Part shown: one piece after another, positions 1 through 64,000 of the stretch
Position numbering within the stretch: the first letter of the stretch is position 1
How the letters are laid out: each line of letters begins with the position of its first letter
DNA from: Mobula hypostoma
Lineage: Eukaryota
Assembly (NCBI RefSeq): GCF_963921235.1
Contig: NC_086097.1
Coordinates: forward strand, 60,948,001-61,012,000
DNA: 64,000 bases
Reading direction: 5' to 3'
Position numbers and translations under genes: made by a program
Notes under the pieces: model-generated
Database searches by the model: none
The model's input: the letters and a program-made list of their open reading frames with translations, nothing else
Told to the model about the DNA's origin: nothing

Positions 1-59
1 ATTGAATCTGTCTCATTACCCATTACCAACCAAGATATTCTGTTCCCTCGTTGGCTCCA

Positions 60-510
60 TAGCATACAGATCTAGGAAACTATTTCAAGAGCCCTGCTTC
101 TACCTTAATTAGCCAATCTACCTGAAAATTACATTCTTTCATAATCATTACACACCCCTGATATTTGCAGATTAATACTCTTTCCTATTGTGTGGCTACT
201 GTTTCTGGATCTATACACAGCTGCAACCAGATCTTCATGATCTCAGTTTTTATCCTCCACTCATATGGACTCAATCTTCATTCACTATTTTCCTTAGTTT
301 GTCATGTATTGACAGCTATCCCTCTACCTTTTCCTTCCTGAAAATCAGGTAGTCCTGAAACTGAAATAATCCTGAATGTTATGTTCTTATCTTTGATTCC
401 CCTGTAACCATGTAACAGCCATCAGATCTTATGTAATAATCTCTATTAATGCATTATTTCATGTTTTATTATGTATATTTTGTGAAATAAGAAACAACAC
501 AATTAGGTTT
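60..510 (-). mobile_element. Old, degenerate CR1-type LINE fragment (endonuclease region)
   Basis: The reverse complement loosely resembles the CR1 ORF2 start seen elsewhere in the window (e.g. aggaaaaggtagagggatagc vs 9997-10030); no ORF. Confidence 0.35.
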
Positions 511-3269
511 ACCTTGTTCCCATTTTTAATCATCCTAGCTTTAATTTTGCTCTACGTCCTATTTGAATCTCATCCTCAATTTTGCATTCCACTGTTATTT
601 CTTTTTAAAAAAAATAACATAAAGGTAAACAATCAGCAATATTATTAAACGGGTCTACATTTGTTTCTTTTTATCAAGGATCACTAATTTTTATCATCTC
701 CTTGAGATTAAGAGGTAGAATATGCAAAACAAAAACAAAGTGAACAGACAAGATAATATGATCTTAACACAAAAGCTGCAGATGACAAAATGTACCGATT
801 ATTTTAATTCTATTTGCACCATTGTTAGATCTGTAATGATGCAGTGTCCTATATTCCCAATTTATTTTGCAGCCTGGGCAGAGTGAGCCAGACACCTCCC
901 TGTGCCATACATCAATACACTTCCATGAACAAAGTCTTTAGTTAGGTTGTCATCACATAACAAAATATTATATTAAAAGCACCTCAAAATTTGATGTGTT
1001 ATCTGTAGAAACAATAAATATTTTAGCAAATTACATTTATAGCAAACATATTGCAGCAATAACCTTAACACTTGAAGAATTTCTGCCCTAGAGTTTTGCA
1101 TTATGTATAATCTGTGAAGGATGTGGACGGCAAATTCTGGACATTAAAGGGAGAATGCTCATTCATATTCTGAAGCACACTTTGTCATCAACACCAAGGG
1201 CATTCACTGTACTGGAGCATCAGATTTCCATTGCACTGAAGTACTTTTTTAATCACACTGAATGTCAGGAAACAGATTTGATTAGAGTTTCTAAGCCAAA
1301 GTGGAAAAGTCACATCTGACTTCAAAGTTACATTATCATATGGCCATTGATGTTGAAATAAATTGTGAAGTTCTTCTGTTCCTCCTGTAATGATTAGGGT
1401 GTTACAGCTTGTAATCAGGTGTAAATTAATGAATTGAGGCCAAAATGCTTTAAAATGTATAACTTTTGACATTCATTTAAAGCATATAGAAATGTGAAGT
1501 ACAGTTTCTTGTGTATGTATTACCATTTAATGATATTTTGCTTCTGCCACCCAAATTAAAACTTCTTCACAATTTTTTTCCTATCTTCAATCATGAGAAT
1601 CATCAATCCTATCAAATGAAAAGTGTTGGCAATAGACAAGAAGGTAAAAAGTCAAAAGCTTTTATGAGAACAATAGCTAGATAGAGATATAAATTAGTGT
1701 CATCAGCAAAAACATGTTTTATTCAGCACCTTTTGTCAATAGATTTTAACAGTTCCATTAGAATTCGAAGAATATCTGAAGTGGGAAAGATGAAGCCTTG
1801 GAACAGAAAGTCTAGTTGAGCTCACACTTAGAATAAGATGTCAAAGTTCAACACTCACAGCAGATATAATTGGCTGGAGGATCATTAAGGAACTATTCTC
1901 TACTGGTGATCATTAGAGAAATTACAATGCATTTTGATGTATAGAAATTGGCCTAAATCACTCACCTACAAAGAAAGAAGTGGAGTTAAATTTCAGGTCA
2001 AAGATTCTTGATTGGAACTGTGAAACTGAAAAAAAATCAACTTAGCTTTAAGTTGCAGAGAGAATGGTGTGTTGGATAGGATCAAATGACTGCTATGCAG
2101 GAAGCTTTTATATTCTGCCCATAACTGTCTGAATTTCCTGCAGTTGCTTTGGTTTTCTCCCACATTCCAGAAACATATCTGGGTTCGGGTTAGTAAGTTG
2201 TGGGTAGCAAACTTGGCGCCAGAATTGTGACGACATTTGCAGGCTGCCTCCAGCACAGTCTCAGACTATGTTGGTAGCTAATGCAAAACAACACATCTCG
2301 CTATATGTTTCGATGTCCATGTGACAAATGAAACTAATCTTTACCTTTTGCCAAGTATGCCAAGGTGATTCTACTGTTAATGGTATCATTTGGTTGAATG
2401 ATAATGAGGGCAGGTAGAGAGGAAAAATAACAAACTAAAGGACATGTGAAGTACGGGCATGAAGTTGCTGAAACCAAAGAGATAATACTACAAATGTCCA
2501 ATGGACCAGACAGGGTCCGTGAAGAATCAAAGCTGTGTTAATATCACACAACCTTACAACATTAAGGATGTGCCCCAAAGGCTACAACATTCTCCAATGA
2601 AAGAAAAAGTTCTGTTCCTCGTTTAAGTTACATATTAGCACTCTGCAGGGGGCAACAGACAGATAGTCTGAAATGAGAAAACAATAGAGAATTAAAATGT
2701 CAATGGAAAGGTAGAGCTCTCCCTGCATATCAAATGGAAGTATTCTGCAAAGTGTTCATTCGAACTGGTGACCAGTGTGGTAAACTGGGTTGCCAGTTAA
2801 GTACCTTACCCCGAAAGGTATTGAACTTCTGGGTTACTGGAGCTGCACTTACTGAGGCAAATGGAAATTATTTCATCACTCTCCTAATCAAGGTATTTCG
2901 GTTGAAAGGACTTTGGAATGTCAGGGGGTGACTCATTCATTATAATGTATTTAGCCTCTGACCTGATTTTGTGGTAAAAAGTATTTTCATGACTGGGTTT
3001 ATTAAATCTCTCAATAAAAACACTCAGGATGTTGAAGTTGATGCCATTAATTGTCAGAGTAGTTTACTAGAATTTCTCAAGTGTAAACTTGAAAGACTGA
3101 AATGAATGTAAGACTGTGCTGGACCAATAGAACCTTCAGAAATCCATAAACACTGGCCAGTCCACGATATGTTCAGCACATCCTTCCATCCAGTCCAACT
3201 GCATGATGCATTGTTTCAGGAAACCTAGGAGATCCTGGACAAACCATTCTCTCCTATTCTCTGGGAGAA

Positions 3270-3545
3270 GCTATAGGGAATGGAACTGGAGCTGGTTAAG
3301 AGGGGAGCCAGAGTGGGGAATGGACAAAGAGATTACTAGAAGTTAGACTAATTGACGTTCATACTGCCTGGAGGCTAAACAGATAGAATATGATGTGTTG
3401 CTCCTCTAATTTGAGGGTGGCCATTGATTGTCAAGAGTAGTTTGCTAGACTTTCTCTTAAGTGTAAACACAATTGTAGAGGAGGCCAAGGGCCATCATGA
3501 CAGATTGGGAATAGGAAGTAGAATTAAAATGGGTGTCCACCATTC
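3270..3545 (-). mobile_element. Degenerate Penelope-like 3' ORF fragment
   Basis: Aligns by eye to 17010-17180 (gaagttagactaattgacgttcatac...gaatatgatgtgttgctcctctaatttgagggtggc...gtagaggaggcc). Confidence 0.55.
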
Positions 3546-4299
3546 CTTTAGTGGCAGGCTTAAGTAAAGCACTTTTCTCCAGTACTGTAAGCTTCTGAAC
3601 TAATCAATTCTCACATGCCCCCTGCGCAGTAGTGCTGCCATATTCTCAGACCCTTTCTATCTCTATCTCTATCTCTATTTCTATTCTGTTATCCAGGTAT
3701 ATTCAACTATTATTCTATATTGTTCCATTATTCTATAATTTTTAATTCTATCTCTCTCAGGTGTTCTGGTACTATAATTTTAGCATCAATGCACTCATGA
3801 CTACAGTTTGCACTACAATCTTTGCCTTGATCAATTGTTTGGTACTCGTCATTACATCTGTGGTATTTATTCTTTTTCTTCTTAATATTATTATTATCAG
3901 TGTGCTCTTTACTCTGCAAGCTTTGTGAGAGCAAGAAATTTCACTGCACTCAAGTATATGACAATAAACTAATCTAATCTGATCATACTCTTGATTTGTG
4001 CCTTTCAGATGGTGAAAAACCTTGTGGCTTCACACACTGCAGGACATCCATCTTTTGACCTGGTATGGTAATGACAGTGGCTGGTTCTGATGAGTTTCTG
4101 ATATAGAGATTAATAATGCAGTACCTCACATCACAAATAGAGATAAAATACTGTACTAATATTCTTAACACAGGAAAGTAAGCTCTAAACGTATGAAGCC
4201 CTCACACTAGTCTGGTAGATGCCAGAATTTGGAGCAACAACAGTTTATGACAACTACAGGACTATAACAATTGCAGGCCTGGAACAAACAATCTATGTT

Positions 4300-5032
4300 G
4301 TTCAAAGTCCAAATAAGTATGTTATTAAAGTACCTATAAGTTACCATATACTACCTTGAGATTCTTTTTTTTAAGGGATTGACAGTAGAAGAGAGGAATA
4401 CAAAGAAAAATGACGCCCAAAGATTGACAAACACCAATATGCAAAATAAGACAAACTGTGCATATACAGGCAGACTGAAAAATAATAATTAGAACATGAG
4501 TTCTATAGTTCTTGAAAGTGAGTCCATAGGTTGTGGAATCAGTACTGAGTTGAGATGAGTGAAGTTATCCATGCTGGTTCAGGAGCTTAATGGTTGAACT
4601 GCTCCTGGACCTGGTGGCATGGGGCCCAAGGCTACAATACCTCCTTCTCATTGGCAGGAATGAGAAGAGAGCATGATCTGTATTGTGTATTTAACATTTC
4701 AGTAATATTTGAGTCATACTGTAAATATATTGTTTAATTAAACATTCTTAGTTTGTTTAAATAAGTCATCATGGCTTATATGTAAAAGTACCTGAATTTC
4801 ATGACAAAACTTAACAGGGTTCCTGATGCTAGATGCCTCTTTCCTTTGGCAATGCTCCTGTAGATACACTCAATGTGGGGTCAGCTTTTAATGTGATGAA
4901 CTGCACTGTGTCCCCTAGTAGGCTTTTCTATCCCTGGGCATTGGCATTTCCATACCAGTCCTTGGTGCAACCAGTTAGGATACTCTCCACTTTGCATCTA
5001 AAGAAATTTGTCAAAGGTTTAGATGACAAAGT
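4300..5032 (-). mobile_element. Rex1/Babar-like LINE 3' fragment
   Basis: Similar to the fragments at 23885-25270 and, on the opposite strand, 61670-62720. Confidence 0.5.
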
Positions 5033-6904
5033 TCTACAGGACTAGGCAGGGTTTTGACCATAAATTTTGAAAATTTCTTGACCCCTTCACAGTTTCTGCT
5101 TGAATCATTGAGTTCCTCCAACAAATTGTTTGGTGCAGTAAAAACATTTTTTTACTCTAATTAGTAGCTTTTGAAGCATAATTTTTAATATAAATAAATT
5201 AACAAATGAGGGATTTTAAATTGCATTTATTACACTGGGCTGCATTGTACTAAAGGCAGTGTGCTATCCAAAGCTGGCATCAGGTCATTCGACCACATCT
5301 AAAAGGCACAAATCACGACTGTAATGGAATATTCTACAATGAACACCTCAAGCAGCAGGCAGACCTCAGCTAGAACAGTGCAGGCTTCCTCTCCAGACAG
5401 ACTTTAACAGGAAGCACAGCAGGGGGTTGTGGAGCTTTTCCAGGTACTATTTGGCTTTTGTTTGATTTCAAATGCCTCCACTAGACAGAGGCTCATAAAG
5501 CTATTAAAAACATGGTAATTAAAATACATAAACAATACAAAAATAGCTAACAAAAATTAATAACATTAAACTGATGTCAGTCAACTGACAAGAGCATCCA
5601 AATATCACTAATTCCCCAGGCTGAGAATGCTTACGTGAATGAATGGGGACTCAGCTCCTGTGCCAGGACTGGCAAGACTGCAGCATAATACTTGATGGGG
5701 CCTCTGCTGTGGGACTTCTTCTTAAACCAGCAGCTAGTGTCAGCAGGACCCAGTCCAATGCTTCGGTCTCCCATGAGTGTGCCACTTTTGTTGGGATTAC
5801 TAAATAGCATCAGTGATTGGTTGTTTATAATGTGATGAAACGCTACTGCAGATCTCCCAGTACCTCTCTGTATCCCCTGATGGCTTCACTGACAGCTGAG
5901 CTGAGACCAGAAAACCAGTTATTTGTACATAATTGGAAGCTGCTGGCCACAGAGCTCTCCTTCTACAAAGAATCATCAACTCTTCCCTCGTAGGCCTGAC
6001 CCACATTATTATCACACCTATCTGTAAATCAGAATCACCACGCTAAGATGTCAGTCAACAGGATTGCTTGGAATGCAGTAGAATAACTCAGTGTATTGAT
6101 CTGTGCCAGTTACATTCTTTGGCTGTTCACTCTGCATTAGAACCAAGGGAACAGCCAAGGGCTTTGAAAACTGTACAGGTTGTTACCATTTCCCAAGCTG
6201 TGAAGGTCTGTCAGATTGCAATGCAAATTATTATCAGTTAGTGGAAACTAGTAACTGATCTCACCCCTGTCAGCTGATAGGACTGGAATAAGGTATCCAT
6301 TTTCTTTTACGGCAAGTTTCTGCAGCCACAAGATGGACAAAGTAGATGCCAGGAGCACTGCTGTGTGCACATATGTTTTCAGTAAACTTCAAACTCATCA
6401 TTGCTCTTTGCAAATGTTTTTCAAATCCTTACAGCATGACAATATCAGAAATTAGTATGTGGTTGTACAAACTTCCTGCAGACACAGCCCTGTTATCCGT
6501 GAAGCTTCCCCTTGTTTTGCGATTTTCTTACAGAATTCCATGAGGATAAACCCTCATTTATGGAATCCTGCATTTAGAAAAATATATTATATTTCGATAT
6601 TGTTCAAAATAGTTTACTATTCAGTCTTAGACAATTGTTTTATGGTGTTTATAATAGATTATAGAGTAAACTATCTTGAATTCAATATCCTATAATGTTG
6701 AATCAACTTGTTTTGAAAGACAGACTCAACTAGGCAGCTAACTCACAAGCTGACAGTCAGTTCAAATCAGTCATATTCCTCTCCCACCCATTTCACCTTG
6801 TTCTCAACATTTCTGAGAAGTGCTTTCTCAATTTCACCAATTATCTGTCAAAATGTGAGTTGGATTTCAGATCCTTGTTCATGCAGGGCAGTGGAATTGA
6901 GTCA

Positions 6905-7165
6905 CAACACGGTAGAGTAGCAATTAGTGTGACACTATTACAGCTTGGGCTATTGGGGTGCGGAATTTAGTCCTGGTGTCCTCTGTGGAGTCTGTACATC
7001 CTCCCTGTGGAAGGTGCAGATTTTTTCCATCAGTCCAAATACGTACCATTTATGTTAATCAGTCACTGTAAATTGTCCCATAATCGGATTAGGGTTAAAT
7101 CGAGGTTGTCCGGGGTTTCTGGGTGGTGAAGGGACTATCCACGCTGTACCTTGAAACTAAAAAAA
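6905..7165 (+). mobile_element. Degenerate tRNA-derived SINE
   Basis: Decayed tRNA-like head, SINE-type body (ctgtggagtctgtacatcctccctgtgg) and A-rich tail. Confidence 0.45.
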
Positions 7166-8626
7166 AAGTAAATAACATAATATAAAATACATCATGCTCA
7201 GTACCTTGTTTCTCTTGAAATTAGTGTTTTCTGGTGTACAAAGTAATTACCGACTGCAGCATTGATGTCCATCAGTTTATCCTCCAAAAATTTGCAGATT
7301 TGGCCAAGGCCACTTTTGTTAAAATATCAGTATGTTTTCTTTTCTGGAGTTATGCAGCAAAACAGGGCCCACATCGAATTAAATGCATACCATCCATTTT
7401 AGTGGACTGGCACACACTTAGCTGTGCAGAAATCATGGTTGATTGGAGTACCGTGCAGATGCAACGGAAGTTTTCCCGGTGCAGGTCTGGCAAAGAGTTT
7501 TAAAATGCAGGAACTTTTTTGACCGAAATCCTTGATTGGAGTACTGCGCAGAACCAATAGAAGCGTTTCCGTGTAGGTCTGATGGAGTGCTTTAAAAGCC
7601 CAGTCTATAAAGGCGAGGTATCGCCTAGTGGAGCAGTTATTGTTGGAGTGGTCATCGTAGGAGTAGTCTGAGGCAGAGCAGAAAGGCTTTGCCTCAACAA
7701 GTCTTCGGCGAGAACAGGCAGAGGCAAGGTAAGTAGGTAAGTTCATTCCTTATTTCTTATTTAAATCTTGAGAGAATAGGGGTAGGTCTCCAGAGCTAGT
7801 ATTCTCTTCTGGGTGTCAGATATGGGATTTCTCGGAGACTTCCAGCTTCCCTGATGGCCACATCTGAACCAGGTGCATTAAGATGCAGTTCCTTAGAAAC
7901 CGTGTTAGGGAACTGGAGCTGCAGCTCAATGACTATCAGAAGAGGGAAAGGAGAACATCAGATAGCGGACAGCACTGCTGCAACCATCCTCCTCAACAAT
8001 AAGTATTCCATTTTGACTACTGTTGAGGGGGAGGGGAACATCCTACCTGGGGAAGCAACAGTGGAACAGCGGCCACGCCTCTGGCACTGAGTCTGGCCCT
8101 GTGGCTCAGAAGGGCAGGGAACTGAAGAGGATGGCTGCAGTAATAGGGGACTCTTTAGTCAGGGGGACAGATAGATGATTCTGCAGACGCGAAAAAGAAA
8201 CATGGATTCTAGCAAAAATGCCAGGGTCCGAGATGTTTCTGAATATGTCCATAATAGCCTGAAAAGGGAGGGTGAGCAGCCAGAAGTCGTGGTATATATT
8301 GGTAACAATGACATAGGTAGAAAAAGAGCGGAGGTCCTGAAAAAAGAATACAGGGAATTAGGAAGAAAGATGAGAAGCAGGACTTCAAGGGTAGTAATCT
8401 CAGGATTGCTGCCTGTTCAACACTAGAGTGAGGATAGAAATAGAATGAGGTGGCAGATAAATGTGTGGCTGAAGAATTGAAGCAAGGGGCAGGGTTTCAG
8501 ATTTCTGGATAACTGTGTTCTGTTCTGGGACAGGTGGGACCGTACAAAAGGGATGGGTTGTATTTGAATTTGAGGGGACCAATAGTCTTGTGGGCAGATT
8601 TACTAGAGCTGTTGGGAGTGGTTTAA

Positions 8627-9044
8627 CCCACGCAAACTGTTCATATTCTATACCTTCACAGTATGGTCCGGGTCAATTTTGACCCGGCCCAAGAATCCCC
8701 TCATAACAAGTGTTTCTACCAAATCTTGAACCACAGATCTATTTAGAATGCATAAATAGCCTCTCTGACATTAATAAATGGGTGATTAATCCTTAATTAA
8801 TGTTTCAGAGATCTAAAATCCATTTCAATAGATACGGGTCAAGTTTGACCCAAAACAGCCTCAATGTACAAAAATTTGTCGCACCTGCACAAAAGTATAA
8901 GATTTTAAAATATTTTCATTTTTGTGAATTTTGGGTCACTTTAGGAAAAGTCATCAAATTTCGGCTAAAAAATGGCATTTAGGGTGTTTTTACTGCTGTC
9001 AAATGTCAAAACGGGTCAAATTTGACCTGAACAGTATGCAAGGG
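8627..9044. mobile_element. piggyBac-type MITE, copy 1
   Basis: TTAA on both sides (8623-8626, 9045-9048), CCC...GGG ends, imperfect 17-bp TIR; second copy at 40826-41235. Confidence 0.85.
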
Positions 9045-9053
9045 TTAAACTAA

Positions 9054-9644
9054 TGTAATGCGCTATAAGGTTTCACTGCTAATGTAATGGCCTCTCTGTA
9101 ATGTTTCACTGCTAAGGTAATGGTTTCTCTGCAGCAGCAATGTTTGGGTTATGACTAGAGATAACGGAAGCTTTGGAATGTGCGCTATCCAATGAGAGGG
9201 ATCTTGTTCTTTCTTGTGGGGTTGGGAGCAGGCATTTCACAGTCTTTTGCAGGGGAAAGATGAAGAGAGAAGATGTGAATGGAGAGAGTTGGTAGACAGC
9301 CAGACAAAGTGGATTTGGAGCGAGGGTCCGAAGGTCGGCTATGCATGGAGGAGGTCGATGGGGAATAAATGGACGGAACCATGAACTCCAACGTTGCGCA
9401 TTAGACTGTTTCATGAATGGGAATGTGCCCTTTTCTTTGCTTCTTGACTAACAATATAGTCAAATTAAGAATTATAAAGCTCAATCATTTAATCGCATAT
9501 TGTGTACAGTTTGTTATTTCGTGGTACTGATTTGTAACAGGGGAACACATCACGCAGCATCCACCCAAACAAGATTTCCTAAGTTTGTCCGGGCTGGAGG
9601 CTGTCTTCCCCCAGATTAAACCACTAGCCGAACCGAGGGTTACA
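9054..9644 (+). mobile_element. Solo LTR (Gypsy-like)
   Basis: TGTAA...TTACA termini, 4-bp TSD ctaa (9050-9053, 9645-9648); related to the reverse complement of 12181-13241. Strand is relative only. Confidence 0.8.
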
Positions 9645-12180
9645 CTAATATGGCGGGGGGATAGGAACCAGAATGATAGAGCTGAGGATGAACTAGCAGG
9701 CTTACAAGTAGATGATCAATGTAACGTGAACGTAAGGAGGGAAAGCCAATGATTGGGTACAAGTGCAGACAAAGCAAAGAGTTAAATTGTACCACAGAGG
9801 CAAAATTCAAAATGGTGAAGAATGCAGGACTGAAGGTGCTGTAATTAAATGCACATGGCTTTCAGAATAAGGCGGATGAACTTGTGGCACAGTTAGAGAC
9901 TTGTTGGTATGAACTTCGTGGGAATCACTAACTTGTGGCTGAAAGAAGGCCGCAGTTAGGAACTTAACATCAAAGGATATACCTTGTATCAAAAGGACAG
10001 GCAGGAATGCAAAGGTGGTGGTGTGACTCTGTCGATAAGAGATGGAATTACATTCTTTCGAAAAAGGAGACATAGGGTCAGAGAATGTTGAATCTTTGTG
10101 GGTGGAGTTAAGAAGCTGCAAGGATAAAGAAAACCATTATTGGAATCATATATAGGCTTCAAATAATAGCCAAGATGTGGGGTTGAGATTGCAAAAAGAG
10201 TTTCAAATGCAAGTAATAAGGGTAATGACACAATTGTAATGGAGGAATTCAATATGCAAGAGGATTGGAAAAATCAAGTTGGTGTTGGATCGCAAAAGAG
10301 GGAATTTGTTGAATGCCCATGAGATGGCTTTTTAGAGCAGCTTGTGCTTGAGCCTACTTGGGAAACACTACCTTAGATTGGATGTTGTGAAATAACCCAG
10401 ATTTTCATAGGGAGCTTAAGGTAAAGGAAGCCTGAGGAGCAGTAATCATAATATGATTGAATTGATGCTGCAATTTGAGAGGGAGAAGCATAAGTCAGAT
10501 GTGTCAGTGTTGTAATGGAATAAGGGGAATTACAGGAGCAAGAGAGAGGAGCTTGCCCAAGTGGATTGAAGAAGCAGACTGGTGGGGATGACAGTACAGC
10601 AGAGATGGTGGAAGTTTCTGGGAATAGTTCACAAGGCACGGGATATGTCCCACAGAGGAAGAAATTCTCATATGGCAAGGGTAGGCCACTGTGACTGACA
10701 ACGGAAGTTAAGGACTGCATAAAAGCCAAGGAGAAAGCATATAAGGTAGCAAAAGTGAGTGCGAGGTTAGATGATTCCGAAGCTTTTAAAATCCAACAAA
10801 AGAGAACTAGAAAAAGCTATTAGGGAAAAGATGACATATGAGGGTAAACTAGTCAATAATATAAAGCAGGATACCAAAAGGCTTTTCAGTTATATAAAGA
10901 GTAGAAGTGTTGAGATTGGACCACTAGAAAATATTGTTAATGAGATAGTTATGGGTGACAATGAAATGGAAGATGAACTTAATGGATACTTTGTATCTGC
11001 CTTCACTGTGGAAGATACTAACAGTGTGCCAGAGGTCCGCGAGTGTCAGGGAGCAGGACTGAGGGCCATTGCTATTACAAATGAAAACGTGCCAAGTAAA
11101 CGGAAAGGTCTTAAGGTGGCTAAGTCACCTGGACCAGATGGACTATATCCCAGAGTCCAGAGAGAGGTTACTGAAGAAACAACAGATGCATTGGTCATGA
11201 TCTTTCAAGAATCACATGATTCTGGCATAGCCCTGGTGGACTGGAAGATTGTAAATATCAATCCACTCTTTAAGAAGGGAGGAAGGCAAAAAAAAGGCAA
11301 TTGTAGGCCAGTTAGCCTAACCTCGGTGATCTGGAAAGTGCTGGAATCTATTATTAAGGATGAGGTTTCGGAGTACTTGGAGAAACTAATGATAAAATAA
11401 GTCAAAGTCAGCATGGTTTCCATGAAGGGAAATCTTGCTTGACAAATCTGTTTGAGTTCTTTGAGGAAGAAACGAGCAGGGTGGACAAAGGAGAGGCAGT
11501 GGATGTCACTTACTTGGATTTTCAGAAGGCATTTGATAAGGTGCCACACATGAGGCTACTTAACAAGATAAAATCCTATGGGATTACAGGAAAGATACTG
11601 GCATGGATAGAGGAATGGCTGACAGACAGGAGGCATCCGGTGGGAATAAAAGAGGCTTTTTTTCTAGTTGGTTGCCAGTGATTAGTGGTGTTCCTCAGGG
11701 GTCAGTATTGGGACCGCTACTTTTCACATTGTTTGTCAATGATTTGCATAATAGAATCGATGGCTTTGTGGCAAAGATTGTGAATAATATGAAGATAGGT
11801 GGAGGGGTGCATAGTGCTGAGGAAGCAATGTGATTGCAACAGGACTTAGACAAATTGAAAGAATGGGCAAAAAAGTGAAAGAAGGAACCCAGTGTTGGGA
11901 AATGTATGGTTTTAGATTTTGGTAAGAAGAACAAAATGCAGACTATTATCTAAATGGAGTGAAATTTCAAACATCAGAGATCCAAAGGGACTTAGGAATC
12001 TTCATGCAAGACTCCCAGAAGGTTAATTTACAGGTTGAGTCTGTGGTAAATAAGGCAACTGCAATGTTGGCATTCATTTTACAAAGATGTTGCCCGGATT
12101 GGGGAGCATGCCTTATGAGAATAGGTTGAGTGAACTCGGCCTTTTCTCCTTGTAATGACGGAGGATGAGAGGTGTACAAG

Positions 12181-13241
12181 CGTAAAGGCTGATTTATATT
12201 TGTGTGTCAAATGGACACCGTAGCCTACGCAAGTGGCCTATGTGTGTTGTGAGCATTTACACTTGTGTGTTGGTGTGTCTGCATCGCTCTGCAATTTGAA
12301 CACTTCGTGCATGCGTACACACCTGCCCGTGCAAGGCTTCATGGTCATGGTAGTCTTTCTTGGGGTAAAGAAGTTTAAAGCGAGTGTCTTTTTTCGTAAA
12401 AGCGAACTGTGTCCTCCATAATTTCGGAGGTCTGTAAAGCTTTATGAAAACCATTGCAGCCAGAGTTCCTTCCCTTCCCTTCAGTCACCCAATGGGAAGC
12501 TATTGCAGTGTAGGAGGAAATGCAATGCTACCATGCGGAACAATCACAGTTGTTGCGGTTTGTGTTGCCATGACGTGTAGTTACATTTTGGGAGAGGTGC
12601 GCGTCAGGCTACAGCGTAGGGCTCCGCGTAGGGTTTGCAGCGACGCTGTACCTATGGCGTCGATTTGACGCGGAAGTATAAATCAGCCTTAACCCTCAGG
12701 CTCAGCCAGCATGTGTTCGCCTAGGGGAAAACAACTTCTGGCCCCGCCAAACTGAGAAATCTCCTTTGTGTGGATGCTGCATTATGTATTACCTGGTTAC
12801 AAATCCGCACCGCAAAATATCAGACAGTACACCATATGCAATTAAATGATTGAACTTTATAAATCTTAATATAGGTAGGTTAGTAAAGAAAATAGAAAGT
12901 AAAAGTGCCCATTTTAAGGAAAAAGTCAATTGTGCATCGTTGGAGCTCACTGTTCGTTCATTTGTTCCTGTCAACCTCCAATCGTAGCCGGCCCTCAGAT
13001 CCTCATTCCTCAGGCCACTCTGTCCAGTGGTCTTCTGACTCTCTCTATTTGCATCCTCTCTCTCCATCACTCCCCGACGAAAGACCACGAAAATCTCTCT
13101 TCCAGACTCACAAGAACAACATTTCTCCCATTGGATAACATACATTCCAAATCCCTGTTATTGCTAGTCATAACCCAGACATTGCTGCTACAGAGAAACC
13201 ATTACTTTAGCCTTAGCAGTGAAACATTACAGTGTGTTACA
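12181..13241 (-). mobile_element. Solo LTR (Gypsy-like) carrying a MITE in its terminus
   Basis: cgtaa[MITE]ccctc...gttaca termini, TSD caag (12177-12180, 13242-13245); homologous to 9054-9644 in the opposite orientation. Confidence 0.8.
12186..12689. mobile_element. PIF/Harbinger-type MITE
   Basis: TIR aggctgatttata / tataaatcagcct, extending imperfectly to ~27 bp; 3-bp TAA TSD (12183-12185, 12690-12692). Confidence 0.8.
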
Positions 13242-14204
13242 CAAGATAATGAGAGGCATTGATCATGTGGATAGGCAGAGGCTTTTTCCCCAGGGTTGAA
13301 ATGGCTAGCACGAGAGGGCATAGTTTTAAGATGCTTGGAAGTAGGTAGAGAGGAGATGGCAGGGGTAAGTTTCTTTATAAAACACAGAAATTGGTGAGTG
13401 CGTAAAATTGGCTGCCAGCAGCAGTGGTGGAGGAGGAAACGATAAGGTCTTTTAAGAGACTCCTGGATAAGAGTCCCAAAAATCCTTCAATCAGCATCTA
13501 TTTGGCTTCTTGGTGATTTTAATTTGCCTAGTGTGGTTTGGGACAGCAGTATTGTCCACCAAGGGGGCAGCTGTGTAGCATTAGGGTAAACTAATGCTTG
13601 ATATTGTAGCTGGTTTTAATTTGTCACAAATTGTTAGACATCCAACTAGAGAAAGTAACATACTGGACTTATGTTTTGTGTCAAATCCAGCTTTAGTTGT
13701 GAATCATCATGTCATTGCAGGGATTAGCAATCATGATGTTGTTGTTGTGAATGCAAAGCTTACTGTGAAATTAACTAAAACCCCCCAAAAGGAAAATAGT
13801 TCTGTATCAGAAAGCAGATTTTAGTGGAATTGCAAAACTTGTTAGTGATTTTGACCAGTCGCTAATCAAGGAATATTGAGCATCGGTCAGTATTAATACT
13901 CTTTTGTCTAACCTCCAAGAGCTCCTTCAAGCAGCAATTGACAAATATGTCCCCTCTAAAATGAACTCTTCCAGGTTCAACTTACCATGGGTAAACCAGT
14001 CCATCTGGTGTGCGATACGTAGCAAGCAAAGACTCTATAATAAAGCTAGGAAATCCGGTCATAGTGAAGACTGACAAAAGTTTAAATCCTTGCACCGACT
14101 TATCGATAGAAACATCAGGAAAGCTTACCATCAGTATGTTAATGAGGTAATAGGTGTGAGCTTAAAGAACAACAACACCAAACCCTTCTTGAGCTTTATT
14201 AAAT

Positions 14205-15043
14205 CTGGAATGGAAAGCCTCATCCTGGGAGCAGATGCGGTGGAGACGGAGGAACTGGGAATAGGGAATGGCATTTTTGCATGTGGCGGGGTGGGAAGAG
14301 GTATAATCGAGGTAGTTATGAGAGTCAGTGGGCTTGTAGAAGATGTCAGTGGACAGTCTGTCTCCAGAGATGCAGACCGAGAGATCGAGAAGGGGGAGAG
14401 AAGTGTCCGAGATAGACCAAGTGAATTTGAGGGCTAGGTGGAAGTTTGAAGTAAAGTCGGTGAAATTGACGAGCTCAGCATGAGCCCCCATGCCACCCAC
14501 TTCAACTCTGCTTCCTATTCCTATTCGGATATGTCCATACATTTGTCCTCCTCTACTGCCATGATGAGGCTAAACTCAGGTTGGAGGAGCAACACCTCAT
14601 ATACCGTCTAGGTAGTCTCCAGCCCCTTGGTATGAACATAGAATTCTCCAACTTCCGGTAACTCCCTCCCCCTCCCTTCCCTATCCCTATTTCACTCTGC
14701 CCCCTCACCCAGCTGCCTATCACCTCCCTCATGGTTCTGCCTCCTTCTACTACCCATTGTGTTTTCCCCTATTCCTTCTCCACTTTTCCTGCCTATCACC
14801 TCCCTCACCCCTTGATCTTTCCCCTTTCTGGTTTTTTACCTGGAACCTACCAGCCTTCTCCTTCCCACCTTCCTCCCACCTTCTTTATAGGGCCTCTGCC
14901 CCTTCCCTTTTCAGTCTTGATGAATGGTTCCAGCCCGAGATGTTGACTGATCGTTTCCACGGATGCTGCCTGACCTGCTGAGTTCCTCCAGCGTGTTGTG
15001 AGTGTTGCTTTGACCCCAGCATCTGCAGAGTATTTTGTGTTTA
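14205..15043. mobile_element. Penelope-like element fragment with inverted 5' part
   Basis: 14205-14484 encodes an RT C-terminal piece on the minus strand (HAELVNF...QDEAFHSR). 14485-15043 is the GIY-YIG C-terminus, 3' UTR, degenerate hammerhead (14912-14950) and tail on the plus strand. Confidence 0.85.
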
Positions 15044-16676
15044 CTGTATAGCTCAGGATGGACTTTTATTCTCCATTGATTAGGAGACATTAAAGCGTGG
15101 GATATATGATAGATCCAGCAAAAGGGGAACTATGCAGCTACAGATAACATGTGAAATATTGATCACGAGATTATTGGTTATTAGCGGATGCAAAAGATAG
15201 AGTTAAATGTCAGTGAAGTGGAGCGGATGAAGAGAGTTATCCATGATCTTGTTGAATTGTAGAGTAGGCATAAAGGGCTGAATGGCTTACCCTTTCTCCC
15301 ACTCCCGCAATACCCTAGACTTGCCAGATCTCATTATAACTATAACAGGCATCAAGAAGCTTCTCGAGGACTTCCAGCCTAAGAAAGCACCAGGACCTGA
15401 TCAAATACCGGCTTTGATTCTAAAGAGTTATGCTTCCAGTCTAGCTCCCATTTTGCAAGAGATATTCCAGAAGTCTATTGATACTGGGACATTACTGGAC
15501 GATTCGTTGAAAGCAAATGTCGTTCCAATTTATAAGGGCGAGCATACAAATCTGGGAAATTACAGACCAGTTTCACTCACTTCCATCCCTTGTTAAATTC
15601 TTGAACATATTATTCACCGTCACATTATGGACCATCCGGACAGACACAATGCTCTTACTCACCAGCAACATGGATTCCGTCAGGGCAGATCTTGTGACAT
15701 GAAACTTGCAGGGTTGATCAACGACTTAGCAAAGATCCTTGACAATAGAAGCCAAACAGACTTGATCATACTCGACTTCAGTAAGGCATTTGACACGGTC
15801 CCCCACCAGAGGTTGCTACGTAAGCTTGAACATGTGGGCATTAACAACAGCCTTCTACATTGGTTAAACATGTTCCTCATCAACAGACAGCAACGTGTGC
15901 TTCTTGAGGGGCAGAGTCCCCTGAATCTCCAGTAACATCCAGAATGCCCCAGGGGTCTGTGTTGGGACCCTTACTTTTTCTCATTTAAATCAAAGACTTG
16001 CCAAATATAGTCAAGTCCAAAGTCAGACATTTTGCAGATGACTGCATAATCTACCATGAAATAAAAAATGACCAATGTGCTCAGCTGCTGTAAAACGATA
16101 TTGATTCATTATGTCAATGGGAGTCTCAATGGCAAATGTCCTTCATCTCATAAATGTTATGCGATGCATGTCAATCACAAAGTTAAACCAACCAACACGA
16201 CGTATAAAATGAATGGACAAATTCCTGAAACAGTCACCCACCACCCATACCTTGGTGCTGAAATTAGCAAGGATCTTAACTGGGCATGCCACATCAATCA
16301 GATTACAGCCAAAGCAAATAAAATGCTGGGTATCCTGAGAAGAAACCTCTGCTCATGTAGTAAATCCGTCAAGGACATGGCATACAAGACACTCTTCTGT
16401 CCAAAGCTTGAGTATTGCGCGGCCATGTGGGATCCCCATCAAGCTAACAATAAGAAGTCCATGAAAAAAATCCAACACTCGCTTTGTGTTAAATGATTAC
16501 AGCAGGAAATCCAGTGTCACCCACAGGCTCTCTAACTTTCAATGGGAACCACTCAAAAACCGACTTATTAAACTACGAAAACAACAGGAATACTGCAGAT
16601 GCTGGAAATTCAAGCAACATACATCAAAGTTTCTGGTGAACGCAGCAGGCCAAGCAGCATCTATAGGAAGAGGCGC

Positions 16677-16712
16677 AGTCGACGTTTCAGGCCGAGACCC
16701 TTCGTCAGGACT
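16677..16712 (-). ncRNA. Minimal type I hammerhead ribozyme in PLE 3' region
   Basis: Reverse complement reads AGUC-CUGACGA-AGGGUCUCGGCCU-GAAAC-GUC-GACU: complete core, stem I AGUC/GACU, short stem II, loopless palindromic stem III. Confidence 0.8.
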
Positions 16713-17008
16713 AACTGAAGGAAGAGTGAGTAAGGGATTTGAAAGCTGGAGGGGGAGGGGGAGATGCAAAACGATAGGAGAAGACAGGAGGTGGAGGGAT
16801 AGAGCCGAGAGCTGGACAGGTGATAGGCAAAAGGGGATACGAGAGGATCATGGGACAGGAGGTCCGGGAAGAAAGACAAGGTGGGGGGGTGACCCAGAGG
16901 ATGGGCAAGAGGTATATTCAGAGGGACAGAGGGAGAAAAAGGAGAGTGAGAGAAAGAATGTGTGCATAAAAATGAGTAACAGATGGGGTACGAGGGGGAG
17001 GTGGGGCC

Positions 17009-18290
17009 TTAGCGGAAGTTAGAGAAGTCAATGTTCATGCCATCAGGTTGGAGGCTACCCAGATGGAATATAAGGTGTTGTTCCTCCAACCTGAGTGTGG
17101 CTTCATCTTTACAGTAGAGGAGGCCGTGGATAGACATGTCAGAATGGGAATGGGATGTGGAATTAAAATGTGTGGCCACTGGGAGATCCTGCTTTCTCTG
17201 GCGGACAGAGCGTAGATGTTCAGCAAAGCGGTCTCCCAGTCTGCGTCGGGTCTCACCAATATATAAATGGCCACATCGGGAGCACCGGACACAGTATATC
17301 ACCCCAGTCGACTCACAGGTGAAGTGATGCCTCACCTGGAAGGACTGTTTGGGGCCCTGAATGGTGGTAAGGGAGGAAGTGTAAGGGCATGTGTAGCACT
17401 TGTTCCGCTTACACGGATAAGTGCCAGGAGGGAGATCAGTGGGGAGGGATGGGGGGGACGAATGGACAAGGGAGTTGTGTAGGGAGCGATCCCTGCGGAA
17501 TGCAGAGAGAGGGGGGGAGGGAAAGATGTGCTTAGTGGTGGGATCCCGTTGGAGGTGGCGGAAGTTACGGAGAATAATATGTTGGACCCGGAGGCTGGTG
17601 GGGTGATAGGTGAGGACCAGGGGAACCCTATTCCTAGTGGGGTGGTGGGAGGATGGAGTGAGAGCAGATGTACGTGAAATGGGGGAGATGCGTTTAAGAG
17701 CAGAGTTGATAGTGGAGGAAGGGAAGCCCCTTTCTTTAAAAAATGAAGACATCTCCCTCGTCCTAGAATGAAAAGCCTCATCCTGAGAGCAGATGCGGCA
17801 GAGACGGAGGAATTGCGAGAAGGGGATGGCGTTTTTGCAAGAGACAGGGTGAGAAGAGGAATAGTCCAGATAGCTGTGAGAGTCAGTAGGCTTATAGTAG
17901 ACATCAGTGGATAAGCTGTCTCCAGAGACAGAGACAGAAAGATCTAGAAAGGGGAGGGAGGTGTCGGAAATGGACCAGGTAAACTTGAGGGCAGGGTGAA
18001 AGTTGGAGGCAAAGTTAATAAAGTCAACGAGTTCTGCATGCGTGCAGGAAGCAGCGCCAATGCAGTCGTCGATGTAGCGAAGGAAAAGTGGGGGACAGAT
18101 ACCAGAATAGGCACAGAACATGGATTGTTCCACAAACCCAACAAAAAGGCAGGCATAGCTAGGACCCATACGGGTGCCCATAGCTACACCTTTAGTTTGG
18201 AGGAAATGGGAGGAGCAAAAGGAGAAATTATTAAGAGTAAGGACTAATTCCGCTCGACGGAGCAGAGTGGTGGTAGAGGGGAACTGATTA
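17009..18290 (-). pseudogene. 5'-truncated but uninterrupted PLE polyprotein frame: RT C-terminal half, Cys linker, GIY-YIG endonuclease
   Basis: ORF 17009-18181 (390 aa; frame open to the junction) has GVAMGTRMGP, LRYIDD, LPFLDL, TDVYYKPTD, CKRNKCYTC and VIYCVRCSRCGHLYIGET. The Cys-rich linker suggests the Neptune clade. Confidence 0.92.
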
Positions 18291-18291
18291 G

Positions 18292-19248
18292 GACACCTCC
18301 CTCCTCTTTCTAGATCTTTCTGTCTCTATCTCTGGAGACAGCTTATCCACTGATGTCTACTATAAGCCTACTGACTCTCACAGCTATCTGGACTATTCCT
18401 CTTCTCACCCTGTCTCTTGCAAAAACGCCATCCCCTTCTCGCAATTCCTCCGTCTCCACCGCATCTGCTCTCAGGATGAGGCTTTTCATTCTAGGACGAG
18501 GGAGATGTCTTCATTTTTTAAAGAAAGGGGCTTCCCTTCCTCCACTATCAACTCTGCTCTTAAACGCATCTCCCCCATTTCACGTACATCTGCTCTCACT
18601 CCATCCTCCCACCACCCCACTAGGAATAGGGTTCCCCTGGTCCTCACCTACCACCCCACCAGCCTCTGGGTCCAACATATTATTCTCCGTAACTTCCGCC
18701 ACCTCCAACGGGATCCCACCACTAAGCACATCTTTCCCTCCCCCCCTCTCTCTGCATTCCGCAGGGATCGCTCCCTACACAACTCCCTTGTCCATTCGTC
18801 CCCCCCATCCCTCCCCACTGATCTCCCTCCTGGCACTTATCTGTGTAAGCGGAACAAGTGCTACACATGCCCTTACACTTCCTCCCTTACCACCATTCAG
18901 GGCCCCAAACAGTCCTTCCAGGTGAGGCATCACTTCACCTGTGAGTCGACTGGGGTGATATACTGCGTCCGGTGCTCCCGATGTGGCCATTTATATATTG
19001 GTGAGACCCGACGCAGACTGGGAGACCGCTTTGCTGAACATCTATGCTCTGTCCGCCAGAGAAAGCAGGATCTCCCAGTGGCCACACATTTTAATTCCAC
19101 ATCCCATTCCCATTCTGAAATGTCTATCCACGGCCTCCTCTACTGTAAAGATGAAGCCACACTCAGGTTGGAGGAACAACACCTTATATTCCGTCTGGGT
19201 AGCCTCCAACTTGATGGCATGAACATTGACTTCTCTAACTTCCGCTAG
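18292..19248 (+). pseudogene. Second, shorter 5'-truncated PLE frame (RT thumb, linker, GIY-YIG)
   Basis: ORF 18505-19248 (247 aa) differs from the minus-strand copy at six residues. Confidence 0.92.
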
Positions 19249-19543
19249 GCCCCACCTCCCCCTCGTACCCCATCTGTTACTCATTTTCATGCACACGTTC
19301 TTTCTCTCACTCTCCTTTTTCCCCCTCTGTCCCTCTGAATATACCTCTTGCCCACCCCCTGGGTCACCCCCCCACCTTGTCTTTCTTTCCGGACCTCCTG
19401 TCCCATGATCCTCTCGTATCCCCTTTTGCCTATCACCTGTCCAGCTCTCGGCTCTATCCCTCCCCCTCCTGTCTTCTCCTATCATTTTGCATCTCCCCCT
19501 CCCCCTCCAGCTTTCAAATCCCTTACTCACTCTTCCTTCAGTT

Positions 19544-19579
19544 AGTCCTGACGAAGGGTCTCGGCCTGAAACGTCGACT
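19544..19579 (+). ncRNA. Minimal type I hammerhead ribozyme in PLE 3' region
   Basis: agtc ctgacga agggtctcggcct gaaacgtc gact; predicted cleavage after 19575. Confidence 0.8.
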
Positions 19580-21642
19580 GCGCCTCTTCCTATAGATGCT
19601 GCTTGGCCTGCTGCGTTCACCAGCAACTTTGATGTATGTTGTTTATTAAACTACGGTTAAATTTCATTTTCAAAGAAGTTCACAACATCACTCCAAACAT
19701 CCAAATTCGTCACAGGGTTAGTTCGACTCGACAGCAAGCTCGACCTCACATGTTGGAAACTCCTTCATTCAATAAGATTTGCTACCAGAACTCTCTCTAC
19801 CCAAGATCAACAAGAGTGGAATCTTCTGCTGCCAGACCTGCACAGTGTTTCTGACATTAATATTTTTAAAGATAGACTCAATCAAATCGATTTAGGGTAT
19901 CTAGTCAAAAAAGCTTATTTTACAATTTAACTCCCAGGCCGTTCACACTGACTGCGCATTATAACAGCCATCTGGAAGTGCTTACGTAGTACCAAGCAGA
20001 AGTGGAAGGTACTTGGAACTTAGAAAGAATAGAGGGCTATGGGTAAGCCTAGGTAGTTCTGAGGTAAGGACGTATTCAGCACAGCTTTGTGGGCCGAAGG
20101 GCCTGTATTGTGCTGTAAGTTTTCTGTGTTTCTATGTTTCTATTTCAAGGTGAATAGAAAATAAAAGCAAGGAGATAATGCTGAGTCTTTATAAGATACC
20201 TGTCATGCCCCACTTGGAGGATGGTCAACTGTTCTTGGGCCCTTTACCTCTGAAAGGATGTGTGTTGTCATTGGTAAGAGTCCAGAGGAGGTTCACAAGG
20301 ATGATTGCGAGATTGAAGGCGTTAACATATGAGGAGTGCTTTGCAGCTTTGGGCCTGTACTCACTGGAATTTAGAAGAATGTGTATGGATCTCTTTGTAA
20401 TCTACCGAATGTTGAAAGGACTAGATACGATGGATGCAGAGAGGATGTTTCCTATGGTGGAGTAGAACAAGAAGGCACAGCCTCAAAATTGAGGAGTGAC
20501 CTTTTAAAACAGAGGTAAAGAGGAATTTTTTTAGCCAGAGTAGTGAATCTGTGGAACACATATAACGATGCATGAGGAAACAGATGAGAGACGAATTTAC
20601 AAAATTCATTCTTTTCAACTTAGAAGTGCTCTTTGATACTACTGATGGGATGCGGGTGAGGGTTTTGTGCAGTGACAGCTGGAAAACTCTACAGCTAAGC
20701 AGGAAAATCTGCCAGAAAGCAGCTGGATGGTGTCTGACTCCTGCAACAATCGCCTTGCCATGGAGCAACACTGCAAAGACATCCATAATGTTAAGTAACG
20801 TGCCGAGGTGAAATGACTAAAGGCATATGAAGGGCTTTCATCTTATTGATACATACAACCTCTCTCTCACAGACACAAAGGAGCAAATACAAAGAGAAAC
20901 ACACACAGTAGGTACAGTTTGTTTCAGGGATAGGAGGGAGGAATCAGGTCTGTACAAACTGTGTGGAGTTATCCACACTGAGCCAGACAGATAGGCAGAG
21001 AGATTACAAAAGGGGCATTCAGCTATGGAGAAGACAAAAACTGTCAGGCAGCTGCCTTCCACGACATGATTCCTCAGACTCCTTCACAGAGGGTATACAA
21101 GGGCCTGGAGAGTCTGCTTCTCAGAACGAAAGGAAGAAGTGCAGCAGGAGGAGCTGCAGGAAGTGAAGCAGGTGGAGATGGAAGATGAAGAGGCTGGTGA
21201 AAGTTTCCACACTGTCATTGAGCTTGACACCCACTTCAGAGGATCAATAAATGGTAATGTGAGGGAGCAAGGTACGACTTTAGAGGGCAAGAGATATGTG
21301 GGAATTAAGCACCATGAGGCTATGGTCTGACTTGAAATCAAGGGGGAAAAAGGTATAGGGACTGAGAGAAGGGAATCAAAACATTGCTCCTGTCTTGGAG
21401 AATCAATGACGTGTCATGACTAAAATGCCTTGTTTATATAGCTTATGCTAGGTCAGTCTGTTAAAGCACAGAGATGTTTGAAGGAGACCATCTCTACAGC
21501 AGAGCCAAGTTCAATGTTGAATGTAAACTTATTATCTAATTGTGTATACAGTACTTTGCCATATACTACCTTGAGAATGAGGTTGCCAATGGAGCCTCTT
21601 TGGAGACTAAGCAGTTCCTGGCAAAGTCCCAATACTCACCTC

Positions 21643-21802
21643 AACATGCTGGAGGAACTCAGCAGGTCAGGCAGCATCCGTGGAAAAGATCAGTCCGAAA
21701 CGTCGACCGATCTTTTCCACGGATGCTGCCCAACCTGCTAAGTTCCTCCAGTGTGTTGTGAGTGTTGCTTTGACCCAGCATCTGCAGATTATTTTGTGTT
21801 TA
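21643..21802. mobile_element. 160-bp fold-back PLE terminus insertion
   Basis: 21643-21695 pairs with ~21705-21757, followed by the full PLE tail; 14-bp TSD ccaatactcacctc (21629-21642, 21803-21816); same subfamily tail as 14950-15043. Confidence 0.85.
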
Positions 21803-22030
21803 CCAATACTCACCTCCTCACACAGGAGTAAGTGGAACTACAGTGGAGGAAATCAACAGAATCTGTAAGCAGTCAGAATCCATCAGTGTAATTTTGCTCT
21901 GATTTGTAGAACATTCAATCATTGCCACATGGGTGTAGCTCTCTGCTCTTCCAGAGCACAACAGGTCACCATGGCCCTCATCTGTACTTTCAGAGTGGGG
22001 AGAAGTTACTCGTGAGCTGCCACTCTAGAC

Positions 22031-22110
22031 CAGGTTTTCCCAACCTGGGGTCTACTGACCTCTCAGTTCATGGTAAGGGTCCATGGCATAAAAATGTCTG
22101 GGAGTCTCTG
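22031..22110. mobile_element. 80-bp hAT/Charlie-type MITE
   Basis: CAG...CTG ends and a perfect 8-bp TSD ctctagac (22023-22030, 22111-22118), matching the NTCTAGAN Charlie target. Confidence 0.8.
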
Positions 22111-22228
22111 CTCTAGACTCAGGGGCAGAGGAATGGCCTACATAAGATCTTCTGTCAAATGCAGGTGCAGGCACGTGCCCCCCATTTACACATACCTTAT
22201 CTTCATTTGAACCTGCTCTTGGTGCATG

Positions 22229-22835
22229 TGACAGGACACTGAAGGAGGAACCCAATTGCAGACCAAGTACTGTGGGCACTGTGATATTTACTGAGTAGCA
22301 AATTCAGGGGGGTGGGGGGCAATAAAGTCAGCATCAAAGTTCAAGCAAAGATCAAAACATCCAGAGAAATCCAAAAACCAGAATCAGGAAACAGGCAAAG
22401 TCAATATTCAGACAGAGAGTACAATCCTGAGGTACAAAGCAAAGTTAACATCAAAGTTCAGGCAGAGATCAAAATATCCAGAGAAATCCAAAACCCAGAA
22501 TCAGGAAACAGGCAGAGTTGATTTTCAGACCGACATAGTACTGATACAAATGCTGGAAAGGCTCAGGAAAATTCTCTGGCAACAAGTAGAAGAAAACACA
22601 GGACTGAAATACACTGAGCAATAAACAGAGAGGCAGATGATAGGTGGAGCACAATGAGACACAGGTGGCAGCAATACAGGTAATAATGAGAAACAGGTGA
22701 GAGGCGGAGTACTCAGTAATACAGGGGTCGGAATCGAGCAGGAGTGGGGACAGGAGCACATGGCAATACAAAACCACAGACTGACGGGTACGGGGAAACA
22801 CACAAAAATACAGAGTTCAACTGGAGATACTGACA
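22229..22835. mobile_element. Solo LTR with internal 117-bp-period repeat
   Basis: TG...CA ends, 5-bp TSD gcatg (22224-22228, 22836-22840); 22324-22400 is repeated at 22441-22518. Confidence 0.65.
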
Positions 22836-23882
22836 GCATGGGGAAGGGGACTGAAGACAGCAGGGATCAGGCTCCGATGCTTGTAGGCCTGGATTCTAGT
22901 TTAGCAATGAGTTTGCAAGTTGATCTGGAAGTCGAGCAGCCTAAACGCCACCTTGCTCTTCCACTGCTGTCTAGTCAGGTGGCAAAGAGGGTGTATTGTG
23001 AGTAGGTTGAAGACATTGATGACTTCTCTTCTGGTGAACACATGGTCATTTTACACAACCATCTCTTTGGTGGCTCACTCACCTCGCCTCGCCACCAGCA
23101 ATCTGAAAATGTTTACGTCATTGGCCATGGGCAACAGTCTGAAACCAGTGCCTCTAGAGACAGAAGAGCATCAAGGCCAACTGTTCATATTCCAATCTAC
23201 AGTGAGCAGTCTTCCAAAAGGGCATAAGACAAAAGACAAAAGAGCAGAGGTCGGCCATTCGGGTATACTGCAATACAAGAACTCTAGACCCACATGTAAG
23301 GTAACAAATTGTAAGGATTTCTAGAATGTTCCTCCAAAAGAGAGATACTTGATATACTTTAAGATTGGACTGATAAGCCACTTGAGAGCCCATAAGTAGA
23401 TCAATAGAACGAAGACCATCATCCTCGACCTCGAGGGATAGCCACGACGACTTGATATACTTCACTCTTTAAGTTCAGGTGCTTTGCTATCAATCTCTAT
23501 ACAAGCACAACCAAATTTACAAAGCACCTTGTTATTTTTTGTGGCTAATATCATCAGCCAGGTGTAACTGACAGTGCTCTGGCACACACACAGGCATGCC
23601 TGCATGGACTAGCGTGGTTTATTTAGTAAATCACTCAATGGGTATGTGTCCTGTGATGGTGCTCCAGGTTGCCTTTCATCTGAGTGATGCCTTCCCTCTG
23701 AGCACTAATCTTGAATGGCAGCTGTTGCTCCTTTCGGAGATGTGTAGACACAAGCCATTGGAAGCATACCGATCTGCTAGGGTTTATATCTGAAAATCAA
23801 TGCCAGCTGGTACTTCAGACATATTTTTTACACCTACAGTTCTCTTATTAGCACAGCCATTATTATACAACAAATCAAGGCA

Positions 23883-25270
23883 CAGAATCAGAATCAGAAT
23901 CAAGTTTATTCTTGACAGTATGCGCCATGAAATTTGTTAACTTATCAGCAGCAGTTCAATGCAATACATGATAGTATAGAAAGAAAAAATAAATAAGTAA
24001 AACAATTACCGTAAGTATATATATAGAAAATATTTAGATTAAACATAGTGCAAAACAGAAATAATATATATAAAAAAGTGAGATAGTATTCATTGGTTCA
24101 ATATCCATTTAGGAATTGTATGGCAGAGGGGAAGAAGCTGTTCCTGAGTCATTGAGTGTGTGCCTTCAAGCTTGTATACCTCCATCCTGATGGTACCAAT
24201 GAGAGGAAGGCATGTCCTGGATGATGGAGGTCCTCAATAATGGATGTTGCCTTTCTGAGGCACCACTGCTTGAAGATATCTTGGATACTATGGAGGCTAG
24301 TACCCAAGATAAAGCTGACTGATTTTACAACTTTCCGTAGCTTCTTTCAGCCCTCAGCCTCCCAGATTAATACTAGCCATCAAGACTAACTGTATTCATC
24401 CCACTTGCCTGCATTAATGTCATCTATGCCCTGCCCATTCATGTACCTGTTCCAGTCTCTACACCTTCTCTCTAAGTAAATTTATTAACCAATGTTACCA
24501 TATACGACTTCAAGATTCATTTTTTGCAGATCTTACAGGAATAAAAGAAATACAATAGAATTTATGACAAACTATACATAAAGAAAGATTGGCAAACAAC
24601 CAATGTGCAACAGAAGACAAATAGTGCAAAAGAAAAATAAATAATATGGAGAATATCAGCCTCACCAAGTCCTTGTTTTTGATCCAGGTAGTGTGGGACC
24701 TAAGGGTGTTGTGTCTCCTGCCCAATGATAGTAAGCAAGAAGAGTGTATAGCCTATGTAGTGGGTTTCCTTGAAAATGGAGGCAGTTTTCATACTGCAGA
24801 GCTCCATGTACATGTACTCAAGGTGGTGAGGACTTCCCCTGTGATGAACTGGACAGTATCCACCACATTTTACAGGCTGTTCAGTTCCTAGGCATTGGTA
24901 TTTCCATAAACTTTTCTGTTTCTCATTATACCAGGCCATGATACATCTACAGTTAGGATATTCTCCACTGTGAATCTATAGAAGTTTGACAAGATACTCT
25001 GATATGATAACAACACAGAATTTACAGTTACTGACTCTTCTCCATCTGTGGTCCTGTAATGAGGATTGGCTTATAGATCTCTGGCTTCTTCCTCCTGTAG
25101 CCAATAATAAACTCTTTGGTTTTGAGTGAGAGGTTGTTGTGGCACCATTCATCCAGATTTTCGATCTTCCTCTTATATGCCGTTTCACACCACCTTTCAT
25201 TTGGTGCTGTTTTCAGCACTCTTAAATGCATTGGAGCTGTACTTAGCCACACAATCATAGGTATAAAGCA
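23883..25270 (-). mobile_element. Two Rex1/Babar-like LINE 3' fragments
   Basis: (agaatc)n tail at 23885-23901; RT-end peptide YKRKIENLDEWCHNNLSLKTKEFIIGYRRK (ORF 25028-25258). Confidence 0.7.
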
Positions 25271-26189
25271 GGAGTATAAATTCTTATCGGAAGCAGTAAA
25301 ACGTGAAGAGAAAAATTAAAAGAAACCGCAGACAGTTGGTTTCTGAAATAAAAGGTTGCAGACCTAGAACAATGGCTGTTTCCCTTTCTTCAGATGCTGC
25401 CTGAACTGCCACATTTTTCCAGCAATTTTGGTTTTGCAGAGACATTCTGGTCCAATTTCCTGATAAATGTTTATTCTAACAATATTCTAGAAAGTTAATT
25501 GAATTTCTGTGAAGTGAAAACAATTAAGATGTATGACTGTAGTGGAATGCAAAGGGAATGAGAGAAATGTTACCCAGAGAAAGGGGGATAGTTAGTGGGA
25601 CTAAGTTTGTAAACACCATTGTGTAGTCTCCCTGGAGGGAAAAAAAATCCACTTTCTTTTGGAGAGTAAGGGTCTGTATTGGTGGAAAATAGTCAGGCAT
25701 GATCCTTTCCCAGAAGTGATACATAATCTTGGTTTGTATGCATGAGTCCTGTATATTATAACCATTCATCACTGTCCGGTGCACACACAGTTTAACAGCT
25801 ATACCCTCCAGGGTCCAGGCAGAAGGTGTACCACTGCACCACCCTCAGTGATAGATGTCAAAGTGTTCTCAGGGGAACCTCTATAGCTTTGCTACCCTCA
25901 TTGCTTCCTTCATGTGGTTCTCAGGACAAAGTCATACAGGTTTCTCGCTTACTGAACCGTATTAAATGGTCATCAACAGGGTGTTTCCTTGCCTTGAGAT
26001 TCTTTGTTAAAGATGAAATCTTCCAAGCACTTTTGTTTTCAAAACCTGGCAGGGAACTATTCTGTGAGTCAGGTCCAGCAGTGCTGTTTATGTTACGGTA
26101 TTAGAACCTAACAGAATATTATGTTTACCAGAAGAGTTACTCATACATCATATAGCTGAGTTAATTAGAAGATATGGATAATCAAAAGG

Positions 26190-26843
26190 AATGCACACAA
26201 AACGCTGGAGGAACTCAGCATGTCAGGAGGAATCTATGGAGGGGAATGAACAGTCAACAGTTTAGGCCAAGACCCTTTATCAGAACTGGCAAGGAAGGGG
26301 GCAGAAGCCAGAACAGGATGGTGTGAGAGGGGACAGAGTGCAAACTGGCAGGTGAAAGGTGAGAACAGGCAAGGGGTTAGGTGGGTGGATGAAGTAAGAA
26401 GCTGGATGGAACAGATGGAAAAAAATAAAGGTTTGAAGAAGGAATCTGATAGGAGAGGACAGTGGACTATGGGAGAAAGGGAAGGAGGAGGGGAACCAAA
26501 GGAATGTGATGAGTAGGTGAGAAGAAGAGACGGGATGAGGTTAGGAATGGAAATAGAGAGAAGGGGATGGGAAATTCTGAGCATAGGAGAAATTGATTTG
26601 CAGAATTTTTTGTGTTTATGTTGATGAGATCTGTAGAATTTGTTTTGTTTATATACTCCTTCCCCTTCCTCCACATTCTTAGTCTGTCCTCTGTTGCCTT
26701 CCCTTCCAGTCCTGAAGGAGGGTCTCAGCCCAAGACACTGGTTGCTTATTCCTGTACGGGATGCTGCCTGACATGCTGAGTTCCTCCAGCATCTTGTATG
26801 CATGTTGCTCAAGATTTCCAGCATCTGCAGAATCTCATGTGTT
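26190..26843. mobile_element. Older inverted (tails-out) PLE 3'-end dimer
   Basis: Minus arm 26190-~26600, plus arm ~26655-26843, each with a decayed hammerhead; 17-bp TSD tatgga(a/t)-type repeat with one mismatch (26173-26189, 26844-26860). Confidence 0.8.
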
Positions 26844-28721
26844 TATGGATTATCAAAAGGTCTGGAATAAATTCAATCATTTAAACCTTATTAAATGTTT
26901 TTTTTTGACTGAAGAACAAAGGGAACATCCCATTTCTGTAAAACACCAGGATTCCCATACTACTAAGATACTTGACTTTCGGTATTCAGAATCAAATCTC
27001 AGTTGATTTGAACAAAGCTCCCAAACTAAGTATATGGCACACAAAGGCTGAATGGTCACATCTGTTCAACTGGCTTAATCCAAATTGCATTTACATCTTT
27101 ACTGAGACGAAGTGAATTATATTTACTCTGCAATTTTGCAATGTCCTCTTTTGCCTGGGTTGATTGGAGCTATGGATGATACTCGAGAAGTGATGCAATA
27201 ATCTGAACTGGAAATTGTTTGACATTTTATGAATTGTGAAATTAATATTCATCCTTTCTTATCCAAATTCTCTGTAATTGCAAAGTAAAAATAAGACGAG
27301 TTCATACCATTTCCTGCTGATCAGACAGATGTAATGATGGAAAAATATTTTACAGTTGAGCTAACCTCAAACTAATATAATGAATACATAATTGGTGACA
27401 GTGCACACATCTTGTTAATGTTTACCTGGTTCTTTTTTAGCGTTCTAAAAGCTGCTGCTGGAAATCAAATTAATTGTGCCCTTAAGCGTCTCTGTAGTAT
27501 TTGAATGTAATTTTGCTTTTGTCCGCAGTTTGTAAATGAATCCATTGCATGGAGCTAATTTAACTTGCAATTTTTTTTTTCTAAATTCAATACATCTATT
27601 CAGTTTTTTGTTTCAGGAGACTCGTGATTGCAAATTAAGAATTTGGTATTTGCAATGTTTAGTATTTGGACAAGAAACGAACGAGAATGAAAATGGATGA
27701 AAATGTCAAATAAGCTTTACAGAATGTCACCTGCTGAATACTCAATTCTATTAAAATCCATGAAAAATACTGTAGGTCGACTGACTAATACATTTCAGAT
27801 GTGAGGTCAGTGTTAATGGTCACAGTATTATGGAGTTCTGTATATTCCTTTCTGCTATCTCAGAACTGATGATCAGTATTCAGCAAGCAGGCATGGATCA
27901 AGAGGGAAAGGAAGACAAAGAGGAAGGGAAGAAGAAACTAAGGCACCCTACCCTGAACGGGCTGTCCATAATCAACACATTTGACTGCCTTTTGAGTATA
28001 CAGAACTGTGGATTCTCTTTAATCAGCAGCCCGCGTTTAATCCTCTCTCAGTTGCAAGTCATTATTATTGGATATGGACAGATGTCTCCAGTCATAAAAT
28101 GCCTCAGAAAATGTAACAGAGCAGAGCCATGGTGTGTTGAAACAACTGTTTTAGTCCTTGGAATGCTTTGAAGGAGACCTGACATAAGAGGCAGTGTGGT
28201 CTGCTACCTCCTACACTACCTCATCAGCACTTGTGCTATCATAACCAGGAGGAACATGAGTTTAGGTAATTTTGAGAACCTATTCTGCCTGGGTGAACTA
28301 TGAAGAACTAATTTAATTGCAGTTCTAATAGTTACTAACCTAATTGTATCTTATTTGCCTTCCCACTGATCATCACACCTTCTTCATTACAATGCAAAAG
28401 TAACCACAAAATATGCAATCCAGATTAAGTGTACAGTTGAAATAACACCGTATTGCATACATGGATACACTTACAACATATATTCATTGCTTTGTTACCA
28501 TCTATCACATATCCGGTTGCCATGCAGAACTCTCATTACGGCAGTTCCCTTCTGCTGCAGGCTACAGTATGGCAATTAGGAGACTGTTGACATCCATTGG
28601 ACATGACCTCAGGGAAGTTTGAAAAATAAAGTTGATCAGCTCTGGACTCAGAAGATTTGACTGTAGATTGTGACATCCTAGCAGAGGTAGTACCTACATA
28701 GCTGACAAGCAACAGAAAATA

Positions 28722-29653
28722 CAGGTTGAGTACCCCCTACCTGAAAACCTCCGAAATCCATTTTTTGGTGTGCCAACGTGACATCAGAAATGGAAAATTC
28801 CACAAGACACTGGGAATGTTCCCAGTTAATTCACAGGTCTCTGCACACCACAGAGAGTTCAGAGAAGTGACCTCACATATGTAATGAACAGAAGTTAATG
28901 AAAAATGGAAATAAAGCAAAAAAAAAAAGATCTTGATTGTGTATGTCAGCGTCAGAGTGAACTTACGCCACTTCGCGGTATGCTGATCATGAAACAAGCA
29001 AAGGTTGATCATGACGAACTGAAAATTGAAGATAATTGTGAATATTCAGCAGGCTGGTTGAAAAATTTTAAGAAAAGGCTCACCATTAATTTTTAAAGCA
29101 TCTATTAACCACAATAATCTAGCACCAGCACAAGTCTACTATACTGATTGCTTTTATATAACCATATAACAATTACAGCACGGAAACAGGCCATCTCGGC
29201 CCTTCTAGACCATGCCGAACGCTTACTCCCACCTCGTCCCACCGACCTGCACTCAGCCCATAACCCTCCACCTAATATAAAACCTAAAAAAGGAAAACAC
29301 TGATACAATGAACTGTAATCTTTGAATCAAAGCACAGCATCATAGGTGGAGACTGAGAGCCTGATGTTGTTTGTTGTTCTTCAACAACTGATTCGGGTAT
29401 TCTCTTGATGCTGCTGTGCTGCTTTTGTTACCCTGCACACATTATACTTATGGTATGGAATAACTTTTACTGTTAAGTACGTGTGTCATGAAAAATAGTA
29501 AGACAAATACTACTTACCAGTAGCACATAAATTCACAGTCAGAAATGATGGCAATCCCAAGCAATCTTATTATATATTCCAAAATCCAAAAAAGAATCCA
29601 AGATCCAAATGACTTCTGGCTCCAAGCATTTCAGATCAGGGGTGCTCAACCTA
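28722..29653 (+). mobile_element. pogo/Tigger internal-deletion derivative, with a CR1 3' tail inserted at ~29158-29268 (-)
   Basis: TA flanks, TIR caggttgagtacccc / ggggtgctcaaccta, CENP-B HTH-like peptide GMLIMKQAK...SAGWLKNFKKR (ORF 28905-29096). Confidence 0.8.
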
Positions 29654-30109
29654 TATAATGATGGAATGGCATGGAGGTACATAAATTCTGTTGTTACTGT
29701 GGTATTGTGGCATGGTGGTAAAGATGTTGGTCAGTAATACAGAGGGGTGTACTAATAATTTAGAAGCAAAAGTTTGTTGGGAGCTGTGAATTTATACTAA
29801 TAAGTCAAATACTCATTTCAGAAGAAACTAGATGATCTGGAATCCTGAAACTACCAAATCATTTTGAAAAAAATGTCCTTTTGTGAGATATATCTACCTT
29901 TCCTACAGGTTTTAGCTTGTATATTTCTCCAGTTATAAATGCCTACAGGTGGCTTAGCAAGTTTCCCATTCCAATTGAAAGTGAAAGCAAAACACATTAA
30001 ACTTCAACTTCTGGAAATAATTGACAATTCTGGCAACATCTATGAAGAGAGAAATAACATTGCACAGCAAGTTGATGTTGATCAGTAATTAGAACATAGA
30101 TCATAGACC

Positions 30110-30972
30110 TGTCACATGACTGACAACAATAAATATAGAATTGAGTCAGGTTTTATAAAAACAAACAAACATTTATTAAAGTCTGCTCAATATTAATAAA
30201 AATAAACAGATGAAAAATCTCAACCGGAAGTAAACTGCTATGCGACCATTTAACAAACCGCCACTCAGTACTAGTTCTTAAAGCGGTAAATGCAAACACA
30301 GTCTTAAAGTGGTAAATTGGAACACAGTTTTTAGAAAGGTATATTTGAAAGTCCAGGAGATTTATACAGTCAATTAGGAGAGACTTTCCTGAAGTAAAGA
30401 ATTCCTCAAAGACTCAACATTACTGCCGATCCCAGCTGGAAACTGCCTTGTCCACAGGATTCACGATGATGGAAATAAAACAGTTGAAGGCACTGACCTT
30501 TTCCTCTGGAAACTAGATACTGCACAACCTTTTCTGCTTTAGCAGAGGCTATCTCATGCAGATCACTCTTTCCTGAACGAATTCAATAATGGTCGATCCT
30601 CTCCAAAACTGCCGAACGGCTCTTTCAGGTTCCTGTCTTCACTCTCCAATATTACTGAAAATGTACATCAAGAAATCTGGCAGCTATTGGTGAAACTACC
30701 AGTCCAGCACTTCTGTACCTTACAATAGCAAGTAAAACTCTGTTTTAAAGCTATACTGCGTCATGAGACTAATACACAGCGTAGTGGAGTATCTGACTGA
30801 TGATCTAACTGAAAACTAACTGCTTCACCAGGGGTCAAACCTTATATATACCTGTTGAGGACAGGTCATCATGTGACCTCACATCAGTGGGGAAATTACA
30901 TCATGTGACCTCCGCAAGACTATTACATCGTCCTCATAAGACAGTCACAAGATATCCATGAAGTATGTAACA
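30110..30972. mobile_element. Solo LTR inserted in a CR1 microsatellite tail
   Basis: tgtcacat...atgtaaca termini, imperfect 4-bp TSD gacc/gaac, (agaacat)n on both sides. Confidence 0.65.
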
Positions 30973-31425
30973 GAACATAGAAATTTACTGCACGTTACAG
31001 GCCCTTTGGCCCACAATGATGTGCCGACCATGTAACCTACTCTAGAAACTGCCTAGAATTTCGCTTTTCCATAGACCTCTATTTTTCTATCGAAAAAACC
31101 CTATTGTATCCACTTCCACCACTGCTGCCGGCAGAGCATTCCACGCACCCACCACTCTCTGTGTGAAAAATTTACCCCAACATTCCCTCGGTAACTATTT
31201 CCAAGCAACTTAAAACTATAGCCCCTCGTGTTAGCTATTTCAGCCCTGGGAAAAAGCCTCTGGCTATCCACACGATCAATGCCCCTCATCATCTTATACA
31301 CCTCTATCAGGTCACATATCATCCTCCGTCACTCCAAGGGGAAAAGGCCAAGTACACTTAACCTATTCTCATAAGGTATGCCCTCCAAACCAGGCAACAT
31401 CCTTGTAAATCTCCTCTGCACTCCC
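30973..31425 (-). mobile_element. CR1 3' fragment
   Basis: ORF 31101-31322 DLIEVYKMMRGIDRVDSQRLFP; tail continues at 30091-30109. Confidence 0.85.
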
Positions 31426-31825
31426 TAAATTCTGCCATTGGAAGCAGTTTGTGTATTCTATAAATGAATAAATAAACAAGCAAACAAACAAACATATAAA
31501 GTATGGTTATACAGTTTATGGTTTTCACTGGTCATTCTTCTTTATGTATGGAAATACTTACAGATTCTTTGAGCTCAATCCTGGCAATCACCTCCAAGAT
31601 TTACAGCATCAAAGCAATGCATTAGAAAAAGGTCCTTTTACTTAGGGTATTATTTTCAGGCCATTATGGTGTAGGAAAGTTCTTATAACTTCCTTTATAA
31701 AGTAAATATTTCCTGAGTAATAATTATAATTATAGGATATGAATATTAATTATAAGGTTACATAATTCAAAGCATATGGTTAGAAAAAGATATTGAATCT
31801 GAAAATTAGAAAGGAGATATTTCCT

Positions 31826-31973
31826 CACTCTTCCTTCAGTTAGTCCTGACGAAGGGTCTCGGCCTGAAACGTCGACTGCGCCTCTTCCTATAGATGCTGC
31901 CTGGCCTGCTGCGTTCACCAGCAACTTTGATGTATGTTGCTTGAATTTCCAGCATCTGCAGAATTCCTGTTGT
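31826..31973 (+). mobile_element. ~150-bp PLE terminus (hammerhead + tail)
   Basis: Near-identical to 19527-19641 plus the full tail; flanked by tatttcct(c/t)act (31818-31829, 31974-31985). Confidence 0.9.
31842..31877 (+). ncRNA. Minimal type I hammerhead ribozyme
   Basis: Identical to 19544-19579. Confidence 0.8.
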
Positions 31974-33013
31974 TATTTCCTTACTTGTCAGCTTTGAGCA
32001 TAATTATTCCTAAATCCATTGCAAAATATTACATTGTACCCATAACTGTTGTAATAGATTGAAATGTATGAACAGTATGCAAAATAAGTACCTCAGGTAA
32101 CTCAGTACATGTGACAATAGTAAAACAATTTACAATTTACATAGTGGGAATGCTTCACATTTCCAATGATCCATTAAAATACAAAAGTCCAATTAGATAT
32201 AGCAGAAGAAGTTCCTCTTCTCACTCCTAACGAGTGATTTTTATGTATTTTCTACCTTATGGGTAAAGCTGACACATGGACATCTGTAAAAGTGAAATCC
32301 ATTCTTTACCTGGGCATACCTGAAGTGTAAGGTGAACGCATCTACTTTAGTCTTTGATAGTATCTGTGAACTTGGTGGAACAAAGAGTCTGAGTCCATAC
32401 TGTATGACTCCATGCTCTAAGGAATTCAAAAGTTCAAAATTTACAACAAAGCATAACAGATTCCAGTATCATTTGATCCTTGCAATTTCATGAGAATAAA
32501 GTCAGTACTTCAAAGTGCTTCTCTTGTCTATGGAAGTGGAGTTAAATATGCAAATTCAGATATGGTTAGTGGTACCCTGTCCTTCCACGTGGTGCAATAT
32601 TAAGTTCTCTGTTGACAGCTTCAATAGAAAACCAATGATATGATATGATGTTAGTGTTATTTAGAACCAACTATTGTCAAAATGTGAGTTTGAAAAGCTA
32701 TTTACAGGGATGGGTCATTATTTTTTCCACCCTATGATACAATTTTGAAGCATAATTTACAATTAAATTAAAGCTTAATCTTGACCCTCACTTCAGTTTC
32801 TGTAAAGTGAGTAACCTATTAATTACAAGCTGTGCTTTCTGAATTACTGACCTACTTGCTAACATACTTGTTGATCGCTTAGCCCACTCAATAACTTCAC
32901 TTTTAAAAGATACTACAGATTTCTTAACTGGGACCAAGAGCCATGTTGAAACAAGGAAAATTGATGCAATAGAATTTGTTGAACCACTGGCTGGATCTTT
33001 CTCTGATGTTATT

Positions 33014-36000
33014 TGAGGAAAGAGGGAAGTATGAGTGTGAGGGCAGCTTGCTGTTCTCGGGGTCGGATGTGGGAGGTCCTGGAGTCTCCTAGCCTCCCGG
33101 ACGTCCACAACTGTGCCAGGTGCGCCGAGCTGCAGTGCCTAAGGGACCGTGTTAGGGAACTGGAGCGGCAGCTCGATGACCTTTGTCTGGTCAGGGAGAG
33201 TGAGGAGTTGATAGAGAGGAGTTACAGGCAGGTGGTCACACCGGGGCCACAGGAGGCAGACAAGTGGGTCACGGTTAGGAGGGGGAAGGGTAAGAGTCAG
33301 GTACTAGAGAGTACCACAGTGGCTGTGCCCCTTGACAATAGGTACTCCTGTTTGAGTACTGTTGTGGGGGACAGCTTACCTGGAGGAAGCAACAGTGGCC
33401 GTGCCTCTGGCACAGAGTCCGGCCCTGTAGCTCAGAAGGGTAGAGAAAGGAAGAGGAGATCAGTAGTAATAGGGGACTCGATAGTAAGGGGGTCAGATAG
33501 GCGATTCTGTGGATGCAGTCGGGAGACCTGGATGGTAGTTTGCCTCCCTGGTGCCAGGGTCCGGGATGTTTCTGATTGTGTCCAAGATATCTTGAAGTGG
33601 GAAGGTGAGGAGCCAGAGGTCGTGGTACATACAGGTACCAATGACATAGGTAGGAAAAGGGAAGAGGTCCTGAAAGGAGAATATAGGGAGTTAGGAAGGG
33701 AGTTGAGAAGAAGGACTGCATAGGTAGTAATCCCGGGATTACTGCATGTGCCACGTGACAGTGAGAGTAGGAATAGAATGAGTTGGAGGATAAAAGTGTG
33801 GTTGAGAGATTGGAGCAGGGGGCAGGGATTCAAGTTTCTGGATTATTGGGACTTCTTTTGGTGCAGGTGTGACCTGTACAAAAAAGACGGGTTGCACTTG
33901 AATCCTAGGGGGACCAATATCCTGGCGGGGAGATTTGCAAAGGCTGCTGGGGAGACTTTAAACTAGAATGGTTGGGGGGTGGGAATAAAAATGAAGAGAC
34001 TAGGAGAGGAGGTTAGTTCACAAATAGAGAAAGCTAATAGAATATGTGTGAGGGAGGATAGGCAGGGGACAGAGGACGGGAGCACTCAGACCGAAGATGT
34101 ACAGGAGAAGGGAGTAAAAGATAACAAAGTTTTTTTTTAGATCATGAGAACACTCAGTACTAATTTATTGTCATTTAGAAATGCATGCATGCATTAAGAA
34201 ATGATACAATGTTCCTCCAGAGTGATATCACAGAAAAACAGGACAAACCAAAGACTAACACTAACAGAACCACGTAATTATAACATATAGTTACAGCAGT
34301 GCAAAACAATATCATAATTTGATAAAGAACAGACCATGGGCACGGAAAAAAAAAAGTCTCAAAGTCCCGAGTCGATTGACTCCCTAAACCCCAGTAGCAG
34401 GCGGCAAAGGGAGACACTCCCTGCCATGAACCTCCAGGCACTGACAACTGCCAATGCATTGGAAGCACCCGACCACAGCCGACACTGAGTCCGTCCGTCA
34501 GAAAACTTCGAGCCTCCGAGCAGCCCCTGCAATACAGCCTCCCGAGCGCCATCCTCTGCTGAGTGCCATCCTCTGCCAAGCGCCTTCGACCTTACCCGGC
34601 CGCCGAAACAAGCAAAGCCGAGGATTCGGGCCTTCTCCTCTGGAGATTCCGGACCACACAGTAACAGCGGCAGCGAAGTTGTTTGTACCATTAGGGATAG
34701 CAGAGAGTAAGAGGTGTAGAGTTTCTTAAATGTACTTATTTTAATGCTGGGAACATTGTAAGAAAGGTGGATGAGTTTAGAGCATGGATTGATACCTAGA
34801 AGTATGATGTTGTAGCTATTAGTGAAACATGGTTGCAGGAGGGTGTGATTGGCAACTAAATATTCCTGGATTTCGTTGCTTCAGGTGTGATAGAATCGGA
34901 GGAGCAAGAGGGGGAGGTGTTGCATTGCCTGTCAGAGAAAATATTACAGTTGTGCTTTGGCAGGATAGATTAGAGGACTCATGTAGGGAGGCTATTTGGG
35001 TGGATTTGAGGAATGGGAAAGGTGTAGTAATGCTTATAGGGGTGCATTATAGACCACTTAATGGGGAGCAAGAATTGGAGGAGCAAATTTGTATGAGATA
35101 GCAGATATTTGTAGTAAGCACAAGGTTGTGATTGTGGGAGATTTTAATTTTCCACACATATTCTGGGAAACCCATTCTGTAAAATGGCTGGATGGTTTGG
35201 AGTCTATAAAATGTGTGCACGATTTTTTTTGCAGCAATACATAGAGGTACCAACTAGAGAAGGGGAAGTGTTGGATCTCCTGTTAGGGAATGAGATAGGG
35301 TAGGTGATGGAGGTATGTGTTGGGGAGCACTTCGGGTCCAGTGATCACAATGCTACTAGTTTCAATATAATTATGGAGAAGGATAGGACTGGACCCAGGG
35401 TTGAGATTTATGATTGGAGAAAGGTTAACTTTGAGGAGGTGTGAAAGGATTTAGAAAGAGTGGATTGGGACAAATTGTTTTATGGGAAGGATGTAATAGA
35501 GAAATGGAGGTCATTTAAAGGTGAAATTTTGAGGGTACAGAATCTTTATGTTCCTGTCAGGTTGAAAGGAAAGGTTAAAAGTTTGAGAGAGCCATGGTTT
35601 TCAAGGGATTTTGGAAACTTGGTTCGGAAAAAGAGAGAGATCTACAATAATATAGGCAGCTTGGAGTAAATGAGGTGCTCAAGGAATGTAAAAAGAATCT
35701 TAAGAAAGAAATTAGAAAAGCTAAAAGAAGATATGAGGTTGCTTTGGCAAGTAAGGTGAAAATAAATCCAAAGGGTTTCTACAGATATATTAATAGCAAA
35801 AGGATAGTGAGGGATAAAATTGGTCCCTTAGAGAATCAGAGTGGATGGCTATGTGCGAAGTCAAAAGAGATGGGGGAGATTTTGAACAATTTCTTTTCTT
35901 CGGTATTCACTAAGGAGAAGGAAGTTGAATTGTGTAAGGTAAGGGAAACAAATAGGGTAGTTATGGAAACTATGATGATTAAAGAAGAAGAAGTACTGGC

Positions 36001-37572
36001 GCTTTTAAGGAATATAAAAGTGGATAAGTCTCTGGGTCCTGACAGAATATTCCCTAGGACTTTGAGGGAAGTTAGTGTGGAGATAGCAGGGGCTCTGACA
36101 GAAATATTTCAGGTGTCATTAGAAACGGGAATGGCGCCGGAGGATTGGCATATTGCTCATGTGGTTCCATTGTTTAAAAAGGGTTCTAAGAGTAAACCTA
36201 GCAATTATCGGCCTGTGAGCTTGACATCAGTGGTGGGTAAATTGATGGAAAGTATTCTTAGAAATGGTATATATAATTATCTGGATAGACAGGGTCTGAT
36301 TAGGAACAGTCAACATGGACTTGTGCGTGGAAGGTCATGTTTGACAAACCTTATTGAATTTTTTGAAGAGGTTACTAGGAAAGTTGACGAGGGTAAAGCG
36401 GTGGATGTGGTCTATATGGACTTCAGTAAGGCCTTTGACAAGGTTCCACACGGAAGATTAGGTAGGAAGGTTCAATCGTTAGGTATTAATATTGAAGTAG
36501 TAAAATGGATTCAGCAGTGGCTGGATGGGAGACACCAGAGAGTAGTGGTGGATAACTGTTTGTCAGATTGGAGGCCGGTGTCTAGTGGTGTGGCTCAGGG
36601 ATCTGTACTGGGTCCAATATTGTTTGTCATATATATTAATGATCTGTATGATGGGGTGGTAAATTGGATGAGGAAGTATGCAGATGATTCTAAGACAGGA
36701 GGATTTGTGGATAATGAAGTAGGTTTTCAAAGCTTGCAGAGAGATTTAGGCCAGTTAGAAGAGTGGGCTGAAAGATGGCAGATGGAGTTTAATGCTGATA
36801 AATGTGAGGTGCTACATTTTGGTAGGACATACATGGTAAATGGTAAGGCATTGAAGAATGCAGTAGAACAGTGGGATCTAGGAATAATGGTGCACAGTTC
36901 CCTGAAGGTGGAATCTCATGTGGATAGGGTGGTGAAGAAAGCTTTTGGTATGCTGGCCTTTATAAATTAGAGCACTGAGTATAGGAGTTGGGATGTAATG
37001 CTGAAATTTTACAGGGCATTGGTAAGGCCAAATTTGGAGAATTGTGTACAGTTCTGGTCACTGAATTATAGGAAAGATGTCAACAAAATCGAGAGAGTAC
37101 ATAGAAGATTTACTAGAATGTTACCTAGGTTTCATCTACTGAGTTACAGAGAAAGGTTGAACAAGTTCGGTCTTTATTCTTTGGAGCATAGAAGGTTGAG
37201 GGGGGACTTGATAAAGCTATTTAAAATTATGAGGGGGATAGATAGAGTTGACATGGATAGGCTTTTTCTGTTGAGAGTGGGGGACATGAGTTGAGAGTTG
37301 AAGGGCAAAAGTTTAGGGGTAACATGAGGGGGAACGTCTTTGCTCAGAGAGTGGTAGCTGTGTGGAACGAGTTTCCAGCAGAAGTGGTTGAAACAGGTTC
37401 CATGTTGTCATTTAAAGTTAAATTGGATAGATATATGGACAGGAAAGGAATGGAGGGTTATTGGCTGAGTGCAGGTCAGTGGGACTATGTGAGATTAAGC
37501 GTTCGGCACAGACTAGAATGGCCGAGATGGCCTGTTTCTGTGCTGTAATTGTTATATGTTTATATGGTTATA
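33014..37572 (+). mobile_element. CR1 LINE, near full length, lightly degraded
   Basis: ORF1 33013-33966 has a Cys-rich/coiled-coil start and SGNH esterase motifs (VIGDS, HTGTND, DGLHLN). ORF2 runs ~34725-37450 and includes the 431-aa RT ORF 35675-36970 (KYADD). (ttatatgg)n-type tail. Confidence 0.95.
34132..34675 (-). mobile_element. Non-autonomous retroposon-like insertion with poly(A) end
   Basis: Interrupts CR1; T-run at the left end; TSD aagtt(t/g)ttt at 34127 and 34676; GC/CpG-rich part and AT-rich 3' part ending gacaataaa...gatctaaaa on the minus strand. Confidence 0.65.
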
Positions 37573-38129
37573 CTTGACCCTTCACTTCTGACCATACAAT
37601 GGAGGCAAATGTTTCTTCGTCAATGTAAGGATCATTCACTTATCTGGTTACATTTTCTCTGCTGAGTAGATTCAGACCTTTAGTGCAAAACTGTCTTCAG
37701 GTACTATTTCTTCAGTGTTAAAACTCTATAGTTTGCAGAGAGTGTCTGTATCTACAGGTATCACTTCACTTGACCTGTTTGAATTAAAGAAGGAATCAAA
37801 AATCAGGCAATTTAACTTTGAACTGTGATTCACTTTATCGTGTTTTGTTCTTCAATAACTGTCAAGATTGTTAGAGACACAGCCAGGTCAAAAAATATCT
37901 TGAATTTTTCAATGAAAATTTATATGTACATATATACAGTAATTCTGATCTGTCTGTCCTCCACCATTATAAATTATTCATTCTCTACTTTGCAATTCTT
38001 TCCTGAATTTTTTATTATGCCTACAAATCTTCCATGAAAATATGATTTCTTCTATTAACTATTTCTAAGTGTTTGCTTATTAAATGCCTGATGATTCTAT
38101 TTCATTTAAGCAGTGGTTTTCTTTGGTAA

Positions 38130-38640
38130 TCCTACAAAATGTAATGGATATGGCCCAAATCATAACGGGTAAAGCCATTTCCTCCACATCTACATGGAGT
38201 GCTGTTGCTGGAAAGCAGCATCCATCGTCAAGGATCCCCATCACCCAGGCCATGCTCTTCTCTCACTGCTACTATCAGGATGAAGGTACAAAAACTACCA
38301 GATTCAGGTTATTACCCCTCAACCATCAGGCTCCAGACCCTGAGGAGATAACTTCATTCAAATTCACTTGCCTCATCATTGAACTATCCCACAACCTATG
38401 GACTCACTTTCAAAGACTCATTTATGTTTTCAATATTTATGGTTTATTTATTTTGTATTATTATTATTTCTTTCTTTTTGTACTTGCACACTACATTGTC
38501 TTTTGCACATTAGTTATCCATTCTATGGGGTGCAGTTTTCATTGATTCTGTTTTGCTTCTTGGATTTATTGCATATGCCTGCAAGAAAATGTATCTCAAC
38601 GTTGTATGTGGTACGCACTTTGATAATAAATTTACCTTGA
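38130..38640 (+). mobile_element. Rex1/Babar-like LINE 3' end
   Basis: Similar to 62280-62720 (gaaagcagcatccatcgtcaaggatccccatcacccagg). Confidence 0.65.
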
Positions 38641-39984
38641 ATTTGTAGAGTTTGGAACAGATTGTACTCATGAATCATGCGTTACTTCTGGAGGCTCATG
38701 TGTTGCAGAGAAGCAGTAGCATTGTTAAATTATTTGTCTACAACTCTTGAATTCTGTGACTGTAAAAGAGAGAACTTCAATTTTCATGTTTCAATATCTT
38801 TCCAGATTTGTGCAAAGGATATCATTGTAACAACTAATGTGCACTGTACTGCTGCATCAATAAGTATGGCAAACGTAATATTCCACCTCTTATCCGTTAA
38901 GAATAGCATTGAACAAACAGCAGATTTTTACTCTATTGTTGGATGGTACACGGTATGAGTTAACTAACAGTACCTGTATGATCATCATACCCGTGGAAGC
39001 AAAGTAATAATGAATGGTTTCTCTTTAGGGGCTTTGACATTGCTTGCTTGATGGGTGGTGGGTGCTGATTCTTCTTGCTGAAATAAGTAGGAAAGGGGGA
39101 GAGAGGAGGGTTGATGCTTTGCTGCTGCTTGTCCATGGGGACTATTGGGTTCTAATGTTTTTCTGTCATTCATTCTTAAGGGTTCTCTTCTGCTTTCATG
39201 GACTCTGTGAAGAGTAAGAGTTTCAGGTTGTATACTGTATACATCTTCTGATATAAAATGGAACCATTCAGTTCATATACAGTCACATGACTCTGCACTG
39301 TTGTAATGGGGCTAGTATACAATTAAGACCTTCAATGACAATACAACCCAAAACAATTCACAGCGCCATTCTCACTTGGCAATATATTTATGAATTTCAA
39401 AACCTGCCATAAATCATATCAAGACAGGAAACATAATTCATGTGTTTTGCAAAGTGTACTAATAAATTATTCAATTGGAACCGACAAATATCACAAAGCA
39501 CTGAAAGAAACAAAAAGGGAAGAGGCCCTTGGCAGTGAGTATAGACAGTTAGTGAAGAGTCTGAAGAGCAGGACCTCTAAGATGGTTATCTCTAGATTAC
39601 TCCTTGTGCCATGTGCTGGTTGGGACAGGAATAAGATGACAGTACAGATGAATGAGTGGCTGAGGAATGGGTGGAGGAGGTAGGGGTTCAGGTTCCTGGA
39701 TCAATGGAACCTCTTCTGGAGTAAAGGTGACTGGTACAGGAGGGACGGGTTGTGCCTGAACCGGAGGGGAACAAATATCATGGCTGATGGTTCACTAGTA
39801 CTACCCAGAAAGGTTTAAGCTCATTTGGCAAGGGAGATGGAAACCAAAGCATGTGGTCAGAAAGTGGAGAGATGGAGAGGAAGTCTGAAGCCAGGAACAA
39901 CAAAAAAAGACAGGAGCAAAGCATTTGATACAATGGGATGGATAGTTCCAAATGTGTGTACATTAATGCTAGGAGCATTATGGG

Positions 39985-40130
39985 AATTTCATCAGTCCTG
40001 ATGAAGAGTCTTGTCCCAAAATATCAACTAGTCACTCTTTTCCATAGATGCTGCCTGGCCTACTGAGTTCTTCCAGCATCTTGTGTGTGTTGCTTGGATT
40101 TCCAGGATCTGCAGACTTTCTTATGTTTGT
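39985..40130 (+). mobile_element. ~145-bp PLE terminus (decayed hammerhead + tail)
   Basis: cagtcctgatgaagagtc...gatgctgcctggcctactgagttc...atctgcagactttcttatgttt. Confidence 0.75.
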
Positions 40131-40825
40131 GAACTTAGAGCATGGATTAGTACGTAGAACTATGATATTGTGGCCATTACAGAAACTTATTTGAGAGAGG
40201 GACAGGAATAGATGTATAATGCCTCAGGTTTTTGATGTTTTAGAAAATATCGAGACTGAGGTGAAAGAAGGGGAGGGAAGATTTGTACTACTAATCAGAG
40301 ACAAGCCACAGTTGCACTCAGAAGGGACATAATGGAGGCTTGTCCACTGAGACTATATGGGTAGAACTTAAAAATAGCAAGGCTGCAATTGTTCTGGTGG
40401 GATTCTACTACAGACATCCCCCTCCCCCCCAATATCCACTGGGACATTGAGGGACAGATTTGCAAGTAGATTACGGGAAGGTGTAAAAACAACAGGGTTG
40501 TTGTCTTCAACTTCCCCAATATAAACTGGGACCTTCATAGTACAAAAGATTTAGATGGGGAAGAATTTGTTAGATGCATCCAGGAGAGTTTAAAGCAACA
40601 TGTAAATAGTTCAACAAGAGGAAGAGTTGGACTGGACCTGGTGTTGATTAATAACCCTGGCCAGTTGACCAACCTTTCAGTGAGTGAGCAGTCATAACTC
40701 CTTCAGTTTTATGATAGCTATAGACGAAGGTTAAGTATCACAAGAGCATTAGGCAGGACTAGGGAGAGTTGATTGGGGACAGCTGTATTTGGACAAGTCC
40801 CCATGTGGCATGTGAGGATGCTTAA

Positions 40826-41235
40826 CCCTTACATACAGTGGGTCAAATTTGACCCATTTTGACATTTGACAGCAGTAAAAACACCCTAAATGCCATTTTT
40901 TAGCCAAAATTTGATGACTTTTCCTAAAGTGACCCAAAATGCACAAAAATGAAAATATTTTAAAATGTTATACTTTTGTACAGGTGCTACAAATTTTTGT
41001 ACATTGAGGCTGTTCTGGGTCAAATTTGACCCGTATTTATTGAAATGGGCTTTAGATCTCTGAAACATTAATTAAGGATTAATCACCCATTTATTAATGT
41101 CAGATAGGCTATTTATACATTCTAAATAGATCAGTGGTTCAAAATTTGGTATAGACACTTGTTATGAGAGGATTCTTGGGCCGGGTCAAAATTGACCATA
41201 CTGTGAAGGTATAGAATATGAACAGGTTGCTTGGG
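40826..41235. mobile_element. piggyBac-type MITE, copy 2 (opposite orientation)
   Basis: TTAA flanks (40822-40825, 41236-41239); reverse complement of 8627-9044. Confidence 0.85.
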
Positions 41236-42908
41236 TTAAAGATGAACTGCACAGAGTACAAGACAGATATGTTCCCGTCAGAAGGAAGGACAATGATGGC
41301 AAGGTAAAAGAACCTTGAATATTGAGGGGTGTGATAAATTCAAGAAGTAAAAAAGAAAAGTATGTAAAGCTTAGGAAGCAAAAATCAAACAGAGCCCTTG
41401 AGGATTATAAAGTAGCCAGAAAAGAATTTAAGAAGAGAATTAGGAAAGCCAGTAGTGACTTTGTAAAGTAGGATTAAAGCGAATCCCAAAGCTTTCTATA
41501 CATACATCAAAAGTAAGAGGATAAATAGGGAGAGGGTAGATCACTCAAGGATAAAGGGGGAAGATTTGCTGTATTGCAGAGGATACAGGAGTGATCCTAA
41601 ATGAGTACATTACATTAGCATTTACCAAGCAGTGGGACATGGAGGTTAGGGAGATCAGTGCTGTGCATATTAATATGCTAAGGAATTTTGAGGTGAAGGA
41701 GGAGGTAGTGTTGGGTCTTTTAAAGAGCATTATAGTGGATGTCCCCAGGGCCTGATGGGATATACCCTAGTTATTGAGTGATGAATAAGAAAGACTGCTG
41801 GGGTCTCGACCTCTACCTTGGTGTCCTGTCTATCTATAGGCATGGTCCCCGAGTTCTGGTGAGTAGCTGATGTTGTTCCATTATTCAAGAAGGGAACCAG
41901 GGTTAATCCTAGAAACTATAGAATGGTGAATCTCTCGTCAGTGTTAGGAAGTTAATGGTGAGAATTCTCAGGGATAGGATTCATGAACATTTAGAAAGCC
42001 ATTGCCTAATTAGGGAGAGCCAGTATGGCTTTGTGTGGGGCAAGTCAGGTCTTAGTAACTTGATTGCGTTTTTTGATGAGGCAATGAGGGTAATTAGTGA
42101 AGATAGACATCTAGATGTTGTCTACATGGATTTGAGTAGTGTGTTTGACAAGGGCCCTCATGGGAGGCTCATCCAGAAGATTAAGATGCATGGGATCAAT
42201 GGTGAATTCAGTATTTGGATTCAAAAGTAGCTTGCCGATAGAAGACAGAGGGTAGTGGTCGAAAGGACTTATTCTAGCTGGACATTTGTGATTAATGGTG
42301 TTCCACTGGAATCTGTACTGAGATCCCTGCAGTTTGTGATGTATATAAATGATCTGGATGAAAATGTAGATAGGTGGGTTAGTAAGTTTGCAGATGATAT
42401 GATGATTGGTGGTGTTGTAGATAACGTACAAGACTGGCAAAGAGTACAATGGGATATAGAACAGTTGCAGATATGGGCAGTGAAATGGCAGATGAAATTT
42501 AATCCGACCAAATATGAAGTATTTATGGACAAGACCATTTACAGTGTTGATAAGTAGAGGGATCTTGAAGTCCAAGCTCATAGCTCCTTTTAAGTGGCTA
42601 CACAAGTTGATATAGTGTTGAAGGCATGTAGCATGCTGGCCTTTATTGGTCGAGGCGTTGAGTTCAGAAGTCAGAGAGCTGTGTTGCAACTTTATAAAAC
42701 TCTAGTTATGCCTCAACTGGAAGCATAGAGGTCTGGTCGCCCCATTATAGGCAGGATGCCGATGCTTTGGAGAAGTTGCAGAAGAAGTTTACCAGGACGT
42801 TGCCCGGATTACAGAGCAAGTACTATGATGAGAGGTTGGACAAACTTTTTTTCCCTCTGGAGTGGCAGAGGTTAAGGTTTATAAGATTATGGGAGGCACA
42901 GATAGAGT

Positions 42909-43227
42909 TGTGTTGGCGCGTGGCCAAGTGGTTAAGGCGTTCGTCTAGTGATCTGAAGGTCGTTAGTTCGAGCCTTGGCTGAGGCAGCTTGCTGTGTCCT
43001 TGAGCAAGGCACTTAACCACACATTGCTCTGCGACAATACCGTTGGCAAGCTGTACGGGTCCTAATGCCCTTCCCTTCGACAACATCAGTGGCGTGGAGA
43101 GGGGAGACTTGCAGCATGGACAACTGCCGGTCTTCCACACAACCTTGCTCAGGCCTGTGCCCTGGAAACCTTCCAAGGCGCAAATCCATGGTCTCAGGAG
43201 ACTAACGGATGCCTACATATATATAAG
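42909..43227 (+). mobile_element. Young tRNA-derived SINE
   Basis: A box tggccaagtgg (42921), B box gttcgagcc (42967), ~240-bp body, (ta)n tail, 8-bp TSD gatagagt (42901-42908, 43228-43235). Confidence 0.9.
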
Positions 43228-46149
43228 GATAGAGTAGACCAAGAGTAACATTTTTACCTGGGTTAACATGCCTAATAAGGCCAAAGGAAATATGAGGGGC
43301 AGGGTTTTTCTTTAAACACAGATGGTGGTGGGTGCCTGGATTGCACTGCTTGGATGGTGCGAGACGCAGATATATTTGATTGCTAATTTAATTGCTTCAG
43401 CATAATATTTTTGGCTGAAAAGCCTATTCCTGTGCTGTACTGTTTTATATTCTATGTTCTAAATCCCAGGCTTCAAATGTGCCTCGTTCATTTTCCCCAC
43501 TACTCAATGCTTGACAATAAATTCCTCTAGGAAAAGAAACTTTCCCAGTCATCTCTCATTTCTTTTGCCCAGGTATTATACTTTGAGCCTTTTTTTCTGA
43601 AGTTTTATCAAAGTTTAAACATAGCTCAAGTATAAGCATAATTTGTCTGATCTCAAACAGCAGTCCAATTAGACTGTCAATACCCTCCAATTTTTCCCTG
43701 TCAAACTCATCCTCAATTACTCTGAATATTTTAGAATCCATTTAGCTCCAAGAGTGCTGATGCTAGGCTTCCCTCATAATCTCAAAATATCCTGCAGCTC
43801 ATAAAATGCAATTAAATTCAGGGCTATTTTCTTGTTGCTGCTTTGCCAGCAATAAGTTCTTTTTCTGTCCCAGCCTTCATGCCTCAGTTCACTGGTGATT
43901 CTTTTGGCAATCATTTAAATTTTGCTGAACAAAATTACCGACAAACTGAATGATGCAATTCTTGGTCAACCAGCTTAAAATGCAATCTATTTTTCAGCTA
44001 AAAGATTAGTATTTATGCTACATTTTGGTGCTATCAGAAGAGTCATTAAGTGTCTGACAAGTGTTCACTTAAGCATTTCCACTCAATCATTGTTGAATTT
44101 CAATTAAGAATCTAAGAAAAACTCATGATTATAAAAAGAAATGTGAGGCTTTAAGAGTGGGAGGTCTAAGATAGAAGCAGTCTTGATACTTGCACTAATT
44201 GCATGTGTAGTGGTTGTGCTTTGCTCACTGTTTCCAAAATTTGCTTCTAATGATGAGTAGATTTGAAAGCTTTTACCTCAATAGAATGAAAATGCATTTT
44301 GCTATTGAACTGTTCAGGATAGTGGGCAAACCTTACATTGTGGCATTGTGTGTAGTGTCAAAAGCTGACAGCAGGTGTCTGCTACTCATTGAAATCAAAA
44401 GGTAGTAGAACTGGGAAAGGTGTAATACAATCTGTCATCTCTTTTATATCATTAGCAAAATACATGTTTTATAGAAGTACGAAGTACATCTTAGACAGAT
44501 TTGAAACTCCAGTATGCAAAAAATGACTATCAGTAAAGGAGGCTGCTTGAAATCTCATGAAGCCCAAACTTAAAATCCAATTTATAAAAAGTGCCGGTCA
44601 TCAGGTTGAAAGTTTCTTGCCATTAGCTGTCATATTTATACTATTTATATTTATATATAGTGAATGCTGCTTACAGTATATGTCACTGTGTGCTCTGATG
44701 TTGTTGCATTATAGGAACATACTAAGTTTTTCAATACATCTGCATACACATGTAGTTGTGCATGTAATATACAATTAACTTTGACTTCAAAATCTTCTAA
44801 AATTTGCAACGTGTTCAGAATTCCTTCTGCTTCCATTAAAATTGATAGAGCAGTTTTGAATTGGTAACAATTGGATCACTCTGAATAAGGAACGTGTACA
44901 ACCCTTCTACAATCAACCATCTGCCAGCCTAACTTTAGACTTTGTTTCCGTTTCCTAACAGGAATCTATCCAGGCCATTTTGAAATCTGCAAAGCTAGCC
45001 TGTTTCTTCACGAATGCTGACAAACTTCTCCAAGATTTTACATTCCAGTCAAGGTTGTCTGGATTTCTAATGATCTTTTTGACACCTTTACACAACAAAA
45101 CTGAATACTCTGCTCACAGGAAATCTGAAAAAGAAATGGAAGAATATGTAAAAGTTCAGGTCAAGCAGCATATTTGAAAGTTTGCCTTTCAGTGTGATGA
45201 CAGTATATTGTATGCCACAGATCATAGGTGATTCATAATATATTCTGTTCCTTCCTTTGAAAGAAGAAAGACACTAATCCATCATTCCATTGTGCACAGG
45301 CTATGTGCAATCAGAGAGATAAAAATAGTGATTTTTTTAGATGTTTAAAAACTTTGTTAGATGACATGAAAGCATACAAAAACAGACAAAAATGTAGTGC
45401 ACAGAATGACATAAGTAGCATGAACACTGCACTATTCACTGCAACCCTCAAGCTTTCCCTGACAGTGTATGCAACATATCCTCCTTCATCCATTCACCAT
45501 GATGCAATCCTGCAGTAGTTAAGATAAATAAAGAAATTCGACATTCCCCCTTTCACCAGGGCACCATCAATGCCCTTCAACATTGTTTAAGCTGCACTTA
45601 CCATTTAGGATCAATTTGAAATGCAGCCTCAATCTCAATGAAACTTAAAATATTTAATGGCGTCACAAGTTGTCCCAGAAAACTGGCTGGTAGTGAATCT
45701 TTGGCTTTTCACTGATCACTAAATTGTAGCTTTACCAACAATTGATTTTCAACACACATATGATTAACAACTATTTTCCAATCCATCACAGACAATAGAA
45801 TATTTCACAATTCAAACAGTACATACTTATGATCAAGGTATCTCAAAATAATGCTGTTACCCATGTATGTTGCGTGATTCAGATACCCAAGTGTAAAGTT
45901 ATAGTTGGAATTCTACAGCAGTAATTTTGAATGAAAACAGGTAACGATTGAGGGAGAAGAATGATACTGGTGAAAGGATGGTTAATAGTCCAGAGGAGAA
46001 CATAGAAGATAAATATCAGGTGTTAAGTTCACAATCTTCTTTAAATAATTGAAGAGTTAGACACATAAATAATTTTGGAATTGTACAAATGGGAGAGGAT
46101 ACAACAGTAATATTCATATGATCAAGTAGGAGGCTCATGAATGCTCATA

Positions 46150-48938
46150 CAGTGGCATGCAAAAGTCTGGACACGCCGGTCAAAATTTATGTTACTGTGA
46201 ATAGCTAAGCGAGTAAAAGATGACCTGATTTCCAAAAGGCATAAAGTTAAAGATGACACATTTCTTTCATATTTTAAGCAAGATTACTTTTTTTATTTCC
46301 ATCTTTTACATTTTCCAAATAACAAAAAAGGAAGAGGGCCCGAAGCAAAAGATGGGCACCCTGCATGGTCAGTACTTAGTAACACATCCTTTGGCAAGTG
46401 TCACAGCTTGTAAACGCTTTCTGTAGCCAGCTGAGAGTCCTTCAATTCTTGTTTGGGGAAATTTCGCCCATTCTTCTTCGCAAAAGGCTTCTGGTTCTGT
46501 AAGATTGTTGGGCCGTCTTGCATGCACTGCTTTTTTAAGGTCGATCCACAGAATTTCGACGATGTTTAGGTCAGGGGACTGTGAGGTCCATGGCAAATCC
46601 TTCAGCTTGCACCTCTTGAGGTAGTCCATTGTGGATTTTGAGGTGTCATTATCCTGCTATAGAAGCCATCCTCTTTTCATCTTCAGCTTTTTTTACAGAC
46701 GGTGTGATGTTTGCTTCCAGAATTTGCTATTATTTAATTGAATTCATTCTTCCCTCTACCAGTGAAATGTTCCCCGTGCCACTGGCTGCAACACAAGCCC
46801 AAAGCATGATTGATCCACCCCCCCTCCCCCCGCCCATGCTTATCAGTTGGAGAGGTGTTCTTTTCATGAAATTCTTCACCCTTTTTTCTCCGAACATACC
46901 TTTGCTCATTGCGGCCAAAAAGTTCTATTTTAATTTCATCAGTCCACAGGACTTGCTTCCAAAATGCATTAAGCTTGTTTAGATGTTCCTTTGCAAACTT
47001 CCAATGCTGAATTTTGTGGTGAGGATGCAGGAAAGGTTTCTTCTGATGACTCTTCCATGAAGGTCATATTTGTGCAGGTGTCGCTGCACAGTAGAACAGG
47101 GCACCACCACTCCAGAGTCTGCTAAATCTTCCTGAAGGTCTTTTGCAGTCAAATGGAGGTTTTGATTTGCCTTTCTAGCAATCCTATGAGCAGTTTTCTC
47201 AGAAAGTTTTCTTGGTCTTCCGGACCTCAACTTGACCTCCACCATTCCTGTTAACTGCCATTTCTTCATTACATTATGAACTGAGGAAACGGCTACCTGA
47301 AAACTCTTTGCTATCTTCTTATAGCCTTCTCCTGCTTTGTGGGCATTATTTATTTTAAATTTCAGAGTGCTAGGCATCTGCTTAGAGGAGCCCACGGCTG
47401 CTGATTGTTGGGACAAGATTTGAGGAGTCAGGGTATTTATAAGGCTTTGAAATTTGCATCACCTTGTCATGGTCCTGTCCGTGAAGTCCGCATTCCAGTT
47501 CACGGTCCAGTCCGTGGACTCAGGACTCTGGGTCTTCCAGCTGTCCCTCGTTTTGGTTGAGTTAATCATAGGCACCTGATTCCCATCTTGGGGCTTAGAA
47601 TGTAAGTTGCCTTGGGGTCAAGAGTGGGCTGCTGATTTGTCTTGTCCAGATCCCCTGGGAGCAGCCTGCCGGTGGAAGGCTAGAGTGGCCACTTGCCCCT
47701 TTTAGGCCGCATTGGGGAACTGTCCCCTCATGGAGCCTTGCTGTCGGTAGTCGGAGCCGGCTTTGCGGTATGGATTCGGCCATTTCCCGGGCCAGCTGAA
47801 TAACTGTCAGCCACTCCGAGCTAGGTAGGGATCTGGCTGTCTCCATAGCCAGCCTAGGTTGCTGGCCGTAACTGTGACTCGGAGCAACCCCGATACAGAG
47901 ATGGAACTGTCTGTCATTCTTTGGTGTTTGTCTCTTCTTGTCCTTGCCTCCATGGGGTAAGTCAGGCCGTTCTGCCATTGCCCTGCAGGGGAGATCTGTC
48001 TTGTCTTGTCCTCGCCTCCGTGGGGGTAAGTCAGCCCATTCTGCTGTTGCCCTGCGGTGGGACCTGTCTTGTCTTGTCTTTGCCCCTGTTGGGTAAGTCC
48101 AGCTGTTCTGGTATTACCCGACAGATGAACCTGTCCCACGTTGGTGTGGAGATAAAGTTGAGCCCCGGCTTGTCTAAGGATAAGTCCCGGCTCTATGTTG
48201 ATGTACAGTCTGTCTCTGAGCTCCAGCCTCTGAGTTATCAGCCCTGCATTCCAAGACCCCAGCTTCTAGCCTCAAGACCCAAGACTCCAGTCTGTTTCCA
48301 AGCTCAGGACCCAAGAACCCAGCCTGTCTTCAAGCTCAAAACCAAAGACCCCAGCCTCCAGTCCTGTAGTCATGTCATGTCATGTCCTTGCCTGGTTCTG
48401 GAGCCAGAGCCCGAGGCAAGACCCAGGTTCTGGGTCCTTGTCCAGTCTCTGGCTCAGAGCCAAAGCCCAGGCTCCTAGTTCATAGTTCCTTGTTCAGTTT
48501 CCCTGTTTCTTGTCCATGTCCTAGCCCAAGTCTGCGTTCTTGTCCCTGCTCCTTGTCTGTATCCTGTCACGTCCCTACTCTAGTCAAGTCCTGTTTCTTG
48601 TACTTCAGTGTCTGTGTCTTGCACTTGAGTCCACTAACAGCACCCACCTTGTGACACAATTGGCCTTTCCTAACGATGATTGTGAACAAGCCATTGTCAT
48701 AACAAGCTAATTAAGGTCTGAGACCTTGGTAAAAGTTACTGAGAGCTCAAATCTCTTGGACTGCCCAAACTTTTGCATGGTGCTCTTCTCCTTTTTTCAC
48801 TCTAAAATTGTACAAAACAAAAATAATACACTAATGTTGAAAAGAATGTTTCATCTTTAACTTTATGACTTTTGGAGATCAGTTCATCTGCTACTCACTT
48901 AACTATTCACAGTAACAGAAATTTTGACCAGTGCCACG
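46150..48938 (-). mobile_element. Tc1 transposon 1 (frameshifted transposase), interrupted by an LTR
   Basis: TA-cagtggca start, ~200-bp TIRs; GEGYKKIAK, SGRPRK, GGSIMLWAC, SQSPDLNIVEILW and TKY in ORFs 46369-47416. Confidence 0.95.
47465..48656. mobile_element. Solo LTR-like insertion with internal ~60-bp repeats
   Basis: tgtca...tgaca ends; cleanly interrupts Tc1; TSD imperfect (cacct/caatt); three tandem units at ~47925-48115. Confidence 0.7.
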
Positions 48939-48942
48939 TATA

Positions 48943-50542
48943 TAGTGCTGCTAGAAACTTTGTGAACCCTGTAGATTTTTTTCTATTTCTGCATAAATAT
49001 GATCTAAAATGTGATCATATCTTCATACATCCTAAAACTAGATGAAGAGAATCCAATTAATTAAATAATACAAAAACATTACACTTTTTCATTTATTTAT
49101 TGAGAAAAATTATCCATTATTACATGTATTTCTTAGAAAAAGTATGTGAACCTCTGGAGTAATGCCTTCTACTAAAGTTATTTGGAGTCAGGTGTTGCAA
49201 CCATTGAAATGAGATTGGAGGTGTGGGTTCTAGAGGTGCCTTGCCCTATAAAAATGACACAGAGCCAAAGCCTGCTCTACTCAAGAAAGATCTGTTTATG
49301 TTCACCATGCCTGAATCAAAACAACTTTCCGAGGACATTAGAAGAAGAATTGTAGAGATATATGAAACTGGAAAAAGCTACAAAGCATTTCTAAAAATCT
49401 GAGTGTTCATCAGTTTACAGTGAGAGAAATTGCCTACAAATGGAGGAAACTCAGTACTGTTGCTACTCTCCCTAGGAGCGGATATCCTGCAAAGATCACA
49501 CCAACAGCACAACATACAGTGTTGAAGGAGGTGAAAAAGAACCCAAGGGTAACTGTAAAAGACCTGCAGAAATCTCTAGAACTTGCAAAAGTCTCTGAAT
49601 ATGTGTCCACTATAAGAAAAACGCTGAACAAGAATGGTGTGCATGGTAGGACACAAGAGTGGAAACCACTGCTCTCCAAAAAAAACATTGCTGCCCATCT
49701 CAAGTTTGCAAAAAAACACCTGGATGTTTTTAACACCTCTGGGACAATATTCTGTGGACGGATGAGACAAAAGTTGTTTTATTTTGGCAGAAATGCACAC
49801 TGCTTATGTTTGAAGGAAAAAGGGCACTGCACACCAACACCTTATCCCAACTGTGAAAAATGTTGGAAGGAGCATCATGGTTTGGGGCTGCTTTACTGTC
49901 TCAGGGACTGGATAGCTTGCAATCATTGAGGGAGAAATTAATTCAAAATTGTATCAGGACATTTTACAGCAGAATGTCTGGGTAGCAGTCCATCACCTGA
50001 AGCTTAATAGAAGTTGGATAATGCAACAAGACAATAATCCAAAAGACAAGAGTAAATCAACAAAAGAATAGTTTAAAATGAAGAGAATTTTTGTTTCTGA
50101 ATAGCTGAGTCAAAGTCCTGACCTTAATCCTACAGAAATTGTGAGGAAGAACCTGAAGCAAGCAGTTCATACAAGGAAGCTCACCAACATCCCAAAATTG
50201 AAGAAGTTTTGTAAGGAGGAATGGCCTAAAATTCCTCTAAGTTGATGTGCAGGACTGATCAATAGCTATTGGAAATGTTTGGTTGAAGTTAGTGCTGTAC
50301 AAAGGGGTCACATAATTTACTGAAATCAAAGGCTCACATACACTTTCTAACAAATACACGTAATATTGGATTGTTTTTCTCAATAAATAAATAAACAAGA
50401 ATAATCTTTTTGTGTTATTTATTTAATTGGGTTCTCTTTATTAAGTTTTCGGACTTATATGAAGATCTGATCACATTTTAGGTCATATTTATGCAGAAAT
50501 AGAGAAAATTCTACAGGGTTCAGAAACTTCCTAGCACCACTG
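48943..50542 (+). mobile_element. Tc1 transposon 2 (1.6 kb, full length, degraded)
   Basis: ~200-bp TIRs ending ctagcaccactg-TA; transposase from ATG 49307 to ~50323 (LPRSGYPAKITP, QQDNNPK, SQSPDLNP). Confidence 0.95.
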
Positions 50543-51169
50543 TAAAATGAGAAAATGGAACCTGTTCAGTCCACAACCTCATTACTCCTCTTCTTGAATT
50601 ACTTCAAAGAGCGGAGTTTAATAACTGAGATTTGCTAATTGTTGCAACCCTGGATTTCTGCTAGGTTTTTGAATTCACTTTGTAATAACCCACCATGCTA
50701 GCAACTTAATTAAATTCCCTGTGCCTTACAGAGACATATGGTTAATAGACTGGTTTTTATCACACTTCTTGCCTAAATGATCTATTCAGAAGAATGTTTG
50801 CACAGTATCCTGGCCAGTTATTGTTTAATAACTTTATAAAATCATAATGCATACACAAAATGTTCCTGGTTTATTTTCAGAAAAAATCCCTTAATCTATT
50901 GGTATGTTGAGACTTATAGACTGAATATTTTGGACTGTCTCTGCCACTATTATGCCCTTTAAAAGCAAAGCACACTTGAGTCCTTCACCTAATAGGATCA
51001 CAATCTGAACACACAAATGGATACAGAGAGGTAGGTTATTCCCATACTCATCCCCCAGGTATCTAAAAACATATTGTGAATTGTTTTGTTTATAGGAACA
51101 TCTATCAATACACTTTTTGACAATTTTGCTTTGGGGTATTAGGAAGGTGTCTAATCTGGTTGGAAAGGC

Positions 51170-53560
51170 AAAATGGGAACCTGTCTTTATCCCTTGTCAT
51201 CACAAATAGTAGTTGCCAAGCACTATCGTCTCCTAGGAGGGCATAAGGAACTTGATGAGATAGTCGAGTCCCTCCTAAACCTAGGGATTCCTCACCTGCC
51301 TCATTCCCTTGTAATTTCCCTGTTTGGACAGCTTAGAATCCTGATAGTTTATGGCATATGACCATTGAAAATCACCAGTTAAATACCTTTGTCCCTAAGC
51401 TGGTCTCAGCTGTTCCAGATGTTGTGACCCTGACTGAGGATCTTTTTAGCAGAACTGACAGTTAATATGCTGTTATTGATTCAGATAATGATTTCTTCTC
51501 CATTCTTATTGCTGAGCAGTCCAAAACATCAGATTGCTTTTACATGGAGTGGGCTTCAGTATACCTCTACACAGCTTCCTCAAGAATGTGTTCATAGTCC
51601 TACTATTTGCCATAGTGTGGTGGCATGGGATTTGTGTGAATGTGTCCTATCTTCCCACATTAAAGTAACTCACTATTTCGATAATGTACTATTGCAGAGA
51701 TCATTTGAAGAGGTTTCTGAAGCCCTTAAGTACTTTGATTGATTACATGCAATTGAGGAGATGGAAAATTAATCCCAATAAAATACAGGGCTCAGCTACA
51801 ACTCTTCATTTTCTTCATTTTCTAGGAATATAATGTGCAAAGGGCGGTAGGATAATTCACGATAAAGTCAGGTATAAGATCCTAGATATAGCACCCTTAA
51901 GACAAAACAAGAAGCCAACAGTTTGTTGAAATTTTGGGACACTGGCAGACCACATACTCCATTTGACAATGCCCATCTGACCTTTGTAAACTGTGACCAG
52001 AATTAAATTTAGTTTTGCAATTTGGTCCCATGCAGCAATCAGCATTTGAGGCTGCAAAGGTGGTTATTGCCGTGGCCTTACCCTTGTTTCCTCATCAAAA
52101 GGGTTTCCCCTATGGACTGAAAGTTTCTGTTAAAGATGATGTGGCCGTCTGGAGCCTGTGGCAGTAGCATAGAGGGAAAATGGGCCTCTGGTCCAGAAAG
52201 CTTCCTGATGCTGCCACCAGATATGCTGCATTTGAGAAACAACTTCTTGTCTGCTGCTGGAATGAAAGCCAGGCAGGAGATTCTCTCATCTTTACCCCAT
52301 TATGGGATGAGGATTCTCTGACACAGTCATCCATAAGGCACAACAGAGTTCAGCTGTCAAGTGGAAGTGGTATATTTCTGAATGAGCAAAGGGACCGGAC
52401 AGAATTAATAAAGTGCATGAGAGGGTATCTGAGTCACATCAGCCTATTTATCCACACCTGAAGCTACTCCAGTTGAAGCCTCGCCTGTTGAGGGGGGTGC
52501 TCCCTTTGATCATCTGACTCCTGCACACGTCTGCACACTATGGAAGAATGGTCATCACTGTTGGAAGGCTGCTGCCTTTAATCCTCTTACCCAACAAATT
52601 CTGAAGGAAGGAAGGTTCTGATGGGTCAGGTCAATATACAGAGCTTGTAGCAGTGCATACTGCTACATGCATGCCAAAGAAGCTCATATTTATACCGATT
52701 CTTGGGCGGTTGCTAATGGACTTGCTGTCTGGTTGTCTCGACAGAACCAGCAGTCTTATACTATTACAGGGCATCCATTATGGGGAGTGGAGATATGGAA
52801 GGACATTTGGAACCGATGTTACCATGACAGTTTACCATTTTGCTGTCCATTTTAAAGATGTTCACCGACAAAATTTAACAATATTGCTGACAAACTCGCT
52901 TGTGTTGACAAACAGTGACATCTAACCCCCAGCCTCAATACCATTATTACCACTTGCTCAGTGGAACCATTAGTTTTCTGGTTATTTTGGTGTAAATGGT
53001 ACCGTGGAGTGGTCTAGGAAGGGGGATTATTCCTTCCCACTGATATAGTTCGTACAGTGGTAGGGAATTGTGGCCTATGTTTAGAAATTAAGAACCAACG
53101 GCTTTTAAAATGACCCTTGGCTGCCATTCGCTGTTGGTGTGTCCCTGCTCAGATTTGGCAAATAGATTATGTTAGTCCCCTTCCTTTACCCCAGTGCTCC
53201 TCACTTACTCTGGTCTTTTGATAGCAATCCCTACTGTTAAAGCTAATCAGGATGGTACCCTTCTGGGATTTGAACATCTTATTTCTGCATATAGTGATCG
53301 CCTTGAAATTCTATCCCATAAAGGTTCACACTTCACAGGTTCTAGGGTAAACGAGTGGGCTGTCTTTACTGGTGCATGGTGGGTCTTCCATGTCCCCTAA
53401 CATTCTCAGGCCTGTGGTTTGATTAGAAAAATGAATGACCTATTAAAACAGCATATTTATTTACTTATTCCTGCCCATACCTTACCTGGATGGTTACCTG
53501 TCCTTCCCGTACTTTATATAATTTGAACAACCAACCCTTGAAAGGTGGTACTCCCTTTTT
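51170..53560 (+). pseudogene. Endogenous retrovirus pol remnant (RT-RNase H-integrase), class III / ERV-L-like
   Basis: AFTWSGLQYT, LPQECVHSPTICH, HYFDNVLL, GLWSRKLP, IYTDSWAVANGLAVW, PLWGVEIWKD, WQIDY (53115-53170 region) and SHKGSHFTG, in retroviral order. Confidence 0.8.
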
Positions 53561-55495
53561 TGATAATGATGGGATAATCTATTCTTTTTGTTCCTGTTGG
53601 CTCAACTGAACATGCTAATAAGGAGCCAATCCAGTTATGCGGGTGGGAGGAGGTTTGTTTGTGACATACCCATCTTCCCCCTCCAGCGCAGGGTGAGATT
53701 TGTTGAGACCTGACAAGCCACTGATAGCCTTGTGAGTTGTGAAAATGATATTTTTATTTCAGGAGAACATGTACATTATGTGATATGTGCTAACTGGGTG
53801 AGAAGGTATGTTGTAAACCTAGAGTGACTGGCTTCATACAGCTTGTCCTGTGAAACAAGTAAAGTGCCAAACTGATTGTAATTTAATGCTTGCATCCCTG
53901 ATCATAAGGCAGTGTTTGTAAATCTTACTCATTCTGTTCAAATTGTCAACAAAATGTTGATGACATCGCACATTAGGGATGAAGACATATATTTTAATGT
54001 GAATGCTCGGATTAATCATTGGAGCTGTGTATTTTTTCATGTTTTAATAATCATGATAATATTTGTCTTAATCATCCAAGGGATAGGCGGCAGGAGATGT
54101 GGTGCATCTGAACTGGGTTTTGAGGCAAATGGTCTTGGGTTTAAATTCAGCCAGATCATTGCACACTTTCCACCTGTGGTGGGTTGAGTGTTGAGCCAGC
54201 AACTCGGTCTTGTAAGAAACACACTAATGCTAGAGAAATGGCAAGATTGCTACCCAATGACCAGACGGCATGGAAACAAAAAAACAACAACCAAAGGGAT
54301 TAATATGTATTTTTTGTTTTAAGTGGAAAGAAGAATTCTACGTGTCTTTCATCTGCCAAACATTCAAGTTCCTAAAGTTGATTGGAAGTGGAGTTTCTGG
54401 GAGGCATTTGAAGGTGAAGCATAGATATATCCCAAGAAGAAGTATTCTGAATGCAGGATGACAGAACTATAGCTAACAAAACAGAGAAACAATTAGTGGG
54501 AAGTTAGAGGTTTGGGAAGCTTTCAAAAACTAACTGAAGATAACTAAAAAAAGTCTTAAGGAGGCAAAAGATGAAATAGGAAGGTGAGATAGCCCAAATA
54601 TCAAAGAGGATACCAAAACTTTTCCAGATATATAAAGAGTAAAAGAAGAGTAAGAGTAGATATCAGACCTCTGGAAAAATGATGCTGGAGAGGTAGAAAT
54701 GGTGAAATTGGCAAAGGTGGTTGGACTAAATAAGTATTTTGCATCAGTCTTCACTGTGGAAGACAATAGCAGTATGCTGCAAGTTTGAGAGTGTGAATCT
54801 GTGTGAAATTGCCATTACTAAGGAGAAGCTTCTTGAGAAACTGAATGATCTGAAGATAGATAAATCACCTAGACAAGGTGGTCTGCATCAAAAGGTTCTG
54901 AAAGAGGTGACTGAAGAGATTGTGGAGGCATTAGTAATGATCTATCAACAATCAATAGATTCTGCATTCTTGTAGAGGACTGGAAAATTACAAATGTCAC
55001 TTGATTCTTTAGGAAGGTATGGAGGGAGAAGAAAGAAAATTATAGGTCAGTTAGCTTGACCTCAGTGGTCAGGAAGATGCTGGGGTCGATTGTTATGGTT
55101 TAGGTCTCAGGCTACTTGAAGGCAGTTGAAAAATAGGCCAAAGTTAGTGTAGTTTTCTTAAGGGAAAATCTTGTCTGACAAATGTATTGGAATTCATTGA
55201 GGAAATGACAAGCAAAATAGATAAAGGAGAATTGGTGAACGTTGTTTACTCGGATTTTCAGAAGGACTTTGGCAAGATGTCACACATGAGGCTGCTTAAC
55301 AAGATAAGAGCCCAGGGTATTACAGGAAAGATATTAGCATCGATAGAGCTTTGGCTGATTAGCAGGATGCAAAGAATAGGAATAAAGGAGCTCTCTTCTG
55401 GTTGCGGGCCATGACTGCTGGTGCTCCACAGGAGCAGGTGTTGGAACTGCTTCTTTTTACATTATATGTATGTCAATGATTTGGATGACAGAATT

Positions 55496-58309
55496 AGGAA
55501 TAATTTTGGAGTATAAGAAATAAAGTGGATGATCTTGTTGCACTATTACGGATTGTCAGGTATAATGTTGTGGCCATCACTGAATCGTGGCTGAAGGATG
55601 GTTGTAGTTGGGAGCTGAATTTCCAAGGTTACACATTGTATTGGATGGATAGGAAGGTAGGCAGAGTGCATGGCAGGGCTCTGCTGGTAAAGAATGGCAT
55701 TAAATCAGTAGAAAGATGTGATATAGAATCGGAAGAGGTTGAATTATTGTGGGTTGAGTTAAGAAACTGCAAGGATAAAAAGACCCTGATGGCAGTTATA
55801 TACACACCTTCCAGCAGTTGCTGGGATGTGGACCACAGGTTACAATGGGAAATAGAAATAATATATCATACTGGCAATGTTATGATAATCATGGAAGATT
55901 TCAACATACAGGTCAATTGGGAAACTAGCTTGGTAATGGATCTCAAGGGAGTAAGTTTGTTGAATGCCTCCAATATGGCATTTTAAAGCAGTTTGTTGTT
56001 GAGCCTATTAGGGCATTAATTATATTGGATTGGATGTTATGTAATGAACTGGGGGTGATTAGGGAGCTTAAGGTAAAAGAACATTTAGGACCAGCGATCA
56101 CAGTATGATTGAGTTCAACTTGAAATTTGATTGGGAGAAATTACAATCTGATCATTTCAGTGGAGTAAAGGAAGTTACCATGGTATGAGAGAGGAGTTGG
56201 CTGAAGTAAATTGGAAAGAACTACTGGCAGGGATGAGTTTCTGCAAAAAAATGAAGAAGGTGCAAGGTAGATGTATTCTAAACACAAACAGCAAATAAGT
56301 ACAACCATGGCTGACAAGGGAAGTCAAAGCTAATGCAAAAGCAAAAGAGAGAGCATATAACAAAGGAAAAAATATTGAGAAGTCAGAGGATTGGGAAGCT
56401 TTTAAAAACCTACAGAGAACAACTAAAAGAAACATTAGAAGGGAAAAGATGAAATATGAAAGCAAGTTAGCAAACAATATGAAAGTGGATAGTAAAAGTT
56501 TTTTCAAGTACATAAAAAATATAAGAGAGATGAGAGTGTATAAAGGACCTCTAGAAAATGAGGCCGGAGAAGTAGTAACGGGGAACAAGGACATGGCATA
56601 TGAACTAAATGTGTATTTTGCATCAGTCTTCACTGTGGAAGGCACTAAATGTGTGCCAGATGTTGGCGGGTATGAGAGAAGATAAGTGAATGCAGCTACT
56701 ATTACAAGGGAGAAGGTGTTCAGAAAACTGGAAGACCTAAGGATGCATAAGTCGCCCGGACTAGATAAACTGCACCCTAGGGTTCTGAAAGAAGTAGCAG
56801 AAGAGATTGTTGAAGGCATTAGTAATGAACTTTCAAAAATTATTGGACTCTGGCATGGTGCCAGAGAACTGGAAAATTGCAAATATCACTCAACATTTTA
56901 AGAAAGGAGAAAGGCAGCAGAAAGGAAATTATGGACTAGTTAGCCTGATCTCAGTAGTTGGAAGATGTTGGAGTCATTTGTCAAGGATGAGGTTATGGAG
57001 TACTTGGTGACACAAGATAAAATAGGACAAAGTCAGCATGGTTTCCTTAAGGGAAAATCTTGCCTGATGAACCTGTTGGAATTCTTTGATGAGATTACAA
57101 GTAGGATGGATAAAGGGAATGTAGTAGATGTTGTATATTTGGACTTTCAGAAGGCATTTGAAAAGGTGCCATATGTGAGGCTGCTTGCCAAGTTAAGAGC
57201 CTATAGAGTTACAAGAAAATTACTGGCATGGTTAGAGCATTAGCTGATTTGTAGGAGTCTGTGAGTGGGAATAAAAGATCCTTTTGGTTGGCTGCCTGTG
57301 ACCAGTGGTGTTCAACAGGGGTTGGTGTTGGGACTGCTTTTCTTTATACTGTATATTGTATCAATGATTTAGATGATGGAATAGATGGCTTTGTTGTCAA
57401 GTTTGCAGATGATATGAAGATTGGTGGAGGGGCAGGTAGTGCTTAGGAAACAGGTAGGCTGCAGAAGGACTTGGACAGATTAGAGAATGGGTAAGAAAGT
57501 GGCAAATGAAATACAATGCTGGAAAATGCATGGTCATGCACTTTGGTAGTAGAAATAAGTGTACAGACTATTTTTGAAATGGAAGAAAATCCAAAAATCT
57601 GAGATGCAAAGGGACTTGAGAGTCCTTGTACAGAACCCCTCTAAGGTCAACTTGCAAGTTGAGTCAGTGGTGAGGAAGGTAAATGCCATGTTAGCATTCA
57701 TTTCAAGAGGTCTAGAATACAAGAGCAGTGAGGTGATGCTGAGGATTTATAAGGCACTGATGAGGTCTCACCTTGAGTATTGTGAACAGTTTTGGGCTCC
57801 TCATCTAAGAAAAGATGTGCTGGCATTGGAGAGGGTTCCGAGGATTTTCATAAGGTTGATTCTGGGAACGAAAAAGTTATCATACAAGGAACGTGTGATG
57901 GTTCTGTGTCTGTATGCACTGCAACTTAGAAGGATGGGGATGAGATATCCAATTGAAACCTTTCAAATGTTGAAAGGCCTAGATATTGTAGATGTGGGAA
58001 GAATGTTTCCCATGGTGGGGGAGTCTAGCATAAGAGGGCACAGCCTCAGAATAGAGGGGTATCCATTTAAAACATAGATGCAGAGGGTAGTGAATTTGTG
58101 GTAGTTATTACCCCAGGCAGCTGTGGAGGCCAGGTCATTGATTATATTTAAGGCAGAGCTTGAGCGGTTCTTGATGGAACACAGCATCGAAGGTTATGGC
58201 CGAGGAGCCGAGCTGAGGAAGAAAAAAATGGATCTGCCAGGATTGAAAAGCAGAGCAAATTCAATGGGCCAAATGGCCTAATTCTGCCCCTATGCCTTAT
58301 GGTCTTATG
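55496..58309 (+). mobile_element. Nested CR1 LINE (APE + RT + tail)
   Basis: VAITESWL, KSPGLD, LDFQKAF and KFADD motifs; tail cctatgccttatggtcttatg. Confidence 0.85.
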
Positions 58310-58654
58310 GAATTGCTGGTTTTGTGGCCAAGTTTGAGGATGAAATGCAGGGGCACGTAGTTTTGAGGAAACAGTGAGTCTGCAGAAGAACTTGGGCAGA
58401 TTAGGAGAACAGTTAAGTAGAATCAGAAAGAGTACAGTGTCGGGAAATGTATGGTTATACACTCTGGTAGAAGGAACAAAAGTATAGACTATTTTCAAAA
58501 TGGGCAGGAATTTCAAAAATAGAAGCTGTAAAGGGACTTGTGAGTCATCATGCAGGATTCCCTCATGGTTAATTTGCAGGTTGAGTTGGTAATGGGGAAA
58601 GCAAATGCAATTTCAGCATTCATATTGGGAAGACCAAAATATAAAAGCAATGAT

Positions 58655-58804
58655 GTAATGCTGAGGCTTTATAAGGCACTGGTGAGGCTGCACCTGGAGT
58701 ATAACGTAATGCTGAGGCTTCATAAGGCACTGGTAAGGCTGCACCTGGAGTATAACATAATGCTGAGGCTTTATAAGGCACTGGTGAGGCTGCACCTGGA
58801 GTAC
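58655..58804 (+). repeat. 51-bp tandem triplication inside CR1
   Basis: gtaatgctgaggctttataaggcactggtgaggctgcacctggagtataac x~3. Confidence 0.95.
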
Positions 58805-61669
58805 TTTAGCAGTTTTGGGCCCCTAATCTAGGAAATAAAGTATCGACAATGCAGAGGGTTCAAAGGAGGTGCAGGAGAATGATTCTGTGAATTAAATGTT
58901 TATCTTGTGAAGAGTGTTTGATGGCTCTGGCCTGTACTCACTGGAATTTAGAAGAATGAGGGAGATCTCATTGAAATCTATCAAATGTTGGAAGGCCTCA
59001 GCAGAGTGGTTGTGGAGAGGATCTTTCCTCTATTGGGGGAGTAAAGGACCAGCGGGCACAGCTTCAGGACAGAGGGTGGTCGATTTAGAATGGAGATGAT
59101 GAGGAACTTCTTTAGTCAGAGGAATTCATTGCCACATGTGGCTGTAGAGGCTAGGTCATTGTGTATATTTAAGGTGGAGTTTAATTAATTCTTGATTAGT
59201 CAGGGTGTGAAAGGGTACAGGAAGAAGGCAGGTGAATTAGGTTGAGAGGGAAAATAGAACAGCTATGATGAAATGGCAGAGCAGACTTAATGGGCTGATT
59301 GGGTTAATTTTTCTCCTTTCTCTAATAGTCTTATTGAAGGATTGTGTTATATAAAATTTTGTAAAACATTGGATGAATGTCCGAAAGTTCAAAAGTCATT
59401 TTAACTCTTTCTAAGCTCACAGCATGCAGAGTGTCTGCACAAGGTGAAAAACGTAGGTCTGTTAATGTTTGCTGGTAGCAGCTGGATTCTTTCTTATCTC
59501 AGCCACCACTAAAATGTAAATGCTTGACAAGATGGCTTGATGAATTCTTTTTTTTATTCAGATTTATCACGTATCTGAAATATTCATGTTATTTAGTAGG
59601 TCCAAAGGAATGTTGTTGTGCGCTATGAGATAATGGGGTGTGACATTGGCTTATGAGGACTGTGTGTATGGAAAAAGACAGGACATATTGAAACAAAAGA
59701 ACAAAGAGTTTGTCTTTTTCTGGGTCTCCCTGGCTTATGAAATTCATTTACTGGACTTCCTTTCCCCGGTTTGTTGGACTTCAACTGAGGGCCAGAAATT
59801 GCAATTAGTGCCTAGGACCCAGGGGTGGTTTCATGAGTGAATCAGAATTCGGAGATCCCACAACATCAGCAACAAACAAGTGATGATTATGAATTGTGAG
59901 CCCTGAAATCTTTGTGACTTGCTACATAGTATTCTGTGTGGTTTATTTGTGCTTTCTATTTTCATGATAATAAATTAGGCTTAAATTACTGTGTTGTGCT
60001 TGTATGCTTACTACCACATCTCCTGGACTCCCGAATAGTTTGCATCTGATCAACCCACCTCATTATACTGGTGGATAGTTTCTTTTTCATTGTCTATGCT
60101 TTGATATAATGTGATTTTGCAGTCACCAAACAGAAACAGCATTTTGCCTACCTGAAGCACAAGTTCTATTGGTGTGGCCTACTATGTTTGATCTGTTTTC
60201 ACAACATTTGTATTTTTTTGCTACCTTTCTAGTCCCTTCATAACTTGACTCTTTAGACCCTATGAAGCTAATCCTGACTTTCAATAGACCAGCTTTTCAT
60301 ATGCTCTGATGTGAATGTCTAAATTGTACTTTGCTTTGCAAGTGCAGCTCGCTTTGAAGATATCATACAACTTCAGCAAAGCAGCAAGATGCAACTTTGA
60401 AGCATCAAAGCTAAAAGCACTTTTCAGACCTTGCCTCAGATGCTCAGCCACTGTATATTTCATTTTCTATAAAGTCTATAAAGCCTCATTAGAACATGTT
60501 ATCAGTTCATTAATGTTGCTAGCCGGCTTACTGGACTAAGAGTGTTGACTCTTTACTGAACACAAACAATATCAGTTCGTATGTCAATGCATTTATTGTA
60601 AATCTGTAAGTTTTCTCAAAGATGTCTGTTTTCTGCCCTTATATCTTACAACATTGATACTGCACAATCCTATTTCCTTGATCTTTAATTGATTTTCCAA
60701 ATATGAGGTCTTTCTTTTTGTTGCTATCTTGAATTAGCACTGAAATTACTCACGTTTCTTATCATTGCAATGGATCTGTAGACTGTCAAGCTATGAACTA
60801 TCAATAAACTACCGACTCCATTTCATGTCCTTGAACTGTTAACTATAGCTATGCTATTGGTGGGAAAAATCCTCAAGCTTTCACCAAGATGTTTTCATGC
60901 TAGTTCTGTATGTTCAATTTCTTTCACCACAGAACACATGTCAACACAGAATTCAGAGAAAAAATATACTTCCAAATCACCTTTCTCTTCTTTTATTTCT
61001 TTACCACCAAGTAAATAGGTTTTAAATCTATTCTAATAGTTTGGGATCAATCATACACTTTCTATATATCTTTAACTGAGATATTTTACATCTTATGTGG
61101 AGCATGAATATTTATCACATGTTTCTGGCCCAATCTCTATTATCATTATGTTTTGTTTTGGGCTGTAAACTTTGTCTTTGATACTCAAGATATATTTTTG
61201 TATTTTAAACAGACTCGATTACATTATAGCAAACAAATGTTTCTCAAGCTTGGTCATGCATATATAGGTTTTCAATCAAGGTGGTCATGTTTTCTAACCC
61301 TAAATCAGTATCATTGTTAACTTGCACACAACAGTTCAGTGACTAGTCAACATCACTGCCCCTTGTCACTGTGGCTTGCTGTGCAGTGCATTCTCATTAG
61401 TATAGACAGAGTCCTTCAACAAATGAGATTCCATCTGAATAGTTTTAGAAAAAAAGTACCACTAAATATATCCAAAAAGATAAAGGTTTATATACAAGAC
61501 AGAACCCTGAAAACTTTCTAAATAATTGTTCTTTAATATACACTATATAATGAGCATTCACCTTTCTTCCCATGTTCAAGTTTTCCTGTTATATGCTCCT
61601 ACTAATCAAATTCACTATTAATGTTCTGTAACATCCCTCATTAACTTTCATTGTTAATAACGTCTCCAC

Positions 61670-64000
61670 TTCACTGATGATCAACACCTCAGGAATGTGA
61701 GCTTAGCCCACTGCTTTACTCTCTCTATATCCGTGACTGTGTGGCTAGGCATAGTTCAAGTGCCATCTATGAATTTGTTAATAATACAATCATTGGTAGA
61801 ATCTCAGACAGCGACAAGAGAATGTACAGGAGCAGGAAATACCAACTAGTTGAGTGGTGTTGTAATAACTACCTTGGAGTCAATGTCAGTAAGATCAAAG
61901 ACCTGATTGTGGACATCAAAAAGGGTAGGACAAGCAAAAATTACCCAATCTTCTGAGTGATCAGAAGTGGAGAACTTCAAGTTCCAGGGTGTCAATATCT
62001 CTGAGGATCTAACTGCATTTCATTGGCTTTGTATCTGTACTCGGCACAATGATAATAAAGTTGAATCTAATCTAATCCTGCCTGTTCCCAACATATTGAT
62101 GCAGCTATAAAGAAGACAAGACAGTGGCTATATTTCATCAGAGTTTGAGAAGATTTGGTTTGTCACCTAAAACACTCAAAAACTTCTGTAGATGTACCGC
62201 GGAGAGCATTCTGACTGGTTGCATCACTGTCTGGTATGCTGGGGGCAGCGGGGTGCTACTGCACAGGATCGTAATAAACTGCAGAGAGTTGTAATGTTAG
62301 TCAGCTCCATTTTGGGTACTAGCCTCTGTAGTATCCAAGACATCTTCAGGGAGTAGTGCCTCAGAAAAGCAGCTTTCATTATCAAGGGCCGCCGCCACCC
62401 AGGACATGCCCTTCTCATTGTTACCATCAGGAAGGAGGAACACACTGAGTGTGTCCGAAGGTACACACTCAGTGATTCAGAAACAGCTTCTTCCCCTCTG
62501 TTAAACGATTCATAAATGAACATTTGGCCCATAAACACTACCTCACCACTTTCTTCTAATTTCTGTTTTTTGCACTACTTATCTGAATTGAAATATTTAA
62601 TATACATATATACATACTGTAATTCAGGTTTTTTTTTTAAATTTATCATGTATTGCATTGTACAGCTGCCACTAAGTTACCAAATTTCACGACATAGGCC
62701 AGTGATATTAAACCTGACTCTGATCATGGTCGTGCAATCCATGTTATATAGTCCCTTCATAATTCTGTTATGTAGCATTGTAAGGGTTAGCATAATGTGT
62801 AGCTGCACAAAACAAGGTGTAATTGCATGTTTTTGATCAGATTAAATGTGAACCAGCACAAGCCTACCTGTCATCAAGGACATATATATGAAAAGGTGTC
62901 GGCAAAGGGCCAGTAACATCATGAAGGATCGCACCCACCCTGCTCATGAACTGCTTGTTCTACTCCCATCAGAGAGGAAACTAGCTAGCCATCCATGCCA
63001 GAACCATCAGACTCAAAAAGAGTTACTTTCCCCAAGCAATAAGGCTGATGATCAACACCTCCACACACTAACCCACCACTCCACACCCCCAATGACACTA
63101 AGTTTATGATTTCCTGTCACTCACCTTATGTACAGATAGCATTGTGCCTAACGTCACTTCATGGACATAAAATCAATCAATGTATGTAAGCTACTTGTGT
63201 GATTATGTTAATAGTGTTTTCTTATTATTATTGTATTCTTTATGTTATTGTGATTTTTTTATGCTGCATCAGAACCAGAGTAACAATTGGGGATGTTAGG
63301 ACCGCATACGTCCTTAGTTTCACGGAATCCTGGTTAACCCCTTCTGTACCGGATGCAGCAATTCGGTTCCACAGGTTTACCAAAGATCATCAGGATAGAT
63401 CTATGGTGTCTCTCAAAAGCAGAGGTGGAGGAGTATGCCTCATGATCAACTCCTCTTGGTGCAGAAATATATCAGAGCTGTCCCAATTCTGCTTACCAGT
63501 CCTGGAACATCTTGCACTTAAATGCTGACCATTTTACCTACCACGAGAGATTTCCGTGGTTATTTTGGTAATGGTATAAATTCCAGCTGAGGCCAACGTT
63601 AATCAGGTTTTTGATGATCTGAACAATGGGATCAACATGCACGAAACAACACACCCTAATGCCTTCACCATAATTTTGGGGGATTTTAACCAGGCCAGTC
63701 TGAAAAAAATCACTAAACACTTACCATCAACAGATCACTTGCAATACCAGAGGAAACAACACACCGGACCTTTGTTACACCGCCATCAAGAATGGCTACC
63801 GTGCTATTCCACGCCCTCACTTCAGGAAGTCTCATCACCTGACTGTACTTCTACTCCCTGAGTATAGGCAGAGACTGAAGACTACAGCAACAGTAGTGAG
63901 GACCAAGAAGCTATGGACAAGGGAAGCACAGAAGTGCTTACAGGACTGCTTTGAATCGGTGGACTGGACTGTATTCAGGAATTCATCTTCAAACCTGGAT
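61670..64000 (+). mobile_element. Cluster of Rex1/Babar-like LINE fragments
   Basis: RT end (LSPLL, LVEWCCNNYLGVNVSKIKDLIVD) at 61670-62720, a 3' end at 62850-63280 and an APE domain from 63290 (FTESWL, RGGGVC, ILGDFNQA). Confidence 0.8.

What the first reader, a model, noticed from the sequence alone, without database searches (positions are those of the whole stretch)
16565..19655. Single insertion made of two inverted Penelope-like copies: 1.35-kb palindrome with a hammerhead at each end
Seen: 16615-17965 and 18292-19641 are inverted repeats with about 22 differences by eye (~98%) around a 326-bp loop. Both outer ends are element 3' ends, and a perfect 13-bp TSD flanks the unit. Removing it restores the host LINE frame (NRLIKLR-LNFIFK). 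Known: Penelope-like elements can occur with inverted terminal repeats. Inference: both staggered target ends primed reverse transcription from an RNA 3' region, and the two cDNAs were joined head-to-head. Any read-through transcript would form a 1.35-kb dsRNA hairpin bounded by ribozyme sequence, a possible silencing trigger. Both coding frames are still stop-free, so the family is young.
Basis: partly seen in the sequence, partly recalled or inferred. Interest (0 to 1): 0.8.

Follow-up and report, generated by a model that had tools for sequence, protein, structure and literature searches.

The report
Back-to-back Penelope-like retrotransposon insertion
This is one dead insertion of a Penelope-like jumping gene made of two back-to-back partial copies, a layout already in print and common in this genome; its one-sided "tail" and a rare mutation shared by both halves suggest that both cut DNA strands likely started copying RNA from the same source gene.

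Summary
In detail: two inverted, 5'-truncated copies of a Neptune-like Penelope-like element (1,353 aligned bases, 22 substitutions, 1 indel, 326-bp loop) sit in one 12-13-bp target duplication. Five of five uninterrupted relatives of the host LINE show the empty site. The layout is published (inverted truncated copy, duplication, 30-40-bp tail on one end) and ordinary here: 16 of 46 consecutive family loci have it, and roughly 950 such palindromes are extrapolated genome-wide. All 62 clear inverted insertions examined pair a tailed with a tail-less end (1 more ambiguous). The tail is on the shorter arm in 36 of 46, which simple fold-back cannot give. Arms usually share a source: subfamily agrees in 34 of 35, and this pair shares a variant seen at 12 of 8,628 sites. 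Best reading: both nicks prime at the two known start sites, and the cDNAs are end-joined. One RNA versus two is unresolved. The hammerheads are real motifs but would be buried in the hairpin; silencing is untested. The scan had already noted this layout and inference on other DNA of this genome.

The parts
15282..16564 (+). Host LINE, decayed RT region, 5' of the insertion
   Evidence: RVT_1 hit at 15597-15932; about 90% identical to 39 other copies
16565..16577 (+). Left copy of the target-site duplication (13 bp; 12 certain)
16578..16611 (-). PLE 3' tail (~34 nt), present on this arm only
16612..17965 (-). Left arm, paired part (3' UTR/pLTR, GIY-YIG, CX4CxxC linker, RT thumb)
16677..16712 (-). 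Minimal type-I hammerhead motif of the left arm
   Evidence: core and 4-bp stem I by pattern; no Rfam match
17009..18291 (-). Open, 5'-truncated ORF fragment (RT C-terminal half with YIDD, linker, GIY-YIG)
17268..17268 (-). Rare variant shared with the right arm (partner 18989)
17966..18291 (-). 326-bp loop: the part of the left copy that reaches further 5' than the right copy
18291..18292 (.). Head-to-head junction, 1 nt shared, unique in the genome
18292..19644 (+). Right arm, tail-less 3' end; open 318-codon fragment at 18292-19248
18989..18989 (+). Rare variant shared with the left arm
19544..19579 (+). Minimal hammerhead motif of the right arm, identical to the left
19643..19655 (+). Right copy of the target-site duplication
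19656..19930 (+). Host LINE 3' remainder, continuous with the left flank in uninterrupted copies

Best explanation
This is a single dead-on-arrival insertion of a Neptune-like Penelope-like retrotransposon, two 5'-truncated copies back to back inside one target duplication, likely made when both ends of a staggered cut primed reverse transcription on RNA from one source copy. Inferred steps: the GIY-YIG endonuclease nicks both strands about 13 bp apart. One 3'-OH primes at the upstream (tail-less) start site and the other at the downstream (tailed) site about 34 nt away. Both cDNAs stop early, are joined at their 3' ends by end joining with little or no microhomology, and host repair fills in. 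Whether one RNA molecule is copied twice or two RNAs of the same locus are used is not resolved.
For: Shown here: single duplication and empty site; unique junction. 37 of 37 inverted insertions among 78 similarity-seeded loci have exactly one tailed and one tail-less end. So do 16 of 16 clear cases among 46 consecutive loci, 6 of 6 further pairs and 3 of 3 bystander insertions (read; L128 ambiguous). Non-inverted copies use either end (11 tailed, 29 tail-less of 40). The two end classes cluster at reference positions 3474-3482 and 3510-3521. The tail-less arm reaches further 5' in 36 of 46 two-piece insertions, so the tail on the short arm cannot be copied from the long arm. Arms share source: subfamily A/B agrees in 34 of 35 (Fisher p 1e-6). 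Rare non-CpG variants shared: 10 versus 0.15 in permutations, and 9 versus 0.23 in a second set of 19 pairs, 18 of them picked without regard to the window's 3' ends. The window's arms share a variant at 12 exact sites versus 8,616 for the common allele. Junction overlap of 2 nt or more in 11 of 30 against 13% by chance. From papers: the anole PLE protein cuts and extends both strands, starts at two internal RNA sites that bound the tail, and is predicted to be a dimer (PMC11167929).
Against: In this very insertion the tailed arm is the longer and contains the whole right arm, so fold-back is not excluded for it alone. Its junction shares only 1 nt (chance level). Its same-source evidence is one site, and the 8 solo carriers of that variant lie on unrelated backgrounds, so it is a recurrent change, not a lineage marker; short conversion or about 1-2% coincidence (my estimate) could give it. 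Arms often disagree too: 69 common non-CpG alleles on one arm only against 63 shared sites in 56 pairs, and 8 of 37 pairs differ in linked blocks. Equal arm lengths are only weakly enriched (6 of 46 within 50 nt, expected 2.2, p 0.017; not significant in either subset). No read spanning the junction was seen.
Confidence: 0.72

Rival explanations
1. Fold-back or self-priming: one arm is made first (cDNA, or an antisense RNA as proposed for Adineta elements), folds back, and is copied to give the second arm; the tail difference comes from endonuclease resolution.
For: Proposed in PMC3846280 (Discussion); tail ascribed to EN resolution in PMC8557442. In the window the right arm lies wholly within the left arm's span and shares a rare variant. 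A few insertions are near-perfect hairpins (L003, L028, L033).
Against: The tail is on the shorter arm in 36 of 46. Loops are usually hundreds of bases. Arms differ in linked subfamily blocks in 8 of 37. The window's right arm ends at the same site as solo tail-less copies.
Confidence: 0.12
2. Dual priming, but on two RNAs drawn from any source copies, with arm similarity produced later by gene conversion between the arms.
For: Mosaic pairs that share rare alleles yet differ at common ones (L014, L017, L021, L074, L087, L090, L134).
Against: Common alleles are shared far more (63 sites against 69 one-arm) than private ones (10 against 196). Conversion spread over time strong enough for the first should share about four times more private changes (my arithmetic, not a call). 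Conversion right at insertion is not excluded.
Confidence: 0.12
3. Two independent insertions, the second landing at the 5' end of the first.
For: The family is dense (8,616 exact hits of one 23-mer); nested insertions occur (L004).
Against: One duplication flanks the whole unit and none flanks the right arm alone. The same layout with one duplication in 31 of 37. 11 heads-in pairs and no tails-in pair within 5 kb among the first 100 hits.
Confidence: 0.02
4. Assembly artefact (fold-back chimera of a long read).
For: No read or contig bridging the junction was seen (inconclusive).
Against: Arms differ at 23 places and in the tail; flanks rejoin exactly around a duplication; the same rule holds at dozens of loci.
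Confidence: 0.01

Closest known systems
Inverted-pLTR insertions of endonuclease-bearing Penelope-like elements (Pen2a_Av of Adineta vaga, PMC3846280; general scheme in PMC8557442 Fig. 2 legend)
   Same: 5'-truncated copy inverted against the 5' end of another, whole unit in one target duplication, 30-40-bp tail on one end only, hammerhead in the terminal repeat.
   Different: Here the inverted arm is 1.35-1.7 kb and reaches into the ORF rather than being a ~200-bp pLTR; there is no palindrome at the junction; duplications are mostly 13-15 bp rather than 8-10.
Poseidon element of Anolis carolinensis, PAc (PMC11167929)
   Same: Two 3' end classes about 34 nt apart downstream of a hammerhead; both target strands used.
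   Different: PAc is Penelope/Poseidon clade; this element has the CX2-5CxxC linker of Neptune/Nematis. The parts of that paper read do not report which start site each strand of one insertion uses; they found no difference in start site between strands in vitro.
L1 twin priming (recalled, no paper read)
   Same: Both target nicks prime on element RNA and the cDNAs are joined by microhomology, giving an inversion inside one duplication.
   Different: In L1 the second primer anneals far inside the RNA and the two parts barely overlap; here both start within ~34 nt of each other and the same kilobase is copied twice.
Minimal hammerheads of metazoan PLEs (PMC4209133)
   Same: Type-I core, short stem I, palindromic stub for helix III; pairs on opposite strands close together were already reported.
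   Different: The stem II closing pair is G-U (or A-U in a shifted register) instead of the conserved G10.1-C11.1, family-wide (92 of 118 segments carry the identical motif).

Membership tests
EN+ Penelope-like elements | RT followed by a C-terminal GIY-YIG endonuclease in one ORF | tested here: met
   YIDD at 18065-18076 and GIY-YIG (E 4e-4 left, below the Pfam cut-off; 8.5e-5 right, above it) in one frame; 885-codon frame in L014
EN+ Penelope-like elements | CCHH motif within the endonuclease | tested here: met
   CxxC inside the GIY-YIG core and downstream histidines; matched by pattern, not by alignment to references
EN+ Penelope-like elements | Partial tandems forming pLTRs | tested here: met
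   L014, L061, L074, L095, L116, L136; not in the window copy itself
EN+ Penelope-like elements | Inverted 5'-truncated copy and optional 30-40-bp tail at one end | tested here: met
EN+ Penelope-like elements | Hammerhead motif in the terminal repeat | tested here: met
   motif by pattern; no Rfam match; not the minimum-energy fold
EN+ Penelope-like elements | RT groups with PLE/telomerase RTs in a tree | not tested
   no reference set was fetched
Neptune/Nematis clades | CX2-5CxxC linker between RT and EN, absent in Penelope/Poseidon (PMC8557442) | tested here: met
   CX4CxxC at 17387-17413
Neptune clade proper | RT phylogeny separating Neptune from Nematis | not tested
   hence called Neptune-like only
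Active hammerhead ribozyme | Self-cleavage, in a dimer for minimal motifs | not testable with these tools
   needs an assay; the inverted copy is antisense and cannot serve as the dimer partner (inference)
L1-type twin-priming inversion | Inverted and direct parts nearly non-overlapping (recalled) | tested here: not met
   arms overlap by 1,353 bases

The most novel reading that the evidence does not exclude
A PLE dimer copies one RNA molecule twice in single file: one subunit primes from one nick at the tail-less site and runs ahead, the other primes from the opposite nick 34 nt behind and displaces the first cDNA. Every two-armed insertion is therefore tailed on exactly one end, the tail-less arm is usually longer, and the arms share template-specific variants. 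This would be a distinct integration mechanism that seeds about a thousand long palindromes in one genome.
Probability: 0.4. Interest if true: 0.6.

Novelty: new member of a known kind. Interest (0 to 1): 0.3.

Why it matters
The locus itself is an ordinary dead copy. The family-wide counts matter modestly: how PLEs make inverted repeats and the tail is stated as open in PMC8557442 and PMC11167929. A strict one-tail rule, a tail usually on the shorter arm, and same-source arms narrow the options and suggest a direct test in the existing in vitro system. About 950 palindromes with arms of 660 bp or more (extrapolated) could also be a source of dsRNA or instability, which was not tested.

Tried and rejected
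Reads: no public run held half the words of the left flank (best share 0.28), and no RNA holder was listed. Laying contigs on the junction and on the left boundary showed only family and LINE relatives; no listed piece bridged either place, and the tables were cut. This is no evidence either way. Rfam found nothing in the window, and single-strand folding did not give a hammerhead shape or unusual stability (z 0.0-0.9). The shared variant as a source-lineage marker: rejected, the other carriers are on unrelated backgrounds. The unit as a copy of an earlier inverted unit: rejected, the junction is unique. Left-arm alleles that looked common (reference 3300, 3320, 3460, 3500) are not linked in other copies and are probably enriched by the similarity search. 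Age correlation between arms was weak (rho 0.31, p 0.07). Recurrent 5' ends were only slightly above a jitter null (25 of 122 against 16.5, p 0.0125). Whether the locus lies in a host transcript was not examined. No tree was built and no protein database search was run.
Full report
Observation. The arms align over 1,353 columns (16612-17965 minus, 18292-19644 plus) with 22 substitutions and one indel, around a 326-bp loop. The longest repeat at the two outer boundaries is 13 bp (16565-16577, 19643-19655). Excising the insert restores the host LINE frame. Five of five other copies of that LINE carry the motif once and continue into the right flank, so the empty site is shown independently. The junction is unique in the 3.5-Gb genome; the one near match is an unrelated junction in an older copy.

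Identity. The arms encode the C-terminal part of an RT, a CX4CxxC linker and a GIY-YIG domain. A near full-length tandem copy, L014, gave the reference unit of 3,513 bases; the arms cover positions 1804-3513 and 2131-3480. The linker is the mark of Neptune/Nematis rather than Penelope/Poseidon (PMC8557442, passages). No tree was built. Copies are about 1% from the majority base, and one 23-mer occurs exactly 8,616 times: a young, large family. Open frames add little, since 78% of simulated frames stay open at this divergence (substitutions only). Both arms lack the 5' part of the ORF.

How common the layout is. I fetched 77 loci seeded by similarity to either arm (39 from the 40 scored of 417 candidates, 38 from the 40 scored of 1,855). 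With the window, 37 of 78 are inverted with both 3' ends outward, 40 are not, and 1 has an inverted inner piece only. A duplication was found in 31 of 37 inverted and 23 of 40 other loci, against 3 of 145 and 2 of 157 mismatched controls; exact lengths are mostly 13-15 bp. The first batch is biased to tail-less seeds, so I also took the first 53 hits of a mid-element pattern on contig 1, which are 46 consecutive loci. 16 are clearly inverted, 1 is ambiguous, and 2 have inverted inner pieces only. Among the first 100 hits there are 11 heads-in pairs and no tails-in pair within 5 kb. Scaled to 8,616 hits this is about 950 palindromes with arms of at least ~660 bp, an extrapolation from 41 Mb. 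Two of those 11 have paired arms as long as the window's.

The tail rule. All 37 seeded inverted insertions have one tailed and one tail-less end. So do 16 of 16 consecutive ones, 6 further pairs and 3 bystanders (read by eye): 62 of 62, with L128 ambiguous. In L085, L088 and L092 the tail-less match ends 20-100 nt short of the usual site. Solo copies use either end. The ends cluster at two sites, 3474-3482 and 3510-3521, as for the two RT start sites that bound the tail in the anole element (PMC11167929, parts 1-2 of 4 read). In 36 of 46 two-piece insertions the tail-less arm reaches further 5'. A second arm copied from the first cannot gain a tail the first lacks, so fold-back or antisense self-priming (PMC3846280, Discussion) fails as the general route. 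The window is one of the 10 cases with the tail on the longer arm, so it alone does not exclude fold-back.

One source or two. Arms agree in subfamily in 34 of 35. At diagnostic non-CpG sites 35 are shared and 24 are on one arm, against 6.3 and 70 in permutations; rare shared variants number 10 against 0.15; arm divergence is 1.4% against 2.0% (38 pairs including L061, which was dropped later). A second set of 19 pairs (18 picked without regard to 3'-end similarity, plus L085, picked for the shared variant) gives 32 shared (permuted 8.5), 9 rare shared (0.23; 2 of them from L085), and 1.5% against 2.1%. The window's arms share one variant found at 12 exact sites genome-wide; four of the 12 are the two arms of this and of one other inverted insertion. 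Against a clean single template: 69 common alleles lie on one arm only versus 63 shared sites in 56 pairs, 8 of 37 pairs differ in linked blocks, and several are mosaics. Private changes are shared at only 10 sites against 196 one-arm, which by my arithmetic is too few for conversion spread over time, so sharing was set near insertion. Template switching, tandem RNAs with unlike units, or ectopic conversion could explain the mosaics; I could not separate them.

Junction. Of 30 simple junctions, 17 share at least 1 nt, 11 at least 2 (13% by chance), 8 at least 3 (4%), 3 are blunt and 10 have inserted bases (the two longest overlaps may be inflated by alignment). This fits end joining. The window's junction shares 1 nt.

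Hammerheads and silencing. The motif is identical in both arms and matches the minimal type described in PMC4209133 (parts 1-2 of 4 read), which needs a second sense copy and cleaves weakly. Rfam does not detect it. A read-through transcript would form the hairpin, but it would hold one sense motif, paired with its antisense copy; an active ribozyme there is unlikely (inference). Expression, small RNAs and editing were not testable: no RNA holder was listed, and the laid contigs were uninformative.

Comparison with print. An inverted truncated copy, a flanking duplication and a tail on one end are described in PMC3846280 (passages) and PMC8557442 (passages). I found no paper stating the strict one-tail pairing or same-source arms in five searches (listings only beyond the four papers named). 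The library lacks most subscription papers, including the 2005-2006 PLE reviews these papers cite, and I read no supplements, so this is weak. L1 twin priming is recalled, not read. The scan's own notes already report the same layout, tail rule and inference elsewhere in this genome; I reached the reading before that look-up, and they are not independent support.

Verdict. A real, single, ordinary insertion of a known kind. Dual priming from one source is the best reading (0.72). The bolder one-RNA-copied-twice model is about 0.4. Interest 0.3.

Noticed in passing
window 31821-31974: Solo 154-bp tailed 3' fragment of the same family (98%), including the hammerhead motif.
   Followed up: partly
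window 21642-21776: Mini inverted unit of an older relative (54-nt arms, 9-nt loop); its short arm appears to start right after the hammerhead cut motif.
   Followed up: no
L029 and L137, reference position 3411: Short inverted arms begin at the predicted hammerhead cut site; not tested against chance.
   Followed up: no
window 14205-15016: Older PLE relative (76-79%) also arranged head to head, pieces overlapping by about 6 nt at 14477-14482.
   Followed up: no
L100 5907-5935 and L102 8230-8274 (oriented coordinates): Inverted arms of only 29 and 45 nt, essentially the tail alone, inside a duplication.
   Followed up: partly
window 19544-19579 and family: Hammerhead stem II closes with G-U (or shifted A-U) instead of the conserved G-C in this young family; older relatives in the window appear to keep C.
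   Followed up: partly
L014, L017, L021, L074, L087, L090, L134: Arms share rare alleles yet differ at interleaved common alleles: mosaic haplotypes of unknown cause.
   Followed up: partly
L019, L029, L033, L060, L066, L093, L100, L111: Extra short element pieces at the centre of inverted insertions, suggesting template jumps before the final join.
   Followed up: no
window 8622-9027 and 40841-41240; 48838-50544: Other inverted repeats (95% over 357 nt at 32 kb distance; an 83-90% cluster), not examined.
   Followed up: no

Follow-up and report, generated by a model that had tools for sequence, protein, structure and literature searches.

Why would a Penelope-like element (PLE) be found repeatedly as two inverted copies, one with a complete 3′ end and the other stopping about 40 nt short of it? 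In the window, which is the whole 64,000-nucleotide stretch of DNA that was analysed, three head-to-head insertions of 3065, 160 and 654 bp have their 3′ ends facing outward and carry TSDs of 13, 14 and 17 bp, respectively. Both arms are 5′-truncated and lie within one TSD in all three insertions, and the arms overlap fully, copying the same 3′ region. The long arm finishes ccagcatctgcag...tgttt, and the other arm stops 36-37, 45 and 40 nt before that end in insertions 1, 2 and 3. A preliminary description of this DNA had claimed three insertions of these lengths, with inverted tails-out arms and TSDs, and one arm about 37-45 nt short of the other; the arm alignments and a TSD control bear this out, and the measured lengths agree with it.

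Insertion 1 (3065 bp)
16565..16577, no strand: left TSD, 13 bp, exact, 77% AT
16578..18291, minus strand: long-tail arm, a 5′-truncated PLE with pLTR and a 36-37 nt tail (16578-16614)
16677..16712, minus strand: minimal hammerhead motif in the long arm pLTR, core pattern only, without an Rfam match
18292..19642, plus strand: short arm, starting further 3′ in the ORF, final bases ...tgtatgttg, 98.4% identity to the long arm
19544..19579, plus strand: minimal hammerhead motif of the short arm, predicted to cut after 19575, which leaves 67 nt to the short end
19643..19655, no strand: right TSD, exact repeat of the left TSD

Insertion 2 (160 bp)
21629..21642, no strand: left TSD, 14 bp, exact, 50% AT; TSD and flanks resemble the element's own tail region
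21643..21695, minus strand: short arm, its 5′ end coinciding with the predicted hammerhead cut position
21696..21802, plus strand: long arm with a 45-nt tail (21758-21802)
21803..21816, no strand: right TSD, exact repeat of the left TSD

Insertion 3 (654 bp)
26173..26189, no strand: left TSD, 17 bp, 1 mismatch
26190..26598, minus strand: short arm, PLE homology to ~26356, the remainder assigned by position and composition only
26596..26652, plus strand: central tail-end pieces, two ~24-nt copies of the tail's 3′ end
26655..26843, plus strand: long arm with a 40-nt tail (26804-26843)
26844..26860, no strand: right TSD, 16/17 match to the left TSD

Comparators
14205..15044, no strand: fourth inverted pair; minus arm (14205-14482) stops within the ORF, plus arm (14477-15044) with complete tail; TSD not found
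31821..31973, plus strand: solo copy of the insertion 1 subfamily, single, 5′-truncated, full tail, TSD of 8-12 bp
39988..40128, plus strand: solo old copy, single, full tail, without a clear TSD

Aligned arm against arm in the inverted, tails-out orientation, insertion 1 gave 1329 identities and 22 mismatches, insertion 2 was 89% identical over 54 nt, and insertion 3 gave 109 identities, 35 mismatches and 10 gap columns. The tail found on one arm of insertion 1 measures 37 nt, or 36 nt if base 19642 is assigned to the element. The TSDs of the three insertions are far above chance: among 3000 random position pairs with the same spacings as the insertions and ±15 nt of slop, an exact repeat of at least 13 occurred once, and a repeat of 17 with at most one mismatch occurred once as well. 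The AT content of TSDs 1 and 3 and of the solo TSD is 71-77%, compared with 59% for the window. The lowest TSD AT content and the longest tail among the insertions both belong to insertion 2.

Judged from its sequence by published criteria, the element is an endonuclease-bearing (EN+) PLE of the Neptune or Nematis type. The long-tail arm of insertion 1 contains the C-terminal part of the RT with YIDD, a CX4CxxC linker and GIY-YIG, and the layout is that of EN+ PLEs, a single ORF in which the RT is followed by a C-terminal GIY-YIG endonuclease. YIDD lies at residue 72 of the ORF, and the GIY-YIG profile PF01541 matched the ORF C-terminus with E values of 3.7e-4 and 8.5e-5. The Pfam search of the ORF left the RT domain unmatched, and a PDB sequence search returned 0 matches; ESM Atlas neighbours at 0.96 have RVT_1 and GIY-YIG in part of their members. 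Two cysteines lie between GIY and YIG (VIYCVRCSRCGHLYIG), as in the CCHH motif, and the downstream histidines of that motif are visible in the translation, read without a reference alignment. The RT-EN linker CKRNKCYTC has the form CX2-5CxxC, which the clade descriptions in PMC8557442 give as common to Neptune and Nematis and absent in Penelope/Poseidon. A minimal hammerhead core (CTGANGA..GAAA..TC) with closing stems, of the kind described in a passage of PMC4209133, is present in three copies of the insertion 1 subfamily; its cleavage is predicted only, and an Rfam search matched no hammerhead.

The tails of the three insertions are 72-76% identical to one another, and each is closer to a relative elsewhere in the window (97.5%, 91% and 82% identity). 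It is therefore reasonable, on these tail identities, to regard them as three subfamilies, as had been proposed. A profile built from six tail copies found nine strong ends in the window, six long and three short, together with two old remnants, and the short ends were confined to the three TSD-flanked pairs. The distance from a conserved anchor, GATGCTGC, is 48, 36 and 45 nt for the short ends and 81-84 nt for five of the long ends; the anchor pattern did not catch the long arm of insertion 2. From these distances, we regard the long end as tight and the short end as a zone of ~10-12 nt. Past the predicted hammerhead cut, the long ends lie at 98-103 nt and the short ends at 53-67 nt. The preliminary description had postulated a fixed second priming site about 40 nt inside the RNA 3′ end. 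A second RT start ~40 nt upstream of the distal one, together with priming on both target strands, is compatible with the sequence; "fixed" is overstated, because the three short ends span ~10-12 nt. Folded as RNA, none of the six tails formed a stable structure (z from -0.28 to 0.83), so we claim no conserved stem-loop at the start zone.

The preliminary description missed the fourth inverted pair and the two short tail-end pieces inside insertion 3. With the fourth pair counted, its asymmetric rule fits three of the four inverted pairs in the window.

Public data confirmed that the PLE family is extremely abundant and that its long end is sharp. Two public contig sets matched to one arm yielded 100853 and 83131 contigs, in which 156 and 136 contigs had loose ends stacked at the long end, at 16579, with A-rich flanks. 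No pile-up at the short end appeared among the best 12 of 841 loose-end rows, and contig depth showed no drop over the tail, the depth profile being confounded. The contig data are thus uninformative about, or mildly against, a single-base short end. Two public raw-read runs contained 0 reads matched to the arm, and tail-motif scans of metagenome, genome and viral contigs returned 0 loci.

The architecture that we observed is the published PLE insertion unit, has a published biochemical basis for its tail, and is already known. Arkhipova et al. 2013 (PMC3846280) describe a typical Penelope insert as closed by an adjacent inverted pLTR and lying between copies of a 9-bp TSD; a 31-bp tail is optional on one inverted pLTR. 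Our insertions resemble Pen2a_Av of Adineta vaga in that paper and the unit drawn in Fig. 2 of PMC8557442, in which an adjacent inverted 5′-truncated copy is present and the whole unit lies in one TSD; as in the canonical EN+ PLE unit of both papers, where a tail of 30-40 bp is often found at one end only, the tail is one-sided. The preliminary description rightly cited the one-end tail as published but understated what was known, since the inverted arm, the one-sided tail and the TSD have been described together (PMC3846280, PMC8557442). This insertion shape of EN+ PLEs, an inverted 5′-truncated copy with a one-sided tail and a TSD, is found in three of the four inverted pairs. The present copies differ from the canonical unit in their longer TSDs (13-17 bp here compared with 9-10 bp there), in tails of 36-45 nt, one of which slightly exceeds the published range of 30-40 bp, in that every copy here is 5′-truncated, and in the host, which its repeat content suggests may be a cartilaginous fish. 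The retrozyme preprint, in the portion available, makes no mention of tails or inverted pairs.

The steps that form such inverted structures are called undefined by Craig et al. 2021 (PMC8557442), and the steps after first-strand synthesis are left unvalidated by Frangieh et al. 2024 (PMC11167929). The latter paper reports that PAc, a Poseidon element of Anolis carolinensis with a predicted dimer, carries out cleavage and extension of both strands in vitro. Its RT starts at ORF +111-118, its hammerhead cuts at +26, and a tail of 30-40 bp lies between two starts, the RT start sites marking both ends of the tail. The same paper reports a preference for AT-rich targets, a start at a non-homologous site for which target homology is unneeded, and no strand difference in the start site. 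Because of this in vitro result, the inference of a second start is not new. The geometry of PAc is similar to that seen here, with long and short ends downstream of the hammerhead and AT-rich targets. However, PAc belongs to the Penelope/Poseidon clade and has AC-rich sense ends, whereas the present element has the CX2-5CxxC linker, is Neptune-type and has GU-rich sense ends; therefore, the PAc mechanism is transferred by analogy.

On balance, we favour, with moderate confidence, the view that the three insertions are EN+ PLE units primed from both strands of a staggered cut, one from a distal start and one from an upstream zone. Both strands of the staggered target cut would prime reverse transcription, one cDNA starting at the distal site and the other in a zone ~36-45 nt upstream. 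The two truncated cDNAs would then join head to head at the centre, presumably often via short matches, and repair would give the 13-17 bp TSD; pairing of primer and RNA would be an occasional extra at most. The distal end, too, probably lies within the RNA, as it does in PAc; we infer this because the window contains no full-length copy, all copies in it being 5′-truncated. If each end were chosen independently from the six long and three short ends present, a run of three long/short pairs would be expected with a probability of ~9%, and three pairs cannot establish strict coupling. PAc shows no strand difference in its start and so offers no explanation for long/short rather than long/long pairs; in the sections of PMC11167929 considered here, inverted pairs are not modelled and the long/short coupling is left unexplained. 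The fourth pair, which ends inside the ORF and lacks a TSD, counts against the two-start view.

The serious rival is a fold-back, in which a single TPRT event starts from the distal site, the 3′ end of the cDNA folds back on itself or primes its own copying, and a stop or EN resolution ~40 nt before the end leaves only one side with the tail. We consider this rather unlikely; insertions 1 and 2 fit both models. In each of these two, the short arm begins within the span of the long arm (spacers of 326 and 9 nt) and is a sub-part of it, which the fold-back predicts equally well. The arms of insertion 1 come from one common source, because they depart together from the 97.5%-identical solo copy at 16653 and 16731, and the 22 differences between them are mostly transitions (19, with 9 at CpG); a common source is what a fold-back would give. 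The turn of insertion 2 has a 4/5 inverted match relative to the 14.9-kb copy, strict long/short asymmetry follows naturally from folding back, and the older published proposals were self-priming (PMC3846280) and EN-mediated resolution (PMC8557442).

Insertion 3 is less easily accommodated by a fold-back and leans to two templates. Its arms are only 76% identical inside a TSD that still matches at 16 of 17 positions (P ~0.06 if the arms began identical), and such low arm identity inside a near-intact TSD may be taken as a weak hint of two templates. The two extra ~24-nt tail-end pieces between its arms, the score of which was reached by 5-15 of 3000 random sites (true tails included), also speak against a fold-back. 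The short arm of insertion 3 reaches at least ~19 nt further 5′ than the long arm, but its far 5′ extension was not significant against shuffles (168/1000 and 815/1000) and is therefore not firm evidence against a fold-back. The coincidence of PAc tail boundaries with RT start sites (PMC11167929) is a further point against it.

The arms of the fourth pair, which come from parts of the element that do not overlap (reference 251-529 and 1098-1714) and have 6 nt in common at the centre, also disagree with a fold-back. Another comparator is LINE-1 twin priming (PMC2837659). In that process, as generally described, the second target strand primes the cDNA internally, leaving an inverted truncated piece inside one TSD; that inverted piece lies upstream and is non-overlapping, and its priming site is variable. 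Insertions 1-3 differ from this process in that their arms overlap fully, and the non-overlapping layout occurs only in the TSD-less fourth pair. The fourth pair is either an L1-like twin-priming product or the result of a later deletion.

A strong version of target pairing, in which the short arm is primed by base pairing of the nicked target with a single fixed site inside the RNA, appears very unlikely. The target microhomology looked for at the short-arm junction, checked for the three insertions, amounted to 0, 1 and 0 exact nt in insertions 1, 2 and 3. The best 10-mer target match, scored with offsets of 0-4 nt from that junction, was 6, 9 and 6; of 20000 random sites, 6672, 15 and 6475 scored as high, so that insertion 2 alone stands out from chance. 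Target-RNA pairing as a general rule was rejected, with insertions 1 and 3 at the random-site background. At insertion 2, the likeness between target and internal site that the preliminary description had pointed out near 21630 (caatactcac and caacactcac) is real, a 9/10 match above chance; yet it starts 3 nt away from the junction, and neither of the other two insertions has such a match, so pairing does not hold generally. At insertion 2, the empty site also resembles the element's own tail over ~48 columns spanning both sides of the cut (34 identities, 7 mismatches, 8 gaps); random sites equalled this likeness in 2 of 3000 cases and shuffled sequences in 3 of 5000, in a test that comprised 20 site-by-tail comparisons. 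Tail likeness was at background level in three of the four TSD-bearing sites, and with insertion 2 excised the six-copy tail profile found no decayed older PLE at its target at E values up to 10. PAc, moreover, starts at a non-homologous site (PMC11167929). Returning to the view of two starts, pairing at insertion 2 may have moved the start ~10 nt upstream in this one case, and the least AT-rich TSD together with the longest tail would fit such a pairing-shifted start.

It is highly improbable that the arms are independent insertions or products of later rearrangement (nested insertion, gene conversion or deletion) with incidental asymmetry, an account to which the extreme abundance of the family, the TSD-less fourth pair and the possible origin of the insertion 2 target as an old, decayed tail lend something, but which is opposed by the single TSD that encloses both arms in three of the four pairs, by the clustering of the short ends within ~12 nt across three subfamilies and by the inverted TSD-flanked unit known from fly, rotifer and other animals.

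Finally, we tentatively raise the possibility that the two starts are ordered. A PLE dimer may start at the distal site on the strand that is nicked first and in the upstream zone on the other strand, which would make TSD-flanked pairs obligately long/short; chance pairing, as at insertion 2, would favour the upstream zone and shift the start by the paired length, and repeated distal restarts would stack ~24-nt pieces, as in insertion 3. No statement of a long/short coupling rule was found in the literature searched, a search outside which key older papers lie. As they stand, the insertions provide three further cases, from a Neptune-type element, of an insertion shape that has been described before. 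They would gain modest importance if genome-wide counts showed that long/short coupling is obligate or that the start moves depending on pairing, and a genome with so many copies would allow the undefined steps of inverted PLE formation to be tested by counting.

On either side of the cut (21594-21642 and 21817-21851), the target of insertion 2, a head-to-head pair of Penelope-like elements (PLEs) lying inside one TSD, is similar to the tail region of the element itself. The preliminary description had likened this target to an internal site of the element; the resemblance was confirmed and extends more widely than was first proposed. The short arm of this insertion, which stops before the tail, starts at a position (21690-21705) that coincides with the predicted hammerhead cut. 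An inverted match of 4/5 at the same spot, however, is an equally good explanation of the turn.

At the centre of insertion 3, another such pair, the 3′ end of the tail is present as two stacked copies of ~24 nt each (26596-26652), in the same sense as the long arm, which carries the full 3′ end. These copies possibly arose from repeated restarts or template jumps.

A fourth inverted PLE pair (14205-15044) has arms that cover non-overlapping parts of the element and share 6 nt at the centre. Its left end falls within the ORF, no TSD was found around it, and its host sequence is LINE-like, with no direct resumption on the right side. The remaining mobile-element sequences considered here are as follows:

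31821-31981, lone 153-bp copy of the insertion 1 (young) subfamily, with a complete tail and a TSD of 8-12 bp that overlaps 5′ bases of the element
25351-25428, 5044-5130 and 3339-3540, remains of older, decayed PLE tails, plus a fragment from the end of an ORF
35651-36970, ORF whose translation resembles a CR1/L2-type RT
46979-47458 and 49366-49929, ORFs whose translations resemble fragments of Tc1/mariner transposase

The sense-strand ends of the window element, a Neptune-type EN+ PLE, are GU-rich at the long and short ends alike (16578-16614 and the other tails). In contrast, the ends of PAc, the Poseidon element of Anolis carolinensis used as the in vitro comparator, are AC-rich, which possibly reflects a difference between clades.
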